The translations under genes were made by a program, and so were the position numbers. From the NCBI GenBank assembly GCA_964612065.1, contig CAZTCD010000001.1, positions 7,013-71,012 of the forward strand: a stretch of 64,000 nucleotides of DNA, written 5' to 3'. Below are positions 1 through 64,000 of this stretch, one piece after another. Source of the stretch: an uncultured Bdellovibrionales bacterium (GTDB taxonomy: Bacteria > Bdellovibrionota > UBA1018 > CAIPTA01). Each line of letters opens with the position of its first letter. Positions within the stretch are counted from its first letter, which is position 1. Under the pieces are notes generated by a model. That model was not told the DNA's origin and searched no databases. It saw nothing but the letters and a program-made list of their open reading frames with translations.

Positions 1-1154
1 CTGCCCGTACGCCAATTGGATCTTTTCTGGGCGCGCTTTCTACCATCCCTGCGCCTCGGCTGGGGGCCGTTGCCATTAAGGCTGCGCTGGAAAGGGCAAA
101 GCTCGATTCTAAATTGGTAGATCAGGTGATCATGGGTAACGTGCTGTCGGCGGGGCAGGGCCAGGCCCCTGCCAGGCAAGCTATGATTTATGCGGGCATT
201 CCGCAAAATGTTCCCGCGATGACGATAAATAAAGTTTGTGGCTCTGGAATGCAGGCAGTGAACCTTGCTCGGAATGCGATCATTTCCGGTGAGAGCGAAT
301 GCGTAGTTGCCGGTGGTATGGAAAATATGAGCCTTGTTCCGTATCTCATGGAAGAGGCTCGTACCGGATTCCGAATGGGCGAGAAGAAGCTGAAGGACTC
401 GATGGTTTCGGATGGGCTCTGGGATCCATACAATAATTTCCACATGGGTAATGCCGCCGAGCTTTGCGTAAAAGAGCATAAGTTTTCTCGCGAAGAGCAG
501 GACCGCTTTGCCAGACAAAGCTTTGAGAGGGCTCAGGCAGCGGTGAAGAGCGGCGCGTTTAAGGCGGAGATCGCTCCTGTTACCATTCCCCAACGGAAAG
601 GTGATCCTGTATTATTTGAAGCAGACGAGGGCCCGTTCAAAGGTGATCCCTCGAAAATTGCAGGACTTCGCCCGGCTTTTGATAAAGAAGGCACGATAAC
701 GGCGGCCAATGCTTCCACGATCAATGATGGAGCTGCTGCTCTCTTGGTTACCAGCCGGGAGTTTGCGGATAAGCACGGCTTGAAGCCGATGGCGAAGATT
801 TTATCCTGCGGGATTCACGCGCAGGCTCCAGAGTGGTTTACTACCGCTCCTGTAGAGGCAATAAAAAAAGCGCTTTCCAAAGCGGGCCTTTCCTCCGGTG
901 ATATTGATCTTTGGGAAGTGAACGAAGCCTTTGCAGTAGTGGCTCTTGCTGCCGCTAAGGGAGTAGACATCCCGGAAACCAAGTTGAATGTGCACGGTGG
1001 CGGGATTTCACTTGGCCATCCCATTGGCGCAAGCGGTGCAAGAATCATGGCCACCCTCCTTCACGCCATGCAAGCAAAAGGAGCGAAGCGCGGTCTGGGC
1101 TCCTTGTGTATCGGTGGTGGCGAGGGAATCGCCATGGTGGTGGAAAAGCTCTAA
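1..1154 (+). CDS. acetyl-CoA C-acetyltransferase (thiolase), 5' partial. The reading frame is open from base 3 to the window edge.
   Basis: The frame-3 translation from the window start reads [13 protein letters not shown]...[19 protein letters not shown], a typical thiolase N-terminus. The NKVCGSG catalytic-Cys region, the [11 protein letters not shown] motif and the C-terminal CIGGGEG motif are all present. Confidence 0.9.
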
Positions 1155-1176
1155 ATCTCCCTTCAGGAGGATGCTT

Positions 1177-1872
1177 ATGGCGGTGAAGATTTTTTCTTCG
1201 GCGATGGAGGCGGTAGCGGATATTTCTGATAACGCCACTCTCTGCATCGGAGGCTTCGGCCTGTGTGGAATCCCTGAAAACTTGATCAAGGCTTTGGTGG
1301 AGCGGGGTGTGACCGGCCTTACCTGCGTAAGTAATAATGCGGGCGTGGACCATTTTGGGATCGGGCTTCTCTTTGCAAAGAAGCAAGTGAAGAAGATGAT
1401 TTCAAGCTATGTGGGTGAGAATGCCACATTTGAGAAACTCCTGCTTTCTGGAGAACTCGAAGTAGAACTTGTTCCGCAAGGCACTCTTGCAGAGCGAGTA
1501 AGGGCGGGAGGCGCCGGAATTCCCGCCTTTTTCACTCCCACAGGAGTTGGCACTCTGGTGGCGGAAGGCAAAGAAGTACGGTCCTTTGATGGCCGAGAAT
1601 ATGTGATGGAGCGTGCTATCAAGGGGGACTTCTCCCTGGTAAAGGCATGGAAGGCCGATAAGCTCGGGAATCTGGTTTATCGAAAGACAGCTCGCAATTT
1701 CAACCCAATGATGGCTACAGCCGGAAAGGTTTGCATCGTGGAGGTGGAGGAAATCGTAGAGGCTGGAGAGCTCGACCCTGATCATATTCATACGCCGGCG
1801 GTTTATGTAGACCGGATCGTTCTCGGGAAGTTCGAAAAGCGTATCGAACAGCGCACTACAAGGAAGGTGTAG
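1177..1872 (+). CDS. scoA: 3-oxoacid CoA-transferase subunit A
   Basis: [16 protein letters not shown]...GIPENLI...SNNAG matches the CoA-transferase family I alpha subunit. An AGGAGG Shine-Dalgarno sits 6 nt upstream of the ATG at 1177. It lies directly downstream of the thiolase. Confidence 0.85.
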
Positions 1873-1873
1873 A

Positions 1874-2536
1874 ATGCCGGCACTCAGCAGAGATCAGATT
1901 GCGATGCGGATCTCCCGCGAGCTACAGGACGGGATGTTTGTGAATCTCGGCATTGGCATTCCCACTCTCGTAGCGAACTTTATCCCATCGGGAATGAATG
2001 TTGTTCTTCAGAGCGAGAATGGTCTGCTGGGGATCGGACCTTTTCCCACGGAAGCGGAAGTGGATCCTGATCTCATTAATGCAGGCAAGCAAACAGTAAC
2101 TACTGTACCTGGTTCCAGCTTTTTCTCTTCGGCTGATTCCTTTGCGATGATCCGGGGTGGCCACATTGATCTCTGTATTCTTGGTGCAATGCAGGTAGAT
2201 GTGAAGGGTAATTTGGCTAACTGGATGATCCCCGGTAAAATGGTGAAAGGCATGGGGGGCGCCATGGACCTGGTTGCCGGATCACGCAAGATTGTGATTG
2301 CGATGCAACATGTGTCCAAGGATGGGGAGTCTAAGATTCTCAATCAGTGCTCCCTGCCATTGACCGGGATCAAGTGCGTGAGCACGGTGGTTACGGAGCT
2401 GGCGGTGCTTGAGCTCGAGCGAGACAAAGGGTTTCGCTTGAAGGAAAGAGCCCCTGGCGTGAGTGTGGATGAAATCAAGAAGGCCACTGAGGCTCCCTTG
2501 ATCATTGACGGTAACGTGCCGGAGATGACGTTTTAG
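1874..2536 (+). CDS. scoB: 3-oxoacid CoA-transferase subunit B
   Basis: The ATG is 1 nt after the scoA stop. The sequence is beta-subunit-like (NLGIGIPT...ENG...GAMQVD, catalytic Glu region SENG). Confidence 0.85.
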
Positions 2537-2574
2537 GAGTGCTTTGGGGCCAGCTGCAAGGAAGCAGGGGGCTA

Positions 2575-3612
2575 ATGGTATCGATCAAGCATCTGAAAAA
2601 GGGCGACGCTCTCATGAAGGAGGGCGATACCTCGAATTCCATGTACTGGGTGCAAAGCGGCACTCTTAGATTATTCAAGAAAAAAGGCGCCGGATTTATC
2701 GAGCTGGGTGTGGTGCACTCGGGCGAAGTTGTGGGCGAAATGAGCTTTCTTGATAATCAGCCGAGATCGGCCTCGGTGGAGGCTCTTCAGCCCTGCGATA
2801 TCGTGGAAATTCCCCGCGGAAAATTCGAAGAATTTATCAATGCGCAACCCTCCTGGATGAAGTCGCTTATCCAGACTCTCGTGAAACGCCTGCGAACCAC
2901 CAATAACCGCGTTCGCGAGCTCGAGAGCGCTTCGATGGTGTATGCGAAGGATGAGTCAGGAAAAACCAGCAAAGTGCATGAATTCCTGTCTTCGGCAGAA
3001 TCCATGAAGTTGTGCTCAGGCCTGCTTTTGGCGGCGGCTCGAAACGGCGAAAAAAGTGCGGATGGCTCGAATAAGGTGAAGGCCGGTTGGCTGCAATTTT
3101 ACGGTGGTCAGATTTTTGGGGTGCAGCTTTCCAAGATTCAGGTTTTCACCGATGTTTTGCATGAATGCGGCGTGATCAAGATTGAAAAGCAAAAGGATTT
3201 CGTAGAGCTTCACCTTCTGGACACTGATCGCTTGGAGAAGTTTATTTATTTCTCTCACGAGCAAAACTCTTTGCCAGACGACAAGCAGATACCGATTACT
3301 GTTAAGGGGGTTCAGATTCTGGATTGTGTGAATGAGTTTGGCAAGGTGGCGGAAACCGCGAATGGGGCGGAAACCGCAACTATTGACATGGAGGCTGTGT
3401 TTAAAGCCGCTGCGGAAAAGCGAAATCAGAAAGTGCCTTTTGAGTGGGGGGCTTTCGATGAGCTGGTAAAGAGCGGATTCTCTCAGGAAATACGAATCAC
3501 CGGAGAGCAAAAACCAGCCACTTTCCAAGTTGCGAGGTTTCAAAAACTTTTCCCTCTGCTATTTCTGAGGCAGAAATTCAAAGATCTGAATAAAGACAAG
3601 CGGGATGGCTAA
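2575..3612 (+). CDS. cyclic-nucleotide-binding domain protein with an uncharacterised C-terminal domain of about 220 aa
   Basis: The N-terminus matches the cNMP-binding fold (GDALMKEGD...GEVVGEMSFLD...RSASVEAL). No HTH or other known output domain is recognisable downstream. The start is taken at the ATG at 2575 after a GGAAGCAGGGGG purine-rich stretch. The track's GTG at 2539 overlaps its own Shine-Dalgarno. Confidence 0.6.
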   Translation: MVSIKHLKKGDALMKEGDTSNSMYWVQSGTLRLFKKKGAGFIELGVVHSGEVVGEMSFLDNQPRSASVEALQPCDIVEIPRGKFEEFINAQPSWMKSLIQTLVKRLRTTNNRVRELESASMVYAKDESGKTSKVHEFLSSAESMKLCSGLLLAAARNGEKSADGSNKVKAGWLQFYGGQIFGVQLSKIQVFTDVLHECGVIKIEKQKDFVELHLLDTDRLEKFIYFSHEQNSLPDDKQIPITVKGVQILDCVNEFGKVAETANGAETATIDMEAVFKAAAEKRNQKVPFEWGAFDELVKSGFSQEIRITGEQKPATFQVARFQKLFPLLFLRQKFKDLNKDKRDG

Positions 3613-4301
3613 GGGGTTTCTCTTGTAGCTTCGAGCACTCCGTTTATCAAATAGGGCTTGTCATTTGTGAGCCAATTTCTTCCGCCGTCGATTGTGGATG
3701 CTTTGTAGATAAGCTCCTGGCCCCTGCGCATATCTTCTGCAAATTTTCCCTCTGAGCTGAATTGATCTGCATTCAGGCGAAACCAGGCCTCACCTTTCCC
3801 CAGGTTATCAACAAAAATTGTGTATAACTCGGAAGGGGGAAAGCCCGGAGAGGGGCGTTGGAGATTGCCCCCTGGGAACCAGCTTTCTCCGCTATCTTCG
3901 GTGATCCAGGTGAGAAATTCTGCGGAGGGCCCTTCGATACACGGCTCGATCAGGGCGATAATGCGACCATTCCATTGGTCATGAAAAACGTGAGAAAAGC
4001 AGTGGGAGGGGAGCCGATTCCGGAGATCCAGAACTTCTATCTCGCTTCCATTTTTTATCTCGATCACGGGACCAAAGCCGTACATCTTATCCATGGTTTT
4101 CTGATCTCCCTTAAAGGACATTTTTCCTTCATAAAGTCTGAAGGTGCGGTCTTTCCATTGAATGGCGTAGGCCTGCATTGACGGAAATCTCTCAGGAGCC
4201 TTCATCACGGAAGAGGGATGCAGCTTTATTGGATCGTTTCGGTGAATGGATGCGCCGGTGGTGCAGGCGCTTAGGAATAGTGCAAAAAATAAGAATCGCA
4301 T
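3609..4301 (-). CDS. hypothetical lipoprotein
   Basis: The ORF begins with a signal peptide and lipobox, MRFLFFALFLSAC. The start is placed at this Met rather than the upstream in-frame Met. There is no recognisable catalytic motif. Confidence 0.5.
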   Translation of the reverse strand: MRFLFFALFLSACTTGASIHRNDPIKLHPSSVMKAPERFPSMQAYAIQWKDRTFRLYEGKMSFKGDQKTMDKMYGFGPVIEIKNGSEIEVLDLRNRLPSHCFSHVFHDQWNGRIIALIEPCIEGPSAEFLTWITEDSGESWFPGGNLQRPSPGFPPSELYTIFVDNLGKGEAWFRLNADQFSSEGKFAEDMRRGQELIYKASTIDGGRNWLTNDKPYLINGVLEATRETP

Positions 4302-4392
4302 CCTCAATGCATACCCCAAAATAAAAAAGCCGGCCAGGGAACCTGGCCGGCGGGCACGCATGCAGGGGGATGAACGCGTGCGATGGGAGATT

Positions 4393-5505
4393 CTATTTTT
4401 TGGTGTAAATCAGCTCGTAGGTGTCGGTGCCTTTCAGGATGGCAGATCCGTTGAGCTTCACCATATAACCGGAGCGCACATTCCCTGATGTAGGGTAGTA
4501 GGATGTGGGCTGGTTAGAGCGGTATCCAACGTATTCCCATCCGTTGCTGTTGCTGTTAGGCAAAGTGGAACCGTTTTTCTTCACAGTGATGGAAGAGGGA
4601 TCCGGCTCCTCGGGGAATACAAGGTAGTTGAATTCGATTGTCTGCACGATGGTTACCAGGCGCGAGCGGATGTCATAGAGCACATTGGACAAACCGCCGT
4701 TGCAAAGATCGTACGAAGCGCCGCCCAGTGCAGCTGCCATATTCATATAACGAATGCCTGCCCAAGTGCGTCCACCTCCGTAGCAGTCAGAATAGCTCTG
4801 AGCTGATACTACTGAGTAGAGGCGGTCCAACTGGGGTACATTGTTTTTGACCTGCAAGAAGTAGTTCTTGTAGGCATCGAATGAAGCCTGGGTGGTGGGG
4901 CTATTGTAGTCGATCGAGGTGGTTGCACCATCGGGGCGTGTAATATATGCAACGCCGGAGTGGTCATCGTTATTCGATATGATTACCATCGCAAGGGCGG
5001 CATCCTGGCGGATAAAGCCGGAGCTGATCAGGCTATTCAAATTGTAGTTCATGTTCTGGAACCCAAGATCAACGTTTCCAGTGGACGAGTTTCTGGAGTT
5101 GATCCAGCCAGAATCACCTGAAAGGCTGTTGAAATAGTTCACGCTCGAAGGGCCAACGCATCCTCCAGATGGAACGCCGTTGCAGTCAGTGGCCAGAACT
5201 ACTTTTGAGCTGATATGTTGCTGGCTTAGAAGGGGCAGAACTACAACTCGGTATTCCCAGTTCGTATCGAGTTGAGCCAGAAATCCCGAAAGCTGTGGCT
5301 TCAGCTGGGCCATTGCGTTGGTTAAAGAGTCAGAATTGTCCTGGAAGATCACTAGATCAAGCTTTGGCTTGATGTAGTTGTACTGGCCGGCGATTCCTAC
5401 CGAGCTCTCTTCGAGTTTTCTGAAGGTTTTCTTACCGCAGGCAGAAAGCGCAGTAATAGCCATCAGGGCTACAGTCACGGCTTTCCAGTTTCTCGGCTTC
5501 AACAT
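4393..5505 (-). CDS. hypothetical Asn/Ser/Tyr-rich lipoprotein
   Basis: A lipoprotein signal MLKPRNWKAVTVALMAITALSAC is present, with an AGGAG Shine-Dalgarno 8 nt upstream of this Met. It is a long, low-complexity N/S/G/Y-rich, surface-type protein. Confidence 0.55.
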   Translation of the reverse strand: MLKPRNWKAVTVALMAITALSACGKKTFRKLEESSVGIAGQYNYIKPKLDLVIFQDNSDSLTNAMAQLKPQLSGFLAQLDTNWEYRVVVLPLLSQQHISSKVVLATDCNGVPSGGCVGPSSVNYFNSLSGDSGWINSRNSSTGNVDLGFQNMNYNLNSLISSGFIRQDAALAMVIISNNDDHSGVAYITRPDGATTSIDYNSPTTQASFDAYKNYFLQVKNNVPQLDRLYSVVSAQSYSDCYGGGRTWAGIRYMNMAAALGGASYDLCNGGLSNVLYDIRSRLVTIVQTIEFNYLVFPEEPDPSSITVKKNGSTLPNSNSNGWEYVGYRSNQPTSYYPTSGNVRSGYMVKLNGSAILKGTDTYELIYTKK

Positions 5506-5716
5506 AAACAACTCCTGGTAACAGTCACACTTCACATGCAATACACAACGTTCGCTTCCACTAAGGGCACGGGGCACTGTGATCTAGCATGGAAAAGCAA
5601 GGCCGATGCCAATAGGAGACAGGCTCCGTCCGATTATTTAAGTATTTGAATTCTCAGCATTATTTTAAGTTGAGTGGATTTTGGGCCCGGGTGCCTAATG
5701 TTTAGGCTCCGGTACG

Positions 5717-6601
5717 GTGTCTGATCTTTATACAGCTAATTATACGACTAAACTAAAACGGCAGAAGGTTGCCCCTGTCACGCAACTGCTCAATACTAAA
5801 TATATGGAAAACACGCTGAATCTTCTAATGCAGGACACCGCCCTTAAATGGTTTACCGTTGTGGCCGGTCGCCCGGTAGGACCTCTGAGCGCGAAAGAGA
5901 TAGCACAGAGAATCAAGGCCAACGAGCTTACTTTTGCTTCTCACGTCTGGAAGGACGGCTTCAGCGGCTGGACCCGAATTTATGACGTAATCGACTTTAA
6001 GCCTCTCTTGCCCGCGGAGCCCAGTGCCGCCCATTTGGCTGAAGTTCAGAAGAGTTCAAGCGGCGGAGCTCCTCCTCCTCTTGCGCCAGCTCAGAAGGAG
6101 GAGCTGCGGGTATGGTACGCATATCTTGATGAGGCTAGCTATGGTCCTGTATCTGATCGTGAAGTAACTTCACTTATTGAGAGTGGCCGTATAACCGCGA
6201 ACACTTATATGTGGACCAAAGGCTTTGATGATTGGCAGCTAGGGAAAGACATTGATTACTGGAAAAATCGCTTGGGTACCCCGGTTGCCACCAAGCCGGC
6301 GGATAAGAGAGCGGCTCCGAGAAAGCCATTTGAAACCCGAATCCTGCTTACTGATGGAAAAGAAGTTGGATGGGCCATCTGTAGAGATATCAGTGTCGGC
6401 GGAATGCAGGTACTTATGGACCATTCGCCAGGCCCTTCAGGTACGCAGCTCAAACTGAATGTGAACCCACAAGGTAGTGTGCCCGGCTTTGCTTGTGAGG
6501 GGGTAGTGGTTCGCATTCTCGAAGATGGAAGAGGATTTTCGTTCCGATTCACGTCTCTTTCGCCTGAAGCCCGTGCAGCCATTGAAAAGTATATTGGCTA
6601 G
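5717..6601 (+). CDS. tandem DUF4339 (GYF-like) domains fused to a C-terminal PilZ-like domain
   Basis: There are two copies of the W..VAG/YGP...E...I..G.l....vW..GF..W motif (WFTVVAGRPVGPLSAKEI...VWKDGFSGWTRI and WYAYLDEASYGPVSDREV...MWTKGFDDWQL). The C-terminus carries a DISVGG (DxSxGG) PilZ signature and a beta-barrel-like tail. The start is uncertain, either the GTG at 5717 or the ATG at 5804. Confidence 0.55.
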   Translation: MSDLYTANYTTKLKRQKVAPVTQLLNTKYMENTLNLLMQDTALKWFTVVAGRPVGPLSAKEIAQRIKANELTFASHVWKDGFSGWTRIYDVIDFKPLLPAEPSAAHLAEVQKSSSGGAPPPLAPAQKEELRVWYAYLDEASYGPVSDREVTSLIESGRITANTYMWTKGFDDWQLGKDIDYWKNRLGTPVATKPADKRAAPRKPFETRILLTDGKEVGWAICRDISVGGMQVLMDHSPGPSGTQLKLNVNPQGSVPGFACEGVVVRILEDGRGFSFRFTSLSPEARAAIEKYIG

Positions 6602-6603
6602 CC

Positions 6604-7539
6604 ATGATTGTAAAATCACGCGACGGTACTCTGATATTTGGTGAGAGTTTTCGCTCTCCTAAGGCAAGGGGAGCGATTCTTGTAGTTCATGGATTGGGAG
6701 AGCATGGCGGGCGCTACGATGAACTAGTAGAGCACATGCTCAAGCTTCGCTTTGATGTGTTTGTGATGGATTTGCGCGGACACGGCAGATCCACTGGAGT
6801 TCGCGGCCACTTTTCTGATATTTCAGAACATCATGAAGACCTGGATGCTTGGATTGCTCATCTCGTTGCCACAGGGGAGTTGTCTAACAATATGCCCTGT
6901 GTTTTGTTGGGGCATAGCTTGGGTGGGCTCATCGCGCTAACCTATGCGGCACAATATGTACCATCGCCTCTGTCACCGAAAATCGATGGACTCGTTTTAA
7001 GCTGTCCACTGCTTGGCCTTCGCTTGAATCCCCTGAAGTTGCTGGAAGCACAGGTGGCGAGGAAAGTGCCGGCATTTTTAGGTTCCCTTCAGGTGCCTAA
7101 CGGCGTAAGCGCGAATGATCTTAGTCACGATAAAGAGGAAGTGGAGAGGTATCTGAGAGATCCTCTCGTTCACAAATGGATAACGCCTGCCGCATTTCTT
7201 GCAATCGAGCGAGCTTTGGCCGGATTGCATAAATTACCGGCTCAGCTTGGAATGCGAGCATTGTTTTTGCTGAGCGGCAAAGACAGGGTAGTGGACACCA
7301 AGGCGTCAAAATTTTTCGCTGAGAAACTCGGGATTGCCCATTCAGGCCAAGTAGAGGTAAAGCTGTTCCATAGCTTCTTCCACGAGCCATTTCATGAGCT
7401 AAGGAGGGAGCGTGCCTTCCTCGAGCTCAAGAAATGGATTCTTCAATGCATACTGAAAAGTCACTTCCAAAGCCCAGCAAAGAAAGGCTCCTCAAGATCC
7501 TCCGGGAAAAGAGCTACCGTGAAGGGGACTTCACTCTAG
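6604..7539 (+). CDS. alpha/beta hydrolase of the lysophospholipase/monoacylglycerol-lipase family
   Basis: It carries an HGLGEHGGRY oxyanion region and a GHSLGG nucleophile elbow. The last roughly 30 aa overlap pyrE and look like a read-through extension. Confidence 0.7.
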   Translation: MIVKSRDGTLIFGESFRSPKARGAILVVHGLGEHGGRYDELVEHMLKLRFDVFVMDLRGHGRSTGVRGHFSDISEHHEDLDAWIAHLVATGELSNNMPCVLLGHSLGGLIALTYAAQYVPSPLSPKIDGLVLSCPLLGLRLNPLKLLEAQVARKVPAFLGSLQVPNGVSANDLSHDKEEVERYLRDPLVHKWITPAAFLAIERALAGLHKLPAQLGMRALFLLSGKDRVVDTKASKFFAEKLGIAHSGQVEVKLFHSFFHEPFHELRRERAFLELKKWILQCILKSHFQSPAKKGSSRSSGKRATVKGTSL

Positions 7540-8030
7540 CTAGCGGAAAAAAAAGCACCTTCTATCTCGATGTGAAGGAAACGGCTTTCAACCCAGAGGG
7601 GGCATACCTAATCGGCGCGCTTACTGTAGAAACACTAGTTAACGCCGGGATTAAGCCTTATGCCGTGGGTGGATTAACCCTGGGGGCTGATCCACTTGCT
7701 ACTTCAGTAAGTTTGGCGTTTTTCTCCATTGGGATGAATGTCCCTGCCTTTATTGTGCGCAAAGAGGCAAAAGATCATGGCACCTTGTCATGGGTGGAAG
7801 GCGCAAAAACCTTTCCCAGGGGTGCTGAATTGGTGGTGCTTGAGGATGTGACCACTACCGGAGGATCCTCCCTGAGAGCTGTGGAAAAACTCCGGGATGC
7901 GGGATTCAAGGTTACCGCGATTTTAACTGTGGTTGATCGGTTGGAAGGCGCACGTAAGATTATAGAATCGAAGGATCTGAAGTTTATCAGCCTTACCACG
8001 CTGATCGACATTCGCAGTACCAAGGCTTAA
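7446..8030 (+). CDS. pyrE: orotate phosphoribosyltransferase
   Basis: ERLLKILREKSYREGDFTLASGKKSTFYLDVK aligns to the PyrE N-terminus. A PRPP-binding acidic motif VVLEDVTTTGGS is present. The start is Met 7446 or 7434; both overlap the preceding hydrolase. Confidence 0.85.
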   Translation: MHTEKSLPKPSKERLLKILREKSYREGDFTLASGKKSTFYLDVKETAFNPEGAYLIGALTVETLVNAGIKPYAVGGLTLGADPLATSVSLAFFSIGMNVPAFIVRKEAKDHGTLSWVEGAKTFPRGAELVVLEDVTTTGGSSLRAVEKLRDAGFKVTAILTVVDRLEGARKIIESKDLKFISLTTLIDIRSTKA

Positions 8031-8872
8031 TTTAAGTACCCTGCTCGGTCGCCTGTAGGAAAACTTAGGCTTTGCTTCGGTATGTTCTTCCAAGCAGGAA
8101 GCTTCCAATATGAAGCATCAGGTGGAAGCTGTTGGTTGTCTGCGATAATCCAAATGAGGATCTTTCCAGAGTTCAGAAATACATCTGAATGACGGAACCC
8201 CTGCTCAAGGGCAATTTGATAAAAATCAGAGGTCGTGTCAATAACGGCGGCTTTTCTGCATTGGAGCAAAACGTTTGCTTCAGCGATTTCCATATAATCT
8301 CGTTCGTCGAGGTCGATTTCAAAAGCAGCTTTCCCCTGAGAAAATTCCAAGGTGTTCGATGATAGGTGGCGCTGAAATCTGTCGCTTAAAACGTGATTTA
8401 CTGTGAACTCCATAAGCTCACGCGATTTTTCTTTTACGCCACAACTCAGGTGATCTACCAAAGAGCGTCCATATGTTGTGTTAGATCGTCCAAGAAAGCT
8501 CACATCGCTTCCTTTCAAGCAGGGAGAAACCTGTCCTTGCTCGGGATTGATGTAGCTAAAACAGAGGTCACAGAAGAGCGCTTTTGCGAAATCGTCGTCA
8601 CCGTACAAAAGAATCCACGAGCCCTGTTGAATTTGTAGATTCAGGTCGCAAATGGAAGGAGGTAAATTCACTTTATCGAAATGGATTTGATCGCCTGCCT
8701 GAGACTCAGGAAACAAGCGAAGTTTCCTGAGCGGCTCGGCCCAGTCTTTTCCCAGCGCCTGAATGGAGCGTGTCCTTAATACAGGTTTCTTCCAGCCAAA
8801 GATCACAAGACCCACCTTTACTTTGATGCAGCTGCAAAACCCGCACCACAGCATTTTCGCGACTTGAATCAA
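8027..8872 (-). CDS. hypothetical protein with an N-terminal Cys cluster
   Basis: The 281-aa ORF converges on pyrE with a 4-nt overlap. Its N-terminus is WCGFCSCIKV. No recognisable family emerges by eye; a DTW-like domain was considered but is not supported. Confidence 0.4.
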   Translation of the reverse strand: MIQVAKMLWCGFCSCIKVKVGLVIFGWKKPVLRTRSIQALGKDWAEPLRKLRLFPESQAGDQIHFDKVNLPPSICDLNLQIQQGSWILLYGDDDFAKALFCDLCFSYINPEQGQVSPCLKGSDVSFLGRSNTTYGRSLVDHLSCGVKEKSRELMEFTVNHVLSDRFQRHLSSNTLEFSQGKAAFEIDLDERDYMEIAEANVLLQCRKAAVIDTTSDFYQIALEQGFRHSDVFLNSGKILIWIIADNQQLPPDASYWKLPAWKNIPKQSLSFPTGDRAGYLN

Positions 8873-9058
8873 CGGTCGGCTGGTTAACTAACTGATTTTT
8901 AATGAAAAATTTGACTATAACGACAGCTGCCAGGGGCCAGGAGTAGCTGAAAACACAGGCCAATTTGACACTGCGGTGTCAGCTTGGCATTCCTTCTGTC
9001 TCTGATTTTCATAGTTTTAACGAGCTGAGTTCACCCTCGAAATCGCTATAATGTACCT

Positions 9059-11110
9059 ATGCTTCAGTTCCTGTTCGTCGCAATAGCTTTGCTTCTTCCA
9101 CAGATTCCGCGTGCGGAGCCGGCAAGCACGAAGCACGTAACAGCAGAATTGATTACTGAAAGCAATTTTCTTCGCGCAGGCGACAAAGGGGCAGGTGCAA
9201 ACTGGATTGGGTTGCGTTTGGAGATGCAGCCGCATTGGCATACTTATTGGCGTTATCCCGGAGATTCTGGGTTGCCTACTGAGGTGAGCTGGAAGCTGCC
9301 AGCCGGCTGGAAGGTGTATGGACCATACTGGCCTTTGCCTCAACGCATTTTCGTGCCTCCTTTGGTGAACTACGGATTCGAAGGCGAAGCGCTGATTGGA
9401 TACAAGGTAGAGGTTCCCCGTGACGCAAAATTGGGATTGCATCGATTGTATGCAGAAGCAAACTGGCTAGTTTGTAAAGAAACCTGTATTCCGGAGAAAG
9501 TAGATCTCTATCTTGATGTGCTTGTTAGAGCCGGGAATCCGACTCCGGGGGGGCAGGGAAGATTTTTTGCATCTCTCCGAAAAGAACAGCCGTTACCGCT
9601 TCCTGAAGGAAGTTCAATTGAAGTCATTTATAAAAGTGGTTATTTGGGCCTGAAATTTGCTGGAATAGAAAGCCCGGGCGAAGTCGATTTTTTTCCTCTT
9701 GTTCCCCAATTGTTAAAAGGGGAGGCGGCTCCTACGCGTGAAGGTGACGTGTACTGGCTTGCACTTGCAGATCCGCTGGATAAGAGCGTGTCGTCTCTGT
9801 CGGGATTATTAGTGTTTGGTTCCGGTTCTGACCGGAGAGTGCATGAAATCTCACTGCCTGTGGCATTTCCCGCGAATGCTCTTGCTTTAGCACCCAGGGA
9901 AAGAGAGTCCGGACCGTCGTCGTGGATCTTGATCTTCTTCGCGTTTCTGGGCGGATTGATTTTGAATTTCATGCCATGTGTTTTTCCAGTGCTCGGAATA
10001 AAAGTGCTGGCTCTTGTAAAGCAAAGCCACGGGCATCATAGAAAACTTATTGGCCATGGGCATGCTTATACGGCAGGTGTGCTCACCAGCTTTTTGACGC
10101 TCGGAGGTGGCCTGCTGGTATTAAGAGGATTGGGGCAAACCATCGGCTGGGGTTTTCAGCTTCAGCAGCCTGTTTTTGTGGCATTATTAATTCTGCTTTT
10201 TTCCTTTGTTACTGCTGATCTTGCCGGTTTTGTTCGCTGGAGCGGATCATGGATGGGGGCTGGAGGAAATCTGGCGAATAAAGAAGGGGCGATGGGATCC
10301 TTTTTTACCGGAGTTCTAGCTGTTGTCGTGGCCACTCCTTGTACCGCCCCTTTTATGGGAACGGCAGTTGGGGCTGCAATAGCGGAGCCGGCACTGGTGG
10401 TGGCGGTGGTATTCGCGGCGCTTGGGCTGGGCCTTTCTGCTCCATTTCTGGTTCTTTGCTATAAACCATCCCTTCTCGGAATTTTGCCTCGCCCCGGATC
10501 TTGGATGGAGCGGATGAAAGAGCTTTTTGCGTTCCCTATGGCGGCAACCGTGATTTGGTTGTTCTGGGTGCTCACTCAGCAAATTGGCTCTGACGGAGCA
10601 TTGGGTGTTCAATTAGGATTGGTGATCATTGTGTTTTCAGAGTGGGCCCATCGAAATCTGGCCTATCGGGCACTGCGCTGGATCCGCTGGGCTCTGATTA
10701 TCACTGGAGTGGGGATAGTACTCGGTGGAACTGCTTCCATTCCGCCGCAGCGTGCGGAAGTTCAGTCAAACGGAGCGTGGAAGCCATATAGTGACCGAGC
10801 ACTTGAGGATGCCTTGAATTCCGGGAAGGCAGTATTTGTGGATTTCACGGCTGCGTGGTGTTTGACCTGCCAAGTAAATAAAAAACTTGTACTTGATAGA
10901 TCATCGATGCAGGACTTTTTCCGGGAACGGAATGTGGTGCTCCTTGTTGCAGATTGGACAAATAGAAGCTCTGAAATCACAAGGGCACTGGAGCGCCATG
11001 ACCGTTTAGGTGTTCCGTTGTATCTGGCTTTTAAGCCTGGACAGAAAGAACCCACGATACTTCCGCAGGTGTTAACTTCCGAGATTGTGCGCGAGTCGCT
11101 TTCTCCCTGA
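9059..11110 (+). CDS. dsbD: thiol:disulfide interchange protein DsbD
   Basis: A signal peptide is followed by a periplasmic N-domain. The membrane core carries CVFPVL and ATPCTAPF Cys motifs. A C-terminal thioredoxin fold has WCLTC. Size is 683 aa. Confidence 0.85.
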   Translation: MLQFLFVAIALLLPQIPRAEPASTKHVTAELITESNFLRAGDKGAGANWIGLRLEMQPHWHTYWRYPGDSGLPTEVSWKLPAGWKVYGPYWPLPQRIFVPPLVNYGFEGEALIGYKVEVPRDAKLGLHRLYAEANWLVCKETCIPEKVDLYLDVLVRAGNPTPGGQGRFFASLRKEQPLPLPEGSSIEVIYKSGYLGLKFAGIESPGEVDFFPLVPQLLKGEAAPTREGDVYWLALADPLDKSVSSLSGLLVFGSGSDRRVHEISLPVAFPANALALAPRERESGPSSWILIFFAFLGGLILNFMPCVFPVLGIKVLALVKQSHGHHRKLIGHGHAYTAGVLTSFLTLGGGLLVLRGLGQTIGWGFQLQQPVFVALLILLFSFVTADLAGFVRWSGSWMGAGGNLANKEGAMGSFFTGVLAVVVATPCTAPFMGTAVGAAIAEPALVVAVVFAALGLGLSAPFLVLCYKPSLLGILPRPGSWMERMKELFAFPMAATVIWLFWVLTQQIGSDGALGVQLGLVIIVFSEWAHRNLAYRALRWIRWALIITGVGIVLGGTASIPPQRAEVQSNGAWKPYSDRALEDALNSGKAVFVDFTAAWCLTCQVNKKLVLDRSSMQDFFRERNVVLLVADWTNRSSEITRALERHDRLGVPLYLAFKPGQKEPTILPQVLTSEIVRESLSP

Positions 11111-11263
11111 GTTATTTATACTTTAATAAAAACAAGCATTTGCCTGGTGGGTATTATTAGTTCACCACGAGATTGCCTATGAATCGTACACGGTAAAGGG
11201 AAAACCTTCAGAAATTGAAGCATTTGGCCGATCTAGCCTCAGGAAGGGGCGGAGATATCCAGC

Positions 11264-13399
11264 ATGTTTCGATTAAATAAAACTTGTCGAGTAAGCCCTT
11301 TGCTGATGGTGGCTGCTGCTCTCTTCCTGGCGGGCTGCGAGGTGGGGTCCGCTACAAAGGGAAAATCGCCCTATCGAGCGCCTTCAAGTGGAACCTCGGG
11401 GGTGGCTCCGAGTGCTTCAACCGCCGAAGTGGCCACAGCCTTTTCAGTTACTATTACTGTGAAAGACAAGAGTGGATTTGGAATCCCTAACGTTGTTCCT
11501 GTGGTGACTGCTTCTCAAGCGGGTACGGGAAGCACTGGTGTAACCTCAGGTGGATGTGGCTCGACGGATAGAAAAGGCATTACATCCTGTACTCTAACGG
11601 CAAATCTTCCCGGTGATTACACCGTTTCAGTGGTTTCTCCCGTGCAGATCACCGCTGCGGGCACTGTTACTGTAGAGGCCCTTCCTCGAAGCCTGTCTTT
11701 TTCTGCAACGATGTCTACTACCGCAGGTTCGAGTACTGCATTGGCTACACAGCCGATCGTTTCGGTGCTTGATAAGGCCGGGAACGTAATTACCACTTCC
11801 ACTGATAACGTAACTCTCAGTTTGACCTCCACTACCTCCACATCGGGCGGCACAGCTACCCTTGCCGGCGTTTTGACCGTTGCAGCAGTAGCCGGCGTTG
11901 CGGATTTTGCGGGAAGTGGGGTGGCTGTTGACTTGGTTGGCGGCTATACCCTTACGGGCACTCTGACACATGCTACTACTGGCACCATTACAGCAACCAG
12001 CTCTACTATTACGATTTCCGCTGGAACGGCTACAAAACTTGGCTTCACAACTAGTCCATCTACTCCGACGGCTTCAAATGTGGCTTTTACTACCCAACCG
12101 ATAGTGGCTGTTCAGGATGCAGCCGGAAACACTGTTACTTCGGGGGCCGCTTGCATAATAACCATGAGTTTGCAGAATGGAGCTGCAACCGACAACCTTT
12201 TTGGAACAATCGCTAAGACTGCTGTCTCAGGCGTGTCAGATTTTGCAGGATTGGGTCTTAGAGTTGATACTACTACAGGCGGAAGCACTTACTATCTGAC
12301 TGCATCTGCCAGTGGTGCCTGTGCACCTCTGACTTCTGCGGACTCATCGACTTTTACTGTAAATTTATCCGGGCTTCCCAGCACACTCTCCGTCACACAG
12401 GCTCCCAGTGCTTCTCCGCTTAATAAAGCATGGCCTACGCAGCCAATTGTCAAAGTGCTCGATCCCGATGGGATTTTGGTGAGTGGCGACAATACCACTG
12501 TGGTTACGCTTGCGAAGACGGCGGGACCTGCTGGTGGGACGATCGTTGGATCTACCAGTCTTACCGTGGTGAATGGCGTGGCCACCTTTAGTGGGCTCAA
12601 GACCACTGGGGTTGCAGGTGATTCGGGAACCTACACCTTGGGGTTCACTGGAACAAACCCCGGTTTGACAATTACGGGCGCGTCGGTGAATCAATCTATA
12701 AATGAAAATGGATTAACTCCGGCAAAGCTGGCGTTCAGCGTTCAGCCGCAGAATGTTGCCATTCGCCAGCCAATGCAATCCATAGTGGTAGAAACCCAGG
12801 ATGCTAATAGCTATTTTTGTTTTAATGACACTGCGTCCTCCGTAACGCTGAATTTCGTGTCGGGTCCAGCAGGTTCATCGATGTACGAGCTAGGAGCTCC
12901 TGTTGGCGGTGCTGGAAGCTCCACTGGAGCCAAGACTGTTGTAAATGGCCAGGCTTCCTTTCCTGGTATCTCTTTTGATGTCGCGGGAACCTATGTAATT
13001 CGTGCGGACTCTGTTGGCTTGACCTCTGTTACAAGTTCTACGTTTGCAATTTCAAGCTATACGGCGGCCGACAATTTGAGCTTTTCAACGCAGCCAGCAG
13101 ACGCAGTGGGAGCTAGCCCTGCTGAGCCCTGGACCACTCCGCCAGTCGTGCGAGTAAGAGACGTCTATGGAAACCTGGTAACTGGCGACAATGACACGGT
13201 GGTTACTCTCGACTGTGTAAGCCCGCTGGGATGTTCTCTCTTGGGAACAACTTCCGTAAAAGTAGTGAATGGCGTGGCAGACTATACAGGCACAAACGTG
13301 CGGGCGGATGTAACGGTTTCCACCTCGAACATCGTCATTCGAGCGACGTCATCGCCGTCTCTGAACTCGACTACAAGTACTGCCTTCACGCAGCAGTAA
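11264..13399 (+). CDS. surface lipoprotein with about 7 bacterial Ig-like (Big_1-type) repeats, a putative adhesin
   Basis: The lipobox is LFLAGC. Repeats of about 100 aa each carry TQP(I/P)V.V.D..GN.VT...(N/D)..VTL (for example TQPIVSVLDKAGNVITTSTDNVTLSL and TPPVVRVRDVYGNLVTGDNDTVVTLD). Composition is Thr/Ser/Gly-rich. Confidence 0.65.
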   Translation: MFRLNKTCRVSPLLMVAAALFLAGCEVGSATKGKSPYRAPSSGTSGVAPSASTAEVATAFSVTITVKDKSGFGIPNVVPVVTASQAGTGSTGVTSGGCGSTDRKGITSCTLTANLPGDYTVSVVSPVQITAAGTVTVEALPRSLSFSATMSTTAGSSTALATQPIVSVLDKAGNVITTSTDNVTLSLTSTTSTSGGTATLAGVLTVAAVAGVADFAGSGVAVDLVGGYTLTGTLTHATTGTITATSSTITISAGTATKLGFTTSPSTPTASNVAFTTQPIVAVQDAAGNTVTSGAACIITMSLQNGAATDNLFGTIAKTAVSGVSDFAGLGLRVDTTTGGSTYYLTASASGACAPLTSADSSTFTVNLSGLPSTLSVTQAPSASPLNKAWPTQPIVKVLDPDGILVSGDNTTVVTLAKTAGPAGGTIVGSTSLTVVNGVATFSGLKTTGVAGDSGTYTLGFTGTNPGLTITGASVNQSINENGLTPAKLAFSVQPQNVAIRQPMQSIVVETQDANSYFCFNDTASSVTLNFVSGPAGSSMYELGAPVGGAGSSTGAKTVVNGQASFPGISFDVAGTYVIRADSVGLTSVTSSTFAISSYTAADNLSFSTQPADAVGASPAEPWTTPPVVRVRDVYGNLVTGDNDTVVTLDCVSPLGCSLLGTTSVKVVNGVADYTGTNVRADVTVSTSNIVIRATSSPSLNSTTSTAFTQQ

Positions 13400-13423
13400 T
13401 GATTCCTTAGCAAGAATTCAGGT

Positions 13424-15040
13424 TCAGAGAACTGTCTCACGCCCGAAGAGCATGTCATCGTTCTCGGGGAAATCTATATTCTGATGAAGGCCTCTGCTTT
13501 CCTTTCTCATTTGGGCGCAGGTTACGATCAGGTCGGCTACTGTAATGAGATTTCGAAGTTCGACAAGATTCTTGCTCAGCTTTCGTTCCCACCAGCACTG
13601 ATGAATTTCCTGTTTTAAATTCGCAATTCGTCGGGCAGCGTAATCCAGCCTTCGATTGGAGCGGACAATCCCAACGTAGTTCCACATCAACGTGCGAATC
13701 TCATCCCAGTTGTGGGTAATGATCACTTCTTCTTCTTCCGCTTTAGCAAAGCCATGGTCCCAGGCCGGAATCTCGAGCCGATCTTGCTCATTCAGTGCTT
13801 TCGCCCAGTTAACCGCATGGGCGGCCGCGCGATGGGAGTAAACTGCCGCTTCCAGCAATGAGTTGGATGCCAGGCGATTGGCTCCATGGAGCCCCGTATG
13901 TGCGGCTTCACCAGCCACATAAAGACCCTTGATGGCAGTGAGGCCATCTTGGTCACATTTCACTCCTCCACAAGTGTAATGGGCGGCGGGCACTACGGGT
14001 ACCGGCTCTTTTGTAAGATCGAAACCAAATTTGTCACAGGTGGCAGTGTTGTGAGGAAAGTGAGTCCGAACGAAGTCGGAGCCTTTGTGGGATATGTCCA
14101 GATAAACGCATTCATCGCCCCGTTGTTTCATCTCTTTATCGATGGAAAGAGCCACAATATCACGAGGGGCGAGTTCCGCTAGTTCATGATACTTCGGCAT
14201 GAATCGCTCGCCAGAGCGATTCACCAGATAAGCACCTTCGCCTCTAAGAGCTTCCGAAAGAAGGGCGCTCTTCGCCTGCGGGTGAAAAAGGCATGTTGGA
14301 TGGAACTGGACAAATTCCATGTTGGCGACATGTGCCCCAAGGCGATAAGCCATCGCGATTCCATCGCCGACCGCTGTGTCGGGATTTGAGGTGTATTTAT
14401 ATACCTTCCCTGCTCCGCCAGTCGCTATCAGTGTGGCTTTTGCATGAACGGGATAAACAGAATTTGAGTCCAAATCCAAGAGATATGCGCCAAGGCAAGT
14501 GGATCCATGTACGGAACGAATGTGCTGAAGCTTATGGTCACTAACGAGATCTACGGCTACTGTGCCGGTTCTGATTTCAATATTCGGATTAGCGCCGGCT
14601 CTTGTAATCAGTGCTTTTATAATGGCGCGCCCGGTTTGATCATCGCTATGAAGAATCCTTCTGCGTGAATGGCCTCCTTCTCTTGTGAGGTCATACTCAT
14701 GGTCTCCATTACTGGATCGAGTGAATTCCACTCCGCGACGAACAAGATCGCGAACGCGCTCCGGCCCTTCGGTTACCACGATACGAACTGTTTCGGGATT
14801 GGCAATGCCGCCGCCCGTGCTCATCGTGTCATCGAAATGACTATTGATTTCGTCTTCACCATGCATGGCGGCTGCAATACCGCCCTGAGCCCACTGTGTG
14901 GCGCTCTCGAATGGATCTTTACTCTTGGTAATGATCAGAACGCGTGAGCTCGGCCACCTCTCACTGAAATCAAGGGCGAAATTCAGGCCCGCCAGGCCGG
15001 TGCCTAATACAAGGGCATCGAACTTTTCTGCTCTGCGCAT
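13424..15040 (-). CDS. nadB: L-aspartate oxidase
   Basis: The FAD-binding N-terminus is DALVLGTGLAGL...QGGIAAA. The RHSLLEAAVYS/GANRLASNSLLE succinate-dehydrogenase/fumarate-reductase flavoprotein signatures are present. Size is 538 aa. Confidence 0.85.
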   Translation of the reverse strand: MRRAEKFDALVLGTGLAGLNFALDFSERWPSSRVLIITKSKDPFESATQWAQGGIAAAMHGEDEINSHFDDTMSTGGGIANPETVRIVVTEGPERVRDLVRRGVEFTRSSNGDHEYDLTREGGHSRRRILHSDDQTGRAIIKALITRAGANPNIEIRTGTVAVDLVSDHKLQHIRSVHGSTCLGAYLLDLDSNSVYPVHAKATLIATGGAGKVYKYTSNPDTAVGDGIAMAYRLGAHVANMEFVQFHPTCLFHPQAKSALLSEALRGEGAYLVNRSGERFMPKYHELAELAPRDIVALSIDKEMKQRGDECVYLDISHKGSDFVRTHFPHNTATCDKFGFDLTKEPVPVVPAAHYTCGGVKCDQDGLTAIKGLYVAGEAAHTGLHGANRLASNSLLEAAVYSHRAAAHAVNWAKALNEQDRLEIPAWDHGFAKAEEEEVIITHNWDEIRTLMWNYVGIVRSNRRLDYAARRIANLKQEIHQCWWERKLSKNLVELRNLITVADLIVTCAQMRKESRGLHQNIDFPENDDMLFGRETVL

Positions 15041-15065
15041 AAGGGGACTTGTATAATAAGCCCGT

Positions 15066-16712
15066 GTGGAGTGGAATAGCCCTAGGGGGGATGCGGTGAG
15101 AATATCTTTGTTGCTTGGAACGATTACCCTTTTCCTGGCTGGAACCCTTTTTTATGCGGAGCGAAAAAGAGGTGAAAACTACGAAAACTCTCTGACCTCG
15201 ACCGTTGAAAGAGTTCTTCGGGCGGAGAGCAGATCTTTAGCGGGACGCCTGGAGGAGGCTGCGCTCAAAGCGGATCGCGACGCATTGATTACCGCAGCCC
15301 GACATAGGAAAAAACCTCCTCTCCGAACATTTTTAAGCGACACGTCTCTTGCGGAGCCGAACGCTCCCAAGTGGGTAATAGTGGCAGGGAGGCGGATCCG
15401 CGCGGCGGGGGTGCTGGAAGATGCGCTCTTGGAAGAGGCGTTGGAAAAACATCTCAAGCACAAAGAGCGCTTTTCTCTGCAAGGATCCCGGGGGAAATAC
15501 TTTCTGTTTGTGAAAGGAAACCTTGCTACGGGCCAGCCTTATGCCATGGCTTACGCGCCGGAGTCTTTTTTTTCAGCGTTTCAGGCCAGTGAAGGTCTTC
15601 GAGTCTGGATTGCGGGGAGGGATGGTACGGTAATTTTTCACCCCCTTCATCGATTCATCGGATCTAACGTTTCGAATCTCAAACCGGTAGCTGCTGGACT
15701 GCAGCGCCTTGGTGCCGGACGCTCCGAGCAGTTCACAGAGCGCTATCTAGGAATTGAGGGGAAGGACGCCTTGGGTTCCTGGACTACACTTCCCAACCAG
15801 GGATTGTTGGTGGCTTCAGAGTGGCCACGAGATCCGGGATCCGGAGCTGTGTGGTCGTCGCTGTTTTGGGCGGCCTTGTTGTGCTCCGGATTGGGATTCG
15901 GGTTCATGGGCGTGGGGCTAGCGAGGGTACGAAAGCCCGGATCTGATAGTACACGTGAGCGGGTGTTTGATGAAAACAGGCTTGATGACGATGCTATGGA
16001 GTACCTGGAGAAAGCTAAAATAGCCGCTGACGAGGCGTTGGAGTTTGCCAGGGCACAGGAAGGTTTGGCTGACCAAGCAAATCGGGAACGCTCTCGATTC
16101 GCCGCACAGGTGCGACAGCTTGAGTCGAAAATCAGCCTATTAGAAACCTTTCAGGACAAAGTACTTCCGCTGATAATGGGAAAACAGGTCTGGAACGAGC
16201 TTGCTTCGCTGGCAGTGGAAAACGCTCCGGGACTTACTTTTACGGTCTATCGATATTCTCCCTCCAGCTACTCGTTGGTACCGGAAGCTTGCTTTGGCGG
16301 CGCAGGACTTACTGAGAATGGACTGTCCTATCTAAATGACACTCGGATCTTTATTGGAAGCTTGAGCTTTCTGCCTACCGTGTTAAAAACGGAAGCATTT
16401 AATAAGTGGAATCGCACACGCGAACGCTTAATGCCTCACCTTCATGCCGAGTTCAGAGTGTTCCCATTCCAAACGCAAATCGCAAAAGGGGCTATAATAG
16501 CGATTTTCGATGAGAGGATGAACGAGGCAGGCGAGCTTGAAGATACCTTTCTTGTCCTCGATCAACTTGTGAGAAGAACAGGCAGTTTTTGCGATAGCAT
16601 TACCCCCCTGTTACAATCGACTTATGCTTTCAAATCGGCTTCCCAAGCAGCTTCCGGGACGACCCTGGCAGGTGCGCCAGACGGCGCTGGAAATCGATCT
16701 CGGCCATCTTAA
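15066..16712 (+). CDS. membrane sensor-like protein: Cache-like periplasmic domain, TM segment, coiled coil and an unknown C-terminal domain
   Basis: An N-terminal TM segment is followed by a periplasmic region (GRDGTVIFHP...LGSWTTLPNQGLLVASEWP) resembling a Cache fold. A second TM follows (LFWAALLCSGLGFGFMGVGLA), then a coiled coil and a novel domain. No kinase, GGDEF or MCP motifs are present. Its 3' end overlaps alr. Confidence 0.45.
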   Translation: MEWNSPRGDAVRISLLLGTITLFLAGTLFYAERKRGENYENSLTSTVERVLRAESRSLAGRLEEAALKADRDALITAARHRKKPPLRTFLSDTSLAEPNAPKWVIVAGRRIRAAGVLEDALLEEALEKHLKHKERFSLQGSRGKYFLFVKGNLATGQPYAMAYAPESFFSAFQASEGLRVWIAGRDGTVIFHPLHRFIGSNVSNLKPVAAGLQRLGAGRSEQFTERYLGIEGKDALGSWTTLPNQGLLVASEWPRDPGSGAVWSSLFWAALLCSGLGFGFMGVGLARVRKPGSDSTRERVFDENRLDDDAMEYLEKAKIAADEALEFARAQEGLADQANRERSRFAAQVRQLESKISLLETFQDKVLPLIMGKQVWNELASLAVENAPGLTFTVYRYSPSSYSLVPEACFGGAGLTENGLSYLNDTRIFIGSLSFLPTVLKTEAFNKWNRTRERLMPHLHAEFRVFPFQTQIAKGAIIAIFDERMNEAGELEDTFLVLDQLVRRTGSFCDSITPLLQSTYAFKSASQAASGTTLAGAPDGAGNRSRPS

Positions 16713-17781
16713 ATCGAATTTTAAAAAACTCTCCGCTCGCGCGGATAACGCTCGCCTGTTGGCGATGTTGAAAAGCGATGCCTATGGGCATTCCATGAAG
16801 GAAGTGCTTCTCGCGCTGGAGAGTATCCCCGGAACAAAGTTGAACGGTTTCGGAGTGGCCAATGTGGAAGAGGGAATCGAGGCCAGGAGAGCAGGTGCTA
16901 TCCGGCCAATTTACGTTCTTTCGGGGATTCAGTTTTATGACGGTGACCTTCATCGTTGCCTGAAGACTGTGAATCTGATTCCCGTAATCGGATCCTTAAG
17001 GGTGCTGAAACAACTTGCTTCAACTTTGAAGTCGCTTAAAGCACAGCAGGCTGTTCATTTAAAACTAAATACAGGCATGAATCGCCTCGGGATTGATCCG
17101 GGTGAACTTGATGCGTGCCTTCGTATTTTATCTTCAAACAAAAATATTCGGGTTGACGGAATCTTAAGCCACTTTTCTGCTGGCGAAAAAAAAACGAGCT
17201 CAATTACAAAGTCTCAAGTGGCGAGTTTCCGAGAAGTCATGTCTCTGTTCAAAGAGCAGGGAATTGAGCCGAAGTTCATGCATATGGCGAACTCTTCCGG
17301 GCTGTCTTCAGGGGTTTTCCCTGAGGGGAATTTATCGAGGGTGGGATTGCATCTCTATGGATTGGACGATCAGGAGCTGAAGCCTGTGGCTAGTTGGACC
17401 GCTCAAGTATATCACATCCGAGATATTGGAAAGGGAAGCGCCGTTGGTTATGGGCCCCACTTTCGTGCCCGTCGAAAAATGAAGATGGCCGTGCTGGGGG
17501 TAGGATATGGTGACGGTTATCGAAGAGCATTGTCCAATCGGGCGGAAGTACTTATTCGAGGAAGGCGATGCCCGGTAATTGGTGCAATTAGCATGGACTT
17601 AACAACAATAGATGTAAGTGCGCTTCCTTCTGTTACCGTAAATGATCGAGTTACTTTGATAGGAAAAGATGGAGGAGAGCAAATTACCGCCGGAGAGTTA
17701 GCTTCCCATGCTGGGACTATTTCATACGAAATTTTGACCGGCATTTCGGCCAGGGTGCCAAGGATATTTCTAAATGGATGA
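16624..17781 (+). CDS. alr: alanine racemase
   Basis: The PLP-Lys motif is AMLKSDAYGHS and the C-terminal signature is YEILTGIS. Size is 385 aa. The start may instead be the GTG at 16672, which reduces the overlap with the upstream gene. Confidence 0.85.
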   Translation: MLSNRLPKQLPGRPWQVRQTALEIDLGHLKSNFKKLSARADNARLLAMLKSDAYGHSMKEVLLALESIPGTKLNGFGVANVEEGIEARRAGAIRPIYVLSGIQFYDGDLHRCLKTVNLIPVIGSLRVLKQLASTLKSLKAQQAVHLKLNTGMNRLGIDPGELDACLRILSSNKNIRVDGILSHFSAGEKKTSSITKSQVASFREVMSLFKEQGIEPKFMHMANSSGLSSGVFPEGNLSRVGLHLYGLDDQELKPVASWTAQVYHIRDIGKGSAVGYGPHFRARRKMKMAVLGVGYGDGYRRALSNRAEVLIRGRRCPVIGAISMDLTTIDVSALPSVTVNDRVTLIGKDGGEQITAGELASHAGTISYEILTGISARVPRIFLNG

Positions 17782-19975
17782 GTCACAAGATTTAGGCTGG
17801 CTCATCCGGGATAACAGCAACCGGGTCAGGGGGCCCTTCAAGCACGCTGAAATCGTCCAGCTCATAAAAAAGGGACAGCTCAAGGGAAAAACTGAAATTT
17901 CCAGGGCCAATTCATATTGGTTTGCCATAGAGGAAAAAACGGAGTTGGGGCGTTTCTTTCCTGAATTCAATGGTGGGAAGCCTCCTCCTGAGGCGCCTAC
18001 TCAGATGACTGCTACTCTGACCGAGGCTGACATTCAAGACCGCGTGGATATTACAACTTTCACGTCCTTGAAGCCCACCCAGGAAAGCGAGGGCAAGCTA
18101 GGGTCCCCAGAAGGGCTGACGTCGGGAACCGGGCAGATCGAATGGCTGAATGATGAGTTCGCACAGGAATTTGGTGATGATTTAGGTGTAACCATTTCAG
18201 TGCAGACCGATGCTTCCGCTCTTAGGCAGACTCCGAACGAGATCCCTGGAGCGCCCTCTCCTGATGCGGATCCGGTAGTTCAGCCGGAAATAAATCCTGA
18301 CGATGAGAAAACTCATCCTGCGATCAGTGAGGAGAAAGCCAAGCAGCAGGAGATGCTTCGCAGAGCGACTGTGAAAGCAGATACCTTGCCCAGTGAACAT
18401 AAGAGCTTTCAGGGAGACAGGCCAAAACCCATAGATACGTTGATGCGAGCGCGCAGCTCTGGTGGGCAGGTGCCTTCGCAGTCGTCTCACGTGATCAATG
18501 TGCCGGTAGAACCGGAACCGGCTCCAAAAATGTTTTTGGAAGAGCCTGATGCCAAATCCGAGGAAAATAAGCGCAGAAAAAAGTTGTTGATTGGCATTAC
18601 GGCTGTTTTTCTGGCGGTGATTGCAGTGGGTTTAGTGTTCTTTTTGGTATCGAACGCCGATAAGCGAAAAGGATCCATCGAACCGGTACGACCGGCACGA
18701 AAAGGAGAGGAAGCTTTTACTGCTGTAAGGCAGGCGATCATTCTATTTGATCTCGAAGGGGCCAGAGGTGCACTTACTGAACTGGAGCAACAACCAAATT
18801 CCAGATCGGATGCCTCTCTATCTCTCGCCCAGGCGATTGTAAAAAAGGAATTTCTGTTTGACGTAGAGGGAGCTTTGAGTGCCTTGCAAATCGCGAAAGG
18901 GCAAGTCAAAGCGAAGCGAATCGAGGCTGAGGTAGACAACCTCCTGGCCGTTTATAGTTTTGATCGGGATCCCGCTTCCTCTTCCGAAATGCTGAAGCGC
19001 AATCTTGAGAGCTGGAAAGAGGATCCGGTTTTCAAATATAACCTCGCGCTCAGTATGCTGCGCACCGGCCGTCCTCAAGAGGCTATTCCGGTTCTGGATG
19101 CTTTGTTAAGCGACCTTTCAGGCGACAACGCTCTAATCGAGGATGCTGCTTTAGTGCAAGGATGGGCGTTGGAGGCCCACTGTGGGGGGGGATCGCGTGA
19201 TTTGATTTGCCGAAGAGGAACCGACGCAGAGTCTTTTTACGAACGAGCGCTACAAGCCAATCCTTATTCGGCGAAGGCTCGGTTGGGATTGGCTCTGCTT
19301 AGAATGAGAAGGGGGGGAATAAGAGCATCGGAGGGTGACTTTCGCGCGTTTCTCGACTCCGCCCTTGAGCTTGACCCACCTTCCAGAATCAATAATTTTC
19401 GAAAACTTGCGAATTCCGACTTTTTTATATTCGCGCACAATCAGATCGTGGAACTGAATACGCCTGGCCAAGCCGTGACTAAACCTTCACCGATTGTAAT
19501 GGCAGCCGATGCAATCATCTCGAGCATGCAGCTAAAGACTTCCGAGGCGGGCAAGATTCTTGATACTGCATTGTCTGCGGCGCCAGGGGATCCGAACGTA
19601 CTTAAGGCGCTTGCTTATCTACGTTGGAAAGAGGGGCGTCTAAATGAGTTGGTGGAGGCATTGAAGGATCTTCGGGATCGGAACAGTTTTGCAGTGAACT
19701 TGATGCTTGGCAAGGCGTACTCCAAGCTTAGAAAGCGCCAGCTCGCCGAAAAACACTACAGGTCATTGGTAGATGGTTTCCCTAACCGTTCGGAGGGGCA
19801 CTCCCTTCTCGGAGATCTGCTTCTTGACGACCCTGCGAAAGCAGAGGAAGCAAAAGCGGAGTTCCAGTTGGCACTGAAAAAAGATCCCCTGGATCTCACG
19901 GCTTGGCGAGGTCTTCAGAGAGCTGGCGCTCCAATCGTACTATCTCCAGAAATTCAGAAAAATCTTCCGTATTGA
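17774..19975 (+). CDS. DUF4339 (GYF-like) domain, TM segment and TPR-repeat protein
   Basis: The N-terminus has a GYF-like motif (WLIRDNSNRVRGPFKHAEIVQLIKKGQLKGKTEISRANSYWFAIEE). The TM segment is LLIGITAVFLAVIAVGLVFFLV. The C-terminal half consists of TPR-like helical repeats. The start overlaps the alr stop (ATGGATGA). Confidence 0.6.
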   Translation: MDESQDLGWLIRDNSNRVRGPFKHAEIVQLIKKGQLKGKTEISRANSYWFAIEEKTELGRFFPEFNGGKPPPEAPTQMTATLTEADIQDRVDITTFTSLKPTQESEGKLGSPEGLTSGTGQIEWLNDEFAQEFGDDLGVTISVQTDASALRQTPNEIPGAPSPDADPVVQPEINPDDEKTHPAISEEKAKQQEMLRRATVKADTLPSEHKSFQGDRPKPIDTLMRARSSGGQVPSQSSHVINVPVEPEPAPKMFLEEPDAKSEENKRRKKLLIGITAVFLAVIAVGLVFFLVSNADKRKGSIEPVRPARKGEEAFTAVRQAIILFDLEGARGALTELEQQPNSRSDASLSLAQAIVKKEFLFDVEGALSALQIAKGQVKAKRIEAEVDNLLAVYSFDRDPASSSEMLKRNLESWKEDPVFKYNLALSMLRTGRPQEAIPVLDALLSDLSGDNALIEDAALVQGWALEAHCGGGSRDLICRRGTDAESFYERALQANPYSAKARLGLALLRMRRGGIRASEGDFRAFLDSALELDPPSRINNFRKLANSDFFIFAHNQIVELNTPGQAVTKPSPIVMAADAIISSMQLKTSEAGKILDTALSAAPGDPNVLKALAYLRWKEGRLNELVEALKDLRDRNSFAVNLMLGKAYSKLRKRQLAEKHYRSLVDGFPNRSEGHSLLGDLLLDDPAKAEEAKAEFQLALKKDPLDLTAWRGLQRAGAPIVLSPEIQKNLPY

Positions 19976-19982
19976 GGTTTGC

Positions 19983-21176
19983 TTGCTACACCCATTTCAC
20001 GCAGCATTTTATTCGGCTAGAAATCGGCAACAGCTTGCTCAACTTGTAGTTTCAGATCTAGATACAACCGAGCATCTCTGGGGGGGGCGAGATTCGAGCA
20101 AGTCATTTCGAAATGTTCTTGTTGGTGCAACTGAACACCGGGGCGAGATATGGCAGGCATGGATCAGTAGTGGAGAGGTAGATTTAGCGGATGATGATGG
20201 ATTTTATGTGCTCCATCAAAGTCAGCGATTGGAGGGGAGATTAATAGACAGGTGGGCCCTGTACGGAGCTATAGGTGTTGAAGACCAGGGATTGTTTATC
20301 CATGAGGACGTGTTGCCGGAGGGCGTGGAGCGGGCCAGGCAAGGAACTGAAGCCTGCGAGAGTGACTTGGCGCCAATTTTTGTCGGGTGCGAGGAAAGCA
20401 AGGGGCTTTTGCTCCGAGAGCTTCTCTCGTCCTATTGTCGGGAAAGGAAACCTTTTCTAAGATTCGAGACATTGGAACAAGGGGCACACACGGTTTGGGT
20501 GATGGATGGTGCAGAGGCAGTTCGTCAGGCAAAGGAACTCTTCGCTGGGACGCCACTTTTCTTGTTGGATGGCCATCATCGTCTCGCCGCAGCCAGGGAA
20601 AACTTTCGTCTGGGCATGGGGGATGGGCGTATCCTGGCCTGTGTGTGTTCCATGGCTCCTTCGGATACGTTGATCCTGCCAATTCATCGTGCTGTAAACT
20701 ATGAGAGATGGATGCTTCCAGACGCGCTTTTTGCTGATTTGGTGAGGTCGGGCTGTAAGCTGACTGAGTTAGACTCTTTGCGCGTGTCCGGAATAGCGGA
20801 CTATTTGAATGGGCATCACTCGAGCGGCCCGTATTGTATAGTGCAGCACTCTCATTCGACGAAACCCACCTTGGTGGAGTTGCCTGCGGTTTTATCTCTG
20901 CCAGAACAGCTGGCAGACCTTTCGGTGGCGGCTTTAGACACCGGAGTTTTGGGTGAGCACCTTCAAGCTACCGTAATGCCCGTGCCAAGTGTGGATATGG
21001 CTCTGCAGCAGCTGGCACTGGATCAGGCTCAGGCTGCATTTTTTCTTCCAGCCAGTAGCCCTGCTCAAGTTCGATCAGTAGCACTTGGAAAGCTTCGGAT
21101 GCCGAGGAAAAGTACTAGGTTCGTTCCGAAACCTGCTTTGGGGCTTCTTTGCCGTCCGTGGACCTCGACTGGATAA
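19983..21176 (+). CDS. DUF1015 family protein
   Basis: The family N-terminus (.PF.a..Y) is present as MLHPFHAAFYS. The signature DGHHR motif appears in FLLDGHHRLAAAREN. A TTG start lies 4 nt after a GAGG. Confidence 0.6.
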   Translation: MLHPFHAAFYSARNRQQLAQLVVSDLDTTEHLWGGRDSSKSFRNVLVGATEHRGEIWQAWISSGEVDLADDDGFYVLHQSQRLEGRLIDRWALYGAIGVEDQGLFIHEDVLPEGVERARQGTEACESDLAPIFVGCEESKGLLLRELLSSYCRERKPFLRFETLEQGAHTVWVMDGAEAVRQAKELFAGTPLFLLDGHHRLAAARENFRLGMGDGRILACVCSMAPSDTLILPIHRAVNYERWMLPDALFADLVRSGCKLTELDSLRVSGIADYLNGHHSSGPYCIVQHSHSTKPTLVELPAVLSLPEQLADLSVAALDTGVLGEHLQATVMPVPSVDMALQQLALDQAQAAFFLPASSPAQVRSVALGKLRMPRKSTRFVPKPALGLLCRPWTSTG

Positions 21177-21210
21177 TTCTAAAAAAAGCGATTTGATGAG
21201 GTCCCGATGA

Positions 21211-21531
21211 TCAACTTCGCCCTAAGCGAAAGTAAATTTCGCGGATCAGATTTTTTCCAATCGCTTCATTTAGTTTTCTCTGGATTAGGTGGCGCTTCGA
21301 AGTAAGCTCCGTGGTCCAGATGGGGTGTTTGGTTTCGACGAATAAAATGCCGTTTTTGAAGCTAACAGGCACTGCTTGTCTGGAAACGTCGTTTCCCACA
21401 GCTTTTGGCCATGCTCCAAATACCGCGGTTTCATCTCCAAGCTGTTTGGGCATTTTTTCCGAAAAGAACCCCTTAAGAAGGTCACCGATTTTTGTTGGCT
21501 GAAGATTTTTTCTCGGAGGTTTCATAGCCAT
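21211..21531 (-). CDS. DUF721/DciA-like protein
   Basis: The pattern AWPKAVGNDVSRQAVPVSFKNGILFVETKHPIWTTELTSKRHLIQRKLNEAIG matches the DUF721 (DciA) domain. This is a small basic protein. Confidence 0.5.
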   Translation of the reverse strand: MAMKPPRKNLQPTKIGDLLKGFFSEKMPKQLGDETAVFGAWPKAVGNDVSRQAVPVSFKNGILFVETKHPIWTTELTSKRHLIQRKLNEAIGKNLIREIYFRLGRS

Positions 21532-21569
21532 GCATTTTTGTACCAATCAACCTATGGTATAGACAAGGC

Positions 21570-22142
21570 ATGCTATTTTGGAGGGAGTTTACGCTTTGCG
21601 CAATAATGGGCTTATTGGTAGGCCATGGTTCTGGCTGTGCGTATCGACTTCAGGGAGCTCATAATCCTCTTAAAGAGCTGGGAATTGAGAGAATTTATGT
21701 GGAGGGATTCCGTAACTCCACGTATCGACCAGGTATTGAGCATCTTTTTACTACGGCAATGATTCGGGAGATCGGTCGAGCTAAAGCCTTTAAGCTTGTT
21801 AATTCGGCTAAAGAAGCAGATGCGGTACTTTCCGGAACAATCACCGGGGCTGACTCCTCTCCAGGTTCTACCAAACAGGTCACCGTGGATCGGCGTGCTG
21901 TAGGAGTGGTCGTGGAGTACAATGCCAGCGTGGTGTGTGCCGTTGAACTACGTGATCGAAGGAACAAGATCGTCTTTTCTCAGAGTGTTACTGCCAGTAA
22001 GATTCATCCTGGTTCGGCACAATTGGGTGATGCCGGAGCAACCGCGCCTTTGATTAATGACTCAGAGCAGAGGCTTGCTATACATTTTCTTGCATCGCAG
22101 ATGATGGCATCTGTCTATCAGAGGATGATCGATACTTTCTAA
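21570..22142 (+). CDS. lptE: LPS-assembly lipoprotein LptE-like
   Basis: A lipoprotein signal ends in GSGC and is followed by AYRLQG. It sits directly upstream of holA with a 0-nt gap, the conserved lptE-holA arrangement. Confidence 0.55.
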   Translation: MLFWREFTLCAIMGLLVGHGSGCAYRLQGAHNPLKELGIERIYVEGFRNSTYRPGIEHLFTTAMIREIGRAKAFKLVNSAKEADAVLSGTITGADSSPGSTKQVTVDRRAVGVVVEYNASVVCAVELRDRRNKIVFSQSVTASKIHPGSAQLGDAGATAPLINDSEQRLAIHFLASQMMASVYQRMIDTF

Positions 22143-23147
22143 ATGGCCAACATTAGCGAAAGCAAATTGAAAGAAGAGCTGCACAAGGGCCGTTTGCGCT
22201 CATTGTATTTTCTTGTGGGTAGCGATGCATTCAAACTCGACTATTATGCCGAACAGGCACTCCGAGTGCGCTTTCCGGATGGCCAACCAATACTTCGGGA
22301 GATTGTGTACGGGGATGAAGTGGATCCGGCTACGCTATTGGATAGCGCGCGAACCCTTTCATTGTGGGATCCCCATAAGTTTATTTTGGTTAGGCAGAGC
22401 GAGCGCATCTCTGCGAAAACGTGGGAAGCATTGCTGCCCTTTTTAGAGATGGAGTTTGATCGTTGTACTGTGTTTTTTCAGTGCGCAAAAATTGACGGAA
22501 GAATGAAGTTTTTCCAAGCGCTCTCGAAAGCTGGAGAGCATGCAGTGCAAGTGAAACTCGACCCCAGTTCTGGTGGGGAGTGGAATAAATGGCTTCAGGC
22601 TTTTCTTAAAGATACCGGAAAAGAGATTTCGGATGAGGCTAGACCGATACTTCAAGAGTGGACTGGTGATTCTTTGATCGAGTTGAAGCATCTCGTGGAT
22701 CGAGCGGCTCTTTTTGCAGGTGGCGCCGATGAAATTCGCCGTGAGCATATTTATGCTGTTGGCTACAAGGCTAATCCTGAGGATGTCTTTCGACTGAGTG
22801 GTGGAATATTGTCCGGAGATCGGGCGGCGGCACTTGTGATGATGGAAACCCTGATGAGGCAAGGGGAAGAGCCGATTGCTCTAGTGGGTATTTTGGCCAG
22901 ACAGTATCGTTGGTTGCTTGGAATTCTTGCGCTTCGGGCTGAGGGCAAAGGTGATCAGAGTATTGCCTCCGAATGTGGAATATATCCGGGCGCTGCCAAA
23001 TTGCTTTTTCCAGCCTCCAGGCGTCTTGGTGGCAAAGGTGTGGTGAAGAGCCTTGTTGCGCTGGCCGAGGCGGATCACATGTTGAAAAGTTCCAGGCTGC
23101 CACGAGAGCACGTGCTTACCAAGCTGGTTCTTACGCTTACAGCCTAA
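22143..23147 (+). CDS. holA: DNA polymerase III delta subunit
   Basis: The N-terminus LRSLYFLVGSDAFKLDYYAE is typical of HolA. It is 334 aa and sits in the conserved position after lptE. Confidence 0.75.
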   Translation: MANISESKLKEELHKGRLRSLYFLVGSDAFKLDYYAEQALRVRFPDGQPILREIVYGDEVDPATLLDSARTLSLWDPHKFILVRQSERISAKTWEALLPFLEMEFDRCTVFFQCAKIDGRMKFFQALSKAGEHAVQVKLDPSSGGEWNKWLQAFLKDTGKEISDEARPILQEWTGDSLIELKHLVDRAALFAGGADEIRREHIYAVGYKANPEDVFRLSGGILSGDRAAALVMMETLMRQGEEPIALVGILARQYRWLLGILALRAEGKGDQSIASECGIYPGAAKLLFPASRRLGGKGVVKSLVALAEADHMLKSSRLPREHVLTKLVLTLTA

Positions 23148-23166
23148 ATTCGAGATTTCGGAATCG

Positions 23167-23210
23167 AAAAAACGAAACCGCCGGCATATTGCCGGCGGTT
23201 TGCTTATTTC
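23167..23210. terminator. bidirectional intrinsic terminator between holA (+) and rpsT (-)
   Basis: An 11-bp perfect stem AAACCGCCGGC/GCCGGCGGTTT (23175-23185 and 23191-23201) has an ATATT loop. It is flanked by an A6 tract upstream and a T-rich tract downstream. Confidence 0.7.
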
Positions 23211-23233
23211 AGGTTGCTTACCTACCGTAAAAA

Positions 23234-23515
23234 CTACTTCGAAGCAGCGGTACCCGAAATGGCTTTATTCCGGGCGCGGTGGATTCTCGACATCTTGCGC
23301 GCGGCACGTCCCTTTGGAATAGTTCCTTTTTGGGCGGCTTTGGCCAATGCGGACACTGCTTTGGAAACTGCTTCGGCAGCGGCCTTGGCGTCCGTCTTAA
23401 TGGCATCCATAGCCTTGGACGCTACCGTTTTCACGGTGGCACGACCAGCGCTACGGCGGGCATGACGTTTGATGTTTTGGCGGTTGCGCTTCTCAGCGGA
23501 TTTTACATTAGCCAT
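23234..23515 (-). CDS. rpsT: 30S ribosomal protein S20
   Basis: MANVKSAEKRNRQNIKRHARRS... is the canonical S20 sequence. A GAGGAG Shine-Dalgarno sits 6 nt upstream. Confidence 0.95.
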   Translation of the reverse strand: MANVKSAEKRNRQNIKRHARRSAGRATVKTVASKAMDAIKTDAKAAAEAVSKAVSALAKAAQKGTIPKGRAARKMSRIHRARNKAISGTAASK

Positions 23516-23518
23516 TTC

Positions 23519-23983
23519 TTACTCCTCGTCAAAGTTCGAAGAGGAAGGAGACCATGGATCATCATCTTCGTCTTCGTCAGTGTCATTCTCGTTATACTCT
23601 TCCCAGCTTTCCGTTTCTTCGTCCTGGTCAACGTCTCGGTCTTCATCCAGACCCATATCGCGATTCTTCTCTTGATACTGCTGGGCTTTGAAAAGAGACG
23701 CACCAGCAACGCCCACGCCAAGGCCAGTAGCGGCGGAGGCGATGCTCTTCAGGTTATCGGTCTTGGATGCTTTCTTGGGAGCTGCGGCTTTCTTAGGGGC
23801 AGCTTTTTTGGTCGCTTTCTTAGCGGTTTTTTTAGGGGCAGCTTTTTTGGTCGCTTTCTTAGCGGCTTTCTTAGCGGTCTTTTTCACAGGCTTCTTGGCT
23901 TTCTTAGCGGTCTTTTTCGTCGCCTTTTTTGCGGCCTTCTTTGCGGTTTTCTTGGCAGCTTTCTGGGCTTTTTTCTTGGCCAT
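23519..23983 (-). CDS. Lys/Ala-repeat histone-H1-like protein with a central hydrophobic segment and an acidic C-terminal tail
   Basis: An AGGAGA Shine-Dalgarno lies 6 nt before the ATG. The N-terminal roughly 90 aa consist of AKK(A/T)AKK repeats. The central segment is LKSIASAATGLGVGVAGASLF. The C-terminus is a D/E-rich tail with two Trp (EETESWEEYNENDTDEDEDDDPWSPSSSNFDEE). The gene ends 4 nt before the rpsT start. Confidence 0.6.
   Translation of the reverse strand: MAKKKAQKAAKKTAKKAAKKATKKTAKKAKKPVKKTAKKAAKKATKKAAPKKTAKKATKKAAPKKAAAPKKASKTDNLKSIASAATGLGVGVAGASLFKAQQYQEKNRDMGLDEDRDVDQDEETESWEEYNENDTDEDEDDDPWSPSSSNFDEE
23793..23870. repeat. two tandem near-identical 39-nt direct repeats inside the H1-like gene, with further degenerate copies to about 23950
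   Basis: TTAGGGGCAGCTTTTTTGGTCGCTTTCTTAGCGG(T/C)TTT occurs at 23793-23831 and 23832-23870. CTTAGCGGTCTTTTT recurs at 23869 and 23910. Confidence 0.8.
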
Positions 23984-24070
23984 GGGCTCTCCTAACAGTC
24001 CTGAAATAGAGTTGAAAGATGAGTGAAATCGCCCCTAGTCTTCCCATGGGATAGGCCAATTTACAAGGGG

Positions 24071-26323
24071 CTAATGCCGCACTTTACCTAGGTCATCCTG
24101 GATACGGCCAGCGCCTCCACCGGCATCAAATCGAGAGAAAGGATTGCTCCAGTTGGTGTCGGGGCTCACGGGGTCATTCGTGCCAGTGCCACCAGCGGCC
24201 AAAGACCGAAATGAGATGAAACGCACAGAGTAACCGGAGCGTCCGATATCCGGACCCAGCTCAGAATTCATAGGGATATTACCAGGGGGTTGCAGATCCT
24301 GGTCTCTGGCCGTTTTCTGGTTGTTCCAGGAGGTAAGCTGGCGTCTCTGGGCGTTCGGGGTTGCGGCAACCGTATAACGCTGCCCAAAGGCCTTCACGTA
24401 TCCTAATAGGTCCCTTTCGTCGTTGAGGAGGGGGTCGGGAATATAGTGGTTTACCACCTGATTTTGGCTCTCCAGGTAGCCAAATAGAATGGCCCATTTG
24501 GCATCGCTCATTACGCCGTTAAGGAAGGATCCGAACTTTCCTTCCAGAGTGCCGGCGTCGGCTGGGCCCCCGTTCAGGTACTCTGCTACCCGCAGGCGAA
24601 GAAAGCCCAAGCCAGCATTGGAGTTTACGGGGAAGAGAGGGGCGGCGAGGGTGAAAAATTTGCCCTCATAAACGGGGTTATCCTCAAAGAGGCCGATCTG
24701 CTCAGGTTCATTATAGTTGGCAGGAACCGTGTAATATCCGACTTCCCAGGGTGCATAAGCCCCTGAGAGCCGAGGTCCTAAATCGAGGCGATCTAGAGAG
24801 CGCATGGCTCCATTGATGTAGCCCAGGTGGGCATTGGTGGTAAATCCGCCAGCCTGGGAGTCCGAGTCGGTGTTGGACACAAGTGGATTGGGAAACCGGG
24901 CCGAAGTTAGGGTGTTTAGAATTTCCCCCTGGGTAGTTTTGCCCAGTGCGATCATTTGATGAAATTCGGTTTCGTCATCGTGGGAGAGATCTTTGCCAAT
25001 ACGGGAACCAAAGGGTTTGGCAGCTGAGTAGGCCGAGAGGGTTACGATTCCGTTGCCGCCAAAAGGAGAAAACAGAAGCCGAGCCTTTGCCTGAAGACGC
25101 ACAGCATAGTAGGTCACCAGCCCTGGATACTTCGACACGCCAAAGGGGAAATGAGGAATAACCCTGTTTTCTCGGTACTGAAAACAGTCTCCGCGGTCCA
25201 ATTGGCCTCGAGTTTCGAACTTGGAGTTGGCCACTGTTACTCTCGCGAACTGATCTTTGAACTTCACGAGGACCGGCGGGTTCTGGATAAATCGGTTGTC
25301 AAAACCGGCCCCTGTACTTGGAGCGCCGGGCTGGCTGGGAATGAGTTCGGTCATTTCAATATTTGCGAAGATCCCGTTGTCTCCCCCGATTCCAGGAAGA
25401 TTGTTTTTTGCACTGAGGTAGGCCTGAATCGGGCGTTCATAGTAGTCGAGAGTTTTTCCGCCCCCTTGTGCTGCGTTTCTCAGGGCTCCCATCGTTTCTT
25501 CTGTAACGGTGATCGATCCTACGCCTTCATTTGCGAGATTTAGATTTAAGGCTTCTTCATAGTTGTCGATTCGGGCTCTAAGAATGGCTTGTCGGGGCAA
25601 AACACCTACACGCTCAAGGCCATTTGTGAAAGGAAATGGATCTTCCGTATCACGTCCGATAGTGAGCATGGCGTCAGCCCCTTGAATCGGGCTCAAATTG
25701 AACAGCCAGGAAATCAGGAACTGCTGGTTGATTTCGGTTCTGCCTAGGCAGTCCGCGATTTTCTTTTCGATGATTTGGTTGGTTGCCGAACGAACCGCGG
25801 CCACAATAGGATCTGCCACACCCCAGGATCCGCCGCCCTGAAACTCAGGAATCCCGGGAACTCCATTTTTTTGACAGTAGTTGTTGGTAGCTTCGAAGAT
25901 TTTGCACACGGATGGCAAAAATGGCCCGCCAGTTTCGTTGGTATTTTCCCTTGGATCAACAAACGCGAAGTCATGCCGGTCGTCCCCAGGGTGCTGAACG
26001 CACATAGGAATTCGGCGCCCTGTGAAATCGAAGGGGAAGCAGGGCATGGCTTCGTAGTTCCCTCTAATGGTATAATAAAACATAAATTCTTTGAGTGCCC
26101 GGCGCATCTCCCAATTCAGGTATCCCACGGCCGTGAGCTGGCGGGCCTGAACGGCAGCTCCTGAATAGGAGGCGGCGTCGGCCGCATTCTGCAAATTGAT
26201 CTTTGCATGAACGAGCATGCCTACGTTCGTTGTGAACGCGAACATGATGATCATCGTAAATATAAACAGGGCCATGAACAGTGATGTCTGGCCGCGCTCA
26301 TCCCTGAGCCTTCTTATGCGCAT
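24071..26323 (-). CDS. large TadE/TadG-like (Flp-pilus pseudopilin N-domain) protein
   Basis: The N-terminal TM helix is SLFMALFIFTMIIMFAFTT. It is followed by NVGMLVHAKINLQNAADAASYSGA, matching the TadE/G-like LQnAADAAALAGA motif. The remaining roughly 680 aa are Gly/Asn/Pro-rich with no recognisable vWA MIDAS motif. Confidence 0.6.
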   Translation of the reverse strand: MRIRRLRDERGQTSLFMALFIFTMIIMFAFTTNVGMLVHAKINLQNAADAASYSGAAVQARQLTAVGYLNWEMRRALKEFMFYYTIRGNYEAMPCFPFDFTGRRIPMCVQHPGDDRHDFAFVDPRENTNETGGPFLPSVCKIFEATNNYCQKNGVPGIPEFQGGGSWGVADPIVAAVRSATNQIIEKKIADCLGRTEINQQFLISWLFNLSPIQGADAMLTIGRDTEDPFPFTNGLERVGVLPRQAILRARIDNYEEALNLNLANEGVGSITVTEETMGALRNAAQGGGKTLDYYERPIQAYLSAKNNLPGIGGDNGIFANIEMTELIPSQPGAPSTGAGFDNRFIQNPPVLVKFKDQFARVTVANSKFETRGQLDRGDCFQYRENRVIPHFPFGVSKYPGLVTYYAVRLQAKARLLFSPFGGNGIVTLSAYSAAKPFGSRIGKDLSHDDETEFHQMIALGKTTQGEILNTLTSARFPNPLVSNTDSDSQAGGFTTNAHLGYINGAMRSLDRLDLGPRLSGAYAPWEVGYYTVPANYNEPEQIGLFEDNPVYEGKFFTLAAPLFPVNSNAGLGFLRLRVAEYLNGGPADAGTLEGKFGSFLNGVMSDAKWAILFGYLESQNQVVNHYIPDPLLNDERDLLGYVKAFGQRYTVAATPNAQRRQLTSWNNQKTARDQDLQPPGNIPMNSELGPDIGRSGYSVRFISFRSLAAGGTGTNDPVSPDTNWSNPFSRFDAGGGAGRIQDDLGKVRH

Positions 26324-26334
26324 TATTGTGAATT

Positions 26335-27276
26335 TTATAATTGCCCGAGATTGGGGTCAAAAACTCTTTCGATACTGCATCGTGGCCGCATCATGGGGTG
26401 GTGATTGCACACTGCCACAGGAGGCAGATTCAGGGAGCTTTCGTCGAGAACGAGGAAGTAGCCTGGCTTTTCCAGCTGGCCGAGAATCGAATCAAAGGCA
26501 GAAAGGTTTCCTTGCCGAATTTTACTGGCCAGGTGGCTTGAAACGCGCACTTGAGGAAGATGGGAAAGCGCTTCAGAGAGCGGCCGGAGCGGTAATTGCT
26601 CGAATTCCATATCAAGGGCGGAGTCCAAAGTGAGGGCATCTGCTACACGGAAAGAGGATGAGGCGGTACGCCTAAGTGCGGTAAGGTGAGCGCAGGTTCC
26701 AGCTGCCATAGCCAAATCCGCAGCAAGGGCTCTTACATAGGTGCCTCCAGAACAGCGCACCCGGAACTTCATGATCTGAGCGGTTGCTTCAAGCACTTCT
26801 AATTCGCGTATGGTCACTTCACGAGCAGGTATCTGTACCTCCTCGCCCGCACGTGCATACTCATATAGCGGCTTTCCCTTCACCTTGATGGCGGAATATG
26901 CAGGCGGAGTCTGTCTCACAGTGCCTGTCCAGCTCTTGGCGAACTCCTGCCATTCCTCACGCGAAAGGTTTTCGCTCTCGCAGCGATTTACTACTTCTCC
27001 GGTTAAATCACCTGTATCGGTTTCCGATCCCAGCGTGGCTTCGGCCTCATATTCCTTTTCGCCCTCCAGCAGAAAGCGAGCCACTTTCGTTGCCTCGCCA
27101 GTGAGAACAATCAAAAGGCCTGTAGCGAACGGGTCTAGAGTTCCCCCGTGACCGATTCGCTTAAATCGAAATTTTCTCTTTAGTCGATTTGTGACATCAG
27201 CCGAAGTAATCCCTGCTGGCTTGTCGATCAGGAGGATGCCTGGCTTTCTGCCGACATCCATCGAAGATGAGGTCAT
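26335..27276 (-). CDS. truB: tRNA pseudouridine(55) synthase
   Basis: The catalytic Asp motif is present (LLIDKPAGITSADV...GHGGTLDPFATGLL). The C-terminal region is PUA-like. The gene overlaps rbfA by 4 nt. Confidence 0.9.
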   Translation of the reverse strand: MTSSSMDVGRKPGILLIDKPAGITSADVTNRLKRKFRFKRIGHGGTLDPFATGLLIVLTGEATKVARFLLEGEKEYEAEATLGSETDTGDLTGEVVNRCESENLSREEWQEFAKSWTGTVRQTPPAYSAIKVKGKPLYEYARAGEEVQIPAREVTIRELEVLEATAQIMKFRVRCSGGTYVRALAADLAMAAGTCAHLTALRRTASSSFRVADALTLDSALDMEFEQLPLRPLSEALSHLPQVRVSSHLASKIRQGNLSAFDSILGQLEKPGYFLVLDESSLNLPPVAVCNHHPMMRPRCSIERVFDPNLGQL

Positions 27277-27713
27277 TCTCCGTCCTTCGACTCATCCGAT
27301 TTCATGTCAAGAGACTGAGATTCCCGCAGTTTGCGGGTTTCATCTTCTATCTTTGCCGCTTCCTGAAGCGCCTTTCCTACTTCAGCAGCTCGATCAAATC
27401 CTCGATCAAATTTGAAGGCAGGCACCGGGTGCAGCTTCATTGGCAGGCGCTTGATAAGTAGGCGGTGAATAAACTTGGCGCTTCGGTTTAAGGCGGCCAA
27501 TGCGGATTGAACATCCTTGTCAGCTTCGTTTTTACCCATGAAAGCCACCCACACCGTGGCGTTTCTCACATCGTCAGAAAGCTCAACGCCGGAAACCGTG
27601 ATGAAGCCCACTCTTTCCACGTCGGGATCGCTGAGATCTTTGCGAAGAATCAGAACAAGCTCGTCGCGAATGCTGCTGGCGATCTGTAAGTTGCGCCTTT
27701 TGGGTTCAGTCAA
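27273..27713 (-). CDS. rbfA: ribosome-binding factor A
   Basis: The RbfA KH-like core is RNLQIASSIRDELVLILRKDLSDPDVERVGFITVSGVELSDDVRNATVWV. An acidic C-terminal extension follows. Confidence 0.85.
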   Translation of the reverse strand: MTEPKRRNLQIASSIRDELVLILRKDLSDPDVERVGFITVSGVELSDDVRNATVWVAFMGKNEADKDVQSALAALNRSAKFIHRLLIKRLPMKLHPVPAFKFDRGFDRAAEVGKALQEAAKIEDETRKLRESQSLDMKSDESKDGE

Positions 27714-27720
27714 GCGTGCC

Positions 27721-30558
27721 TCACAGCGTCTGTTTTACGAGTTCAACGTGATAGACGTTGATTAAGTCGCCTGGCATATACTTCTCAAAATCCTCAACAC
27801 CGATACCGCATTCCTGGCCCTTGATGGTTTCGGAGGCGTCATCCTTGAATCGCTTAAGCGACACGACTTTTCCCTCGGCAACCACGTCTTTGCCGCGAAT
27901 TACTCTGGCAAACTCGTTGCGTACGATTTTGCCGTCAAGAACCACAGATCCGGCAACGGTGCCAAGCTTGGAAACAGTAAACACCTGTTTAACCTCGGCT
28001 TTCCCGATCTGGGTCTCTTTGCGCAAGGGTTCAAGGAGGTTCTCCATTGCCGTACGCACTTCATCCAGCAACTGGTAAATAATGGAGAAATAACGAACGT
28101 CCACTTTTTCTCGTTTAGCGATGTCACGAGCCTTGTTGTCTGGCTTTGCGTTGAAACCCAGAACCAATGCATTGGCGCTTTTGGCAAACAATATATCGTT
28201 CTCGTTAATTACGCCTACGCCACTTTGAATCACTTTGGCTTTAACTTTTTCGCTGTGAATTTTTTCAATGGATTCTTTAATCGCTTCAGCAGATCCGAAT
28301 ACATCCGCCTTTACGATCACATTCAATTCTTTCACTCCAGGGGTAGATCCCTTGGAAATAAGCTCTTCGATAGTGAGGGGCTTGGGAGCATTTGCGGCTG
28401 CTTTGTCAGCCTGTTGCTTCAGCCGGCGGGTATTCGCCACTTCACGAGCATTTTCTTCGTTGGCAACGGCGTTAAAGGTATCGCCTGCCATCGGTACTTC
28501 ATTCAGGCCGATGATTTCCACGGGGAAGCCTGGTTTAACTTCAGTAACACTCTGGCCTCGGTCATTCGTCATCGCCCTTACGCGTCCGTAAGCCGTGCCC
28601 ACCACTACGTAGTCGCCCGTCTTGAGGGTGCCTTTGTGTACAAGTAAATCCGTAACAATGCCGCGGCCCTTTTCCATTCTGGCTTCCAGCACAACGCCTT
28701 CAGCAGACCGATCCGGGTTTGCTTTCAATTCAAGAACCTCGGCCTGGAGTTTGATGGTTTCAAGGAGTTCTTTAAGGCCGGTTTTCTTGGTGGCAGATAC
28801 AGGAACAAGGGGAACCTCGCCGCCCCATTCCTCTACAAGTACGTTGGCCACCGAAAGGTCTTTTTTCACCTTTTCGATATTCGCAGCCGGCTTGTCCATC
28901 TTGTTCGCGGCCACGATCATTGGCACCTTCGCATTCTGGGCGTGGGTGATCGCTTCCTTTGTTTGGGGCATAATGGAGTCATCGGCCGCCACCACAAGTA
29001 CTACAATGTCAGTAAGATTCGCTCCTCGGGAACGCATATTGGCAAAAGCCTCGTGGCCGGGGGTATCCAGGAAAGTGATTGGCTGTCCATCGACTGTCAC
29101 TGAATAAGCACCAATGTGTTGCGTGATACCTCCTGCTTCGCCACTGGCAACGTCAGCATTTCTGATAGCATCCAAGAGCGATGTTTTTCCGTGATCTACG
29201 TGACCCATTACAGTGATCACCGGAGGGCGAGGCAACAGATTTTCTTCATCTCCATTGGCTTCCGCCTGAAGAACTTTATCAACGTCAAAGCCGATGTTCT
29301 CCACTTCCCAGCCAAACTCCTGAGCAACAATCGATGCAGTATCAAAATCGATCGTTTGATTGATACCCGCGGTTACTCCCAGAGCCATCAGCTTGCCCAT
29401 GATTGCGGTTGCCTTCTCTCCCATTCGTTGAGCGAGGTCAGAAACAACAATTTTGTCGTCAATGCGGATCTTTTTCTTATGGGCGGCCATTTCAGTTATT
29501 TCTGTTCGCTTTACTACTTTTCCAGGAGGCAGTTTTTTGCGCTTGGGTTGGAATACAAGCTCTCGTTTGCGGAAGTCATTGATCCGCACTTCTTCAGGCG
29601 TTGGGCCTCGTGCGGCACCAGTGCCCCTTTTGCGGCCACCCTCTTCTGTTTCTTTAGCAACGTAGGAGGTAACTGGTTGAAACATTTCACCGCCGCGAGC
29701 AGCGGGCTGTGGATCTGCTCCTCCTGTGCGATGCTTTGGGCCTGCGGGTCGAGCAGTGGTGGGAGCACCCGGAGTACGATAAGTGGGCTGGGGTGTCCGC
29801 GGCTGGGCCGAAGGGGGGGGGGCAGCTTGTACAATTCTTAAGCGGCGAGCACCAGATTCACCCAGCAACTCGTCCTCTGCCACGGTACGTGAGGTTGGCT
29901 GTCCAGGGGAGCGAAAGATCACTTTGGTTCCCGGGGCATTGGCCTTAGGGGCAAATCCTTCTATCTGCTGCTTGCGAGCAAGCTCCCGTGCCTCTTGTTC
30001 CCTGCGTGCCTCTTCTGCTGCCGCTGCCGCTGCTTCCTCTTCTCGACTCGCCGATACCGCAGCTGCAGTTTCAGAGCTTGGGGGGGGCGAGGTCTGGTTT
30101 TCCAGCGGCGCTTCGGTCTCGGAGGTTGAACCCACCGAAGGTTGGATTGATTCTGAAGGAGCTAAAGCTTCGGCGCTTTCTCCTTCGGAACCCGTTCTAC
30201 GTTTTATGATTTTACGCTTGGGCCCGGAAGTTGATGTTTTTGCAGCAGGCTTGGTCGCGGCCGGTCCGCCAGCCGTAGTAGCAGTTTTCTTGGTAACTTT
30301 TTTTGTGGCAGAAGAAGTGGAGGCCCCGCCGACTGAGCCTGCAGAGCGTTTTTTTACGGCCCCAGAGCCTGAAGTCGGCTTCTTATCTTGCTTCAATGCA
30401 TCCCTAATAGCCTGGGCTTGGTCCGCCGCCAAGCTGCTCATATGACTTTTCACTTCAATATTGATTTGCTTGAGCTTGTCGAGCAGGGAGAAAGAGTCCA
30501 AGCCAAGCTCTTTAGCCAACTCATACACTTTCATGGATTCTTGCTGTTGGTCAGGCAT
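27721..30558 (-). CDS. infB: translation initiation factor IF-2
   Basis: The GTPase G-domain has VMGHVDHGKTSLLD and DTPGHEAF. An Ala/Pro-rich N-terminal linker and the C-terminal beta-barrel domains are present. Size is 945 aa. Confidence 0.95.
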   Translation of the reverse strand: MPDQQQESMKVYELAKELGLDSFSLLDKLKQINIEVKSHMSSLAADQAQAIRDALKQDKKPTSGSGAVKKRSAGSVGGASTSSATKKVTKKTATTAGGPAATKPAAKTSTSGPKRKIIKRRTGSEGESAEALAPSESIQPSVGSTSETEAPLENQTSPPPSSETAAAVSASREEEAAAAAAEEARREQEARELARKQQIEGFAPKANAPGTKVIFRSPGQPTSRTVAEDELLGESGARRLRIVQAAPPPSAQPRTPQPTYRTPGAPTTARPAGPKHRTGGADPQPAARGGEMFQPVTSYVAKETEEGGRKRGTGAARGPTPEEVRINDFRKRELVFQPKRKKLPPGKVVKRTEITEMAAHKKKIRIDDKIVVSDLAQRMGEKATAIMGKLMALGVTAGINQTIDFDTASIVAQEFGWEVENIGFDVDKVLQAEANGDEENLLPRPPVITVMGHVDHGKTSLLDAIRNADVASGEAGGITQHIGAYSVTVDGQPITFLDTPGHEAFANMRSRGANLTDIVVLVVAADDSIMPQTKEAITHAQNAKVPMIVAANKMDKPAANIEKVKKDLSVANVLVEEWGGEVPLVPVSATKKTGLKELLETIKLQAEVLELKANPDRSAEGVVLEARMEKGRGIVTDLLVHKGTLKTGDYVVVGTAYGRVRAMTNDRGQSVTEVKPGFPVEIIGLNEVPMAGDTFNAVANEENAREVANTRRLKQQADKAAANAPKPLTIEELISKGSTPGVKELNVIVKADVFGSAEAIKESIEKIHSEKVKAKVIQSGVGVINENDILFAKSANALVLGFNAKPDNKARDIAKREKVDVRYFSIIYQLLDEVRTAMENLLEPLRKETQIGKAEVKQVFTVSKLGTVAGSVVLDGKIVRNEFARVIRGKDVVAEGKVVSLKRFKDDASETIKGQECGIGVEDFEKYMPGDLINVYHVELVKQTL

Positions 30559-30612
30559 TCTTCAAACTCCAAAATCAATCAATCTTACCAAGTAACGCAA
30601 TCCAGCCGGCTA

Positions 30613-32031
30613 CTACTTCTTTTCTCCACTATCTCCAGCGTTCGCAAGAGCCTCTTTAAGGCGTGCATCTGCATCAGCAAGAGAAGCGTTTTTCTGGGAA
30701 GCCTGACCTTGTTTAGGCGCGGAACCCGCTGGAGGAGGATTTACAGCGATCTGGTCTCGGCCAGTGGCTGCATCCATGCCCATCGTTTGTACTGCTGCTT
30801 CCGCTTTTCGCTTAAGCTCAGCCGCCGCTCCCTCGTTGTCAAAGCCTGGGATTCGAGCCAAGGTTTCTACTGGCTGGCGGGACAGATCGTAAACATTCAA
30901 AAATCCACATTGGTAGATGGACTGAGCGAGTGTGTCTGTCAGGCCCTCGATATTAAGCAGATTGGCAATGGCATTCTTGGTGCGCATGTCCAGCTTGCTC
31001 TTTGATAGAATATCTACCTTCCATCCGGTGATCTGAGAAGCAAGGCGAACGTTCTGGCCTTTTCTTCCGATCGCGAGGGAGAGCTGATCGTCTTCCACTA
31101 CAATCTCGAGAGTATTCGTGGCGGGGATTACCCGAACCATGGAAATCTCAGCGGGAGCGAGGGCAGATCGAACGAAGACGGTAACATCTTCGTTCCAAGG
31201 AATGATGTCGATCTTTTCCCCACGTAGTTCCTGCACCACGTTTTGAACGCGAATTCCTTTCATACCTACGCAGGCGCCTACTGGATCCACATCTCGGTCG
31301 TTGGAATATACCGCGATCTTAGCGCGTTCACCGGGTTCGCGTACGCAAAGGCGGATTTCCACTACTTCTTCCGCGATTTCCGGAACTTCCATCTCAAAAA
31401 GCTTGATCAGATACTGGGGGGCGGTGCGGCTCAGCACGAGCTGAGGGCCACGCGCGGATTCTGCAACGTCTTCCAGCAAGGCCTGCACTCGGTCGCCTGG
31501 CTTGTATTGTTCACCGGGAATAGTGCCTTGACGAGGCATGATTGCCTCCGTGCGGCCAAGGTCAACAATTACGTTGCCACGCTCCATTCTGCGGGCAATA
31601 CCACTGATGATCTGTCCTTTCCTTCCGATGAATTCTTTGTAGATAATCTCGCGTTCAGCATCGCGCACCTTCTGGAGGATAATCTGGCGGGCTGTTTGAG
31701 CATCGATACGCCCGAAGCCAACGCTTTCGAGCTTAATGCCCAGCTCATCGCCAACTTTGGCTTCTTCGTCGAGTTTGTGAGCCTCTTCCAGGGCGATCTC
31801 GCGGTCGTCATCAGAAATTTGGTCATCCTTTTCAACAACCTTTTTGAACTGAAAAATTTCCACTTCACCGGCTTCATTGTTCCAATGAGCTTCCAGCTCA
31901 GCAGTGGGGCCGAGTTTCTTCCTCGCGGCCATAAGCATAGCCTGCTCCAGGGCTTCGATGATGATCTCGCGACTGATGCCACGATCCTTGCCTACGGCGT
32001 CGATCACTCTGCTAAGTTCGGAGAAGTTCAT
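30613..32031 (-). CDS. nusA: transcription termination/antitermination factor NusA
   Basis: The S1 and KH domains are present (LGRTEAIMPRQGTIPGEQYKPGDRV... and KH motifs). The long C-terminal acidic repeat region gives 472 aa. Confidence 0.9.
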   Translation of the reverse strand: MNFSELSRVIDAVGKDRGISREIIIEALEQAMLMAARKKLGPTAELEAHWNNEAGEVEIFQFKKVVEKDDQISDDDREIALEEAHKLDEEAKVGDELGIKLESVGFGRIDAQTARQIILQKVRDAEREIIYKEFIGRKGQIISGIARRMERGNVIVDLGRTEAIMPRQGTIPGEQYKPGDRVQALLEDVAESARGPQLVLSRTAPQYLIKLFEMEVPEIAEEVVEIRLCVREPGERAKIAVYSNDRDVDPVGACVGMKGIRVQNVVQELRGEKIDIIPWNEDVTVFVRSALAPAEISMVRVIPATNTLEIVVEDDQLSLAIGRKGQNVRLASQITGWKVDILSKSKLDMRTKNAIANLLNIEGLTDTLAQSIYQCGFLNVYDLSRQPVETLARIPGFDNEGAAAELKRKAEAAVQTMGMDAATGRDQIAVNPPPAGSAPKQGQASQKNASLADADARLKEALANAGDSGEKK

Positions 32032-32113
32032 TTTGGTATCCTCTGTCTTTCCGCTCGGCCTTCAACGGGCGGAGCTTTTCGTATGTAGGAGTGCCCTCAC
32101 GGACAATCCATTT

Positions 32114-32668
32114 TTAATCTTTCTCTGATGAGCTCAACTGGCTTGCCGCGTCCAAATTCGCTTTTGTGATTAAAGCGAATGGAATGAGGAAGCGCTCATT
32201 GTCAGTTTCCAGTTCCACGGAGTCTCCATGGTATCCATGAAGCACTCCAAAAAAATTCTTCTGCTTTTGATGGTGCTCGAAATATCGAACATTCCCCATC
32301 TCGGTTTCAGTCAGCGGCCGGTAGGTTTTGATCTGAGCCTTTTTTCCAGCATGCTTTTGAAAGTCACTAGGCTTCTTAAGCGGCCGGTCCAAGCCGGGAC
32401 TGGATACTTCCAGAGTAAAGGTATCAGCCAAAATCTCTTCAAAAGACGGACTTTCGAAAAGAGGATCCAGGCCATGGTCTACCGATACGCAGTCATCAAA
32501 GGAAATGCCATTTCCCTCTGGGTTCTCGATGAAAAGACGAAGTACCGCGCCGCCATGATTGGTTCTAGGAAGGTATTCCAGATCCAGCAATTCATAGCCG
32601 AGTTTTTTAACCTCGGGAGCGATCAAATCTTCCAGTCGGCTCGCAAGCGAGCCCGGTCCTTGTTTCAT
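32114..32668 (-). CDS. rimP: ribosome maturation factor RimP
   Basis: LEDLIAPEVKKLGYELLDLEY...LEVSSPGLDRPL is the RimP core. The start is set at MKQGPGS; the track ORF extends 30 aa further upstream to 32758. Confidence 0.7.
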   Translation of the reverse strand: MKQGPGSLASRLEDLIAPEVKKLGYELLDLEYLPRTNHGGAVLRLFIENPEGNGISFDDCVSVDHGLDPLFESPSFEEILADTFTLEVSSPGLDRPLKKPSDFQKHAGKKAQIKTYRPLTETEMGNVRYFEHHQKQKNFFGVLHGYHGDSVELETDNERFLIPFALITKANLDAASQLSSSEKD

Positions 32669-32964
32669 CGTTATCGGTGTTTCCGCCTGTTGATCTTTTC
32701 GCTCTCTTCTGAAGAGCGGCTTAAATCTGCGGGCCCTCGAGGAAGAGCTTTCCTTCAAAGCGCGGCCGGCAAAACTGGCAGTTGGCTTAAAAAAAAAGCC
32801 CCTCTGACGAGAAGCTCACACCTGGGTTGATAACAAAAGCACCTTTAAAAGGCAAGGCCAGAAAGGCCATGAATTTCAACGGGATAAGTGAATTTTGGAC
32901 CAGCCGCATGAATCGCCCGGTTAAGGGGGAAAAGCTGAATAATTTCAATTATCCGCAAGCCGGT

Positions 32965-32993
32965 TTGACACGGGATTCCAGGGGTTCGAGAAT
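32965..32993 (+). promoter_or_regulatory. candidate sigma70-type promoter for the metalloprotease gene pair
   Basis: A TTGACA hexamer at 32965-32970 is followed by a 17-nt spacer and GAGAAT at 32988-32993. It lies about 90 nt upstream of the ATG at 33081. It is read by eye only. Confidence 0.3.
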
Positions 32994-33080
32994 AGAATTA
33001 TACCGGGGCAAAGCTACAGTAGTTTTGTCTGGGTAACGAGCGTACAGGACGAATGCGAGACCGATGGAGAGAGGCTAGGA

Positions 33081-33908
33081 ATGCTGAAACATCTCCTGAT
33101 AATGGCCATTGTGCTGATTCATTTCTCGGGATGCTATGCGCGCCCTTCGAATGCCCTTAATGCCGGCCGTGTAATTAATTATACCAGCTGCGTGCTTCCG
33201 AAAGATCAGGGTGTGGGAAGCCTCCATGGGAAGTGGGCCAATCTGCCCGTGCCGGTGGTTTTCGACAAAGACTTCTATGTTGCTGACGAGGGTGAAGTGA
33301 TTCCTTCGATGAGAGGGGCATTGCAGAGCTGGAACAATTGGGCAACGCTTCGAGGCCTCGAGGCTTTCAGCTTGAAAAACGATGGATCGGGAATCACCGC
33401 CGGCCGAGAAATTCCGGAACTTACAGACTGTGCGCAGGCTTCCTATTCTTCCTCCATAACCGATATGGTGGGGATCTGGAAAATCAATGGTGCCGGGTTT
33501 CATGCAAATCAGCGTGCGAGTTGCGGAACTCTTTCTAACGGCCAGCCAGGGAGAATTCTTCCCTTTGCGGTACAAGGCCAAACAGATTGGATTATTCAAA
33601 GCGGTAAAATCATCGGTTCAAGCATTCTCCTGAATTTTGAAGACTATAATGCTCCTGGTAAGCAGAGGATCGATGTGGAAAGTCTCCTGCTACATGAAAT
33701 GGGGCATGTATTGGGGCTTCTGCATAGCTGCAACGGCTCAAGCGGCGATTCCCGCGACTCCACCACTTCTCCCGCCTGCTTTTCAAATGGTCTGCTCTCT
33801 GCGCCTCCTCAATATACCAATGCAGTGATGTTTCCCTTTCTGGAAGTGGCCCAAGAGAGAAGGGATCTTAAGCAAAACGATTATCACAGAATCAATTGCC
33901 TTTATTGA
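33081..33908 (+). CDS. metzincin-type zinc metalloprotease lipoprotein
   Basis: The lipobox is IHFSGC. The full metzincin zinc site is HEMGHVLGLLH (HExxHxxGxxH). Confidence 0.7.
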   Translation: MLKHLLIMAIVLIHFSGCYARPSNALNAGRVINYTSCVLPKDQGVGSLHGKWANLPVPVVFDKDFYVADEGEVIPSMRGALQSWNNWATLRGLEAFSLKNDGSGITAGREIPELTDCAQASYSSSITDMVGIWKINGAGFHANQRASCGTLSNGQPGRILPFAVQGQTDWIIQSGKIIGSSILLNFEDYNAPGKQRIDVESLLLHEMGHVLGLLHSCNGSSGDSRDSTTSPACFSNGLLSAPPQYTNAVMFPFLEVAQERRDLKQNDYHRINCLY

Positions 33909-33914
33909 GGATGG

Positions 33915-35060
33915 GTGATTCGCGTGCGGACTCTGCTGATTCCTATAATATTTTGGCTGCCCCTTGCTATGGCGAGCGAGCTTTCGCCTGAGATCCAGAA
34001 GGCACTGGCGGAAACGGAGGCCAGGATTCAAAAGCTTAAGGCAGAAGGAAAGCTGCCGACCGGACCGGAGCTCTCAGCTGCCACGCGTGAGCCGGCTAAA
34101 GCCAAACCGCCATCCGGCTGCACCAGGCTGGAAGTGGGAGGTGCTGCGATCATCCACTATGTCACCGACCAAGAGAGCCCCACGGGAGTGAAGGCTGCGT
34201 ATGGATTGAGTCGGCATGGTGAAAAGCTCTGGCTGGCGGAGGTCCGGGTACATTTTGTAAAGGGAGAAAGTTATCCAAAACCGGAAGAGGCAAATAGCAA
34301 GGTAGACGAAGCTTATCGAAAACGAATTGGAGATTGCCTGAGCGGCTATAGAGGGAAGCTCAAAGGAAAAGAAGGCCGCGAACTAATCATTCGCCTCTCT
34401 GATAACCCATCGATTCCTGAGCAAGAGATTCAGATCATGGGTTACGGATTCCGGAGCAACAGCCACCAGTATGAAGCCAATATCATCTGCCCTGTGGTAC
34501 TGCACGAAACACTGCATCTTCTCGGGCTAGTGGATGAATATGCCCATAAGCCTGCGATGCACGAAGACTATCATGATTGCCGACCGGCTGCACCTCCGGA
34601 TTCCATAATGGGCAGCCACCTCAAAGCGGAATTGGCGCTTATACCGACGACGATTTACGAAATTGAGATGTGTGCCTGTGAGAAAAAAGGCACGGCCTGC
34701 TGGGAGCTCTCCACCAAGAGCGATGGAAAGAAGTGCCCGCCAGGATCAAAATCTGTTTTCGAAAAAGTGGATCCTGCTATCCGCACCTCTCTGAATGCAA
34801 TGAATACCAACGAAAAATTTGTGCTGGATCTTGGAAGGATGAGGGAAAGCGGCGAAACGCTTCCACCCAAAGAAAGCATTCTCTATCCGGCGCATTTTCG
34901 CGCTATCACTGAGCCGGGCTGCAGAGACGTGAACGAGGCTTACTACTCCTGCGGTCAAAACGCATACAGGTCCTCCAAGCCTGCTTCCGGTGAGGAGGCA
35001 GACCGATGCAAGGCAGTGCCGAATGCCTGCCGATGGCGGAGTTTCAAGTGGCTGGAGTAG
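33915..35060 (+). CDS. secreted Cys-rich zinc metalloprotease with an HExxHxxGxxD (snapalysin-like) motif
   Basis: The signal peptide is MIRVRTLLIPIIFWLPLAMA. The zinc motif is HETLHLLGLVDE. The C-terminal half has about 10 Cys. A GTG start lies 6 nt after the upstream gene's stop. Confidence 0.6.
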   Translation: MIRVRTLLIPIIFWLPLAMASELSPEIQKALAETEARIQKLKAEGKLPTGPELSAATREPAKAKPPSGCTRLEVGGAAIIHYVTDQESPTGVKAAYGLSRHGEKLWLAEVRVHFVKGESYPKPEEANSKVDEAYRKRIGDCLSGYRGKLKGKEGRELIIRLSDNPSIPEQEIQIMGYGFRSNSHQYEANIICPVVLHETLHLLGLVDEYAHKPAMHEDYHDCRPAAPPDSIMGSHLKAELALIPTTIYEIEMCACEKKGTACWELSTKSDGKKCPPGSKSVFEKVDPAIRTSLNAMNTNEKFVLDLGRMRESGETLPPKESILYPAHFRAITEPGCRDVNEAYYSCGQNAYRSSKPASGEEADRCKAVPNACRWRSFKWLE

Positions 35061-35065
35061 TTGCC

Positions 35066-35554
35066 TTAAGGAGTAGGGGGAAGCCGGCCGTGAAAATCTT
35101 CAATTCTGAGCTCAGTGATATATTTTTTGCCGTTGCTTTCATACGGGGCACTGGCGGAACCAAAAGTCTGTGGGCGCGAGTTTTCGGAGAATTCTATTCT
35201 AGAGCTGGCTCGAGGCGTGGGGGAGGAATTCACCCCTGCTTCGGTGGAGACAGAGTACTCACCTGGATTGCTGTTCTTGGTGCGTAGAACAATCACGTGA
35301 AAGGAAGCTGGAACGGGTGAGGTCTCCTGATAGGTCCAGTGGCCCATCTGTTGATCCAGCACTTCCACACTCAGCCAAAGCTTGAGGGGCTCCAGCTTTT
35401 TCTCATGCGCCAGGCATTCGCTTTTGTGCTGGAATACAGCAGGGCATTCGAAAATACGAACTGTTGGAGTGAACTTTACGGTGGGCATTGCCGCCCCTTG
35501 GGCCATCACTGTAAGGAGCATCAGGCCAAAATAAATTAATCCAACATATCTCAC
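35066..35554 (-). CDS. hypothetical secreted protein
   Basis: The signal peptide is MRYVGLIYFGLMLLTVMAQGAA. Its start overlaps the stop of the HD gene by 4 nt, so the two are co-transcribed. Confidence 0.5.
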   Translation of the reverse strand: MRYVGLIYFGLMLLTVMAQGAAMPTVKFTPTVRIFECPAVFQHKSECLAHEKKLEPLKLWLSVEVLDQQMGHWTYQETSPVPASFHVIVLRTKNSNPGEYSVSTEAGVNSSPTPRASSRIEFSENSRPQTFGSASAPYESNGKKYITELRIEDFHGRLPPTP

Positions 35555-36975
35555 AGGAGCCCTTTCGCCCTGAGCAGTGCTTGGGCTTTTTGGTTCATGT
35601 AGAGCACGGGAATGAAATTCACGACGTTGGAGAGAATTCTGATAATGGAATTCTCCCGATCAATGAGCAAGCTCACCTTGCCTGTCCGGTCCATGATCTT
35701 CACGGGATCGCGTTCCTGAAGGAGGTTGTCCGTGGTTCGCTTTTTCACAATGTCGCTCATGGAGCGCGAGAAAACGATATCGGAGTGGGGGATGTCGTAG
35801 AGAATCCACTCTGTTCCATCGCCTTCCTGTTTGATGCAATCCTGGAATTTATGAACCAGCTCTTCGATTCGCTTAACTATATTTTCTCGCTCCCGAATGC
35901 CAGCTTCGTCGCGAGCAACCAGCTTGTGCTCGAATGGTGGCAAAAGATACTCCACCGGGCTTTGCCGGAAGAGGAGCATCTTGATCATCTCAGCAATCTT
36001 TTTGTCCTTCACTGTGCCTTCGAGATGCGCCTGATGCACGGTGTTCATGAAATAAAAATCATTGAAACCGAAGAATCTCTCTGGATCATTCTCCACCATT
36101 CCGAGTACGTCCTGGAACTGGTGGATCATTCTTTTTTCCAAGAAATGTTTTGTTATGGTTTCGGCCAGAATGTCGTACTTGGCCCCGCCGGAATTCCGGA
36201 TCACCTGGGAGTACCAGGCGAATCTGGCGATTAGAAAGTCTTCAACGGAGTGCAGGGCATTGTCCTTGATGGCAAGCCCGGGGCGTCCGTCCCCGGTATC
36301 GAACGTGGTCATATGGTAGAGGATGAACTCTCTGTCGAACTGGCCATACTTCAGGCCGGTGTAGTGAGCATCGCGCATTAGATAATCCATCCGGTCGCAG
36401 TCCACTTCGGAATGAAGAATCTGGTTGCCGAGAATATTGGGATTCGTTCCTTTTACGTATCTTGAAATTTCCTGGGTATCGATCCCGTCTTCGTGGAGAA
36501 TTCTGGTGATTCCGTTTTCATAATCAGTGTTTTTAAGGATGTATGCACCGAGATGCTCGTGGTTGTTAGGCAGGGGCTTTCCGCGCTCGCCCTTTTTGAA
36601 AGAGGAGTCTCCGTGCTCTATATATGCCCCTTCACAAGTATGAGAGAAGGGAAAGGTGCCAATATCGTGAAGTAGAGCGGATATCCGCATACTCTTGTGA
36701 AAAAGAGTGGCCGGATCGGTGGCGGAAACGTCATAAAGTTTCTCATCTGGAACTGCTTTTCCAATCGCGCGGCAGATTTGATCTGCCATGTGCATCACGC
36801 CCAGGGCATGGGCGTATCTATTATGTTCGGCACCAGGGAATACATAGTTTGAGAATCCCAGCTGCCTGATCCAGCGCAGGCGGAGATAGAAGGGGGAATG
36901 AATGATGCGGTATTCAGTTTCTGTTAGCCGAATGAACCCATATAAGGGATCGTAAACGATTTTTCCTTGTTTCAT
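35551..36975 (-). CDS. HD-domain phosphohydrolase, dNTP triphosphohydrolase-like (COG1078/SAMHD1-type)
   Basis: NRYAHALGVMHMA is the family RxxHSLgV motif. LLHDIGTFPFSH is the metal-binding HD motif. DCDRMDYLMRD is the family D..D..R region. The 474-aa length is typical for the family. Confidence 0.7.
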   Translation of the reverse strand: MKQGKIVYDPLYGFIRLTETEYRIIHSPFYLRLRWIRQLGFSNYVFPGAEHNRYAHALGVMHMADQICRAIGKAVPDEKLYDVSATDPATLFHKSMRISALLHDIGTFPFSHTCEGAYIEHGDSSFKKGERGKPLPNNHEHLGAYILKNTDYENGITRILHEDGIDTQEISRYVKGTNPNILGNQILHSEVDCDRMDYLMRDAHYTGLKYGQFDREFILYHMTTFDTGDGRPGLAIKDNALHSVEDFLIARFAWYSQVIRNSGGAKYDILAETITKHFLEKRMIHQFQDVLGMVENDPERFFGFNDFYFMNTVHQAHLEGTVKDKKIAEMIKMLLFRQSPVEYLLPPFEHKLVARDEAGIRERENIVKRIEELVHKFQDCIKQEGDGTEWILYDIPHSDIVFSRSMSDIVKKRTTDNLLQERDPVKIMDRTGKVSLLIDRENSIIRILSNVVNFIPVLYMNQKAQALLRAKGLL

Positions 36976-37176
36976 CCTGAAACACCTTATGTTGGACTAG
37001 TGGCCTACAGGCGCTTGCCTAATCTCTAATTATAGAGTTCTTGCCATGGTTCCGAAACGCGCTACGGTGTTATCCGGGCGCTTTATCTTTTGGATCAGGG
37101 AGTATCGCACACTGTGTAGTGTCTCTGAATCGGATGAGACGAAAGCTGCAAATCGATGGTAGGATAGGAGACTGTT

Positions 37177-37473
37177 ATGCCTCGGAAAAAGAGTGAGCAG
37201 GACACCCTGACTACCGATTTTGAAGTGGATGGAATCGAGGAGGCGTTCAAGCCCGCCCCATCCCATAAAGTTCGAAAACCAGGAGAGTCATTCAAGCTGG
37301 AGTTACCCAGTTTGGAGGTGGAAACTCCACCTGAGCTAAAAGAGAAAAAAGATCCTGAAGCTAAAATATGGATTTTGGAGCGCCGGGCTCGTGGACTTCT
37401 CGCTTCAGCCCGCCGCTGGCTGGTGGAAATGGATAAAAAGCAAAAAACGCCAAAGCGGAAAAGACGGAAGTGA
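37177..37473 (+). CDS. hypothetical small basic protein
   Basis: The 98-aa ORF has a Lys/Arg-rich C-terminus (KKQKTPKRKRRK). It has no recognisable family. Confidence 0.35.
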   Translation: MPRKKSEQDTLTTDFEVDGIEEAFKPAPSHKVRKPGESFKLELPSLEVETPPELKEKKDPEAKIWILERRARGLLASARRWLVEMDKKQKTPKRKRRK

Positions 37474-37499
37474 AACCGGTGGCGCGGTAAGGTACTGGA

Positions 37500-37889
37500 C
37501 TAAAGATCAATACGCTTTAGGATTGTTACCCCAAAGGCCGCCCATGCAGTGAGAATGCAGGCAAGGGCTACTGAGAATAGAAAAAGCTTGAGCGAGGCAC
37601 CCAGTTCAAGGCCGGCAGCACCCAAAATCATGGCCGTGATGTAGGTGGAAAAGGCGGCCACCAGAAGTCTCAATGATTCGTTCATTTCCGGAAGGGGGAT
37701 TTCGATTTGCCGAAGCACTCCGATAATAATGAAGACGAACGCGGAGCAAAGATTGAACTGAAGGAGGATGTCCCATACGGGAACGGTTAGCTCTTCCAAT
37801 CCATCTGGCGAACCTAGTGTGGCGGTAAGTGCAGTAAGGAGGGCCATTGCTAACCCAAGCCAAAGATAGCGATCCTTGATAATCGGCAT
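37500..37889 (-). CDS. hypothetical membrane protein
   Basis: The 129-aa ORF contains 3-4 predicted TM helices. Confidence 0.4.
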   Translation of the reverse strand: MPIIKDRYLWLGLAMALLTALTATLGSPDGLEELTVPVWDILLQFNLCSAFVFIIIGVLRQIEIPLPEMNESLRLLVAAFSTYITAMILGAAGLELGASLKLFLFSVALACILTAWAAFGVTILKRIDL

Positions 37890-38013
37890 GAAACCATTAT
37901 GGAAGCCGAAAACATTCAGTGCAATGGCCCTTTGCTGAAACCTGTTGAACGGTACCTGCTAACCGTTATGCACGTATCGAGAGAGCCGCATCTATCCGCT
38001 AACGAAGGCCTAC

Positions 38014-39773
38014 TTACGTTTTGGCAAGTGGTTCATTGAGTTTCGAGAAAAGTTCGAGAATATGCTCTGGCGACATATTCACCGAGGTTTTTTCTCCATA
38101 TTTTCTAGCGTAGAAAACTCCAGCAGCGATGTCTCGATCCCCTGCTGCAAGCATATAAGGGATCTTTTGGATTTGGGCCTCCCGAGTTTTCGCTCCCATC
38201 GTGTTATTGGATGTATCTACATCCACCCTTAGCCCGATGGATTTTAATTTTTCGGCCATATTTTTGCAGTACTCTACATGAGAGTCATTTATGGGAACAA
38301 AGCGAGCTTGAATCGGGGAGCACCAGAACGGGAGGGCTCCAGCGGTATGTTCGATCAGAATTCCCATGAATCGTTCAAGGGAACCGAGTACTGCACGGTG
38401 AATTACCACTGGTTGCTGGCGCGAATTGTCCGCCGCAACGTATTCCAAATTGAAGCGAGCAGGAAGCTGGTAATCAAGTTGGATAGTGGATAGCTGGAAG
38501 TAGCGTCCAATGGCGTCTTTGACATTGAAGTCGATTTTGGGCCCGTAAAAGGCACCGTCGTTCGCGTTGATCTTATAGGGGAGATTGTTTACTTTAATGG
38601 CACTTTCCAGTGCTGCTTCGGCTCTATCCCAGAGCTCGTCGGAACCGAGTCGCTTTTCAGGGCGGGTGCTCAAGTATACAAGAGGGTCCGATAAGCCGAA
38701 CACATCGTACACTTCCCGGATCATGCGGATTACGTTAGCCACTTCTTCCGCGATTTGATCTTCTCTTACGAAGATATGAGCGTCATCCTGGCAGAAGCTC
38801 CGCACGCGGGTTAGTCCGGCGGTTACTCCAGAGCGCTCGTAACGATGGAGTCTTCCGAAATCGGCCATGCGAATCGGAAGTTCCCTGTAAGAATGCTGTT
38901 TGGTACCGAAGATCAGCATATGGCAGGGGCAGTTCATTGGTTTTACGGCTACGTCCACTTCGTCCTGCTTGGAGAAGTACATGTTTTCTTTGTAGTTCGC
39001 GTAGTGCCCCGAGGTGTGCCAGAGATCCACGTTTAGAACCTGGGGTGTAATTACCTCTTCGTATCCGTACTTCGTATACAGACGGCGCATGAGGTTAGTG
39101 AGTTGGTTGTAAACCACGGCGCCTTTGGCATGAAAAAAGGGCATCGCCGGAGCTTCCGAATGAAAGCTGAACAGCTCAAGTTCTTTTCCGAGTTTTCGAT
39201 GGTCGCGCTTCTTAGCCTCTTCCATCATTTTTTCGTAGGCTTCTAGTTCATCTTTGGTTTCAAAGCAGAGGCCATAGATACGCGTGAGCATCGCGTTTTT
39301 TTCATTTCCCCGCCAATAAGCGCCCGCCATATGGGTGAGCTTGAATGCCTTGATGTCCCTTGTGGATGCTACGTGCGGTCCTTGGCACATATCGGTGAAT
39401 TCACCTTCAGTGTAGGTGCCAACTTGTTGCAGATTCAGGTCACGAATCAGCTCGAGTTTGAAGTGCTGGCCTTTGTCGCCAAAAAAACGAATCGCCTCTT
39501 CGCGGCTCATCACCCGTTGTTCGAATCTTCGGCCCTCCTTCACGATTTTTTTCATCTCGGCTTCGATCTTCGGAAGAATGCTTTCGTCAACCGGTTGAGG
39601 AAATTTGACGTCATAATAAAAACCATTGTCGATATCAGGGCCAACACCGAATTCTGAGCCCGGAAACAAGCGGGTGATAGCATGGGCCATTACGTGCGAG
39701 CAGGAGTGACGCATGGTTTGCAAGGGGGATAGTTTGGGGGTTTCTAGCAGCTCAGAAAGTTCTTTTTCCATAG
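38014..39773 (-). CDS. thrS: threonine--tRNA ligase
   Basis: The editing-domain motif is RHSCSHVMAHAI. The class II catalytic core has FGRLHRYERSGVTAGLTRVRSF. The C-terminal anticodon-binding domain is present. The start is set at MEKELSEL, giving 586 aa. No TGS domain is visible. Confidence 0.85.
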
Positions 39774-39980
39774 GCCAGGGAGTGTAACATCTCGCACTTC
39801 TGGATGAAATTCCTAAGCTATGCAACTCGGGGGATGGAGAACGGGCGTGAGACTGGTGATGTGTCGAGGGCATTTGGAACACGCCGAAATCCAATAATCC
39901 CCAGTTTTCAAATGGGAATCTGGCTCGGGTATCTATCGGGAAAACCCTACTGCGCGCCGAGTTAATCCGAAGATGCGCGA

Positions 39981-40526
39981 CTAAGCGGCCTTCTTTTCTT
40001 CTATTTGCGGCGCTGAAAGCTCCGGCACTAATGGTTTGGAACCTGCCCAGGATCCTAATGTGCGTAAGAAGTCTTCTTTGCCGCTAGGAAGAGCACTTAC
40101 GGGGAGATCAAATTTAGGGAATCCGAAAAACATATACCGAAAGAGCTGTGAGGGGTTTCTTTTGGTTTCGAAGTAGTAGATTTCAGAATGTAGTCCCTTA
40201 AATAAGCGAAGAGACAAAACGTCCTTCCAGGGAATTACTTCCGGTTGAAGCCAGGCTCCAAAATGGGTCACGCCATTCTCATTGAACTTTGCGAGAAGGT
40301 TGCCGTTCGAGTCGAGCCAAGCCGATACTCGAGCCTGCCTCCAGGCATCACAAAGCATAAAGATGCTGAACCAGAAGCAGAGCCCGCTCATGAAGGCGGA
40401 TGATGCTCGGTGAGAGAAGTAAGCGAAACCCACACCGAGAACCCAAAGTGCCGCGCTGTTGCTGATATAATGCGCGGATTCTTTCTCGTTAAGGCGGCAC
40501 TCGATTTCATTGCTGGAAGATTTCAT
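39981..40526 (-). CDS. hypothetical membrane protein
   Basis: The 181-aa ORF contains two or three TM helices. Confidence 0.4.
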   Translation of the reverse strand: MKSSSNEIECRLNEKESAHYISNSAALWVLGVGFAYFSHRASSAFMSGLCFWFSIFMLCDAWRQARVSAWLDSNGNLLAKFNENGVTHFGAWLQPEVIPWKDVLSLRLFKGLHSEIYYFETKRNPSQLFRYMFFGFPKFDLPVSALPSGKEDFLRTLGSWAGSKPLVPELSAPQIEEKKAA

Positions 40527-40596
40527 ATTATTCGTATCGGCTCTTGCCGCTTAACGCTTTACGGAGATTCGGGAAAACCCGGTTTTCAAAGGCTGA

Positions 40597-40968
40597 CTAG
40601 AAAGTTTTTCCGGTTTTCCTGGTTTTCCGAGTCTTAGGGTTCCATTGGAAGCTATCGAGATCGATGTGGCCGATATCTGACACCTGCACTCCTTCGCCGG
40701 TGAGCAGTCGCTTCTGCTTCAAAAATCCAGTTGAAGCCCAGGGAATGGAAATGGAGCCTTTCGAGTTGATCACCCGGTGCCAGGGCAGGCCGTACTTGGC
40801 GGAGCAAGAGGAAAGAACCCATAGTACACCCCGGGACCCATGTGGTTTTCCTGCCAGTGAGGCTATCTGGCCGTACGTGGCTACTCTTCCCATGGGAATT
40901 CGTTTTAGCCACCTGATCACTTGAAGCGAAAAAGGAGAGAGTGCCTTAGTGGTCTTATTGCCTCTCAA
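40597..40968 (-). CDS. atl: alkyltransferase-like protein (Ogt/MGMT DNA-binding domain with Trp in place of the active-site Cys)
   Basis: IPMGRVATYGQIASLAG...GLPWHRVINSKG shows PWHRV where methyltransferases have PCHRV. It is 123 aa and lacks the N-terminal MGMT domain. Confidence 0.7.
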   Translation of the reverse strand: MRGNKTTKALSPFSLQVIRWLKRIPMGRVATYGQIASLAGKPHGSRGVLWVLSSCSAKYGLPWHRVINSKGSISIPWASTGFLKQKRLLTGEGVQVSDIGHIDLDSFQWNPKTRKTRKTGKTF

Positions 40969-41506
40969 TTCTTCTCTCCATTACCCACCCATCCCTTTTT
41001 CCAGGATAGTATCTTGGCAGCCTGGCGGTTGCTCGAAAGCCCTGCTTTAGATAGAGGGCCAAAGCCGCAATATTATCCTGGGGCACATGCAATCGAATAG
41101 CGCGCTTTTTTCTATGCTGAGCAAGACGCAAGAGACGCTTCATTAGCAGGCTCCCGACTCCACGATTTCGTTTGTTTTGAGCTACGGCAAGGTCATAGAT
41201 AACCATCAATTTCGGCTCTATCAGAGAGTAATGAGCGAAACCTGCCACTTGATTGTCTTTGGAAAGTGCCACCAACAGTTCACCCAGATCACCGGTGCTT
41301 TCCAAAATTTTTGTGAATCCGCTGAGCGAGGTCACCAATTTTGAGTCATAGGATTGCTCTTCAATCCTGGAGATATCGGGCAGATGCTCATAGAGTGCTT
41401 CTGCTGTTTTCACGATATCACCCGATAACGTCGAATTGCCTCTTGATCCCCGTTGCCCCAGACTTTGTCTTTCAAGCTTCCTCCAGCATGCTCGATTATC
41501 CGCCAC
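40955..41506 (-). CDS. GNAT family N-acetyltransferase
   Basis: The acetyl-CoA binding motif is VAQNKRNRGVGSLLMKRLLRLAQ. Its 3' end overlaps the atl start by 14 nt. Confidence 0.7.
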   Translation of the reverse strand: MADNRACWRKLERQSLGQRGSRGNSTLSGDIVKTAEALYEHLPDISRIEEQSYDSKLVTSLSGFTKILESTGDLGELLVALSKDNQVAGFAHYSLIEPKLMVIYDLAVAQNKRNRGVGSLLMKRLLRLAQHRKKRAIRLHVPQDNIAALALYLKQGFRATARLPRYYPGKRDGWVMERRIERQ

Positions 41507-41579
41507 GAGGGGAGCATTCGAGTCGCCACCTCATGTCCAATATGCCCACCATCGATGGCGGAGATTTTCATGGCCCCCA

Positions 41580-42365
41580 TTACCATTCTCTTTGATAAAC
41601 GCTGACGCATGCCGGGTGCGGCAGCGGATAAAAGTCACAATCAAGGTGTGCTCTCTCCAAAAGTAATAAGCCGCTGTCGTGTCGGGCTTTGTCAAATTCC
41701 TCTTCTTCCCATGCCCCCTGATGGACCAATACCAATAAGGCACCCGGTTTCATGTTCCTGCGAAAGCTCAAGATCCACGGTTTCGGGTTTCCGAAATAAG
41801 AAGGCAGCCCCCACGCTAACGCCGGATTAATGCTGACAAACGGATAGAAACAGCAAATCAGGTCGACCGGATCGTTCCATAGAAAATAGTCCCCTTCTAC
41901 GTACCTGTCTGCTGCATTTACCAGGTTCAAGTAATACTTTGCCTTGTCCCAGCGTGAGTGGAAGCCGTGTAATAGGGGAAACGGATCGACCTCGATTCCT
42001 GTGATGCGCGTGTTTGCGTAAAAATTTCTGAAGAATAGCCGCAAGCTCGGGATCCGGGCGAAGTCTTGGCAGCCGGGTTCGGCAATTTCTAGTTCGAGAA
42101 GATCAGTTCTCAGGTGGGGCGCTACCAAGCGGTCGAGCACCCAAAGGGTCCATAAATTTTTTTTATATACTTCAGGGCTAAGCCTCGCAGCAAAAGATCC
42201 CAGCCCATACTTTTTCTCGAGGTTTGCCTCCGTATCGGTCCGCAAAGAGCCGTTATCACCCGATTCAAGGTAACCTTCGCGGCGAAAACGAAAGTGTGTC
42301 CGAATGGTCCAGAAAATGTGATTTCTGGCGGACAGCAGCCTTTCGGTGAGGGGGAGGCGGTGCAT
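41580..42365 (-). CDS. hypothetical protein
   Basis: The 261-aa ORF is transcribed divergently from the acyl-ligase fusion gene. It has no recognisable motif. Confidence 0.4.
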   Translation of the reverse strand: MHRLPLTERLLSARNHIFWTIRTHFRFRREGYLESGDNGSLRTDTEANLEKKYGLGSFAARLSPEVYKKNLWTLWVLDRLVAPHLRTDLLELEIAEPGCQDFARIPSLRLFFRNFYANTRITGIEVDPFPLLHGFHSRWDKAKYYLNLVNAADRYVEGDYFLWNDPVDLICCFYPFVSINPALAWGLPSYFGNPKPWILSFRRNMKPGALLVLVHQGAWEEEEFDKARHDSGLLLLERAHLDCDFYPLPHPACVSVYQREW

Positions 42366-42406
42366 AGATTTTCCTATATTGATAATCTATCCTGAATTCT
42401 CTCCAT

Positions 42407-45052
42407 ATGAGCAGTCTACATAATACAATCTTTTCACTTTACCAACAGCGCGGGAGCGGGACCGCCTTCAAGCTGCAGCTCGAAGCGGGGGGATACCGGA
42501 AAGTATCGTTCGCCGATGCCAGACTGTTGTCTCTTAAGTTGAGTGCTTATTTGCGCTCCAAGGGGGTGGTTGCAGGGGATAAAGTAATGATCGTTTCGGA
42601 AAACGCTCCGGAATGGCCGGTCGCCGCGCTCGCCGTACTGAATTTACGGGCTGTCCTGGTTCCAGTAGCCGCCATAGGCTCTAATTTCGAAATCGAGAAC
42701 GTGTTCCGGGCTGCTGCTCCGAAGTTTTGTATTTACTCTCAGGAAATCTCGGGAGCGCGACACCTGGGTGAATTGCTAAAGGCAGAGAACACGGGTTCGA
42801 TTTGTTGGAGAACCCAGGACGATGACCCGATCGGGCGCTGGGTGGAATCACAGGATCCCGATCAAGTGGACCAATCTTCAGGGGACAACGATCCGGCTCT
42901 TCTTATCTTTACTTCTGGTACAACCGGCAATCCGAAAGGAGTGCCGATTACTCACGGAAATATTCTTTCCAATGCGAGAGCTGTTGTCGGTACCTTGAGC
43001 GTTTCGGAGTATGATCGTGTGGTCTCTGTTCTGCCTTTGTCCCATATGCTCGAGTTCACCGGGGGATATGTTTTAACTTCTCTGATCGGTGCCGAAGTTA
43101 CTTACATAAAAAGCCTGAAGCCGGAAGACCTTATTCAGGCTCTTCGAGACTCCAAGGCCACTGTATTGATCGCGGTTCCGCTTCTATTTGAGGTTATTTC
43201 CCGAAATTTACAGGCAAAACTGAACAATCTGTCTGGCCCTCTTAAAAGAATGTTTTCACTTTTCTCAGTTTGGACCATGTCGTTCCCTGCTCTCGGGAAA
43301 GTGCTGTTTTATCCGATTCATGCGAAATTGGGAGGAAGCATTCGCTTTCTTGTGGCAGGCGGGGCACGCCTGCAGCCTCAGACTTTTGATTACTTCAGAG
43401 GTCTTGGGATTACCATTCTCCAAGGGTACGGGCTTACGGAAACCTCGCCGGTCCTTACATTTACAACGATGGAAACAGCCGCCCCTGATCATGTGGGTGC
43501 GCCAGTTCCTGGAGTAGAGATCGGAATTTTCGATTCGAGTGGCAACAGGTTGGATAATGGCCAAGAGGGCGAGATCTGGGCCAAGGGTCCAAGTGTTTTT
43601 TCCGGCTACCTGAATTCCGAACAGAATATGGAAACGTTTTCGAACGGATGGTTTCGCACCGGCGATCTGGGCACGCTGGATGCTTCTAATCTTCTTAGAA
43701 TTACTGGGCGGAAGAAGGACATTATCGTTACTGCTGCAGGAAAGAACGTCTATCCGGATGAGATTGAAGGTCTGGTGATGGCCTCCGGAAGTTTTTTGGA
43801 AGTGGCCGCAATGGGAATTAATGATTCTTCGGGGCATGAAAAGATCGTTTTGGTAGTTGTCCCGGACAAGACTCGTTTTCTGGGCTTGGCCCAGGCAGAA
43901 GTCTCTAGAGAATGCGAAAAATTAGCTCTCGAAAGCACCAAGTCACTGGCGGAATACAAATGGCCTCAACGAGTGGAGGTTCTCTTTGAAGACCTTCCTA
44001 AGACCAGTACCCGGAAAGTAAAAAAGCACGAGCTTAAGAAGAGGTTGGAACGACTAAAGGAAAATAGTACCACTGCACCCGCTGAAGGCGGAGAAGCGCT
44101 GAATCTGAAGAATGCGCTTGAGCTGGCGATAGCAAACGGTATTTCGGAAATCACCAAAGTCGAACCGGCCAATATTCGCTTAGAGCACTCCCTCTCAAAG
44201 GATCTCGGGCTGGACTCCCTTACCTTTGTTGAACTCGTGGGAGAGGTGGAGAAAAAGTTCAATGCGAGAATAGAGGGGGTAGATTTTTCAGCAATAGTAA
44301 CTGTGAAGGATTTGGTGAGTGCTTTACAGTTCACCTCGATGGATAAGACCGGGGCTTCTATTTTTAATAAGGTTTTTTTCGCCGATTTCAGACCAATCGA
44401 AAATCAAGGTTTTATATGGGCAGTGGTACGGGGGGCTTTCAATCGATTGGTCCGAGTACTTCTAAGATATAGGTACGATATAGAGGTTGAGGGAGTGGAA
44501 AATTTGGAGGGGGATGGCCCATTCATTTTTACTCCCAATCACTCTAGCCATTTCGATTTGCTGTCCATTGCCGGTTCTATTCCGGCGCGAATGATCCATC
44601 GGACATTTGCGGTTGCAGCCAAGGACTATTTTTTTAATGGCACATTGAAATCACTTGGAGCCCGTGCATTCGTTAATGCGATTCCTTTTGACCGAAAAGG
44701 GAGAGTGAATGAAAGCATGCAAGCCTGCCGAGAAGCCATAGATCAGGGAAACAGCCTGGTGATATTCCCTGAAGGCACGAGATCTCCCAATGGCAGCGTT
44801 CAAGAGTTTAAATCGGGAGTGGGACAGCTATTGGCAGGCCATCCCGAAGTTAAGGCTGTGCCTGTATATATCGAGGGTGCTTATCAGATTATGCCGAAAG
44901 GGGCTAGCCTGCCGGGTTCGGGCAAACTCCGTGTGAGGTATGGACGACCGATATCATTTAGGGATATGAGTTCCGAGGCGGAAAGCCTGAAGCGGATTTC
45001 CGAGAGGCTTCGTGCTGAGGTGCTTGATCTCGTGTACGGAAGACTTAATTGA
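42407..45052 (+). CDS. tri-domain fusion: acyl-AMP/CoA ligase, phosphopantetheine carrier domain and PlsC-type lysophospholipid acyltransferase
   Basis: The AMP-binding motif is LIFTSGTTGNPKGV. The carrier domain is GLDSLTFVELVGEVE (DSL). The acyltransferase motifs are NHSSHFD and FPEGTRSPNG. Size is 881 aa. Confidence 0.75.
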   Translation: MSSLHNTIFSLYQQRGSGTAFKLQLEAGGYRKVSFADARLLSLKLSAYLRSKGVVAGDKVMIVSENAPEWPVAALAVLNLRAVLVPVAAIGSNFEIENVFRAAAPKFCIYSQEISGARHLGELLKAENTGSICWRTQDDDPIGRWVESQDPDQVDQSSGDNDPALLIFTSGTTGNPKGVPITHGNILSNARAVVGTLSVSEYDRVVSVLPLSHMLEFTGGYVLTSLIGAEVTYIKSLKPEDLIQALRDSKATVLIAVPLLFEVISRNLQAKLNNLSGPLKRMFSLFSVWTMSFPALGKVLFYPIHAKLGGSIRFLVAGGARLQPQTFDYFRGLGITILQGYGLTETSPVLTFTTMETAAPDHVGAPVPGVEIGIFDSSGNRLDNGQEGEIWAKGPSVFSGYLNSEQNMETFSNGWFRTGDLGTLDASNLLRITGRKKDIIVTAAGKNVYPDEIEGLVMASGSFLEVAAMGINDSSGHEKIVLVVVPDKTRFLGLAQAEVSRECEKLALESTKSLAEYKWPQRVEVLFEDLPKTSTRKVKKHELKKRLERLKENSTTAPAEGGEALNLKNALELAIANGISEITKVEPANIRLEHSLSKDLGLDSLTFVELVGEVEKKFNARIEGVDFSAIVTVKDLVSALQFTSMDKTGASIFNKVFFADFRPIENQGFIWAVVRGAFNRLVRVLLRYRYDIEVEGVENLEGDGPFIFTPNHSSHFDLLSIAGSIPARMIHRTFAVAAKDYFFNGTLKSLGARAFVNAIPFDRKGRVNESMQACREAIDQGNSLVIFPEGTRSPNGSVQEFKSGVGQLLAGHPEVKAVPVYIEGAYQIMPKGASLPGSGKLRVRYGRPISFRDMSSEAESLKRISERLRAEVLDLVYGRLN

Positions 45053-45079
45053 ATTGAACATACTAATAGGGTTGGGATT

Positions 45080-46630
45080 TTGAGCAAATATTTCGCTACT
45101 TGTGCCAGAGGCGTTGAGGAACTAACGGAAGCCGAATTGCACTCGATTGGTGTGGAAACTACTGAGCGTACCCATGGGGGAGTGTTTTTCGAAGGCGATC
45201 AGGAGGCGCTTTATCGTGCGCACCTTTGGCTGAGGACCGCGAACCGAATTCTACTGATGCTCCGTTCGTTTCCAGTGAAGAGCCCAGATGATCTTTACGA
45301 TCAACTCTCGCGCTTCAAGTGGGAAACATTTCTGCGACCAAAGCTCACTTTTTCTATCACCTGTACGATTAGTGGAAGAAATCCCATCCAGCTCAATCAT
45401 TCTCATTTCGTGAAACTCAGAGCGAAGGACGCCATCGTTGACAGGATGAGGGAAAAGACGGGAGGCCGCCCTGATGTAAATCTGGACGATGCGGACATCC
45501 GAATCGTGCTTTATATCCGGAACGGTGTTTGTACGTTGAATATGGATGCAACCGGCCGTTCGCTTCACGAACGGGGTTATCGTTCCAGCGATGCGGCAGC
45601 TCCGCTGAAGGAGACAATGGCAGCGGCTATTCTTATGCTTTCGGGGTGGAAGCCTGGAACCCCTCTTGTGGATCCCATGTGTGGATCTGGTACTCTTCTA
45701 GCCGAAGCGGCCTTGATGTCTGCGAATTTAGCTCCGGGAGCACTACGAGCCCGTTTTTCTTTTATGAATTGGCCGGATTTTAACGAAACCACTTGGAGCG
45801 GATTACTAACTGAAGCTGACTCCAAAAGGTCCGTAGTGCCCGCGGGGCAGCTTTTCGGTTTTGATAAGGATCCGGATGCTGTTAAGCAAACCAGGAAAAC
45901 CTTCCAGGTTTTGGGAATGTTGCCAGCAGTCTCTCTTGATTGCCGTAGGTTCGAACAGTTTGTTTTGCCCGATCTTCAACAGACGGGGTTTCTTGTCGTA
46001 AATCCTCCTTACGGTGAGCGCTTGGGGGACGTGGAGAAGCTGAAGCCGTTGTATAAGAACCTCGGGGACACTCTGAAAAACAAATGCACTGGCTGGACAG
46101 CCGCTGTGTTTACCGGCAGCGCCGAATTGATGAAAGCGATAGGACTTAAGGCAAGGCGGAAAATTCCATTGTGGAACGGCCCGATAGAGTGCCGCCTGCT
46201 GGTTTATGAGGTGTTCAAGGGTAATGCCCGAGACCAAAAGGTCGGGATAGTCGTAAACTCAGATCTCCAAGAGGCCAGGGAACCAGGAATTTCGTCTCTA
46301 CAAGCGGATATTCTCGAGCATGCAACGCATACATCTCATGCCGTGAATAAACTTGTTAATATTTGTAGTGAGCATTGGCTTCAAGCCGGAGACGAAAATT
46401 CACTGGAAGAATTTTGTGCCATCACGCTCTTATCCATGGTGGAGGGCGGCATAATCGAGCTATACCCTGACTTTTCCCAGTCCGCTCCCCTTTCGTTCTC
46501 TACCGCCGAAGCGGCTTTGGCCGAATGGACGGAAGAAGGATTCGAGGGAAATTTGCGGCTGGCTATTCTTGCGACGGAAAAAGGGAAACGACTGTTCCAA
46601 GAATACGTAACTTTGAATTCAGAGAGCTAA
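45080..46630 (+). CDS. THUMP-domain rRNA (guanine-N2)-methyltransferase (RlmL-like) with an extra C-terminal domain
   Basis: The THUMP N-terminus is present. The SAM-binding motif is DPMCGSGTLLAEAA and the catalytic motif is NPPYGERL. About 130 aa of C-terminal sequence are uncharacterised. Confidence 0.7.
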   Translation: MSKYFATCARGVEELTEAELHSIGVETTERTHGGVFFEGDQEALYRAHLWLRTANRILLMLRSFPVKSPDDLYDQLSRFKWETFLRPKLTFSITCTISGRNPIQLNHSHFVKLRAKDAIVDRMREKTGGRPDVNLDDADIRIVLYIRNGVCTLNMDATGRSLHERGYRSSDAAAPLKETMAAAILMLSGWKPGTPLVDPMCGSGTLLAEAALMSANLAPGALRARFSFMNWPDFNETTWSGLLTEADSKRSVVPAGQLFGFDKDPDAVKQTRKTFQVLGMLPAVSLDCRRFEQFVLPDLQQTGFLVVNPPYGERLGDVEKLKPLYKNLGDTLKNKCTGWTAAVFTGSAELMKAIGLKARRKIPLWNGPIECRLLVYEVFKGNARDQKVGIVVNSDLQEAREPGISSLQADILEHATHTSHAVNKLVNICSEHWLQAGDENSLEEFCAITLLSMVEGGIIELYPDFSQSAPLSFSTAEAALAEWTEEGFEGNLRLAILATEKGKRLFQEYVTLNSES

Positions 46631-46640
46631 GCTTACAAGC

Positions 46641-47282
46641 TTAGAGCTTGGTTAACTGCCTTCGATGAAAGAAGGTAAGCGTAGAGAGAATCTGCGCAAA
46701 TCCGAGCAGAAACACGTTTATCACCGGAATGAACAACAACAGATTCAACAAGAGCCCCAGAAAAAAATTTGAAACCGGATTCTTAAAGAACAAGCGAACT
46801 CGGAATGACAAGCGCTGGTCAAATCTGCCGTAAATGGCGCATAGAAAAGAATAGGCAGCAAGCCAGGCGATGAGAATGAACTGTACAGGTGCAAGAAGGG
46901 GAATCAAGGAGAGCGCCAGCAGGAATAAAGCCGCAGCAGCCACAAGAAGCGAGTGAAAAAACTCCCTGGCCAACCGTTTCATGCCGAAGTCCGGTGCAGG
47001 AATTTTTACTTCTCCGTAAACAGCGCGCTGAACCTCATCAATAATAGGATCTTCCACGGGTAGAAGGGAGAGTTTTCCAAAGACTAACCATGTGAGTAGG
47101 AAGACCAGCATCATGGCTGGTAATGAGATCCAAAGAGCGCTGGCTTGTAGAAGTGACTGCCACGTCAGATAAACTACAACCGATGCTGACGCAAAGGTAA
47201 TAACGCCAGGAAAGACGCCCAAAGCAAATAGCTTTGGGCGCGTAAAGAACAGCTTAATTGCATGAAAAGGAAGTGAGATCAC
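46641..47282 (-). CDS. hypothetical polytopic membrane protein (CysZ/EI24-like topology)
   Basis: The 213-aa ORF contains 4-5 TM helices. Its start overlaps the stop of the upstream metalloprotease gene by 4 nt. Confidence 0.35.
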   Translation of the reverse strand: MISLPFHAIKLFFTRPKLFALGVFPGVITFASASVVVYLTWQSLLQASALWISLPAMMLVFLLTWLVFGKLSLLPVEDPIIDEVQRAVYGEVKIPAPDFGMKRLAREFFHSLLVAAAALFLLALSLIPLLAPVQFILIAWLAAYSFLCAIYGRFDQRLSFRVRLFFKNPVSNFFLGLLLNLLLFIPVINVFLLGFAQILSTLTFFHRRQLTKL

Positions 47283-49807
47283 TTTTTCGCGTCTTGGTTT
47301 TTCTCAGCAGGTTTCCTCAAGAGCGCGGCCTTTAACGATCGCGCTACCTCGCGTTTTTGCGGAGAATCTGCATCTTGAATTTCGGCTTCAAGCATAATTT
47401 TAATACGGCCTGCCAGGCTTTGGTAGGCTTCCGACTGGTAATAAGACTTGAGTGCCTTGATGGATTCCATCCTTTCGGCGGCCGGCCGGTCATTCGTCCC
47501 TGCTTTTGCAGAAGCAAGCGATACCAATCCATTCATTACAACTTGTTCCAAATCCATTTTTTGGCCATTTCGTATATGAAAGGCGAGTGGTGCCGTAGGC
47601 GTGTTTCCCAAAGACTGGATGAATCTGAGTCTAAGTCTCGAAAGCAGGGCGGTTTCCATTCCCTTATAGGCTTTATCCAAGGCGGCTTCCAACGTCTTAA
47701 GCAAGGCTTCTTGATCTGTACGTTCGAGGCCTGCCACATAGGCAGAATTGGAAAGATAAGACAGAAGCTTGGTTTTGGTTGGATCCACGGCCGCACGAGT
47801 CACCGCCGGAAATTCATTCATTCCAATTCCCGCTTCAAAAGCTTGCAGCGCACGGTCACGCATCTCTTCTTCCTTCAGTCCTTCAGGTAGCACATCCTCT
47901 CGGAACACTTTCAAGGACTTCACGGACTGCGAGGCGAGATATCCGAAGCTGTTGGCGCTTGCGGCAATGTAGATGCCGGCGGTTCCAGAGACGCCAGCTA
48001 TCCCTTTTTTCATAGCCGCAATGAGTTCGTCTTTCGTCTTTACCGCGGACGCAGGAGGAAGAGAGAGCAGGGCATTGTCCATCTTTTCAGAAGTGATGGA
48101 TTGCATTCTTCCTCTATGTGCACCTTCTTTTGTGAAAAGCTCCAAGGCGCGAAGCGCTTGTGCCGTTGGGTCCGCCCCAATATCGTATCGATTGCAAAGG
48201 GGATCTACTCCGCCTTCATTTGAGTCGGCTTCTTCATCGTTGCAGGCGGAAAGCTCCGGATCCTGATCTTTTACATCTTTGCCTTCGTTATAGAGCACGG
48301 AGATGATCTGCCGGTCATACTCAAGGAGAGGGCCACTACTCTCTTCCAGGGCTGAGAAGGCACCGTCCTCTTCATTATAGTGATTGTAGTCCATAATGGA
48401 GGTGGAAAACGGCTTAGACGAGTCGTCTGCGTCGTAAGAAAGAGATCCACGGAAGTTGTGAGCAAGCCCGAGGGCGTGCCCAACTTCATGCATCACCACT
48501 CCCTTTAAAAGTTCTCTTGCAAACTCATCGGGCTTAACATCCGAATCGATTCGCACATTGAGCTCCTTGGCAGCCTCCATGCAGTGAATTGGAATTTTTC
48601 TGCCTGCAATTTTCCGCTTTGAAAGCAGCCGCTTTACTGCATCAACGCGAAGCATACGCTGTTGGTCGGTGTCGTCAGGCACTTGCGAGCCGGGGGTGAT
48701 TTTAGTCCAGTAGTCCTTGCCGATATTGATCCAGGCCAATGGAATATAAATCAAACTCTGGGTCTGGATTCCGGTAACGGGATCGGCATTTTGGCTTTCG
48801 TAAGCCGCGCCAGCTTCCTGAACAGTGTCCCACACGATCGTATTGAATCTCGGATCTCCCAGCTTAATCCCTTCTGGCAGCTTGCCTTCAAAGCGAATCA
48901 GATTTGGGATGTAACGGTTCCAGGCCTCAACGCCGTTTCTAATGTCTTTTAGGTATTGCTCTGGCACATTGCCGAAAACGTACCACTTAATTGGCTCTCC
49001 ATTTTTGCGGAGGAAGCGATTTGCGGCTTTGGTTTTTGTGCGAACACCAGGTTTAGATTCGTGAAAAAAGTCGCCTGCATCAAGAAATCGATAGCGTTCT
49101 GCCAGTGGATTTTCTTCCGCATTCGCCAGGATCGGTTTTGCGTCTGCTGGAATCACTAGATCGCGCGGGCGGATGGATTCCATGAAGCCGGCACGGCTAC
49201 CATCTTTTTCTTCAATCGTAGTCTCGATCAAAAAAAGTTCATCGGCAGCAATATGTTCGATAGATCGAATGTAAGAATACTTTTCCCCCTTTGATTCCTT
49301 CCCGAAAACAAAAGTTCCCAGAATAGGGGAGGCATTTTCTGTTTTAACGGTAATTAAATCCCCAACCCGGGCAACGATTGGAAGGTCCAAAATCAAGCGA
49401 GGTGGCATCGGTACGTCGCTCTCAAAGTTGATGCTCGCATCAGTCTCTAGACGAAGGCGATTGGCAAAAATTCGGAAATGAGCAGGAAGCTGGGTAAGCG
49501 AAATACCCATTAACGCGGTTTCTAACTCTTCCTCTCGAATAGACGAATTCTGAAGAGCGGCTCCGTATAAAAAAGTGCGGTTCAGCAGAGATTTAGTATC
49601 AAGGGTGATGGTTGCCTCAATTGATCCTGCAATGCGCCCGGGAATCAGGCTGCCGTCAGCTCCGATTGCCGGGGCCTTGGTTTCCTGCAGTTCTTTCACC
49701 TGAAGAGACTGAACTATAGGGGATGGCTCGCTCTCTTTCGAACATGAAAAAAGAGTGAAAGCTGAAATGGAAAGAGCGGCAAGCAAGAGCGATCGATGAG
49801 GCAGCAT
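47279..49807 (-). CDS. large metzincin-type zinc metalloprotease lipoprotein
   Basis: The lipobox is LFSC. The zinc motif is HEVGHALGLAHNF (HExxHxxGxxH). Size is 842 aa. Confidence 0.65.
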   Translation of the reverse strand: MLPHRSLLLAALSISAFTLFSCSKESEPSPIVQSLQVKELQETKAPAIGADGSLIPGRIAGSIEATITLDTKSLLNRTFLYGAALQNSSIREEELETALMGISLTQLPAHFRIFANRLRLETDASINFESDVPMPPRLILDLPIVARVGDLITVKTENASPILGTFVFGKESKGEKYSYIRSIEHIAADELFLIETTIEEKDGSRAGFMESIRPRDLVIPADAKPILANAEENPLAERYRFLDAGDFFHESKPGVRTKTKAANRFLRKNGEPIKWYVFGNVPEQYLKDIRNGVEAWNRYIPNLIRFEGKLPEGIKLGDPRFNTIVWDTVQEAGAAYESQNADPVTGIQTQSLIYIPLAWINIGKDYWTKITPGSQVPDDTDQQRMLRVDAVKRLLSKRKIAGRKIPIHCMEAAKELNVRIDSDVKPDEFARELLKGVVMHEVGHALGLAHNFRGSLSYDADDSSKPFSTSIMDYNHYNEEDGAFSALEESSGPLLEYDRQIISVLYNEGKDVKDQDPELSACNDEEADSNEGGVDPLCNRYDIGADPTAQALRALELFTKEGAHRGRMQSITSEKMDNALLSLPPASAVKTKDELIAAMKKGIAGVSGTAGIYIAASANSFGYLASQSVKSLKVFREDVLPEGLKEEEMRDRALQAFEAGIGMNEFPAVTRAAVDPTKTKLLSYLSNSAYVAGLERTDQEALLKTLEAALDKAYKGMETALLSRLRLRFIQSLGNTPTAPLAFHIRNGQKMDLEQVVMNGLVSLASAKAGTNDRPAAERMESIKALKSYYQSEAYQSLAGRIKIMLEAEIQDADSPQKREVARSLKAALLRKPAEKNQDAKK

Positions 49808-50081
49808 AGATTTCCCCTAAAGACAGGCGGTTCGGCCCTCTCGGGTTGAGTCGGGCGGTGACACTCTATGCAAAGCTGAAGCGGGGAGCAAAGAAAACTG
49901 TGGGCAACACTGGTTTCCATTGGTGAAACGGATGAAAAAGCGGAAAAAGACAGCGGAAATAGGTAAAAAATTGACTGAGTTGGTATTTTTTTCAGGGTCT
50001 TCAGGGAAACATTTGTTTGAAAGCTGCCGTGTAAGTAATCGGATTCTTGGCCAAAAATTGGCGGCCCGTTAAGCTTTTAAG

Positions 50082-51425
50082 ATGGCTACTTCCGTTCCCA
50101 AGCTTCTTCTTATTTCTGACAATCAGGATATTAAGGAGCTACTTACGTTCCAGATCACGTCGCGGTTTGCTCTTAAAGTACAGGAGTGTTCTTCGGCGCG
50201 GGACGCAGCTGAGCTTTTAAAAAAAGACATTACATTGGAGCTTTTGGTAGGGCCCTATAACGGGCCCAACTCGGTGCTCGTCAAAGCATTGAGAGAGCGG
50301 AAGAGCAAAGTTCCTGTTCTATTCTTTTTTGATCCACTTGTAGTTAAGCCCGAGAAAGAAGATCTGGGCGGCTTGAATGTAATCGGCACGGTGGAACATT
50401 CGAATCTTGTAGACGGAGTACTGAGTGCCATAGAGAAGTTTCTTCCTATGGGTGAAATTGAAGGTGGTGACTCGGAGTTTTGTCCTATTCGCACCAACTT
50501 GCTGATCAAAGTGTCTCCGTTAAAAAGTGAAATTTATATTCGCTTGAACGAAACAAAGTTTGTGAAGCTATTCCGGGCTGGAGACGAGTTCGATGCCGCC
50601 GATCTCGAAAGGTACTATCAGGAAAAAAAGGTGGAGTATATGTACCTCCGCCGCAATGAGACTGCTGAATTCATCATGAAGTTCCGAAGGGAGCTTGAGG
50701 AACTTCTGCAGAGAAAGGATCTTCCGAAAGAGGAGGCATTGGCTGCTTCGGAAATGTCGCATGAAGCAATTCATGAGCTGGTGCACAGTATCGGCTTTAA
50801 CGAAGAGGTGCAGGAGCTTGCCAAGAAAAACGTGGAGATCACTCTCAAAGCGATCGGATCCAATCCGCGACTCAGTGACCTGATCAATAAAGTAAGCCGG
50901 GAAGGGAGCTATATATCACAGCATTCCACGCTGCTCGCGCACGTAGCCTGTTGCGTTGCCAAAGAGATGGACTGGGGATCAGACGCCACGTTCTCCAAGC
51001 TGGCATTGGCGGCTTTCATGCACGATATTTCCGTAAAAGACCCTGAAATGGCGAAAGTGAACTCCTTGCGCGAACTTGAAGAAAAAAAAGGCGCGTTTCC
51101 GGCAGAAGAGATGAAGCAGTATCACCTGCATCCCGCAAAGGCAGCCGACGTGGTGAGAAGTTTCAAAGAGGTTCCGGCCGATGTAGATATCATCGTGCAG
51201 CAACATCATGAGCGTCCGAATGGCAGCGGTTTTCCACGAGGCTTGCTGTTCAACTATATCTCGCCACTTTCTAGTTTATTCATCGTCGCTCATGAGCTGA
51301 CTCAGGCGATTCTTTTTAAGAGGACATCCTTTAATCTTGGGGAATGGGTTTCTGAGAAAAAACCGGCATTCAATCAAGGCAATTTCAAGAAAGTGATGGC
51401 GGCGCTTGATAAGGTGAAGCTGTAA
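50082..51425 (+). CDS. HD-GYP-family protein with a degenerate HD-GFP motif and an N-terminal pseudo-receiver domain
   Basis: The HD motif is FMHDISV. HHERPNGSGFPRG is read against the HD-GYP signature HHExxDGxGYP, showing D to N and Y to F changes. The N-terminal 120 aa are REC-like (LLLISDNQD...) but no phosphoacceptor Asp is evident. Confidence 0.65.
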   Translation: MATSVPKLLLISDNQDIKELLTFQITSRFALKVQECSSARDAAELLKKDITLELLVGPYNGPNSVLVKALRERKSKVPVLFFFDPLVVKPEKEDLGGLNVIGTVEHSNLVDGVLSAIEKFLPMGEIEGGDSEFCPIRTNLLIKVSPLKSEIYIRLNETKFVKLFRAGDEFDAADLERYYQEKKVEYMYLRRNETAEFIMKFRRELEELLQRKDLPKEEALAASEMSHEAIHELVHSIGFNEEVQELAKKNVEITLKAIGSNPRLSDLINKVSREGSYISQHSTLLAHVACCVAKEMDWGSDATFSKLALAAFMHDISVKDPEMAKVNSLRELEEKKGAFPAEEMKQYHLHPAKAADVVRSFKEVPADVDIIVQQHHERPNGSGFPRGLLFNYISPLSSLFIVAHELTQAILFKRTSFNLGEWVSEKKPAFNQGNFKKVMAALDKVKL

Positions 51426-52122
51426 GCGGGCATACCCCGGCTTGGCCGAATATTCGGTGCCATTCCCGGTTCCATCGATTTATCACTCTGATTCTAGCGC
51501 CCGTGCGGGGGCAGTCAAAATTCAGTTCCATACTTCGCAGCATTAGAGTTTCGCATCCGGTAAGATGGGCGAATTCGCGATTCAGTTTCTTATCTCCGTG
51601 GCGGGTATCTCCAAGGATTGGAAATCCAGAGCCTGCCAGGTGCCTGCGAATTTGATGGAAGCGTCCCGTTAGGGGAACTGCTTTTACAAAAGTAAAAACG
51701 CGATCACCCCCTTTGGGGTGAAGCAGGGGAAGAGCAAAATGAGCAATAGGGAAAACCAGTGTGTGCGCATCCTTCAGCGTTTCACCTTTAACCCGAAGAG
51801 GTTCTTTGATCTCTGTTTCGTTAAGAAACTTGCCCCTGACCAGCGCGAAATAGGACTTTCCTGCATCGCGAGAGGCAAACTGAGGCTGGAGTGCTTCGGC
51901 GGCTTTTCTGCTCTTGGAAAATAGTAGAAGCCCGGAAGTGGCCCTGTCTAAGCGATGGGCCGGATAAACGCTGTAACCCAGCTGTTTGGAGAGAATACCC
52001 AGGGCATTCCAGCGGGGAAGGATGCGGACGGACTGGTCTTCTGGCGGATGAGTATGGAAGCGGGTTGGTTTGTCGATCACCACCCACGCTGGATCATCTC
52101 GCACGATTTTAAGTTTAAGCAC
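51385..52122 (-). CDS. RluA-family pseudouridine synthase
   Basis: The catalytic motif is HRLDRATSGLLLFSKS. Its 3' end converges on the HD-GYP gene and overlaps it by about 41 nt. Confidence 0.75.
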   Translation of the reverse strand: MLKLKIVRDDPAWVVIDKPTRFHTHPPEDQSVRILPRWNALGILSKQLGYSVYPAHRLDRATSGLLLFSKSRKAAEALQPQFASRDAGKSYFALVRGKFLNETEIKEPLRVKGETLKDAHTLVFPIAHFALPLLHPKGGDRVFTFVKAVPLTGRFHQIRRHLAGSGFPILGDTRHGDKKLNREFAHLTGCETLMLRSMELNFDCPRTGARIRVINRWNREWHRIFGQAGVCPLTASPYQAPPSLS

Positions 52123-52175
52123 GATTTTGGCCTCGGCCGGGGATTCTTTTGGGGTTTCAGCAAATAAGAAAAGTT

Positions 52176-52252
52176 TGGCGGACCCGATACGATTCGAACG
52201 TACGACCTTTGCCTTCGGAGGGCAACGCTCTATCCAGCTGAGCTACGGGTCC
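52176..52252 (-). tRNA. tRNA-Arg (anticodon CCG)
   Basis: The reverse complement folds as a cloverleaf: acceptor GGACCCG/CGGGTCC, anticodon stem TTGCC/GGCAA, loop CTCCGAA, T-loop TTCGAAT, and an encoded CCA. Confidence 0.85.
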
Positions 52253-52339
52253 AATGCTGAGAGTTCTTGATTTACCTCGGTGGCTCATTTGGCTCAAGGA
52301 TTTATGCATTGAGCTGTACTGAACAGTGCTTCCCGAAAT

Positions 52340-52376
52340 AGAAAAAAGCCGCAGGCAAAACGCCTGCGGCTTTTCA
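52340..52376. terminator. bidirectional intrinsic terminator downstream of the subtilisin gene
   Basis: A 9-bp stem GCCGCAGGC/GCCTGCGGC (52348-52356 and 52362-52370) has an AAAAC loop. It is flanked by an A6 tract and by TTTTC. Confidence 0.7.
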
Positions 52377-52397
52377 GGAAGGGTCCTGCAATATCGA

Positions 52398-53609
52398 CTA
52401 GTTGAGGAACTTCAGCAGGTCAACCACGCCACCCGCACGAACGCGGTCGGTCCATAGAGGCGAGCGGGTGCTCGTATTCACCAATTTCTCCGCCGTGGCT
52501 TCCGATGGCACGAAACTGCCACTTAAGCCTCTGGCAAGGGCTCCTGCCACGAGGGGCGTAGCCATCGAGGTTCCGCTCATCGATTGGAAGGATCCACCTG
52601 GAACAGTCGAAATAATGTCTGCGCCTGGAGCCGCTACGGAAACGTATTTGTCTCCGTAGTTTGAAAATGACGCCATTGCGCCACGGCTATCCGAGGCTGC
52701 AACAACTACCATATTCGAGAGGCCAGTGAATCCGGCGGGAAAGAGCGGATCGCGCTCCAAGCCCGTGTTCATATTCAGCGATTCATTGCCGGAGGCGGCC
52801 ACGAAAATAGCGCCTTTAGAGCCTGCGTATTCAATGGCTGCGCGGAGAAGCGCGAGGTTGGGTTCGGACGGATCAAAGGTTCCCCAGCTCCTGTACACTC
52901 GCCAGGAGTTAGATAGCACCCTGGCGCCATTGTCTACGGCGTACTTTATGCCAGCGGCTGCATTCGAAAGGAATCCACGGGCTTCGCTGCCAATGATTCG
53001 AACCGGCATGATCTTAACGCCGGGAGCAACACCTACGGCACCAGTGCGTGCATCAGGAGCCCCGCCGATAATCCCCGCACAGTGGGTGCCGTGTTGGTCG
53101 CCATCCATGGGGTCGCCGTCTTTCGCATCGAAATCGTAGCCGTGAACATCATCAATAAATCCGTTGCCGTCATCATCGAGTCCGTTGTTCGGAACTTCCC
53201 GGGAATTCGTATAAATATTCCTGGTGAGAGCTGGGTGATTGTAGTCCACGCCAGTATCCAGCACTGCGACGATAACGTTTTGGCCTTGGCGTGTTGCAGG
53301 AAGCTGGGAATACTTCATTGCATCGGGATGCCAGGCACGCCGGGCGGTTGCATCGTCGGCTCCTTGGTCTTCGTCAGCCGGAAGGCCGATTTGAAGGTCT
53401 TCTGTAACTTCCTCTGCAGCAGATCTGAAGGAAGCCAGAACATTGGCAAACTTCGGAGCTTCCACCACCACATAGGTATCTTCGCCAAACTGCAAGGTCT
53501 GAACGGTTTTACCCACCACCGTTCCAATTGGGTTTTTAAGAATAAAGCGCTCCGCCTTAGCTGTGGCTGGAGCAACAATCAACGCGAGAACAAGAACCAG
53601 TTTTTTCAT
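52398..53609 (-). CDS. secreted subtilisin-like serine protease (peptidase S8)
   Basis: The signal peptide is MKKLVLVLALIVAPATAKA. The catalytic triad motifs are DTGVDYNHPAL, HGTHCAGII and GTSMATPLVAG. Confidence 0.85.
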   Translation of the reverse strand: MKKLVLVLALIVAPATAKAERFILKNPIGTVVGKTVQTLQFGEDTYVVVEAPKFANVLASFRSAAEEVTEDLQIGLPADEDQGADDATARRAWHPDAMKYSQLPATRQGQNVIVAVLDTGVDYNHPALTRNIYTNSREVPNNGLDDDGNGFIDDVHGYDFDAKDGDPMDGDQHGTHCAGIIGGAPDARTGAVGVAPGVKIMPVRIIGSEARGFLSNAAAGIKYAVDNGARVLSNSWRVYRSWGTFDPSEPNLALLRAAIEYAGSKGAIFVAASGNESLNMNTGLERDPLFPAGFTGLSNMVVVAASDSRGAMASFSNYGDKYVSVAAPGADIISTVPGGSFQSMSGTSMATPLVAGALARGLSGSFVPSEATAEKLVNTSTRSPLWTDRVRAGGVVDLLKFLN

Positions 53610-53889
53610 TTTTAACCCCTCCGGTTGGAAATCTTAGGGGGGTGTTTCTGTGAGTTGCAATCTTTTAAGATAGTAATGAGGCAATTATTCTGAATGTAAA
53701 AATGGCTGCATGAATGATTTTCCCAGTGGTCTAGAGCTGCGGCATTTGCGGCGAAGTTGTAAAGGGTTCTGATTTCAGTGGTTTTGAGAATGGCTTTGGG
53801 TGAGCGCAGAGCGGCGATTCAAGAAGATTCTGGGAAACATCGCCCCAAATTGAAAGGTTCTGTCAGGAAATTAAAGGTCCAATCGCAGG

Positions 53890-53918
53890 CAAAAAAGGGC
53901 ACCGAAACTCGGTGCCCC
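53890..53918 (-). terminator. intrinsic terminator for the small secreted-protein gene
   Basis: An 8-bp stem GGGCACCG/CGGTGCCC has an AAACT loop. On the minus strand it is followed by a T6 tract, which appears as A6 at 53891-53896 on the plus strand. Confidence 0.65.
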
Positions 53919-53963
53919 CAAGAATACTCCCTCCTGGTAGAGGTGGATATAAATTAAATTTAA

Positions 53964-54440
53964 TTATTCGCCTTTCAGGTAGCGAGCGCAGCTGAGGTCG
54001 GCATTGATGCGGTCGCCATTTCTTTTCACAAGTACGAGCTTACCGCTTACCAGCTGGCCGTCAGCAACAGGAGCTGCATAGGAGAAATCGATGTCTGCGA
54101 TGATTGCATCAAGCTGGCCGAGTTTCGTGCCGAGGATCAGCTCACCTTTGCGGGAGCTATCATTGAAGCGAAGGTCTACGTTAGCTTCATATTTGGAAGC
54201 GCGATTTTCGAGTACGCCGTGAACTTGGGTGAAGCGAGCGATTGTTTTCCGGCCGAACTTCACGGCTGGATCTGAAACCACCATTACAGCGGCCACGCGA
54301 GTTCCTACTTCGGGATTGGTGTGATTGTATACTTTTACATTGAGATCGCCGCCTACGGTTTGGCAGTTGAATCCGTCAGCGTGAGCGGATGCGGAGAAAG
54401 TGGCGATGGCAAGGACGGCAAAAGTGTTTACGAGTTTCAT
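53964..54440 (-). CDS. hypothetical secreted protein
   Basis: The signal peptide is MKLVNTFAVLAIATFSASAHA. It is 158 aa with a beta-rich composition. Confidence 0.5.
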   Translation of the reverse strand: MKLVNTFAVLAIATFSASAHADGFNCQTVGGDLNVKVYNHTNPEVGTRVAAVMVVSDPAVKFGRKTIARFTQVHGVLENRASKYEANVDLRFNDSSRKGELILGTKLGQLDAIIADIDFSYAAPVADGQLVSGKLVLVKRNGDRINADLSCARYLKGE

Positions 54441-54716
54441 TTGTTTTTCCCTTTGTCTTAATCTGTCTGGGTTACGAGATCCTTCTCAGTGAACTCCGTG
54501 GCTTTTCACAGGATCGTTGCGGCTGTCCGCAGGTCGAATGTGTCGGCGAAATGGAAAGTAAGGCCCCTTTTCAGTAAACTCAAATGCATAAAAACAACGT
54601 TAATATTCATTAATTAAATAAAACAAACAATGGGTAAACGGCTTGGCCTTTCTCGCTAATAAACTTGCCGGGAAAGGCGTGTGGACGGAGGGGCTGGAAG
54701 CCATTACGATTTTTAA

Positions 54717-55622
54717 ATGAGAAAATCTGTTCTACTAGCGCTTCTTCTGGGATCGCTTCCCTTGGTGGCACTGGCCTCTGACGCCGAAGTTTCTGAAACG
54801 GAATCTAAACCCATCCCCACGGAAGAAGTGGCTCCGCAGGAGGATCCTCCGCTGGGATGGTTCTCTTTCCTTACAAAAATTCCCGGTGACTATGTTGCCG
54901 TGGCCAATTCTCTGTTCGCCAGAGACCAGATTGGGAACTGGGCGGGGGTAGTGGGATCCACTGCGGCTCTCATTAAATATGATTACGAGCTCTGGCAGCC
55001 TTTTTCCAAAGAGCACGCAAAGAAAGGGTTTGCTTTCGATGCTACGGAGTTTGGATGGAATGTGGGTAAGGGGGGCTTTCAGTTTTTGATCGCCGGCGGC
55101 TTCCTGCTTTACGGTGGAGCATTCAAGAGCCATCGTGCTCTTAGAACTTGCAGTCAGATCCTTGAGGTAGTGATCGCCACAGGAATCACCACACAGGTGC
55201 TAAAGCATATTACCGGGCGCGAGAGCCCGAACGTGGCTACCGAGCCGCGCACCGGAAAGTGGCAATGGTTCCCGAATCCGGCCAAATATTCCAGGCGGGT
55301 ATCTGCCTATGATGCATTTCCGTCCGGTCATATTGCCACCACTCTCGCGACTACGAGAGTGATCATTGCGAATTATCCTGAGCAGAAATGGATTCCCTGG
55401 GTGGGATATCCATTGGTTGCATTTGTTGGAGTAAGCATGGTGGCTACGAACGGGCATTGGTGGAGTGATTATCCGCTAAGCATTCTGCTTGGATACCATT
55501 TCGCAAAGGCGGTGACCCGCGGAAATGCTCCTTACCGAGCCGAAGATGAACGAGCTTTACGCCTGGATCCCTATGTTCCTTTCCCTGAGAGCGCTGGCTT
55601 GATGCTAACCAAGCGCTTCTAG
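54717..55622 (+). CDS. PAP2-family phosphatase
   Basis: A signal peptide is present. The PAP2 motifs are KHITGRESP, PSGH and SMVATNGHWWSD (SRxxxxxHxxxD-type). Confidence 0.7.
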   Translation: MRKSVLLALLLGSLPLVALASDAEVSETESKPIPTEEVAPQEDPPLGWFSFLTKIPGDYVAVANSLFARDQIGNWAGVVGSTAALIKYDYELWQPFSKEHAKKGFAFDATEFGWNVGKGGFQFLIAGGFLLYGGAFKSHRALRTCSQILEVVIATGITTQVLKHITGRESPNVATEPRTGKWQWFPNPAKYSRRVSAYDAFPSGHIATTLATTRVIIANYPEQKWIPWVGYPLVAFVGVSMVATNGHWWSDYPLSILLGYHFAKAVTRGNAPYRAEDERALRLDPYVPFPESAGLMLTKRF

Positions 55623-55673
55623 GTTGGAAATCTACTTACTGAACGTTCAGATCAACCAGGCTAGGCTTTTGAA

Positions 55674-55756
55674 TGGTGCTCTCGGAGAGACTCGAACTCT
55701 CACGCTCGCGCATACGACCCTGAATCGTACGTGTCTACCAATTCCACCACGAGAGC
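55674..55756 (-). tRNA. tRNA-Leu (anticodon CAG)
   Basis: The reverse complement folds as a cloverleaf: acceptor GCTCTCG/CGAGAGC, anticodon stem TACGA/TCGTA, loop TTCAGGG, a long variable arm, T-loop TTCGAGT, and an encoded CCA. Confidence 0.8.
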
Positions 55757-55937
55757 AAAGCTTGCGAATGAAAAGGGAATTTTTCATGTTCGCGTTAGCT
55801 TGGCAAGTGGAAAGAACATTAGGACAATAGGAAGAGATACAGCCCTTTCGCTAGAGCGGGCGCACCATCAATAGATACGGTATTGACGCAATGAGTTAAT
55901 GCTGGTTTATGGGCGCTGTGCCATTCATGGAGGATTG

Positions 55938-57368
55938 ATGGGGCAGTTTTTTCTTTTGATTTTAGCGTTCGCAACCCCGTTCATTTTTCCTCGAGCCTTT
56001 GCTTCGGAGGACAAGTTCTTTTCTGATCAGCAAGCTAAAGCCGCATTTCTCCAGCTCGACTTTTTTGCGGAGGGTCGGGGCATGCATGTGTCTCCGGGTT
56101 TGATTACCTATTTTAACAGAGTAATGGCAAAGCTTCCTTCTCCGGACAATAGGCGGCTGGACCTTCGCCGGTGGTTTACTCGCCGATGGGGAATGAATTT
56201 TCAGGGAAAAGAAATTGTAGGGCTCTTTGACAAGGATCACGAAGGCTTAAGGGTGGGGGCGGTGGGATGTGTCGCTTGCCATAGCGGGCGTGCTGCCGGC
56301 CAGTTCGTCGTGGGGCTCGGAAATAAAAATATCGACGTGGTTCGGATGGCCAAAGACCTCTACCGAATGGAGAGGTGGTGGAAGCACCTTGTTCCTGCAC
56401 GCAAGAAGACGGAGGCTTATCTGGATCTCGAAGAGGACGCCTTGGCCTTTTCACATTTTTTGAGTAACGAACGCCTAGGAAATCTCACTCAAGGCCTCGT
56501 ACCGGTTTCTTTCGTATTCAGCTGGTTCTGGTCAATTCATGGTGAACCAGTACCCGAGCGGTTCAGGCGCGGTCAGGTGAAAGTGCCGATGCTTTGGGGC
56601 TATGAAGAAAAACGAAAGATCGGCCTTTTTTCTGATGGTTTCGGAGATCCGGAACAAGTGGGGTGGGGGGCTCTGGTGGAGCTGGCCGCAGGCCAACGGC
56701 CTGAAGCCGTTCGCAGATATTATCCAAAGATCGTAGAAGCGGAAAAGCTCTTCAATTTCTTTTTGCCCCCGAAGTATCCCTTCGAAATCAATCGGCAGCT
56801 CGCAGAAAGAGGGAAGGCTGTTTTTTCAAAAACATGTGCCGGGTGCCACGGTTCATACGAGAGAAACGTAGATGGTTATCCGATTTTTCAAGCTCCAAAA
56901 TGGATTCCGTGGTCCGTAGTGAGAACTGACGGTGATCGCACTTTTGCCGCAAATGATGACCTTAAACGAAAGATCGGGGAAAGCCCGCTTCGGGATTTGA
57001 TAAGGCACCTGGACCTTGGGCATGGCTATTTCGCCCCCCGCTTAGAGGGGATTTGGTCCCGCTTTCCCTACCTGCATAACGGGTCAGTTCCCAGTATCGA
57101 GGCATTGCTGACTGGGCCGAAAAATCGACCGGAAGTTTTTTCCCTGAAAGATGTGGGTGAACTATACCGTTTCGACAAAATTAGTTTGGGAATAAAGGTG
57201 CCTGAAAGACGGGCGGGGATGAAGGCCTTGAAAGCAAGGGCTCGGAAGGGAAACCGATCGATTTACGATGTGAGCAGAGCGGGTCACTCCAACCAAGGCC
57301 ATGATTTTTTCACGGACCTTGGTTCGGGCGAAAAAAAAGCAATTATCGAGTACTTAAAAACTCTTTGA
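55938..57368 (+). CDS. secreted di-haem c-type cytochrome family protein
   Basis: There are two CxxCH haem-binding motifs, CVACHSG and CAGCHGS. The signal peptide is FFLLILAFATPFIFPRAFA. The start is set at MGQFF after a GGAGGA Shine-Dalgarno; the track ORF begins at 55899. Confidence 0.55.
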   Translation: MGQFFLLILAFATPFIFPRAFASEDKFFSDQQAKAAFLQLDFFAEGRGMHVSPGLITYFNRVMAKLPSPDNRRLDLRRWFTRRWGMNFQGKEIVGLFDKDHEGLRVGAVGCVACHSGRAAGQFVVGLGNKNIDVVRMAKDLYRMERWWKHLVPARKKTEAYLDLEEDALAFSHFLSNERLGNLTQGLVPVSFVFSWFWSIHGEPVPERFRRGQVKVPMLWGYEEKRKIGLFSDGFGDPEQVGWGALVELAAGQRPEAVRRYYPKIVEAEKLFNFFLPPKYPFEINRQLAERGKAVFSKTCAGCHGSYERNVDGYPIFQAPKWIPWSVVRTDGDRTFAANDDLKRKIGESPLRDLIRHLDLGHGYFAPRLEGIWSRFPYLHNGSVPSIEALLTGPKNRPEVFSLKDVGELYRFDKISLGIKVPERRAGMKALKARARKGNRSIYDVSRAGHSNQGHDFFTDLGSGEKKAIIEYLKTL

Positions 57369-57374
57369 AGAGCT

Positions 57375-57800
57375 TTAGTGGCTGCAAGTCAATCGACCGT
57401 ACTGCACTTCCACTTCGGCAGGCACGTTCCCGTCTTGGTTGGGGCTTCGAATCGAGGCATAGTGAACACCCGCAATTCCCCCCGAAAACAGTCTTACAAT
57501 CAAGGGCGATTCCTGTGCATTTTCACTCCTGCATACAAGGTAGTTGTTCAAAGCGTCGGGATGCCTGCGCATTGGAAGAAGTTCGCAAGCTAGATCGCGA
57601 ATATTTCGGGGGCCGGCAAATGTCTGGTCCGCCAGTACGGCAGAACGAAGGTCCGGGGCTATGGTCAGAATAAAGCCTCCGTCGGCGATACCGACTGAAT
57701 GGCAGTAAGTGGGATCGCGTTCTGCGGCCTCGGTGTGAACAGGATCGATCAGGGGATCTATGCCCAGAATCAGGGCGGCAAGTAGGACAGTCTTTTTCAT
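57375..57800 (-). CDS. hypothetical secreted protein
   Basis: The signal peptide is MKKTVLLAALILG. It is about 141 aa if started at MKKTV. Confidence 0.45.
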   Translation of the reverse strand: MKKTVLLAALILGIDPLIDPVHTEAAERDPTYCHSVGIADGGFILTIAPDLRSAVLADQTFAGPRNIRDLACELLPMRRHPDALNNYLVCRSENAQESPLIVRLFSGGIAGVHYASIRSPNQDGNVPAEVEVQYGRLTCSH

Positions 57801-57988
57801 ATTTTCTCCAAAAAAGGGTTCCCCGGGGTTGGGGGAGAGGAATTTTATTGGTGAGCTCAAAGCAATGGGTGTGCCAGGTTACAGGATGCCTTCAAGTGCT
57901 TGATTCATGGTTACGGGATGGTTCGTGGGATCCAAATTGGAACCGTTCTTTTTGGATCGTGGATCGACTGAAACCCAGTTTGGAATGC

Positions 57989-59104
57989 CTAAGGCTGGGG
58001 ACCGATCATGCAAGAGAGGGCTTCCACGTGGCTGGTCTGTGGGAAAAAATCCAGTGCTCCCAGGCCTTTCAGCTTCCATTTTTTGCGCAGAAAGCGAGCC
58101 GTGGCTCTGGCCCATTGGTCAGAATCGCAGCCAATTAGAAGGGTTTCCTGAACCCGAAGTTCCTGGAGTATATTAACGATCGGCACCAGTTCATTGCCCA
58201 GGCCTTCGCGTGGGGGATCCAGAATGATCCGTATTTCCTCGGAGCTTGATTTTAATGAAGAAGCATTTTTTTCCAGCCACTCTTTTACTCCGGATTGATG
58301 GAAGCGGTGGTGTGGCGGCGCGCCATGTGGAGGTTTGAGGGAGGCCCCGAAGTCAACGGTGTGAACTTCCGAAAATCTTTTCGATATCGGAAGGCTCAGG
58401 TTTCCACTCCCACCGTAAAGATCCAATAAGATCCCGCCGCTACCTGCATGATCTGCTACCCAGTTCTGTAATTTTACGTTCTGTTCGTCGTGCACTTGCC
58501 GAAAGCCATGAGCAGAATGCCCTTTGTTCCAGGCCTCGGTTACCGTACCATCCGGGAAAACCTCGAGCTCGAGCTTATATTCTCTTTCTCTGTTTTGACC
58601 CGATTCCCGGGCTTCAGCTAGGCGGGCATTCAATTCAGGGCGAGCGATTTCACAACGGTCAATCGGAACAATCAGATTGCTTCCTTTCCCGTAGAATCCG
58701 ATTTTGTCCCGAAAACCCCGAATCTGAATCCGGTTTCTGTACTCCCAGACCCGATCCGCAGGAAAGTCTTTCCAGGGTATAGAGGCACTGTTCACTCCCA
58801 CCCTGGTGAGAGAGTGCCGAACCCCGTCTCTTTTGGTGCTCCACTGCAAGGAGTAGGGGATATGTTGCCATTGACATCCACCGCAGGCTCCAAATGCCGG
58901 GCAAGGAGCTACGACCCTTTGGGGAGACGCTGAAAGTATTTCAAGCAGCCTGCCCTCGGCATAGCGTTTTTCTTCAGATACGATTTCCACTCTAACCTTG
59001 TCGCCGGGAGCGGTGAGGGGAACGAAAATCACGCGCCCTGACGCATCCCTGCCGAGACCAGGACCGGATCGGGAAAGTGCGGTGATTTCTATGATAATCT
59101 CCAT
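57989..59104 (-). CDS. TRAM-domain RNA (uracil-5)-methyltransferase (RumA/RlmD-like)
   Basis: The N-terminal TRAM domain is present. The Fe-S cluster Cys motif is CPAFGACGGCQWQH. The SAM-binding motif is LLDLYGGSGN. The DPPREG motif is present. Confidence 0.7.
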   Translation of the reverse strand: MEIIIEITALSRSGPGLGRDASGRVIFVPLTAPGDKVRVEIVSEEKRYAEGRLLEILSASPQRVVAPCPAFGACGGCQWQHIPYSLQWSTKRDGVRHSLTRVGVNSASIPWKDFPADRVWEYRNRIQIRGFRDKIGFYGKGSNLIVPIDRCEIARPELNARLAEARESGQNREREYKLELEVFPDGTVTEAWNKGHSAHGFRQVHDEQNVKLQNWVADHAGSGGILLDLYGGSGNLSLPISKRFSEVHTVDFGASLKPPHGAPPHHRFHQSGVKEWLEKNASSLKSSSEEIRIILDPPREGLGNELVPIVNILQELRVQETLLIGCDSDQWARATARFLRKKWKLKGLGALDFFPQTSHVEALSCMIGPQP

Positions 59105-59243
59105 GCGTTCTTATCAATGGTGGGGCGCATATTTGCAAAGTAAAAACAGGCAGCTACAACCTGGGTTGGGAATTGTATCAGCCACTCTTTTCTTTTGGCG
59201 TTTCGTGACCATTTTGGAATGTATCAAGCCTTCAGGAGTATTA

Positions 59244-59831
59244 ATGAAAACGACTTTTCGCCTTCTATTTACTGCAATCTTGCTTAGCGGTCTTTCAGGA
59301 TGTGGCTATAACAGCCTTCAGGGTATGGATGAGGACGTAAAGGCGTCGTGGAGCGAAGTTCAGAACCAATATCAGCGGCGAGCAGATCTGATTCCAAACC
59401 TCGTGAATACCGTAAAGGCTTACGCAAAGCATGAGCAGGAAACGTTAACCCAGGTTACCCAGGCCAGAGCTCAAGCGACTCAAACTACCATCGATGCTTC
59501 AAAGCTTTCCGACAAAGAGGCTTTTCACAAATTTGAACAGGCCCAGGGCCAGCTTAGTTCTGCTTTGAGTCGCCTTCTGGTTACTGTGGAAAAGTATCCA
59601 GACCTCAAAGCCAGTGAAAATTTTCGAGACCTTCAGAGCCAGTTGGAAGGAACAGAGAATCGAATTACCGTAGCGAGAAAAAGGTATATCGATCAAGTGG
59701 CGGAATATAACAAAGGGATCCGGTTTTTTCCCACTAACCTGACAGCGAAGTTTTTACTCGGCCTTCAGGCCAGGGAAACATTCACTGCCACCGCGCCTGG
59801 AGCGGATAAGGCCCCCGAGGTGAAATTCTAG
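59244..59831 (+). CDS. lemA: LemA family protein
   Basis: MKTTFRLLFTAILLSGLSGCGYNSLQGMDEDVKASWSEVQNQYQRRADLIPNLV is the LemA N-terminus. An AGGAG Shine-Dalgarno sits 6 nt upstream. The track ORF's upstream extension overlaps the rumA-like gene and is rejected. Confidence 0.8.
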   Translation: MKTTFRLLFTAILLSGLSGCGYNSLQGMDEDVKASWSEVQNQYQRRADLIPNLVNTVKAYAKHEQETLTQVTQARAQATQTTIDASKLSDKEAFHKFEQAQGQLSSALSRLLVTVEKYPDLKASENFRDLQSQLEGTENRITVARKRYIDQVAEYNKGIRFFPTNLTAKFLLGLQARETFTATAPGADKAPEVKF

Positions 59832-60571
59832 TGGGATTGGCCCTCGCTAGAATGGCGTTGCCGCTGATTTTCCTCTTAGCACCGCTCCAGTTGGTATGGG
59901 CTTGGGGCAATGATCTGAAGCTTCCATCTCCCGCTCCGGTTGTGGATCAGTTCGGGTTGTTGGGAGGTGATCAGCAATCTCAGTTAGAGCAGATCCTTCG
60001 AGCCGCGAAGAGCCGAAGCGGAGTGGAGATTTCGGTATTTATACCGGCATCGCTCCAAGGGCGTGAGATCGAGGACTTTTCTATTTCAGTGGCGGAGCAG
60101 TGGAAGCTCGGGAGGAAAAAAGAGGATAGAGCGCTGCTTTTGGTGATCGCTCCCAAAGAGAGAAAAATGCGGCTGGAGGTCGGTTATGGTCTGGAAGGAG
60201 AAGTTACAGATGTAGTTAGCCGGCGGTTATTGGACGACGTGATGCGCCCACATTTTCGTGCGGGTCAGTACTTACAGGGCATAATGGCCACCCTTGTGGG
60301 AATTCAGCAGCGGGTGAATCTCGGACTCGGCGAACCCGAGATTCGTGAGTTCAGTGATTCCCGGGTGAGGCGTGGTGGGAGTTTGTCGTTTCTTCAGGCC
60401 GTATTCTTTTTACTTATCGTGATACTTTTCGTTGTTTTCAGCGTAGTGGGGCGCGCTTTCGGTGGTGGCCGGCATCGCTATCACGGAGGATGGTCTGGCG
60501 GGAGTGGCGGTTCGTCTTGGGGCGGCGGTGGCGGAGGTTTTGGGGGCGGCGGCGCGTCTTCCAGTTGGTGA
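59831..60571 (+). CDS. TPM-domain protein (YgcG-like) with a Gly-rich tail
   Basis: The GTG start overlaps the lemA stop (TAGTG). A signal peptide is present. The TPM fold region is VVDQFGLL...LLVIAPKERKMRLEVGYGLEG. There is a C-terminal TM helix and a GGGGFGGGG tail. Confidence 0.7.
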   Translation: MGLALARMALPLIFLLAPLQLVWAWGNDLKLPSPAPVVDQFGLLGGDQQSQLEQILRAAKSRSGVEISVFIPASLQGREIEDFSISVAEQWKLGRKKEDRALLLVIAPKERKMRLEVGYGLEGEVTDVVSRRLLDDVMRPHFRAGQYLQGIMATLVGIQQRVNLGLGEPEIREFSDSRVRRGGSLSFLQAVFFLLIVILFVVFSVVGRAFGGGRHRYHGGWSGGSGGSSWGGGGGGFGGGGASSSW

Positions 60572-60583
60572 CAAAGGTACAAT

Positions 60584-61222
60584 ATGACATCAGATAAATT
60601 TTTCGATGAAAAGGGATCCAAGGCGATTGAAGAGGCGGTACGGGAAGCGGAGTCTTTGACGTCCGGTGAGATCGTTCCAGTCGTGGTGGATTCCAGCTCC
60701 GACTACCATTGGCTTGCTTACAGAGCGGCTTTATTGGGGTGGATTTCTGCCAGTGTAGTGGCAATTGCTTTTCATTATAAGTATCCATTCGCCTTTGATT
60801 TTTGGGGCCTTTTTTTAATCCAAATGATGGGAGTATTGTCAGGTTGGATCTTCAGTATTTCTCCGTGGGGGTTCCGGCTACTGGTTGCACCCTCTGTTAT
60901 CGACGAAGAGGTCTTGGAAACCGCCCGTTCTTCGTTCATTCAGAATGGGCTTATGAATACCCGTGATCGAACGGGAGTACTGATTTTTGTATCGGTCAAA
61001 GAGCATCGAGTGCTGGTTTTAGGCGACAAAGGGATTCATGAAAAAGTAGGAGACGGGTTTTGGAAAATGGAAGCTGACTTAATTGTGGACTCTATCAGAA
61101 GTGGGCGTCCTGAAGAGGGGATTGTGAAGGCGATCCAGGAGGTCGGCCAAAAGTTGGCAATACATTTTCCAAAGCGCTCGGACGATACCAACGAGCTCGC
61201 TGATTCTTTACGCCGCTCCTAA
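60584..61222 (+). CDS. TPM-domain membrane protein
   Basis: The TPM-like N-terminus is AIEEAVREAESLTSGEIVPVV. TM helices and a C-terminal TPM core follow. It is the third gene of the lemA cluster. Confidence 0.6.
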   Translation: MTSDKFFDEKGSKAIEEAVREAESLTSGEIVPVVVDSSSDYHWLAYRAALLGWISASVVAIAFHYKYPFAFDFWGLFLIQMMGVLSGWIFSISPWGFRLLVAPSVIDEEVLETARSSFIQNGLMNTRDRTGVLIFVSVKEHRVLVLGDKGIHEKVGDGFWKMEADLIVDSIRSGRPEEGIVKAIQEVGQKLAIHFPKRSDDTNELADSLRRS

Positions 61223-62337
61223 CTTTTTTGTGCAGGCTGTTTTTTTAGCAAAGAGAATGTAACAGTGAGAATCACAGGCCCAAGGATCAGGCCTTTCAAG
61301 CCGAAAATCATGATAGCTCCTATAATTGTGGCCAGACTCAGTATCGGGTGGCCTTCGTTGTTCTTGTTCGAGATCAGATAAGGACGAAGTATATTATCGA
61401 TACTTCCAGCCACAAGGCCCGTGGCCAATAGGGCAATACCTGCGGCCGAATTGCCCGTGAGAAAGCTGACGGCAGACAAGAAGAAACCGACAGGGCCAGC
61501 CCCTATGATCGGGATGAACGACAGGAAAAACGTAATCGTAAAGATTACGGCGAATTCTCTATACCCTGAGAGCCTTGCGCCTACCGCAACAACGGTGGCC
61601 TGAACCACACCTATCGCTATGCTAATAACAATCGCATCTCGACAGGATTTTTGGAACGTGCTGACCAAGGCCTGAAGATCTGCCTGCGGCAAAATTCCAA
61701 TTCTAGTAAAACCAGCGCCTATTTCGACGCCCTTTGATAAGAAGAGGTACAAGAACAGTGAAAAGAGAAACAGACTCACTACGAGATCCGGGATCCCTAA
61801 GAGTGCGGTGGTAAACCATTCAATCCCGGTCTTGCCCAGTTTCGCGAGATTCTGGCGGATTGACTGCCGGGCATCTGCCGTGGATTGGTAGTACCTGAAC
61901 TTCTGGCCATATGTGGCCACTCCCTCTTCGATCCGTTGATATGCATTTGCGATTCTTTCGGTGGTCGCTGCAGAAAATATTCCGTCGGACCCGGTGCGGC
62001 CTTTTTCGGCCGCCACTTGGTAAAGACGCAAGCCTAGATATGTTGCCGGGAGAAGGAGTGCAAGCAGCAATACGACAACAGCCATTACCACCGAAAGCGT
62101 TCTTCCTAGACGGAGATTTGACCGTATTGTTGTTAACGGCTTTTTCAGGCCAAAGGCAAATATGGCTGCCACCGCAATTGTTCCCCAGAATGGGTAAAGG
62201 CAGAATGCGAGCAGGGCAAGGCCGAGGCCTAGCACCGTTTCACGATTTAATTTCGGATAAGGCCATGTGCGGCGATCGGCTTTTGACCTGTGCATGACCT
62301 CCGTGTTTATTGGCAGTTTTCTAATTTCCATTTCCAA
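61219..62337 (-). CDS. AI-2E family (PerM/YhhT-like) membrane transporter
   Basis: The 372-aa ORF has about 8 TM helices in a typical AI-2E arrangement. It converges on the TPM gene with a 4-nt overlap. Confidence 0.5.
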   Translation of the reverse strand: MEMEIRKLPINTEVMHRSKADRRTWPYPKLNRETVLGLGLALLAFCLYPFWGTIAVAAIFAFGLKKPLTTIRSNLRLGRTLSVVMAVVVLLLALLLPATYLGLRLYQVAAEKGRTGSDGIFSAATTERIANAYQRIEEGVATYGQKFRYYQSTADARQSIRQNLAKLGKTGIEWFTTALLGIPDLVVSLFLFSLFLYLFLSKGVEIGAGFTRIGILPQADLQALVSTFQKSCRDAIVISIAIGVVQATVVAVGARLSGYREFAVIFTITFFLSFIPIIGAGPVGFFLSAVSFLTGNSAAGIALLATGLVAGSIDNILRPYLISNKNNEGHPILSLATIIGAIMIFGLKGLILGPVILTVTFSLLKKQPAQKS

Positions 62338-62541
62338 AAAATCCTATGCGCGTTGTCGTATTATACACAAGTTCCATTTATACCCTTGATGGCAGGGCGT
62401 TTTGCCCCGGATGAATTTTCGTCTCTTTATTATTGATCGCTTATTTGCGGCATCTGGATTGCAGTTACCGGAAGGGCAGCAGGGGTATGAACTCGGGTAT
62501 CGCGGAAAAGAAATCGACCTCGGCCCAATCGGAGGATTCTT

Positions 62542-62724
62542 ATGTTGAGAGCAGCTTTGGGCTTCTTTATCCTGGCACTTGTAGCAGCGGTTTTTGGCGC
62601 TAGTGGAATTGCGGGAATCTCAATGGAAATTGGAAGAATGCTTCTAGTGGTGTTCTTGATCTTGGCGGTGATTAGTTTTGTAATCGGTATCGTTTCAGGG
62701 CGCGGCCCAAATGTGAGGCCTTGA
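62542..62724 (+). CDS. DUF1328 family small membrane protein
   Basis: The 60-aa sequence is MLRAALGFFILALVAAVFGASGIAGISMEIGRMLLVVFLILAVISFVIG, with two TM helices. This is the typical YtjA-like sequence pattern. Confidence 0.6.
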   Translation: MLRAALGFFILALVAAVFGASGIAGISMEIGRMLLVVFLILAVISFVIGIVSGRGPNVRP

Positions 62725-62769
62725 CGAGCGATAAATACGTCTTGGGGTGGGGCTAGAAGAGCGAAAATT

Positions 62770-63171
62770 CTAGCGGTGCATTTTTATGTTCTGGTAAGTC
62801 TGCTGAAGTTTTTGCTTGAAAACCTCGGCTACGAATGGCTTCACAATATAATTCGTTACGCCTAGGCTGATCGCCTCTTTTACCTGCCCAATATCCGCTT
62901 CGGCTGTAAGCAATACGAAGGGGAGCTTGTTAAAGCGATTGTCCGCTCGCATTTTCTTCAATAGCTCGAGCCCATTCATTTCAGGCATATTCAGGTCAGA
63001 AATGACTAGTCCGATCGATGCTTGAGGCTTGTCCAACGAAGTCCAAGCTGCTTGGCCATTTTCGGCTTCTATAACATCATAGTAGCCCATTTCCACTAGG
63101 CTGCTTGTCACCAGCATTCGAATCGTAGCCATATCGTCGGCCACAAGAATCTTGGTTGAAAATGGAAACAT
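62770..63171 (-). CDS. single-domain response regulator (CheY-like receiver)
   Basis: The phosphoacceptor context is ILVADDMATIRML...LVISDLNMPEMNGLELL...VLLTAEAD...KPF. A GAGGG Shine-Dalgarno sits 5 nt upstream. Confidence 0.8.
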   Translation of the reverse strand: MFPFSTKILVADDMATIRMLVTSSLVEMGYYDVIEAENGQAAWTSLDKPQASIGLVISDLNMPEMNGLELLKKMRADNRFNKLPFVLLTAEADIGQVKEAISLGVTNYIVKPFVAEVFKQKLQQTYQNIKMHR

Positions 63172-63197
63172 GACACCCTCGATGTTCTTCTGAGTTG

Positions 63198-63226
63198 ATC
63201 TTAAACAAAGGAACGTATCTCGACAA
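63198..63226 (-). promoter_or_regulatory. candidate sigma70 promoter for the cheY-like gene
   Basis: On the minus strand, TTGTCG (63226-63221) is followed by a 17-nt spacer and TAAGAT (63203-63198). An A8 tract upstream at 63262-63269 could act as an UP element. It is read by eye. Confidence 0.35.
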
Positions 63227-63343
63227 GCGTGCTGCTTTATCCGCAGAAATCGATTTCACAGGTGGCGGTATTTTTTTTCGATACTCAAATAGTCGACGGA
63301 GCAGGGATAGCCTGGGGGGCGGTTTACAGATTAATGTGTTTAA

Positions 63344-63430
63344 TGGTGGCCCCTCCGAGAATCGAACTCGGACACCCGTGAAGGTACAGGTTTTTGAAAC
63401 CTGCGCGTCTACCAGTTCCGCCAAAGGGCC
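63344..63430 (-). tRNA. tRNA-Leu (anticodon CAA)
   Basis: The reverse complement folds as a cloverleaf: acceptor GGCCCTT/AGGGGCC, anticodon stem CAGGT/ACCTG, loop TTCAAAA, a long variable arm, T-loop TTCGATT, and an encoded CCA. Confidence 0.8.
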
Positions 63431-63498
63431 GTGAGAAGCCCACTTTCTAGCACTTAAGTCAGGAAGGCTCCATTTTTTTGATGAACTAATGCTTTGCG

Positions 63499-64000
63499 TT
63501 ATTTCACTTTGGAAAGGTCGGCCACGATCGAAAAAGGGCTTTTGAACACAAAGGTGCCCTCTTGGGGGAGTACATATGCTTCCACTTGGCCCACCAAATC
63601 TGCAGGATAGAATAGATCCAGCTTTTCCTGGCTCAAAATCAAATGGGTGAAACCCTCGTCTCTCAGAATTTTTAGAAACTCGGAGGCGTTTTTTGAAGAA
63701 TGCAGTCTGGCGTCAAGCCGGGGAGAATCCCAGATTCGCACCACCGGAAAAGGCAGGGAGTGATAGAAGCGGCTCTCTACAAGCAGCGCGGCTTTCATCC
63801 CGAATCGGTAGTGAGAACGGAACCAGCTTTGAGCTTCTCCGCTAACATAGGAGCGGACAAGCAAATGTGCGTTTGGAATGGTATGCAGGCGGCGAATAGC
63901 TTCCCACCGGTATGGCAGGATTAGGCTTACCATCGCGAGTATCAGCCATGGTAGGTGCGTGAGTGTTACTGGTAGGCCAGAGACTATTCTGGTGATGATC
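63499..64000 (-). CDS. hypothetical protein, 5' partial (N-terminus lies beyond the window end)
   Basis: The reading frame stays open upstream of the track Met to the window edge (…IITRIVSGLPVTLTHLPWLILAMVSLILPYRW…). The N-terminal part is hydrophobic, so this is probably the C-terminal portion of a membrane protein. Confidence 0.4.
   Translation of the reverse strand, partial: IITRIVSGLPVTLTHLPWLILAMVSLILPYRWEAIRRLHTIPNAHLLVRSYVSGEAQSWFRSHYRFGMKAALLVESRFYHSLPFPVVRIWDSPRLDARLHSSKNASEFLKILRDEGFTHLILSQEKLDLFYPADLVGQVEAYVLPQEGTFVFKSPFSIVADLSKVK

Follow-up and report, generated by a model that had tools for sequence, protein, structure and literature searches.

Tandem GYF_2 modules fused to a canonical PilZ domain in Bdellovibrionota: a candidate c-di-GMP-gated adaptor for proline-rich partners

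What kind of protein results when two modules of the DUF4339 family are fused to a PilZ domain, and does another protein with a similar module, encoded by the same stretch of DNA, belong to the same signalling pathway? This question arises from a window of 64,000 nucleotides of an uncultured Bdellovibrionales bacterium (contig CAZTCD010000001.1 of assembly GCA_964612065.1), for which an initial annotation made from the letters alone had described both proteins. The first of these was assigned to the longest open reading frame, 5717–6601 on the forward (+) strand, which begins with a GTG at 5717. We place its true start at the ATG at 5804 instead, because nearly all of its 241 homologues, which cover 90% of the query, have a length of about 265 residues, and because the initial MEN is at least 95% conserved in the family. 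The earlier start thus lies 87 bases too far upstream, and residue numbers counted from it are offset, so that residues 198–202 become residues 169–173. The gene at 5804–6601 (+) encodes 265 amino acids plus stop.

All features of this gene lie on the + strand. The product opens with a conserved N-terminal helix, MENTLNLLMQD (5804–5836), which is helical at residues 2–10 in the AF2 model. There follow GYF_2 domain 1 (residues 12–62, 5837–5989), a linker recognised by its proline content (residues 63–100, 5990–6103, including PLLPAEP and APPPLAP), GYF_2 domain 2 (residues 101–150, 6104–6253) and a canonical PilZ domain (residues 167–265, 6302–6598). Searches with the two Pfam profiles named in the initial annotation detected both in this product: GYF_2 (PF14237, formerly DUF4339) in two stretches with an E value of 7.1e-24 and 83.8 bits (cut-off 25.8), the second domain being the best stretch, and PilZ (PF07238) with an E value of 2.8e-13 and 50.5 bits (cut-off 22.5) over positions 1–100 of the 102 in the profile. 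Scores so far beyond chance confirm that a duplicated DUF4339 is fused to PilZ, as had been claimed. Compared with each other in hhalign, the two GYF_2 domains reach a probability of 99.6%. In an alignment of 83 sequences, G26 and P27 of the first domain are invariant and W16 and W56 nearly so, while G114, P115 and W144 are invariant in the second. The AF2 model of the 265-aa protein (pLDDT 88.4) comprises two beta-beta-alpha-beta modules, a six-stranded barrel and a C-terminal helix; in the first GYF_2 domain the predicted strands span residues 14–20, 23–29 and 47–50, with a helix at 30–38.

The assignment of a functional PilZ domain depends on two short motifs, one of which, RxxxR, the initial annotation could not make out by eye. 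It is present as RAAPR (residues 169–173, 6308–6322), in the tether between the second GYF_2 domain and the barrel, and both of its arginines, R169 and R173, are invariant in the 83 sequences, down to 24% identity. The other motif, [D/N]hSxxG, is defined by a hydrophobic residue h and a position about 20–30 residues after RxxxR (10.1101/814665); here it is DISVGG (residues 195–200, 6386–6403), with isoleucine as h and RAAPR 21 residues before it. Within this motif S197 and G200 are invariant, and D195 and G199 are at least 90% conserved. The pair of motifs occurs in 117 of 120 homologues, with a spacing of exactly 21 residues in 109 of them; of the three that lack it, two are truncated and one seems to be frameshifted. 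Among representatives at 50% identity, 126 of the 131 that bear a PilZ domain have the pair. With GYF_2 detected by profile and RxxxR intact, neither of the two outcomes named in the initial annotation as refuting its reading has occurred. The residue preceding RxxxR is lysine or variable, not the arginine of the extended form RRxxxR.

The predicted structure agrees with this assignment. AF2 places the strands of the barrel at residues 176–182, 187–194, 200–204, 215–221, 229–238 and 245–251 and a helix at 254–264, with pLDDT about 90, and the top Foldseek matches of this C-terminal part are the c-di-GMP-bound PilZ domains of Alg44, YcgR, PA0012 and MapZ. We consider, therefore, that the product of 5804–6601 is probably a PilZ-class receptor for c-di-GMP, soluble and cytoplasmic. 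Some PilZ domains are known to have lost binding of the nucleotide (10.1101/814665), and the present one might likewise be degenerate, acting as a ligand-independent scaffold like that of Xanthomonas (XAC1133) and sensing no c-di-GMP. Yet non-binders typically lack the two motifs (10.1101/814665), which are here intact, invariant over deep divergence and held at a fixed spacing; loss of sensing is consequently extremely improbable.

How does this receptor compare with those already characterised? It shares the PilZ fold of six strands plus C-terminal helix with YcgR/PlzD-type proteins, MapZ, PA4608 and Alg44, and, as in the YcgR/PlzD type, its RxxxR motif sits in a tether that follows the N-terminal domain and precedes the barrel. 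The difference lies in the N-terminal part, which is formed by two GYF_2 modules and a proline-rich linker in place of PilZN, PilZNR or xPilZ; neither PilZN (PF07317) nor PilZNR (PF12945) gave a Pfam match at E <= 1. The model TIGR02266, for a paralogous PilZ-type family of Myxococcus, reached 27.5 bits, below its cut-off of 68.7. The only cysteines of the protein are at positions 193 and 231. The combination GYF-GYF-PilZ is uncharacterised, yet the type of receptor that it varies is well known.

Regarding the GYF modules, the statement in the initial annotation that DUF4339 has no established function is outdated. The family is now named GYF_2, and the GYF domain of GltJ (AgmX), a protein of the Agl-Glt gliding machinery of Myxococcus xanthus, recognises a proline-rich stretch of AglZ with an affinity in the micromolar range, contacting it via the beta-sheet, the surface on which prokaryotic GYF domains are most conserved (PMC11135422). 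This is the only bacterial GYF_2 with a known ligand, and the ligands of other GYF proteins are expected to vary (PMC11135422). The structure of the same domain, 7z3c, is the sole solved sequence relative of the 5804 protein (phmmer, E 4.3e-4), in particular of its GYF_2 modules, with 14 of 44 positions identical, including W-Y, GP and W-x-x-GF-x-W. Foldseek matches these modules with GltJ, GIGYF1/2 and GYF domains of Arabidopsis. The fold is thus also that of the eukaryotic GYF domains (CD2BP2, Smy2, GIGYF1/2; PF02213), but PF02213 has no match at E <= 1 in either window protein, the eukaryotic signature GP[YF]xxxx[MV]xxWxxx[GN]YF is only partly present, and its G-Y-F triad is replaced by GFS, GFD or NSYWF in the modules of the window. 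Bacterial GYF_2 uses its beta-sheet face, unlike eukaryotic GYF, and the GYF domain of GltJ does not bind the CD2 peptide (PMC11135422).

Taken together, these features lead us to favour, with somewhat better than even confidence, a role of the 5804 protein as a c-di-GMP-gated adaptor for proline-rich partners. In this mechanism c-di-GMP would bind to the PilZ domain and, since the arginines of RxxxR sit in the tether of about 25 residues that joins the second GYF_2 domain to the beta-barrel, ligand binding should re-order the tether, as it does in YcgR/PlzD-type proteins, and thereby alter the presentation of the GYF modules. These, by analogy with GltJ and AglZ, would hold one or two partners by their proline-rich segments on the conserved Trp/Gly-Pro beta-sheet face, and a proline-motif interaction would thus be made dependent on the level of c-di-GMP. 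The AF2 model, with a pTM of 0.58, leaves the inter-domain geometry and the tether switch unfixed. No bacterial reader of proline-rich motifs under second-messenger control is known to have been described.

The linker between the two GYF_2 modules admits a different arrangement, in which the protein would be an autoinhibited switch: its own proline-rich linker would occupy one or both GYF faces, and c-di-GMP would release or lock it, so controlling the access of partners. The proline-rich character of the linker is indeed conserved though its sequence and its length (24 to 57 residues) vary, with a family median of 18% proline vs approximately 4% in the folded domains and a PxxPxxP-like motif in 59 of 83 sequences; moreover, a comparable intramolecular switch between linker and domain exists in GltJ, where the zinc ribbon (ZnR) engages the linker (PMC11135422). 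Proline-rich linkers are, however, common as passive spacers, and in the AF2 model the confidence falls to pLDDT about 72–75 along this segment, with no readable docking. Autoinhibition by the linker appears unlikely to us.

Does the other protein of the window take part in the same pathway? It is encoded by a separate gene at 17774–19975 (+), the start of which overlaps alr by 8 nt, and its 733 residues have 54 homologues, including one NCBI protein that is 100% identical. Residues 7–66 (17792–17971) form the module that the initial annotation had counted as a third copy of the motif. They are followed by an acidic, proline-rich cytoplasmic linker (residues 67–268, 17972–18577; 11.4% proline) with PxPxP-type motifs at 70, 158 and 244, by a single transmembrane helix found in a hydropathy scan (residues 269–292, 18578–18649) with KRRKK before it, and by a periplasmic TPR region at about residues 400–715 (18971–19918), which matches TPR_19, TPR_16 and TPR_14 of Pfam and, partially, TPR families of NCBIfam. 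The homology of the module to GYF_2 holds in profile-profile comparison and in fold, but not at the threshold of Pfam, where it scores 18.0 bits (E 0.0024) under the cut-off of 25.8; none of the 54 homologues has a precomputed GYF_2 match. With hhalign, in contrast, the probabilities are 94.7%, 96.1% and 92.6% over 54–60 columns, vs 0.3% for a PilZ control. The AF2 model of the module (pLDDT 80) follows the same beta-beta-alpha-beta-(beta)-alpha order as the other GYF modules, and its top 16 Foldseek matches in the PDB are all GYF domains. A four-stranded sheet plus helices, the GYF fold, is therefore predicted in both proteins of the window, which together match 7z3c, 7rup, 7ruq, 1wh2, 3fma and 1gyf. 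Residues W9, R12, D13, N16, G20, P21, E26, Y48, W49 and F50 of the module are invariant. Profile alignment and predicted fold thus support its reading as a diverged GYF_2-like domain.

The 733-aa protein is a separate, envelope-spanning protein, with its diverged GYF_2 module and proline-rich linker in the cytoplasm, one transmembrane helix and periplasmic TPRs. It conforms to the commonest architecture of bacterial GYF proteins, in which a GYF at the N-terminus is combined with a membrane module, exemplified by GltJ (PMC11135422) and Bd0075 (PMC12034629). GltJ, a protein with the order ZnR-GYF-linker-TM-TPR (PMC11135422), shares with it the succession of cytoplasmic GYF, proline-rich linker, transmembrane segment and periplasmic TPR. 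The N-terminal zinc ribbon of GltJ, however, is missing from both window proteins: neither has a Pfam match to a zinc ribbon, and residues 1–270 of the 733-aa protein contain no cysteine. The 5804 protein further differs from GltJ in being soluble and in carrying PilZ. The NCBIfam model for GltJ, NF033761, has a cut-off of 450, and gives 42.9 bits with the 5804 protein, in its GYF region only, and 14.5 bits with the 733-aa protein. Neither gene belongs to a gliding gene cluster: the 733-aa gene has alr and DUF1015 as neighbours and the 5804 gene a hydrolase and pyrE, and the window ORFs that were scanned include neither glt nor agl genes. Orthology of either protein with GltJ was consequently rejected on score, on the missing ZnR and on gene context.

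A further parallel is Bd0075 of Bdellovibrio bacteriovorus, a hypothetical protein that belongs to the attack-phase, predation-essential set and binds Bd0474 via its TPR Domain-C; it has a small cytoplasmic N-terminal domain without InterPro annotation that is GYF-like by structure, followed by a TM and extracytoplasmic TPRs (PMC12034629). The architecture is that of the 733-aa protein, although Bd0075 is longer (965 aa), and the N-termini of the two align (W..., GP[FY], G, W). A two-sequence blastp search, for which the sequence of Bd0075 was machine-read from a PDF supplement, finds an N-terminal match of 36 aa with 28% identity (E 3e-4) and weak, scattered TPR matches.

One could then imagine a network in which the tandem GYF modules of the 5804 protein bind the proline-rich cytoplasmic linker of the GYF-TM-TPR protein, bringing c-di-GMP input to an envelope complex. 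The 200-residue linker with its three PxPxP-type motifs would offer suitable targets, Bd0075, similar in architecture, is one of the attack-phase, predation-essential proteins (PMC12034629), and the two genes lie 6–12 kb apart in the window as well as in three related loci (L002, L004 and L007). But they belong to different operons, with unrelated housekeeping genes (dsbD-like, nadB-like, alr) between them, and the poly-proline stretch beside the GYF module of the 733-aa protein is kept among close relatives only. The whole region, furthermore, is broadly syntenic and of housekeeping nature, so that proximity is non-specific and carries little weight alone. We regard this network as very improbable, and apart from proximity to the 5804 gene the 733-aa protein has no tie to c-di-GMP.

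The same evidence bears on the copy number of the modules. A six-frame scan of the window found exactly three GYF modules, the number given in the initial annotation, and one PilZ domain of this type, while an equivalent scan of 164 kb of related loci found no further module or PilZ domain of this type. Their presence within 15 kb had been taken as a notable set of paralogues; yet even when profiles are aligned, the third module is only 15–25% identical to either of the others, and the three are not recent paralogues. As for the proposal of a recurrent module wired to second-messenger signalling, it fits the 5804 gene, with its GYF_2 modules and intact PilZ motifs, but not the 733-aa protein, for which no link of this kind is detectable.

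Partners of the 5804 protein may also be sought among the genes next to its own. The gene begins a conserved trio, the second member of which, at 6604–7539 (+), starts 2 nt past the stop of the PilZ gene and encodes an alpha/beta-hydrolase (Hydrolase_4, Pfam 189.5 bits) of lysophospholipase-like character with a GHSLGG nucleophile; its matches to NCBIfam lysophospholipases and phospholipases are only weak. The third is pyrE, for orotate phosphoribosyltransferase, at 7434–8030 (+), identified by TIGR00336 (137.1 bits, cut-off 106.8) and by synteny, with its true start probably downstream of 7434. Each of the 13 distinct loci has the pair of hydrolase and pyrE next to its GYF-PilZ gene, also where the outer flanks have changed and after an inversion (L011), and in many of these loci the stop and start of the GYF-PilZ and hydrolase genes overlap by 4 nt. 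Neither partner suggests an obvious signalling output. The hydrolase was rejected as a ligand for the GYF modules: the VPSPLSPK that it carries in the window is not conserved.

This constant association underlies another reading, that the PilZ surface itself regulates a target, as MapZ does with CheR1, while the GYF modules would tether the protein to a proline-rich scaffold; the hydrolase would then be the best candidate for the target. Such a reading agrees with the barrel being better conserved than the rest of the protein and with the match of the AF2 model to MapZ in complex with CheR1 (5xly, 5y4r), besides the adjacency of the hydrolase gene, which has withstood inversion and differing flanks. 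Nevertheless, pyrE is equally adjacent without an evident link, so that the gene order may simply be frozen, the hydrolase has no conserved proline-rich motif, and the invariance of the two GYF modules would be left unexplained. Regulation through the PilZ surface is possible, then, though doubtful.

GYF-GYF-PilZ forms a stable family of roughly 100 clusters at 50% identity, with 96 clusters counted at E <= 1e-30. Of 144 representatives taken at that identity level, 114 possess the complete architecture, which is kept across the lineage, and the named members all come from MAGs of Bdellovibrionota/Oligoflexia. A homology search seeded with a distant member, P0234, returned nothing beyond P0234 itself. 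The fusion of GYF with PilZ is undescribed in the literature searched and in the PilZ survey (10.1101/814665).

PilZ receptors are the commonest effectors of c-di-GMP, and most of them, among these the 15–18 reported in Bdellovibrio bacteriovorus, have no known downstream partner. The present family joins an intact PilZ sensor to a module whose sole characterised bacterial relative reads a proline-rich sequence of a motility scaffold, and hence offers a concrete, testable output, the c-di-GMP-dependent binding of proline-rich partners; a short and soluble protein with high conservation and a confident model, it constitutes a tractable system in vitro. In its broadest form, the idea would be that c-di-GMP, or possibly 3',3'-cGAMP in this lineage, switches the tandem GYF modules of a second-messenger-gated reader of proline motifs, coupling the nucleotide signal to the proline-rich cytoplasmic segment of a GltJ- or Bd0075-like envelope machine for gliding or predation, a proposal that we consider quite unlikely as a whole. 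If the partner did belong to the gliding or predation apparatus, the family would connect nucleotide signalling with those machines of predatory bacteria, a connection so far missing; otherwise, it would be one more PilZ architecture.

As to the regulation of the trio, no riboswitch or other RNA was found at E <= 1 in its 226-bp leader. A promoter scan of 5400–8300 gave one promoter-like site vs 2.7 expected and is uninformative, and terminator-like matches in the same interval fall within coding sequence. Three tRNAs are the sole RNA matches of the whole window.

The open reading frame 5717..6601 (+) contains two stretches of GYF_2, the new name of DUF4339 (PF14237, 83.8 bits against a gathering score of 25.8, E 7.1e-24), and one PilZ domain (PF07238, 50.5 bits against 22.5, E 2.8e-13, profile positions 1-100 of 102). 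Since both families lie well above their Pfam gathering scores, the duplicated DUF4339 fused to PilZ that the initial annotation had proposed here is borne out. The same annotation had made the PilZ assignment depend upon the RxxxR arginine pair, which it could not make out by eye; the pair is present as RAAPR exactly 21 residues ahead of DISVGG. The 241 homologues are nearly all about 265 aa long and cover 90% of the query, while MEN, the first three residues from an internal ATG, is at least 95% conserved; the true gene is therefore 5804..6601, the long frame starting too far upstream. The segment encoded by 5804..5836 (+), namely the tripeptide MEN together with a short helix at residues 2-10, is at least 95% conserved family-wide and lies outside any known domain. 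Neither our literature search nor the PilZ survey (10.1101/814665) yielded a published description or test of GYF_2-GYF_2-PilZ proteins, which are seen by automatic annotation: JGI names some members 'PilZ domain/GYF domain 2'.

The RxxxR and DISVGG motifs occur together in 117 of 120 homologues among the matches listed, the three exceptions being two truncated fragments and one sequence with an apparently frameshifted C-terminus, and in 109 cases they stand exactly 21 residues apart. Across 83 aligned sequences, with identities down to 24%, the columns that never vary are G26 and P27 in the first GYF_2 domain (GYF1), G114, P115, and W144 in the second (GYF2), and R169, R173, S197, G200, and F249. 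At E <= 1e-30, exhaustive searching of 1.84 billion cluster representatives retrieved 96 clusters, a number that rises to 248 at E <= 1e-10. The full GYF-GYF-PilZ architecture is present in 114 of the best 144 representatives (the others are mostly fragments or poly-GYF proteins), and both motifs are kept in 126 of the 131 that bear a PilZ domain. Such invariance across the family indicates strong selection on the c-di-GMP site as well as on both GYF cores, and this makes it unlikely that the PilZ domain is a degenerate form unable to bind its ligand. The MAGs that supplied the related loci and the few homologues with a name are labelled Bdellovibrionota, Bdellovibrionales, Oligoflexia, or Bacteriovoracia. 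The duplication of GYF_2 is by itself unremarkable, because tandem arrays of 4-7 copies, often with an N-terminal zinc ribbon, are common among the nearest relatives. The linker between the two GYF domains varies in sequence and length while remaining Pro-rich throughout (median 18% Pro vs. about 4% in the domains), with a PxxPxxP-like motif in 59 of 83 sequences, and could act as an intramolecular pseudo-ligand.

The AlphaFold2 model of the 5804 protein, built with 83 homologues, has a mean pLDDT of 88.4 and a pTM of 0.58, the placement of the domains being uncertain. From the N-terminus, it predicts a short helix, then GYF1 as two strands (14-20, 23-29), a helix (30-38), and a further strand (47-50), then a linker containing a single helix; GYF2 repeats the GYF1 pattern (residues 102-138), and a tether leads on to the PilZ barrel of six strands (176-251), followed by a C-terminal helix (254-264). 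When the model is compared with the PDB by Foldseek, c-di-GMP-bound PilZ domains rank first, the PilZ matches being PA2799-like 4xrn, Alg44 (4rt0/4rt1), YcgR (5y6g), PA0012 (8u0i), MapZ (5xly), and BcsA; further matches are the GltJ GYF domain (7z3c), human GIGYF1/2, and Arabidopsis GYF. By sequence, the GltJ/AgmX GYF domain is the only relative with a solved structure; it matches GYF2 with E 4.3e-4, and 14 of 44 aligned residues are identical. In the Galperin and Chou survey (10.1101/814665), a PilZ domain counts as canonical if it has RxxxR, a [D/N]hSxxG motif whose h is hydrophobic, and a barrel of six strands followed by a C-terminal helix. The 5804 protein has all three, with Ile as h and the barrel and helix taken from the predicted structure; agreeing with canonical receptors in every feature that can be tested, it probably works like one of them, to judge from its sequence and model. 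Its N-terminal modules are members of GYF_2. Other affiliations were rejected: YcgR-like proteins (there is no PilZN), TIGR02266 (27.5 vs. 68.7 bits), the GltJ family (by family-model search), and eukaryotic GYF (no PF02213 match).

In two-domain PilZ proteins of the YcgR/PlzD type, the tether between the domains holds the RxxxR arginines and is re-ordered on ligand binding. The RxxxR of the 5804 protein is likewise located in the tether of about 25 residues joining GYF2 to the barrel, and the PilZ survey places c-di-GMP binding at the inter-domain linker (10.1101/814665). The GYF domain of GltJ uses its beta-sheet to bind a proline-rich sequence of AglZ with micromolar affinity; residue conservation across prokaryotic GYF domains is highest on this surface, and the eukaryotic CD2 ligand is not bound (PMC11135422). 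By analogy, the best-supported reading is that of a c-di-GMP-gated adaptor: c-di-GMP would bind the PilZ domain and alter the presentation of the tandem GYF modules, thereby deciding whether these engage one or two Pro-rich segments of partner proteins, so that proline-motif binding would be coupled to c-di-GMP binding.

An alpha/beta-hydrolase gene (Hydrolase_4, lysophospholipase-like, GHSLGG nucleophile) starts 2 nt past the 5804 gene and is followed by pyrE (TIGR00336, 137 bits). Each of the 13 distinct loci examined retains this trio, seven of them with stop/start overlaps of 4 nt, and the arrangement persists at 36-39% identity and despite a changed upstream gene in two related loci (L012 and the P0108 contig); in another, L011, the hydrolase-pyrE pair is on the opposite strand, still abutting the GYF-PilZ gene. 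The trio is conserved beyond backbone synteny, which is suggestive of co-regulation or a functional link, though pyrE has no obvious logic in it. No conserved proline-rich motif was found in the hydrolase, and no riboswitch or other Rfam family in the leader of the 5804 gene. The L011 hydrolase (5153..5935, -) has only 260 aa and misses the GHSLGG-nucleophile segment in the alignment; degeneration of the enzyme or an assembly/frame artefact may be the cause. A conserved divergent neighbour of the GYF-PilZ gene in most related loci encodes a predicted 394-aa lipoprotein (4393..5577, -; lipobox LSAC) with no Pfam domain and a weak match to the NCBIfam Bdellovibrio 'MIDAS family adhesin' (35 bits vs. 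a cut-off of 700). A cNMP_binding (cyclic-nucleotide-binding) protein (2539..3612, +) is encoded right behind thiolase and two CoA-transferase genes, a block that adjoins the GYF-PilZ locus also in the distant relatives L010 and, inverted, L011.

A third DUF4339 copy had been claimed at the N-terminus of a 733-aa protein (17774..19975, +). On Pfam alone this claim would fail, because the score is only 18.0 bits, below the cut-off, and none of 54 homologues has a precomputed GYF_2 match; it is sustained by profile-profile comparison and predicted fold. Residues 1-66 are the best conserved part of the family (invariant W9, R12, D13, N16, G20, P21, E26, Y48, W49, and F50) and match the two GYF modules of the 5804 family with 94.7% and 96.1% probability over 54-55 columns, vs. 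0.3% for a PilZ negative control; a separate hhalign run gave 92.6%. The AlphaFold2 model of this module (pLDDT 80) has the order beta-beta-alpha-beta-(beta)-alpha, as in GYF1 and GYF2, and GYF domains fill the first 16 places among its PDB matches (Smy2, GIGYF1/2, GltJ, Arabidopsis, CD2BP2, TIC-complex GYF). We accept it as a diverged GYF_2-like domain. Six-frame scanning of the 64 kb window with family HMMs found exactly three GYF modules and one PilZ of the 5804 type, and the same scan of 164 kb of related loci nothing beyond their orthologues.

The rest of the 733-aa protein, which has neither a signal peptide nor a Cys-rich zinc ribbon, comprises an acidic cytoplasmic linker with 11.4% Pro (residues 67-268), a single TM helix (269-292) just preceded by KRRKK, and periplasmic TPRs. 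An N-terminal GYF with a membrane module is the commonest bacterial GYF layout (PMC11135422), and the order of parts is that of GltJ; membership of GltJ was rejected (14.5 bits vs. a 450-bit cut-off, no ZnR, location outside any glt cluster). The same design is found in Bd0075 of B. bacteriovorus, where a conserved cytoplasmic Domain-A, lacking InterPro annotation and GYF-like by structure, precedes a TM helix and extracytoplasmic TPRs, the latter binding Bd0474, an FHA/TPR protein; a 2025 study places Bd0075 in an attack-phase, predation-essential set (PMC12034629). Its sequence, from the supplement of that study, is only weakly similar to the 733-aa protein: the N-termini share 28% identity over 36 residues, and the TPRs match in scattered places. 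Bd0075 is thus best described as an architectural relative, possibly a distant homologue, rather than as an orthologue. The gene for the 733-aa protein overlaps alr by 8 nt and precedes a DUF1015 gene after a 7-nt gap (16624..21176, +), an order common to three related loci (L002, L004, and L007), which suggests an operon tying the TPR protein to cell-wall metabolism. Nothing ties it to c-di-GMP, contrary to the proposed wiring into second-messenger signalling. A link with the 5804 protein, for example with the Pro-rich linker of the 733-aa protein as GYF ligand, is possible given that the genes lie close together, a proximity that is its sole basis and sits inside a syntenic region.

The window is ordinary chromosome, with genes for thiolase, CoA-transferase, a DsbD-like protein, an L-aspartate-oxidase-like flavoprotein, alr, IF-2, NusA, ThrRS, tRNA-modifying enzymes, and secreted proteases. 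An HD_5 (HD-GYP-type) domain occurs in a further protein of 447 aa (50082..51425, +), its signature HHERPNGSGFP departing from HHExxDGxGYP by D->N and Y->F; the protein may be a degenerate receptor or else a c-di-GMP phosphodiesterase of an unconventional kind. In a 750-aa protein (24071..26323, -), only an N-terminal segment is recognisable, which resembles TadE/G (Flp pilus assembly), a family for which this size is unusually large. An 881-aa fusion of AMP-binding enzyme, carrier (PP-binding), and acyltransferase domains (42407..45052, +) is an Aas-like acyl-activating/acyl-transfer protein. Three predicted proteases within 20 kb, matrixin-like M10 (33081..33908, +), the 842-aa Met-zincin DUF4953 (47279..49807, -), and a subtilase (52398..53609, -), are consistent with a predatory or hydrolytic lifestyle. 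Three tRNA genes (52179..52252, 55677..55756, and 63347..63430, all -) are the sole Rfam matches in the window.

Follow-up and report, generated by a model that had tools for sequence, protein, structure and literature searches.

A putative basic/acidic protein of a new family encoded directly upstream of rpsT in uncultured Bdellovibrionota

The gene considered here occupies positions 23519–23983 of the minus strand in a 64-kb window, the whole stretch of DNA that was analyzed, from an uncultured Bdellovibrionales bacterium. The coding sequence, taken from the list of open reading frames (ORFs), starts with ATG, ends with a TAA stop codon at 23521–23519, and encodes a protein of 154 aa in which a basic block is followed by a Gly/Ala-rich segment and an acidic block. 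Retranslation of this interval returned exactly the sequence quoted in an earlier sequence-only reading of the window, and recalculation of the block boundaries upheld the three-module layout proposed there. When all ORFs in the 64-kb window were screened for a block with at least 40% basic residues and a block with at least 50% acidic residues, the gene at 23519–23983 was the only one recovered. Two long shadow ORFs are present on the opposite strand, at 23279–23995 (+, 238 aa) and 23688–24026 (+, 112 aa), and both are absent from the protein collection. Such frames, by-products of the repetitive codons, could mislead gene callers.

Based on composition and charge, the Lys/Ala-rich basic tail was assigned to residues 1–74 (23762–23983, minus strand), so that the basic block itself stands but not the length of 90 aa first given for it. 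The first 70 residues consist of 47% Lys and 33% Ala, and the charge ahead of the uncharged segment is +34 to +35. A portion of this tail is encoded by a 39-nt tandem repeat specifying a 13-aa unit, such as AKKATKKAAPKKT. The repeat was recovered by TRF with 2.3 copies and a 92% match, and its span was corrected from 23793–23870 to 23784–23874 (minus strand); the full copies at 23784–23822 and 23823–23861 are 95% identical. The Gly/Ala-rich hydrophobic segment, LKSIASAATGLGVGVAGASLF, comprises residues 78–98 and is therefore 21 aa long, not 22 as originally counted. Together with the conserved core that follows, it forms a motif kept across the family (residues 78–108, LKSIASAATGLGVGVAGASLFKAQQYQEKNR; 23660–23752, minus strand). 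The acidic part (residues 99–154) has a net charge of −21 and contains W127 and W144, in agreement with the acidic C-terminus with two Trp residues described previously. Within this part, the acidic tail proper (residues 109–154; 23522–23659, minus strand), with a charge of −21 after the SLF motif, harbors two conserved motifs: ESWEEY, which includes W127 (23594–23611, minus strand), and DPWSPSSSNFDEE, which includes W144 and F151 (23522–23560, minus strand).

Immediately downstream and on the same strand is rpsT (23234–23515), which encodes the 93-aa ribosomal protein S20 and was recognized by the Pfam model Ribosomal_S20p (PF01649, E=1.3e-15). The stop codon of the upstream gene (23521–23519) and the rpsT ATG (23515–23513) are separated by 3 nt (GAA), which corroborates the adjacency that was reported earlier while shortening the distance of 4 nt given with it. 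At all 16 loci at which a gene of this layout was found (see below), the spacer is 3, 5, 6, or 7 nt. In the window, the sequence GAGGAG formed by the last two Glu codons (23522–23527, minus strand) is the Shine-Dalgarno sequence of rpsT and is positioned 6 nt before its ATG. A GAGG is located 9–15 nt ahead of the rpsT ATG at 16/16 loci; it derives from the last two Glu codons at 15 of these and spans the stop codon at the remaining one, L002. The penultimate Glu codon is GAG at every one of the 16 loci, compared to 45 of the 219 Glu codons (21%) in the gene bodies, suggesting that the C-terminal Glu-Glu is doubly constrained. Dual coding is thus neatly illustrated here, the two C-terminal Glu codons also providing rpsT with its ribosome-binding site. 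A terminator scan identified none between the two genes, and the only one found lies after rpsT. This strong bidirectional intrinsic terminator (23175–23201), with a perfect 12-bp stem that includes 8 G-C pairs and with T-runs on both strands, serves the convergent rpsT, as the end of the two-gene unit, and holA. With a shared strand, a coupled stop and start, and no intervening terminator, the gene is, as read from the DNA, the first of a two-gene unit with rpsT, for which a shared message is predicted. The tight link to rpsT that had been suspected from the window therefore extends to the relatives. Fusion of the two proteins was not observed among 80 S20 relatives, which range from 58 to 109 aa, with 77 of them at 87–94 aa.

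The gene is preceded by an intergenic region of 87 nt (23984–24070, minus strand), which was aligned for 11 loci. Conserved elements are a TTGTAA (24066–24061) and the block CCATGGGAAGACTAGGGGC (24049–24031), common to 10 of the 11 loci, and the conserved order is TTGTAA, CCATGGGAAGACTAGGGGC, and TTAGGAGAG. The Shine-Dalgarno sequence of the gene itself, AGGAGAG (23993–23987, minus strand), precedes the ATG by 3 nt, and TTAGGAGA occurs at this site in 10/11 aligned relatives, which bears out the strong ribosome-binding site noted at the outset. In L002, the most divergent member, the aligned upstream place reads TTGTAG-17 nt-TATAAG, suggesting that this region is probably a promoter. The interval 23984–24070 is annotated as probably comprising a promoter or operator followed by a short leader. 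A sigma-70-like −10 hexamer was not found in the upstream block of the window (24031–24066); a promoter whose −10 element is unusual is one possible role for the block, and an operator, for instance in autoregulation by S20, is another. An RNA leader was also considered as a candidate and rejected, as neither an Rfam match nor a consensus structure (−0.17 kcal/mol) was obtained. Inside the gene, a single sigma-70-like site with a 9/12 match is present at 23586–23558, compared to 0.5 expected by chance.

Members of the family were collected from protein searches, from DNA-level scans of genomes and metagenomes, and from the neighbors of the Tad-like gene and of S20 relatives. A gene of the same layout was found at 16 loci, all in uncultured Bdellovibrionota/Oligoflexia, which are related to the predatory Bdellovibrio; 14 of these are complete (132–157 aa) and two are interrupted by the end of a contig. 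The named records are metagenome-assembled genomes labeled Bdellovibrionales, Bdellovibrionota, or Oligoflexia, and every member known so far is of metagenome origin. At each locus with sufficient flanking DNA, the gene is situated between the Tad-like gene (739–783 aa) and rpsT, within the wider order infB-rbfA-truB-Tad-X-rpsT, where X denotes the gene studied here, followed by the convergent holA-lptE and then by dciA and a DUF1015 gene. In the window, the Tad-like gene (24071–26323, minus strand) encodes a protein of 750 aa between truB and the X-rpsT pair; Pfam recognizes only an N-terminal TadE/G-like segment of it (E=6.7e-10), leaving a large C-terminal part without a match, and the gene is kept at that place in all long loci. 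The genes for DciA (21211–21546, minus strand) and for a DUF1015 protein (19983–21176, plus strand) flank lptE-holA, in an order also kept in all long loci; DciA is the helicase-loader type of bacteria that do not have DnaC or DnaI. One freshwater metagenome project (PRJNA261364) contains two distinct members of 145 aa and 140 aa (L003, L004, L020–L022), indicating that at least two lineages of the clade co-occur there.

Three further S20 relatives with 57–63% S20 identity were picked for their long contigs, and the gene was present in 3/3, suggesting that it is probably universal within this clade and that counts from protein databases understate the family. A homology search with the whole protein returned five matches of which two are true members, with AKK-rich proteins swamping the rest. 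A profile of the C-terminal half returned two matches in an indexed search and five in an exhaustive search of 1.84 billion representatives. Clustering at 50% identity probably merges proteins of this family with unrelated AKK-rich ones. The exact product of the window is absent from a collection of 15 billion proteins that does include the Tad-like protein, S20, HolA, and TruB encoded on the same 103-kb NCBI contig, and the gene was apparently left uncalled in the deposited record. Low-complexity genes of this type can escape both gene callers and clustered protein databases. Searches of a literature library returned no account of the protein.

Within the C-terminal half, pairwise comparisons yielded pN values of 0.02–0.33 and pS values of 0.23–0.97, the latter reaching saturation. 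For pairs with unsaturated synonymous divergence, dN/dS was 0.03–0.43 and below 0.25 in most pairs, the pattern expected of a sequence under purifying selection. No full-length homology to a characterized family was found and no frameshift was seen in the relatives; findings of this type had been named in the sequence-only reading as grounds for giving up its interpretation. Judged by its conservation, the ORF is a genuine gene that defines a protein family without a name, known to date only from a single uncultured clade.

The two charged blocks differ in the manner in which they are conserved. The core conforms to AG[VL]AGASLFKA[EQ][EQ][YF]QEKNR across the family, and the acidic tail contains ESWEE[YF] and DPW[SAT]PxKFDEE(E), in which W127, W144, and F151 are invariant alignment columns. 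Each of 14 members has exactly two Trp residues and a charge of −17 to −23 after the SLF motif. The basic tail shows no conservation of register and is instead encoded by lineage-specific tandem DNA repeats with periods of 24–75 nt and up to 100% identity; repeat units were detected in 10/10 members examined. The start of the uncharged core varies accordingly from residue 60 to residue 89, while the basic block retains a charge of +29 to +36 in the 14 members despite the varying length of the tail. In five members, the first 70 residues comprise 43–47% Lys and 23–37% Ala. Comparison of relatives agrees with the suggestion that the tail is built from repeats and changes in length: in the close pair L007/L012, the C-terminal part is identical at 62/66 positions without gaps and the N-terminal part has seven gap columns, and a protein of 140 aa, compared to 154 aa in the window, is encoded by relatives that share at least 90% Tad identity with the window. 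The charge-segregation index kappa is 0.41–0.46, compared to 0.15 for shuffled sequences. That both Trp motifs are so strictly conserved suggests a role for the acidic tail beyond balancing the charge of the basic tail, and it implies that these motifs have a specific partner.

The protein is predicted to be intrinsically disordered. AlphaFold2 gave a pLDDT of 64.9 for the window protein from the single sequence and of 51.5 with an alignment of five sequences, with no fold either way; the basic tail was modeled as a helix only from the single sequence and was disordered once the alignment was supplied. At E<=0.1, the only Pfam matches of the window protein were DUF4553 (0.016) and SseC (0.094), both far under the cut-offs, and no Pfam family was matched at E<=0.01 by the 10 members scanned. 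NCBIfam gave weak compositional matches only, the best scoring 19.6 bits where the cut-off is 711, and none was to a ribosomal protein or ribosome factor. The C-terminal-half profile found no PDB chain at E<=1. As to histone-like families, there was no match to the Pfam Linker_histone model and no folded winged-helix domain in the AlphaFold2 models, and the Pfam profiles for Hc1 and HC2 were unmatched by the window protein (E<=0.1) and by the 10 members (E<=0.01). Membership in the Hc1, Hc2, and linker-histone families was therefore rejected, and of the initial description as H1/Hc1/AlgP-like the composition holds and the family assignment does not. What remains is a resemblance in kind. Bacterial low-complexity DNA binders with H1-like tails constitute a kind and not a homologous family, and the tail described here has their features, with a length of at least 40 residues, about 40% Lys or more, an Ala/Pro-rich composition, and repeats of the AKKA/PKK type.

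Given these features, the explanation that we prefer, tentatively and at somewhat less than an even chance, is that the protein is an abundant, disordered, non-specific binder of nucleic acid, probably DNA, of the bacterial H1-like kind, whose acidic tail competes in cis. The basic Lys/Ala tail (about +30) would bind DNA, or any polyanion, non-specifically through its charge and would help to neutralize the nucleoid and make it more compact. The acidic tail (about −20) would fold back onto the basic tail in cis and compete with the polyanion, tempering binding and speeding exchange as does the acidic tail of HMGB1, and it may also offer its two Trp motifs (ESWEEY and DPWxPxKFDEE) to a partner. 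The short conserved Gly/Ala-rich core, which ends in SLFKAEEYQEKNR, would join the two arms. The location of the rpsT ribosome-binding site within the last two Glu codons suggests joint, high-level synthesis of the two proteins. That the protein binds DNA, inhibits itself in cis, and is abundant is what we infer. In favor of the H1-like reading are the architecture and motifs kept at 16 loci and the block charges that are held while the length of the tail varies, along with the excess of pS over pN in the C-terminal half, the segregation of charge, the absence of a predicted fold, and the operon-like layout with rpsT. Lys/Ala composition and PKK/AKKA units have been described for the DNA binders Hc2, AlgP, and DdbA (PMC2848022, PMC9239181, PMC3643593), and DNA-binding proteins that are self-inhibited by acidic disordered regions are known (PMC10250230). 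What appears to be new is the attached acidic tail, with about two-thirds of the opposite charge and two conserved aromatic motifs. A nucleoid-protein gene beside ribosomal genes has precedent, since the Escherichia coli genes for IHF, ihfB and ihfA, are directly downstream of rpsA and pheST. No homology was found that would favor DNA over rRNA, polyphosphate, or another polyanion as the ligand of the basic tail, and rpsT as the only conserved functional neighbor would point equally to the ribosome.

A ribosome-linked role is the strongest rival because rpsT is the sole invariant functional neighbor, and we regard it as unlikely, if deserving of serious consideration. The protein would then be a factor associated with the ribosome or rRNA, such as a lineage-specific ribosomal or biogenesis protein or an escort of S20, with the basic tail on rRNA and the acidic Trp motifs retaining the very basic S20, or a different ribosomal protein, up to the point of assembly. 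Such a role is consistent with adjacency and translational coupling to rpsT at 16/16 loci, with the rpsT Shine-Dalgarno sequence within the last codons of the gene, and with the neighborhood infB-rbfA-truB-(Tad-like)-X-rpsT. It is also consistent with the presence of the gene in 3/3 additional S20 relatives, the lowest at 57% S20 identity, and with a spacer of 3 or 6 nt at 14/16 loci, which places rpsT in the same frame. Against it, fusions are absent among the 80 S20 relatives (77 have 87–94 aa, with a maximum of 109 aa), and the S20 proteins of the clade are ordinary in length and sequence. The length and repeats of the tail also vary freely among close relatives, which would be unusual for a part fitted to the ribosome, and neither a curated ribosomal or ribosome-factor profile in NCBIfam nor a PDB chain was matched. 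Moreover, we know of no dedicated escorts of ribosomal proteins in bacteria.

The Gly/Ala-rich segment had been suggested to be a transmembrane or amphipathic helix, an idea that the relatives do not sustain. In the corresponding rival explanation, the product would be a single-pass inner-membrane protein tethering DNA or ribosomes, its basic tail cytoplasmic and its acidic tail periplasmic. The window protein and three relatives do have an uncharged stretch of 19 residues with a mean Kyte-Doolittle value of 1.3–1.6, and the charge layout is consistent with the positive-inside rule. However, the stretch is only 12 residues long in 6 of the 14 members and 15–17 in four more, and the summed Hessa free energy is positive in each of the 10 members tested (+1.6 to +4.5 kcal/mol), which argues that a membrane span is not a feature of the family. 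For 10 members, the best mean hydropathy over 19 residues is 0.83–1.62. The segment is composed of Gly, Ala, and Ser and not of Leu, Ile, and Val, there is no signal peptide, and the hydrophobic moment of the segment is at most 0.30, providing no amphipathic signal. We therefore consider membrane insertion improbable.

Binding to polyphosphate, a granule, or another polyanion, as in AlgP and with the Gly/Ala segment mediating self-association, is judged very improbable. H1-like tails bind polyphosphate besides DNA, and AlgP is found on polyphosphate granules (PMC9239181); a kappa of about 0.45 also favors coacervation with polyanions. Nevertheless, ppk, phasin, and granule genes are absent nearby, the conserved neighbor is rpsT, and nothing in the sequence separates polyphosphate from DNA as the ligand.

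A more elaborate proposal, and a long shot, is that a linker-histone-like arm and an acidic, aromatic arm resembling a histone chaperone are combined in one chain as a partner to bacterial histone chromatin, with the Trp motifs docking a histone-fold protein or S20 and with the charge-segregated chain driving a reversible nucleoid condensation tied to ribosome synthesis as the predator switches between attack and growth. Attack-phase cells of Bdellovibrionota are very small yet contain a large genome, and the use of histone-fold proteins in this group came as a surprise. Histone chromatin was recently found in this phylum (PMC10627809). A tblastn search of about 150 kb for a histone-fold gene, with an unverified Bd0055 query, gave no match, a result that is no evidence of absence. 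A further abundant partner of chromatin or the ribosome, restricted to a single uncultured branch, would add to the picture of histone-bearing Bdellovibrionota.

The weakest rival, a non-functional low-complexity open frame produced by repeats, could account for the long shadow ORFs and for the absence of the exact product from the 15-billion-protein collection that holds its contig neighbors, but it appears already contradicted by the position, length class, and C-terminal motifs kept at 16 loci, the low dN/dS where synonymous divergence is unsaturated, the conserved Shine-Dalgarno sequence and ATG, and the calling of the gene in several other assemblies, and its probability is close to negligible.

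Taken as a putative nucleic-acid binder of the H1-like kind, the protein can be compared with several known systems. The chlamydial proteins Hc1 (HctA) and Hc2 (HctB) are likewise small bacterial proteins with Lys/Ala-rich repetitive segments. The repeats of Hc2 arise from intragenic DNA repeats of variable number, giving proteins of 165–237 aa (PMC2848022), and the tail described here similarly derives from lineage-specific tandem repeats and varies in length. As with the hosts of Hc1 and Hc2, the host group has a two-phase life style with a compacted nucleoid (PMC11318664). Unlike the family described here, Hc1 and Hc2 do not have an acidic tail with Trp motifs, a Gly/Ala-rich core, or a linkage to rpsT, and no sequence homology between them and the family was detected with the Pfam profiles. 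A Lys/Ala(/Pro) tail joined to a second module is also found in AlgP of Pseudomonas, DdbA of Streptomyces, and HupB and HBHA of mycobacteria, where the second module provides the specific function (PMC9239181, PMC3643593, PMC10665949). In those proteins the second module is folded or known (DksA-like, HU, or coiled coil), whereas here it is disordered and acidic with short motifs; the basic tail is N-terminal in the present family, and homology was not detected.

Comparable in the proposed mechanism are binders with D/E tails of the HMGB1 type and the pair of H1 and prothymosin-alpha, in which a basic nucleic-acid-binding part is likewise matched by an acidic disordered part of comparable charge. 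In these eukaryotic systems, the acidic part acts as a competitor of DNA and accelerates exchange (PMC10250230). Here, both charged parts belong to a single chain of about 150 aa that has a kappa of about 0.45, whereas HMGB1 and H1-prothymosin-alpha are eukaryotic and HMGB1 contacts DNA through folded HMG boxes. The resemblance would be one of mechanism and not of ancestry. With a putative DNA-binding basic arm and an acidic arm that would oppose it, both carried by the same disordered chain, the protein would offer a compact natural case and a convenient model for self-inhibition and coacervation. The same layout is also seen in a second family (P0003/P0005, 138–152 aa; L017:53-511, L018:17-475, and L019:890-1306), with an AKK-type N-terminal tail, a Gly/Ala hydrophobic stretch, and an acidic tail ending in DDEGYF. 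These genes are not beside rpsT and instead neighbor a FadL-like gene or a flagellin gene, and homology of their C-terminal half to that of the rpsT-linked family was rejected (hhalign probability 4.8%). The occurrence of the same layout in a non-homologous family and in other genomic contexts suggests that the three-block design of a basic tail, a Gly/Ala-rich segment, and an acidic tail is recurrent.

Follow-up and report, generated by a model that had tools for sequence, protein, structure and literature searches.

Two unrelated, putatively exported metzincin-type metallopeptidases encoded in tandem behind a conserved promoter in an uncultured Bdellovibrionales bacterium

Introduction

What is the reason for placing two secreted zinc proteases, each with a different third zinc ligand, directly behind one another? 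This question is raised by a pair of adjacent genes in a 64,000-nt stretch of DNA from an uncultured Bdellovibrionales bacterium, which is referred to below as the window. The original prediction read the first gene as a lipoprotein with a complete metzincin site, and the second as a soluble, Cys-rich protease in which Asp replaces the third His. We followed this up with homolog alignments, profile searches, structure prediction and comparison of the corresponding loci in other genomes. The best explanation, to which we assign a probability of roughly 0.7, is that a conserved promoter gives rise to one transcript, encoding two unrelated exported zinc endopeptidases of the metzincin type. The open reading frames, the conservation of motifs, promoter and synteny, and the lack of paralogy between the two proteins are direct observations; zinc binding, proteolysis, lipidation, disulfides, substrates and any cooperation of the enzymes are inferred.

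Results

Two genes behind a conserved promoter

The coordinates first given for the two open reading frames proved exact, and so did the 6-nt gap between them, since the TGA stop codon of gene 1 occupies 33906-33908.

33081..33908, + strand: gene 1, 275 aa, ATG start; predicted lipoprotein whose metzincin catalytic domain is MMP-like (M10-type)
33915..35060, + strand: gene 2, 381 aa, GTG start; predicted secreted Cys-rich metzincin-like metallopeptidase, with Asp as the predicted third zinc ligand
32965..32993, + strand: candidate sigma-70-type promoter for the gene 1-gene 2 transcript, matching the consensus at 10 of 12 positions

A public gene call for the identical gene 2 protein (P0001) is 378 aa long and starts at the in-frame GTG 33924, which would widen the gap to 15 nt. 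In our reading of the sequence, this codon is better spaced from the GAGGA at 33907-33911 than GTG 33915. The junction varies between genomes, from a 1-nt overlap in L001 to gaps of 16-17 nt in L058 and L059. No terminator-like site was found on the + strand from the gene 2 stop codon to 35569. The GC content of gene 2 is 0.53, compared to 0.50 for the window, and neither its composition nor its codon usage points to a recent acquisition from elsewhere.

The promoter candidate precedes the gene 1 ATG by about 87 nt and consists of a -35 element, TTGACA (32965-32970), a 17-nt spacer and a -10 element, GAGAAT (32988-32993). Taken by itself, TTGACA-17-GAGAAT is no better than chance, with two sites found against 2.2 expected from shuffled sequence. 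In 10 of 12 genomes, however, the gene 1 ortholog is preceded by the related pattern TTGAC[AT]-N17/18-GA[GAC]AAT, compared to 0.5% of random 331-nt windows, and this pattern persists while the spacer and flanks diverge among these loci. The promoter proposed from a single sequence is phylogenetically conserved.

Gene 1 evolves slowly and encodes a predicted MMP-like lipoprotein

Three features of gene 1 carry its assignment.

33081..33134, + strand: signal peptide, ending in the lipobox F15-S-G-C18 (read from the sequence)
33693..33725, + strand: zinc-binding motif H205-E-M-G-H209-V-L-G212-L-L-H215 (alignment of 121 homologs)
33822..33836, + strand: Met-turn A248-V-M250-F-P252 (M250 in 121 of 121 homologs, P252 in 120)

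The predicted FSGC lipobox ends at C18, where lipidation would take place; a Cys is aligned at this position in 90 of 121 homologs, and it is preceded by [GAS] in most of 30 aligned homologs. The expected metzincin site, HEMGHVLGLLH, occupies residues 205-215 and is conserved across the homologs: H205, G212, S216 and C217 are invariant (121/121), and H209 and H215 each occur in 120. The catalytic E206 is kept in 116 homologs and replaced in the other five, so some members of the family may be inactive. The Met-turn, suggested at the outset as a check on the motif, was found downstream of it, with its methionine invariant.

A Ser directly after the third His is the family-specific residue of the matrixins, and bacterial MMP-like enzymes exist, for example karilysin. 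The concept of such a family-specific residue in metzincins is described in PMC12237041. In gene 1 this position is taken by S216, followed by C217, and gene 1 resembles the matrixins (MEROPS M10A, MMPs) in keeping this Ser in all 121 homologs. The catalytic domain agrees with the metzincin fold, and gene 1 scores 33.6 bits against Pfam PF00413 (M10), for a cut-off of 24, in a local match of residues 170-218 to profile positions 96-127 of 159. Gene 1 differs from the matrixins in its predicted lipoprotein anchor, in some 30 residues inserted after the third His and ahead of the Met-turn, with a C217...C233 pair, and in six conserved Cys plus an invariant C-terminal C-L-Y. Sequence identity to MMPs is about 17-21%. 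The PRCGxPD cysteine-switch prodomain of the MMPs was not found in gene 1, whose sequence contains no PRCG; a conserved segment, N-Y-T-x-C37-x-L-P-x-D42-Q-G, lies before its catalytic domain. Together these features support gene 1 as a probable exported metzincin-type zinc metallopeptidase of the known MMP-like kind.

The position of gene 1 is fixed between rimP and an HD-domain gene, in the neighbourhood rimP-nusA-infB. Across genomes, identity to the copies in the window is 50-69% for gene 1 and 43-78% for rimP. As a core gene in a fixed housekeeping neighbourhood, gene 1 diverges about as slowly as rimP, and this pattern is no less compatible with a core role in the envelope than with a weapon. 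It bears on the suggestion that both enzymes belong to the hydrolytic arsenal of a predator, serving to degrade prey during attack or entry. Homologs of the two genes come from MAGs named as Bdellovibrionota, Bacteriovoracia, Oligoflexia or Bdellovibrionales, which supports the Bdellovibrionota lineage and is what a predatory role would lead one to expect; both proteins also carry export signals, and a third Met-zincin, of 842 aa, is encoded within the window. All carriers are, however, uncultured MAGs, and a slow core gene that keeps its place beside rimP-nusA-infB and the HD-domain gene is more typical of envelope maintenance. We therefore regard the use of both enzymes against prey as rather doubtful.

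The pairing with gene 2 is confirmed in only four genomes

An obvious origin for two adjacent protease genes would be tandem duplication, which was rejected: when the gene 1 and gene 2 profiles were compared with hhalign, only 13 columns aligned, around the zinc helix. The two genes are not paralogs and are evolutionarily unrelated. Only four genomes are confirmed to carry gene 2 directly after gene 1. In all eight of the more distant genomes (L003-L010) gene 1 occupies the same syntenic site alone, and relatives of gene 2 at 38% identity or less never adjoin gene 1 or a gene 1 relative. The prediction took the pairing to suggest complementary substrates. The comparison did not bear out a conserved module of two proteases, and the notion of complementary substrates is thus left without comparative support.

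The N-terminus of gene 2 is relevant here.

33915..33977, + strand: type I signal peptide, MIRVRTLLIPIIFWLPLAMA, followed by SE, with an A-x-A cleavage motif (read from the sequence)
33978..34112, + strand: N-terminal helix (residues 25-43) and low-confidence linker (residues 44-66) (structure prediction, alignment)

Close homologs have equivalent hydrophobic N-termini, with the motifs ARA/EE, VYA/EE and AHA/DD (the slash marks the cleavage position). Residues 46-61 have a pLDDT below 50. The helix and linker are conserved only in the closer homologs of the alignment, and are absent or unalignable from P0013 onward; this segment, specific to the subclade of the window, may be a prosegment or a tether. 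The two genes could still form a functional module, either as a tethered and a soluble enzyme with complementary substrates, or with gene 1 activating a gene 2 zymogen by removing the helix and linker. The tight spacing or overlap and the shared promoter in the four genomes would agree with this, as would a prosegment in gene 2 and the lack, in the same subclade, of the partner gene that goes with most distant relatives of gene 2 (see below). Set against it, besides the eight genomes with gene 1 alone and the separate location of the distant gene 2 relatives, is the observation that the two genes do not evolve in step: the L001 copies are 69% identical to those of the window for gene 1 but only 41% for gene 2, with rimP at 78%. 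Such a module is, in our estimate, unlikely.

Gene 2 has a conserved, predicted zinc site with Asp as the third ligand

The favoured reading, of two unrelated metzincin-type enzymes, depends for gene 2 on the following features.

34503..34541, + strand: zinc-binding motif H197-E-T-L-H201-L-L-G204-L-V-D207-E208-Y209 (162 relatives)
34578..34610, + strand: C222-R223, then the Met-turn candidate S230-I-M232 (162 relatives)
34647..34769, + strand: inserted module, residues about 245-285, with C253, C255, C262 and C274 (Cys co-loss, structure prediction)

The segment HETLHLLGLVDEY lies at residues 197-209. Although the 162 relatives are only 25-35% identical overall, H197, E198, H201, G204 and D207 are invariant among them, Y209 is kept in 161 and E208 in 149. 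Downstream, C222 is kept in 162, R223 in 161, S230 in 158 and M232 in 160. The HExxHxxGxxD motif, with Asp as the probable third ligand, is thereby upheld, and the conservation of the zinc ligands in this family and among the 121 homologs of gene 1 argues against fortuitous motifs in either protein. The search for a Met-turn gave a conserved downstream candidate, M232, which is predicted from the sequence. A second HExxH (HEDYH, residues 216-220) was dismissed as a site, as the family alignment is variable at this place. This conservation supports gene 2 as a putative exported metzincin-type zinc metallopeptidase in which the third ligand would be Asp.

The estimate of about ten Cys C-terminal to the motif was fair: nine lie downstream of it, of 12 in total, and these could form up to six disulfides. 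Of the 162 relatives, 21 lack C253, C255, C262 and C274 all at once and 11 lack C255 together with C262, a co-loss that implies the pairs C255-C262 and C253-C274. The inserted module is predicted to contain a helix (residues 260-268) between two strands (245-255, 278-285). Over the whole protein, the predicted order of strands, a long helix (127-143), strands, the active-site helix (192-202) and C-terminal helices would fit the metzincin layout.

Relation of gene 2 to the named Asp-ligand families

Snapalysins, thuringilysins and igalysins are known to use Asp as their third ligand (PMC12237041). Does gene 2 belong to one of these families? The original prediction compared it to the snapalysin or M7 type. 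With regard to the motif the comparison stands, as gene 2 shares with snapalysin the HExxHxxGxxD with Asp as third ligand and a conserved downstream Met (PMC3890501, PMC12237041). With regard to the family it does not, since gene 2 matched none of the snapalysin, M6 or M64 models. The snapalysin model NF033628 matched two of 45 gene 2 relatives, at E-values of 0.13 or higher, and gene 2 has 381 aa, compared to a single domain of about 130 aa in snapalysin. Thuringilysin and immune inhibitor A (M6) likewise share the Asp ligand (PMC12237041). The M6 domain model TIGR03296 weakly matches 28 of 45 family members, with a best E-value of 5.9e-5 among these relatives, and scores just 10.8 bits (cut-off 110.8) on gene 2 itself, where the match is limited to residues 184-212; it is the only named-family model that recurs across the gene 2 family, and its signal is weak. 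The igalysins (M64), namely the Thomasclavelia ramosa IgAse and its Bacteroides homologs, carry a D-E-Y triad, consisting of the Asp third ligand, a Glu as family-specific residue and a Tyr proposed to act as a Tyr switch (PMC12237041). Gene 2 resembles them in this triad and in a long connecting segment followed by an x-I-M, which is the Met-turn in the igalysins (PMC12237041) and a candidate for it in gene 2, but has the standard HExxHxxGxxD spacing, whereas igalysins have an extra residue before the Gly (HExxHxxxGxxD). The M64 model PF09471 did not match gene 2 and matched one of 45 relatives (E-value 0.0078).

Searches beyond these families were also negative. The gene 2 family profile gave no match to PDB sequences at E-values up to 10, and Foldseek of gene 2 against the PDB returned nothing significant. 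No Pfam domain was detected in the N-terminal extensions of ten long relatives (403-768 aa), and no publication on such metzincins in Bdellovibrio came up in a literature search. A further homolog search, started from the 45-sequence alignment and restricted to a capped set of candidates, returned known members alone. A cluster look-up of ten distant relatives yielded neither a name nor a taxon, and the members with a named source are Bdellovibrionota. Clustered at 50% identity, the family amounts to at least 1,118 clusters; it is named in no curated library and is not covered by Pfam (2025 copy), NCBIfam (2026) or the PDB. On these profile comparisons, gene 2 would belong to an unclassified metzincin-like family and would not be a member of M7, M6 or M64; we consider it quite improbable that it is a divergent member of any of the three. 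Finally, weak similarity to solved peptidases could suggest a binding protein or pseudo-enzyme with a relic motif, which is very improbable given that the five motif residues are invariant, and M232 nearly so, in such divergent sequences, as expected for an active site under purifying selection.

A secreted partner encoded behind distant relatives of gene 2

At 22 of 33 loci, distant relatives of gene 2 are followed by a translationally coupled gene for a secreted partner of about 195 aa, for which no similar Pfam family or PDB sequence could be detected. The layout resembles that of a Listeria metzincin with a TIMP-like lipoprotein (PMC8235301), and that of CpaA with its chaperone (PDB 6o38), that is, a protease with a dedicated inhibitor or chaperone. 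Unlike in these pairs, the partner is absent from the window and from the loci of close gene 2 orthologs, where a partner HMM iterated three times found none, orf162 and the small ORFs of L001 and L003 included.

It is tempting to speculate that gene 2 represents an undescribed metzincin family whose ancestral cassette included the secreted partner of about 195 aa, the window branch being derived; to this reading as a whole we give somewhat less than even odds. The family, with over 1,000 sequence clusters from bacteria of the environment, would then be marked by Asp as third ligand, by the motifs G-L-x-D-E-Y (invariant) and C-R...S-x-M, by as many as six disulfides and by an insert with four Cys that is optional. 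The partner would perhaps be an inhibitor, an immunity protein or a chaperone. The window branch would have lost it, gained the N-terminal helix and linker, and come to be co-transcribed with the core MMP-like lipoprotein.

Discussion

Our findings are best accommodated by two unrelated metzincin-type enzymes expressed together. The sigma-70-type promoter at 32965-32993 would drive a two-gene transcript of gene 1 and gene 2. Gene 1 would be exported by Sec and anchored by a lipid at C18, its zinc being held by H205, H209 and H215, with E206 as the general base and M250 forming the Met-turn under the metal. Gene 2 would be an accessory gene, found behind gene 1 in one subclade only. After removal of its type I signal peptide, up to six disulfides would stabilise the mature protein. 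Its predicted zinc ligands are H197, H201 and D207; E198 would serve as general base, Y209 might act as a "tyrosine switch", and M232 would belong to the Met-turn. Both products would bind zinc and act as proteases.

The pair is a useful lead for protease specialists, although it is of little surprise in a secretome-rich lineage and no long-standing question hangs on it. Metzincin families are defined by their third ligand, family-specific residue, connecting segment and disulfide pattern, and these are the features that differ here. A family of more than 1,000 clusters that is not covered by Pfam, NCBIfam or the PDB would extend the catalogue of proteases in a substantial way, and a protease-regulator system that has yet to be described is suggested by the frequent pairing of gene 2 relatives with a secreted partner. 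Gene 1, which encodes a predicted MMP-like lipoprotein of unusual conservation beside rimP-nusA-infB, is a candidate core envelope protease of one uncultured Bdellovibrionota lineage.

The protease genes and their predicted promoter

Both open reading frames lie exactly where the original prediction had placed them, with a 6-nt gap between them:

33081-33908, forward strand: gene 1, 275 aa, MMP-like lipoprotein
33915-35060, forward strand: gene 2, 381 aa with a GTG start, Cys-rich metzincin-like protein with an Asp third ligand
32965-32993: candidate promoter TTGACA-17-GAGAAT, from a site search

An identical public protein (P0001, 378 aa) starts 3 codons further on, at GTG 33924, and the spacing of GAGGA at 33907-33911 suits this codon better than the first GTG of gene 2. 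Taken alone, the promoter consensus occurs at chance level (2 sites vs 2.2 expected). In the upstream alignment of orthologous loci, both hexamers are kept and the spacer and flanks are divergent, and 10 of 12 loci have TTGAC[AT]-N17/18-GA[GAC]AAT 5' of their gene 1 ortholog, compared to 0.5% of random 331-nt windows. Because of this conservation the predicted promoter is well supported, and the earlier proposal of the site is borne out.

Gene 1 is a predicted matrixin-like lipoprotein

The motifs F-S-G-C18 and HEMGHVLGLLH (residues 205-215), on which the lipoprotein protease assignment was based, are present, and the Met-turn is found as A-V-M250-F-P. Pfam PF00413 (matrixin, M10) matches residues 170-218 only, with 33.6 bits (gathering cut-off 24). 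More than 120 homologs were found (46-85% identity), every one from metagenomes or MAGs with source names Bdellovibrionota, Oligoflexia, Bacteriovoracia or Bdellovibrionales. Among 121 sequences, H205, G212, S216, C217, D226, C233 and M250 are invariant, H209, H215, P252, C273 and the C-terminal Y275 are each kept in 120, and E206 is kept in 116. S216 directly follows the third His, and a Ser at this position is the family-specific residue of matrixins. The aligned lipobox position is Cys in 90/121 homologs, and the cysteine switch PRCGxPD is absent from the gene 1 sequence. Lipid anchor and catalytic domain are separated by a strongly conserved segment, N-Y-T-x-C37-x-L-P-x-D-Q-G, which is modelled with low confidence and may serve as a prosegment or as a linker tethered by a disulfide. 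Gene 1 is of the same kind as the bacterial MMP-like lipoproteins, and a new member.

In five of the 121 sequences (homologs P0021-P0140) the catalytic Glu206 is replaced with Q, H or S while the zinc ligands are retained; owing to this replacement, they may be inactive variants. The C-terminal C-x-Y is invariant in all family proteins except one.

Gene 2 belongs to an unclassified family

The gene 2 zinc motif, HETLHLLGLVDEY, was confirmed at residues 197-209. The protein opens with a typical signal peptide (A-x-A site) and contains 12 Cys, 9 of them C-terminal to the motif. The query had no match in Pfam, NCBIfam or PDB sequences, and the family profile had none in PDB sequences at E<=10. 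A word-indexed search returned only 20 homologs; every one is labelled "hypothetical", and a single one carries the name Bdellovibrionota. An exhaustive profile search recovered 1,118 cluster representatives (clusters at 50% identity) at E<=1e-3, and 640 at E<=1e-30. No Pfam domains were found in 10 long family members.

In 162 relatives just 25-35% identical to the query, H197, E198, H201, G204, D207 and C222 are invariant, and Y209 and R223 (161/162), M232 (160/162), S230 (158/162) and E208 (149/162) nearly so. Conservation across such divergent sequences rules out a chance motif, and the fixed catalytic-motif residues also argue against gene 2 being a pseudo-enzyme. The conserved M232 is a candidate for the downstream Met of a Met-turn.

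The Asp third ligand, rare among metzincins, is known from snapalysins, thuringilysins and igalysins (PMC12237041). The earlier snapalysin/M7-type label holds for the zinc motif only: gene 2 does not qualify as a member of M7, nor of M6 or M64. M6 is the nearest named sequence family: TIGR03296 matches 28/45 members weakly (best E 5.9e-5), and on the gene 2 query its single reported stretch covers the zinc helix only, with a score far under the cut-off. The Asp of IgAse has a Glu, the family-specific residue, and then a Tyr, a putative Tyr switch, directly after it (PMC12237041). Gene 2 shows the same D-E-Y, but the igalysin motif has one extra residue before Gly. Gene 2 has the residues that define metzincins at the sequence level, and there is weak structural support for a metzincin fold. 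We file it as an unclassified family within the metzincins; no description of it was found in the literature searched.

Cys co-loss patterns delimit an optional four-Cys insert (residues ~245-285) and suggest disulfides C255-C262, C253-C274 and C346-C372. A helix (25-43) and a low-confidence linker (44-66) are confined to the window's subclade. Two to three tandem family paralogs occur on single contigs in five metagenome loci (L028, L039, L046, L048, L050), which suggests local expansion in some genomes.

In the mechanism that we infer, both proteins would be exported by Sec. Gene 1 would be lipidated at C18 and tethered to a membrane. Gene 2, once cut after A-M-A21, would fold and form its disulfides in the periplasm or extracellularly. 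Gene 1 would bind a single catalytic zinc by way of H205, H209 and H215, and gene 2 a single one by way of H197, H201 and D207; in both, the motif Glu would be the general base and a Met-turn would support the site.

Gene 2 as a proposed passenger of the gene 1 transcript

The neighbouring genes are:

32114-32758, reverse strand: rimP, ORF of 214 aa with a TTG start
35066-35554, reverse strand: orf162, 162 aa with a hydrophobic N-terminus
35551-36975: HD-domain gene

Tandem duplication was rejected as the origin of the pair, since the profiles align over 13 columns only, around the zinc helix (53% probability). In every genome examined, gene 1 is divergent from rimP-nusA-infB and convergent with the highly conserved HD-domain gene. 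In the window and in loci L001, L058 and L059 (gene 2 identity 41-55%), gene 2 fills the slot that gene 1 and the HD side enclose, and its spacing ranges from an overlap of 1 nt to a gap of 17 nt. In L003-L010 the slot behind gene 1 lacks gene 2. The gene 2 relatives P0013 (38%) and P0015 (32%) have unrelated contexts. Of 33 metagenome loci with relatives at 24-33% identity, 32 matched again when adjacency was checked, and no gene 1 neighbour occurs in any of these 32. Gene 1 diverges about as much as rimP in the same loci (50-69% vs 43-78% identity), while gene 2 diverges much faster (41% in L001); composition shows no sign of a recent foreign origin of gene 2. Synteny, patchy pairing and divergence rates together mark gene 1 as a core gene, on whose transcript gene 2 travels as an accessory passenger in a single subclade.

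The pair in the original prediction is real and was mostly well read. Its biological reading (complementary substrates, a cooperating pair, a predatory arsenal) is possible but less likely, and finds no support in the comparative data.

Other features of the region

The stop codons of orf162 and the convergent gene 2 are 5 nt apart, and orf162 overlaps the HD-domain gene end at 35551-35554. It has no Pfam match. L001 and L010 carry homologs of ~50% identity at the corresponding position, which in L058 and L059 is taken by ORFs of 164-177 aa. In these loci the HD protein is 65-90% identical over full-length matches.

Protein similarity to rimP in the relatives starts at residue 30-42, and the products called in them have 180-197 aa. 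The 214-aa ORF is probably over-extended, the true start likely being the ATG that gives MKQGPGS.... The rimP 5' leader (32740-32825, reverse strand) contains a hairpin that resembles a terminator, GAGCUUCUC-loop-GAGGGGCUU with U8-9 behind it. Its stem is invariant across 9 genomes (the window, L001, L003-L008, L010), whereas its loop varies. A conserved GCGCUUUGAAGGAAA lies ~45 nt 3' of it. Rfam gave no family for the hairpin (top suhB/mmgR, 17.8 bits, cut-off 41). RNAalifold pairs the U-run with an SD-like GAAGGAA, without covariation. The hairpin may act as an attenuator through which rimP-nusA-infB regulates itself.

The window also holds a third metzincin-type protease, matched by Pfam PF16313 (DUF4953, "Met-zincin") with 68.8 bits:

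47279-49807, reverse strand: 842-aa ORF with HEVGHALGLAH near nt 48490

A partner gene of distant gene 2 relatives

In 22 of the 33 distant-relative loci (L024-L055), an ORF of ~180-200 aa with a signal peptide lies directly 3' of the protease on the same strand, duplicated in some loci. Examples are:

L045: 6152-6733
L043: 6179-6769
L039: 3019-3600 and 3689-4282

The start of the partner overlaps the protease stop or lies right next to it, and from this layout we read the two as translationally coupled. Conserved pieces are SN[YFW]FD, RLG, PH and a C-terminal C-x6-9-C. The partner had no match among Pfam families and PDB sequences, and is absent from the window and the loci of gene 2 orthologs. 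The gene layout resembles that of protease-inhibitor or protease-chaperone pairs. The unnamed gene 2 protease family and its partner gene are somewhat more interesting than the gene 1-gene 2 pair itself.

Follow-up and report, generated by a model that had tools for sequence, protein, structure and literature searches.

Quite probably, the window (the whole 64,000-nucleotide stretch of DNA that was analysed) carries a functional alkyltransferase-like protein (ATL) gene at the distal end of a minus-strand operon, with the juxtaposition of this gene and a GNAT acetyltransferase gene (GNATb) being lineage-specific and not a conserved two-component system. ATLs are a well-described bridge between the recognition of base damage and nucleotide excision repair (NER), and genes for "MGMT family proteins" are common in bacteria and archaea. 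The features of the ATL gene and its junction with GNATb are:

40597..40968, minus strand: ATL gene, 123 aa, TTG start; core of residues 12-110, flanked by a disordered tail on either side
40780..40782, minus strand: TGG codon of Trp63, read from the sequence, at the site of the alkyl-acceptor Cys of true alkyltransferases (AGTs) (PWHRV vs PCHRV)
40955..40968, minus strand: overlap of the GNATb 3' end and the ATL 5' end, 14 nt, GNATb TAA stop included
40976..40979, minus strand: GGAG, Shine-Dalgarno-like, 7 nt 5' of the ATL TTG and within the GNATb coding region
40955..41413, minus strand: GNATb, a RimI/NAT-like GNAT of 152 aa with a GTG start (PF00583, E 5.5e-17)

By every sequence and fold criterion tested, the 123-aa protein is an ATL. 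It contains a single PF01035 domain according to Pfam (E 6.1e-21), in which residues 12-94 of 123 cover profile positions 1-81 of 81. Neither a further domain nor an AGT N-terminal domain is found by Pfam or in the fold model, which comprises a PF01035-type domain and disordered tails. The ORF contains YGLPWHRVINSKG, as read from both the ORF list and the raw sequence, and carries the motif L61-P-W-H-R-V-I67. Trp63 of this motif aligns with Trp56 of Atl1 and with the Cys in PCHRV of E. coli Ada-C, so that the nucleophilic Cys by which AGTs are recognized is replaced by a Trp, as claimed in the sequence-only reading. In addition, Tyr32 and Arg46 align with the base-flipping Tyr25 and the arginine finger Arg39 of Atl1, respectively. 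In an alignment of 34 sequences of relatives, Tyr32, Arg46, Pro62, Trp63, Arg65 and Val66 are invariant, which rules out the absence of the Tyr/Arg lesion-binding residues that had been named as a possible refutation. The features matched here, including the conserved Tyr and Arg finger, are those that define ATLs in a 2023 review (PMC10779285).

The assignment to the ATLs, which had been proposed from the Ogt/MGMT C-terminal helix-turn-helix and the Arg-finger region, is borne out by the closest sequence and fold matches. When all PDB sequences were searched with phmmer, the best two matches were the structurally characterized ATLs vpAtl of Vibrio parahaemolyticus (2kif, E 1.2e-18) and Atl1 (3gva, E 4e-14), with true alkyltransferases ranking lower (E 6e-6 or weaker). 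The AF2 model of the ATL has a pLDDT of 90, the first 11 and the last 12 residues being low-confidence tails, and matches 2kif with a TM-score of 0.88 (rmsd 2.0 Å) and 3gva with 0.80 in Foldseek, compared to 0.40-0.49 for AGTs. Furthermore, the NCBIfam model TIGR00589 (ogt) scores 41.6 bits on the ATL ORF, below its cutoff of 46.4, and the Ogt and Ada equivalogs also remain below theirs (34 against 192 and 27.8 against 345, respectively). The sole Cys of the ORF, Cys55, lies 8 residues upstream of Trp63 at what we take to be the Asn137 hinge position of human MGMT, judged by counting without gaps from the Arg finger along the human sequence. As a substitute alkyl acceptor, Cys55 was rejected, since Cys and Ser alternate at this position among close relatives and a Trp-to-Cys change gives the E. 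coli ATL no transferase activity (PMC10779285). About 1,360 homologues of the ATL were retrieved, the source-named ones including "MGMT family protein", and the closest are 64-65% identical. With this protein, a well-known family gains a divergent new member from Bdellovibrionota.

With the bacterial ATLs vpAtl, E. coli Atl/YbaZ and Thermus thermophilus TTHA1564, the window ATL shares a single AGT-C-terminal-like domain of ~100 residues and the PW(H/F)RV motif with Trp for Cys, next to the conserved Tyr and Arg finger; the identity to vpAtl is about 40%. It differs from them in its tails of low model confidence, which are 11 residues long at the N-terminus and 12 residues long and basic at the C-terminus, the latter being KTRKTRKTGKTF, in a TTG start that is embedded in the upstream GNAT gene, and in its origin from an uncultured Bdellovibrionota lineage. 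Compared to Schizosaccharomyces pombe Atl1 (3gva, 3gx4), the stretch PWHRVINS.G.IS is identical, whereas the pocket residues Pro50 and Arg69 are replaced by Ala57 and Pro76 in the sequence alignment, and the host NER is bacterial instead of eukaryotic. The non-conserved Pro50/Arg69 and the basic C-terminal tail suggest possible differences of detail in which lesions are preferred and how strongly DNA is bound non-specifically. With the AGTs (Ogt, Ada-C and human MGMT), the window ATL has the DNA-binding, base-flipping helix-turn-helix domain PF01035 in common, but it lacks both the acceptor Cys and the N-terminal domain, and its E-values in the PDB search are ~1e-5 for AGTs against 1e-18 for ATLs.

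The TTG at 40968..40966 is the sole workable start of the ATL gene, because the frame is interrupted upstream by a TAA at 40983..40981 and residue 12 already corresponds to position 1 of the PF01035 profile. With the TAA of GNATb at 40957..40955, 14 nt are common to both frames, and the overlap that had been reported from the letters of the sequence agrees with the ORF coordinates and the raw sequence. The same GGAG-N7-TTG layout is found at the orthologous locus L093. The same organism is represented by three further assemblies, which are independent and derive from three different sequencing runs (L090-L092, 99.84-99.96% identical over the region); they show one variable site in the ATL gene, at 40837, where GGG is changed to GGA, which is synonymous for Gly44. 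The TGG codon of Trp63 is identical in these three further assemblies and is not a base-call error, which excludes a second possible refutation that had been raised.

The remaining genes of the operon and its downstream flank are:

41580..42365, minus strand: first operon gene, 261-aa protein with a predicted class I SAM-methyltransferase fold
41410..41610, minus strand: GNATa remnant, a 66-aa ORF and C-terminal piece of a second GNAT; its TGA overlaps the GTG of GNATb (GTGA)
39981..40526, minus strand: predicted membrane protein, 181 aa, between the variable slot described below and thrS; 72% identical to its L002 orthologue

On the minus strand, the order is thus methyltransferase-fold gene, GNATa remnant, GNATb and ATL, followed by the 181-aa membrane protein gene and thrS. 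The AF2 model of the 261-aa protein has a pLDDT of 95.1, and its top Foldseek matches are all class I methyltransferases (E ~1e-10 to 1e-7, TM ~0.5, 10-16% identity). This similarity to SAM methyltransferases is generic, and the protein is predicted to adopt a methyltransferase fold. It represents, as a by-product of this analysis, an uncharacterized predicted methyltransferase-fold family of 75 homologues without a match in Pfam or NCBIfam, the few taxon-labelled members of which are from Bdellovibrionota, plus one 'Proteobacteria'. GNATa is intact in relatives, where it is an Acetyltransf_3-type protein of 171 aa. The remnant is recognized by tblastn of residues 99-169 of L002 GNATa against window positions 41625..41419 (42% identity over 71 residues, E 5.6e-9) and is supported by phmmer (E 1.8e-9). 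The 181-aa membrane protein is also present in L090-L093 and L097.

The GNATb gene extends over 40955..41413 and is not the maximal 183-aa ORF reaching 41506, to which the sequence-only reading had extended it, 93 nt too far. In a BLASTP comparison with the L002 orthologue, GNAT homology begins exactly at Val32 of the longer ORF, which is the GTG at 41413, and the recorded product P0121 is an identical 152-aa GNATb with the same GTG start. GNATb has both the GNAT domain and the R/Q-x-x-G-x-G/A acetyl-CoA-binding loop of the GNAT superfamily, the latter as R82-N-R-G85-V-G87 (RNRGVG), of which R82, G85 and G87 are invariant in alignment A5. Its best PDB matches are the archaeal Ard1 N-terminal acetyltransferase 4pv6 and RimI 2cnm. 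With RimI, archaeal Ard1 and eukaryotic NAT it shares the GNAT fold, the R-x-x-G-x-G loop and an LHV...N..A..LY..GF core. However, it scores below the equivalog cutoffs of TIGR01575 (rimI; 65.9 bits, cutoff 86.4) and NF007025 (34.1, cutoff 173), and by these scores it is RimI/NAT-like only and not RimI proper. Among 1.84 billion representatives searched with HMMER, GNATb has few relatives: a single further 50%-identity cluster reaches E<=1e-30, another one 1e-23, and 17 clusters E<=1e-10. No relatives were obtained when metagenomes were scanned with GNATb peptide patterns. In contrast to the RimI, Ard1 and NAT proteins, GNATb forms a tiny, fast-evolving and clade-restricted branch.

The surroundings are those of an ordinary chromosome, with nusA, infB, truB, thrS, an RlmL-like gene, alanine racemase, DsbD and others. 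The closest labelled member of the ThrRS cluster is from an uncultured Bdellovibrionota bacterium, and the ATL has its best genome matches in MAGs of Bdellovibrionaceae and Bdellovibrionales. Among the 26 window ORFs scanned against Pfam, no uvr, ogt, ada or alkA was found, and an HMM built from 34 ATLs, run over all frames of the 64-kb window, detected no second Ogt/Ada/ATL (PF01035-type) domain. A reading as a defence island was dropped, as the five operon products had no match among the PADLOC defence-system models.

Because the weak TTG start of the ATL is located 14 nt within GNATb and is preceded by a GGAG, the two genes probably share a transcript, and translation of the ATL is probably coupled, at a low level, to that of GNATb. 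The translational coupling that had been implied in the sequence-only reading is plausible from this gene anatomy, given the real overlap and the Shine-Dalgarno-like GGAG. Coupling to GNATb would offset the weak TTG start and at the same time keep the level of ATL low. The operon transcript would comprise the methyltransferase-fold gene, the GNATa remnant, GNATb and the ATL. As a consensus scan found no terminator-like site after the ATL, the 181-aa membrane protein gene may be co-transcribed with it. Promoter and terminator consensus scans of 39800-42600 are uninformative: shuffled controls gave more sites than the actual sequence, in which no site coincides with an operon boundary.

ATLs bind O6-alkylguanine, are devoid of transferase activity and recruit UvrA/UvrC (PMC10779285). 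By homology, the window ATL would bind O6-alkylguanine in DNA via its helix-turn-helix, with Tyr32 and the Arg46 finger flipping the lesion out into a pocket capped by Trp63 (PMC10779285). It would accept no alkyl group and would mark the lesion for UvrABC nucleotide excision repair by recruiting UvrA/UvrC. The adjacency of the GNAT and ATL genes has probably arisen by lineage-specific gene gain and loss in the slot between the methyltransferase-fold gene and thrS.

A survey of 80 ATL loci, taken from one-genome-per-species collections and covering many bacterial and archaeal phyla, revealed no GNATb relative within ±4 kb of the ATL (0/80, phmmer E<=10). GNATs were found as immediate ATL neighbours in 1 of 69 upstream and 2 of 72 downstream positions, none of them GNATb-type. 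These counts were obtained from Pfam tables of the 25 commonest families, to which the upstream GNAT of locus L030 was added via a custom RimI-like HMM. The total of 3/141, or ~2%, is judged to be near chance for so abundant a superfamily, the chance level being an estimate and not a genome-wide frequency. ATL neighbours are highly varied, with phosphoglycerate kinase being the commonest upstream (5/69). Across distant genomes, the adjacency expected of a conserved ATL-GNAT pair was not found.

The GNATb-ATL pair itself occurs in four lineages, namely the window, L002-L004, the P0001 contig and L093. In all four, GNATb has the ATL immediately downstream. These lineages are close relatives, in which ThrRS is 93% and ATL and GNATb are about 64% identical (window compared to L002), so that few independent events are represented. 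The junction of the two genes varies, with an overlap of 14 nt in the window, 11 nt in L093 and 4 nt (ATGA) in L002, where the four-gene operon has 4-nt overlaps throughout. Loci found via the methyltransferase-fold gene show at least six alternative contents of the slot between this gene and thrS:

L097, L094: opposite-strand dioxygenase only (L097), or opposite-strand HNH gene and dioxygenase (L094)
L098: GNATa alone
L101: ATL alone, with a GTGA overlap onto the methyltransferase-fold gene
P0145 contig: 72-aa ORF and ATL
L002, L093, P0001 contig: GNATa, GNATb and ATL
Window: GNATa remnant, GNATb and ATL

Since sister lineages retain the ATL without a GNAT, operon accretion in a variable slot is the best explanation for the adjacency. 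Near more distant homologues of the methyltransferase-fold gene, no ATL and no GNATb is encoded; the metagenome scan with this family gave 14 loci, many of which are too short to show neighbours. In the literature searched, no paper joins alkyltransferase-like proteins with GNAT, or with acetyltransferase and operon, and for ATL gene neighbourhoods only a general review of ATLs was found. The ATL/GNAT overlap, which was not found in the papers searched, is lineage-specific and carries little functional weight.

GNATb and the ATL could alternatively form a dedicated pair, in which GNATb acetylates the ATL, at its N-terminus or lysine-rich tails, or a repair partner, thereby tuning DNA binding or the hand-off to NER. 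The basic, disordered tails of the ATL clade are possible acetylation targets, the genes overlap in every GNATb-bearing lineage, no GNATb was seen without an ATL downstream, and both genes show a near-identical dN/dS of 0.15 between L002 and L093. However, such a unit, which the sequence-only reading had implied, is unlikely, because the pair is limited to one clade of close relatives, sister lineages keep the ATL without GNATb, and GNATs make up only ~2% of ATL neighbours elsewhere, without enrichment in the 80 other genomes. The tiny, clade-restricted GNATb family likewise speaks against it, and the literature searched gives no support.

It is rather improbable that the methyltransferase-fold protein is the real partner of the ATL, with the ATL serving, for example, as its DNA-targeting subunit or as a guard against off-target alkylation, and with the GNATs as later insertions. 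In at least three sublineages, the ATL lies behind the methyltransferase-fold gene, whether GNATs are present or not, including the direct GTGA overlap in L101, and the fold resembles nucleic-acid and protein amino-methyltransferases. Many homologues of this gene, however, are without a nearby ATL (L094-L097, L104, L109), and the ATLs of other phyla have unrelated neighbours. Moreover, the fold match is generic, and SAM binding is predicted only.

Doubtful as well is a broader version, in which the methyltransferase-fold/GNAT/ATL operon is a small undescribed module whose partners control or target the damage sensing or DNA binding of the ATL. GNATb could acetylate the basic ATL tails, or the ATL could work with a DNA- or RNA-directed methyltransferase. 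If true, this would constitute a regulated ATL, which is not described in the papers searched.

That the ATL ORF is unexpressed, being a decaying pseudogene or a chance ORF, is highly improbable: its TTG start is weak and gene callers skip it on identical DNA, but the Pfam match is strong (E 6e-21), all family-invariant residues are intact, the TTG and Shine-Dalgarno-like sequence are kept in L093, the frame is intact in four assemblies, and dN/dS is 0.11 against L002 and 0.15 for L002 against L093, values that point to purifying selection on the gene.

The quite probable functional ATL is not represented in the public gene tables of the identical DNA (L090-L092), which have no ATL entry and list instead:

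40664..40924, plus strand: antisense ORF, 86 aa

Judged from the conserved PF01035 domain on the opposite strand, this antisense ORF is very probably not a gene. The orthologue in L093 is publicly called from an internal start, yielding a 97-aa protein. The gene pair is one of at least six contents of its slot, which cautions against inferring function from one overlap between two genes. For annotation, the lesson is that small TTG-start genes nested in a preceding gene can go missing, and a survey built on public calls would score this organism as being without an ATL.

The stretch from the gene for a methyltransferase-fold protein to thrS is a variable slot in the genomes of this lineage. 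Comparison of the window with the close relatives L002 and L093 and with the sister-lineage loci L094, L097, L098, L101 and the P0145 contig shows that the contents of the slot are gained and lost, these being the two GNAT genes (GNATa and GNATb), the alkyltransferase-like (ATL) gene, a Dioxygenase_C gene read from the opposite strand, and an HNH gene. The flanks are otherwise syntenic: to one side lies the gene for an Aas-like acyl-ligase/acyltransferase, to the other that for a 181-aa membrane protein, followed by thrS. The maximal ORF of thrS (38014..39894, minus strand, 626 aa, TTG start) is over-extended; the product on record is 585 aa long with its start at 39771, in agreement with orthologues of 584-585 aa. 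Three features upstream of GNATb are considered here:

41410..41610, minus strand: 66-aa ORF, the C-terminal remnant of GNATa, an Acetyltransf_3-type second GNAT
41580..42365, minus strand: 261-aa protein with a class I SAM-methyltransferase fold (model pLDDT 95)
881 aa, plus strand, divergent from the methyltransferase-fold gene: Aas-like gene (AMP-ligase/ACP/acyltransferase)

GNATa has a full length of 171 aa in L002, L093 and the sister-lineage locus L098. In the window, its 66-aa remnant shares 31 nt with the 3' end of the methyltransferase-fold gene and overlaps the start of GNATb through GTGA. Because it overlaps on both sides, the remnant may be a translated bridge from the methyltransferase-fold gene to GNATb.

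The methyltransferase-fold protein has no match in Pfam or NCBIfam. Its family comprises 75 homologues, whose labelled members belong to Bdellovibrionota, apart from one labelled 'Proteobacteria'. Among its conserved or invariant motifs are EPGCQDF, G-x-E-x-D, FYPFVS..PALAWG and HQGxWEE. Its glycine-rich SAM loop departs from the typical form and, unlike in amino-methyltransferases, the FYPF motif lacks the D/N. The start codons of this gene and the Aas-like gene are separated by 41 nt (42366..42406), in which no sigma-70-like promoter was detected, and the divergent arrangement is kept in the relatives L090, L097, L098 and L101.

Where the DNA is 99.8-99.96% identical to that of the window, public gene calls report an 86-aa antisense ORF (40664..40924, plus strand) and skip the ATL gene (40597..40968, minus strand); in L093 the orthologous ATL is called from an internal GTG, yielding a protein of 97 aa. 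Across L090-L093 the calls overlook the conserved GGAG-N7-TTG start, and for this reason the protein collection contains no exact match to the ATL of the window.

The ATLs nearest to that of the window carry a basic C-terminal tail, formed here by residues 112-123 (40597..40635; KTRKTRKTGKTF) and appearing in relatives as KK..K...PR(L/M)FS in an alignment of 34 ATL relatives, in which the shorter proteins lack it. The tail is modelled at low confidence in the predicted structure and might provide extra non-specific DNA affinity. Cys55 (codon 40804..40806), the sole cysteine of the protein, lies nine residues past the Arg finger, which by ungapped spacing corresponds to the hinge position Asn137 of human MGMT. 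Since Cys and Ser alternate at this position across the subfamily, Cys55 is unlikely to serve as alkyl acceptor.

Among ATL loci from other species (L005-L084), the only recurrent upstream neighbour found is phosphoglycerate kinase, which immediately precedes the ATL gene in 5 of the 69 genomes, possibly related lineages with shared synteny. In another relative, at locus L085 (4001..6336), an ATL 58% identical to that of the window (P0006) lies directly upstream of two genes, one encoding an Ada-AlkA fusion and one encoding Ogt, and genes for an AlkZ-like protein and a Pirin lie upstream of the ATL. Together, these genes resemble a cluster for alkylation repair in which an ATL and a true alkyltransferase (AGT) are both present.
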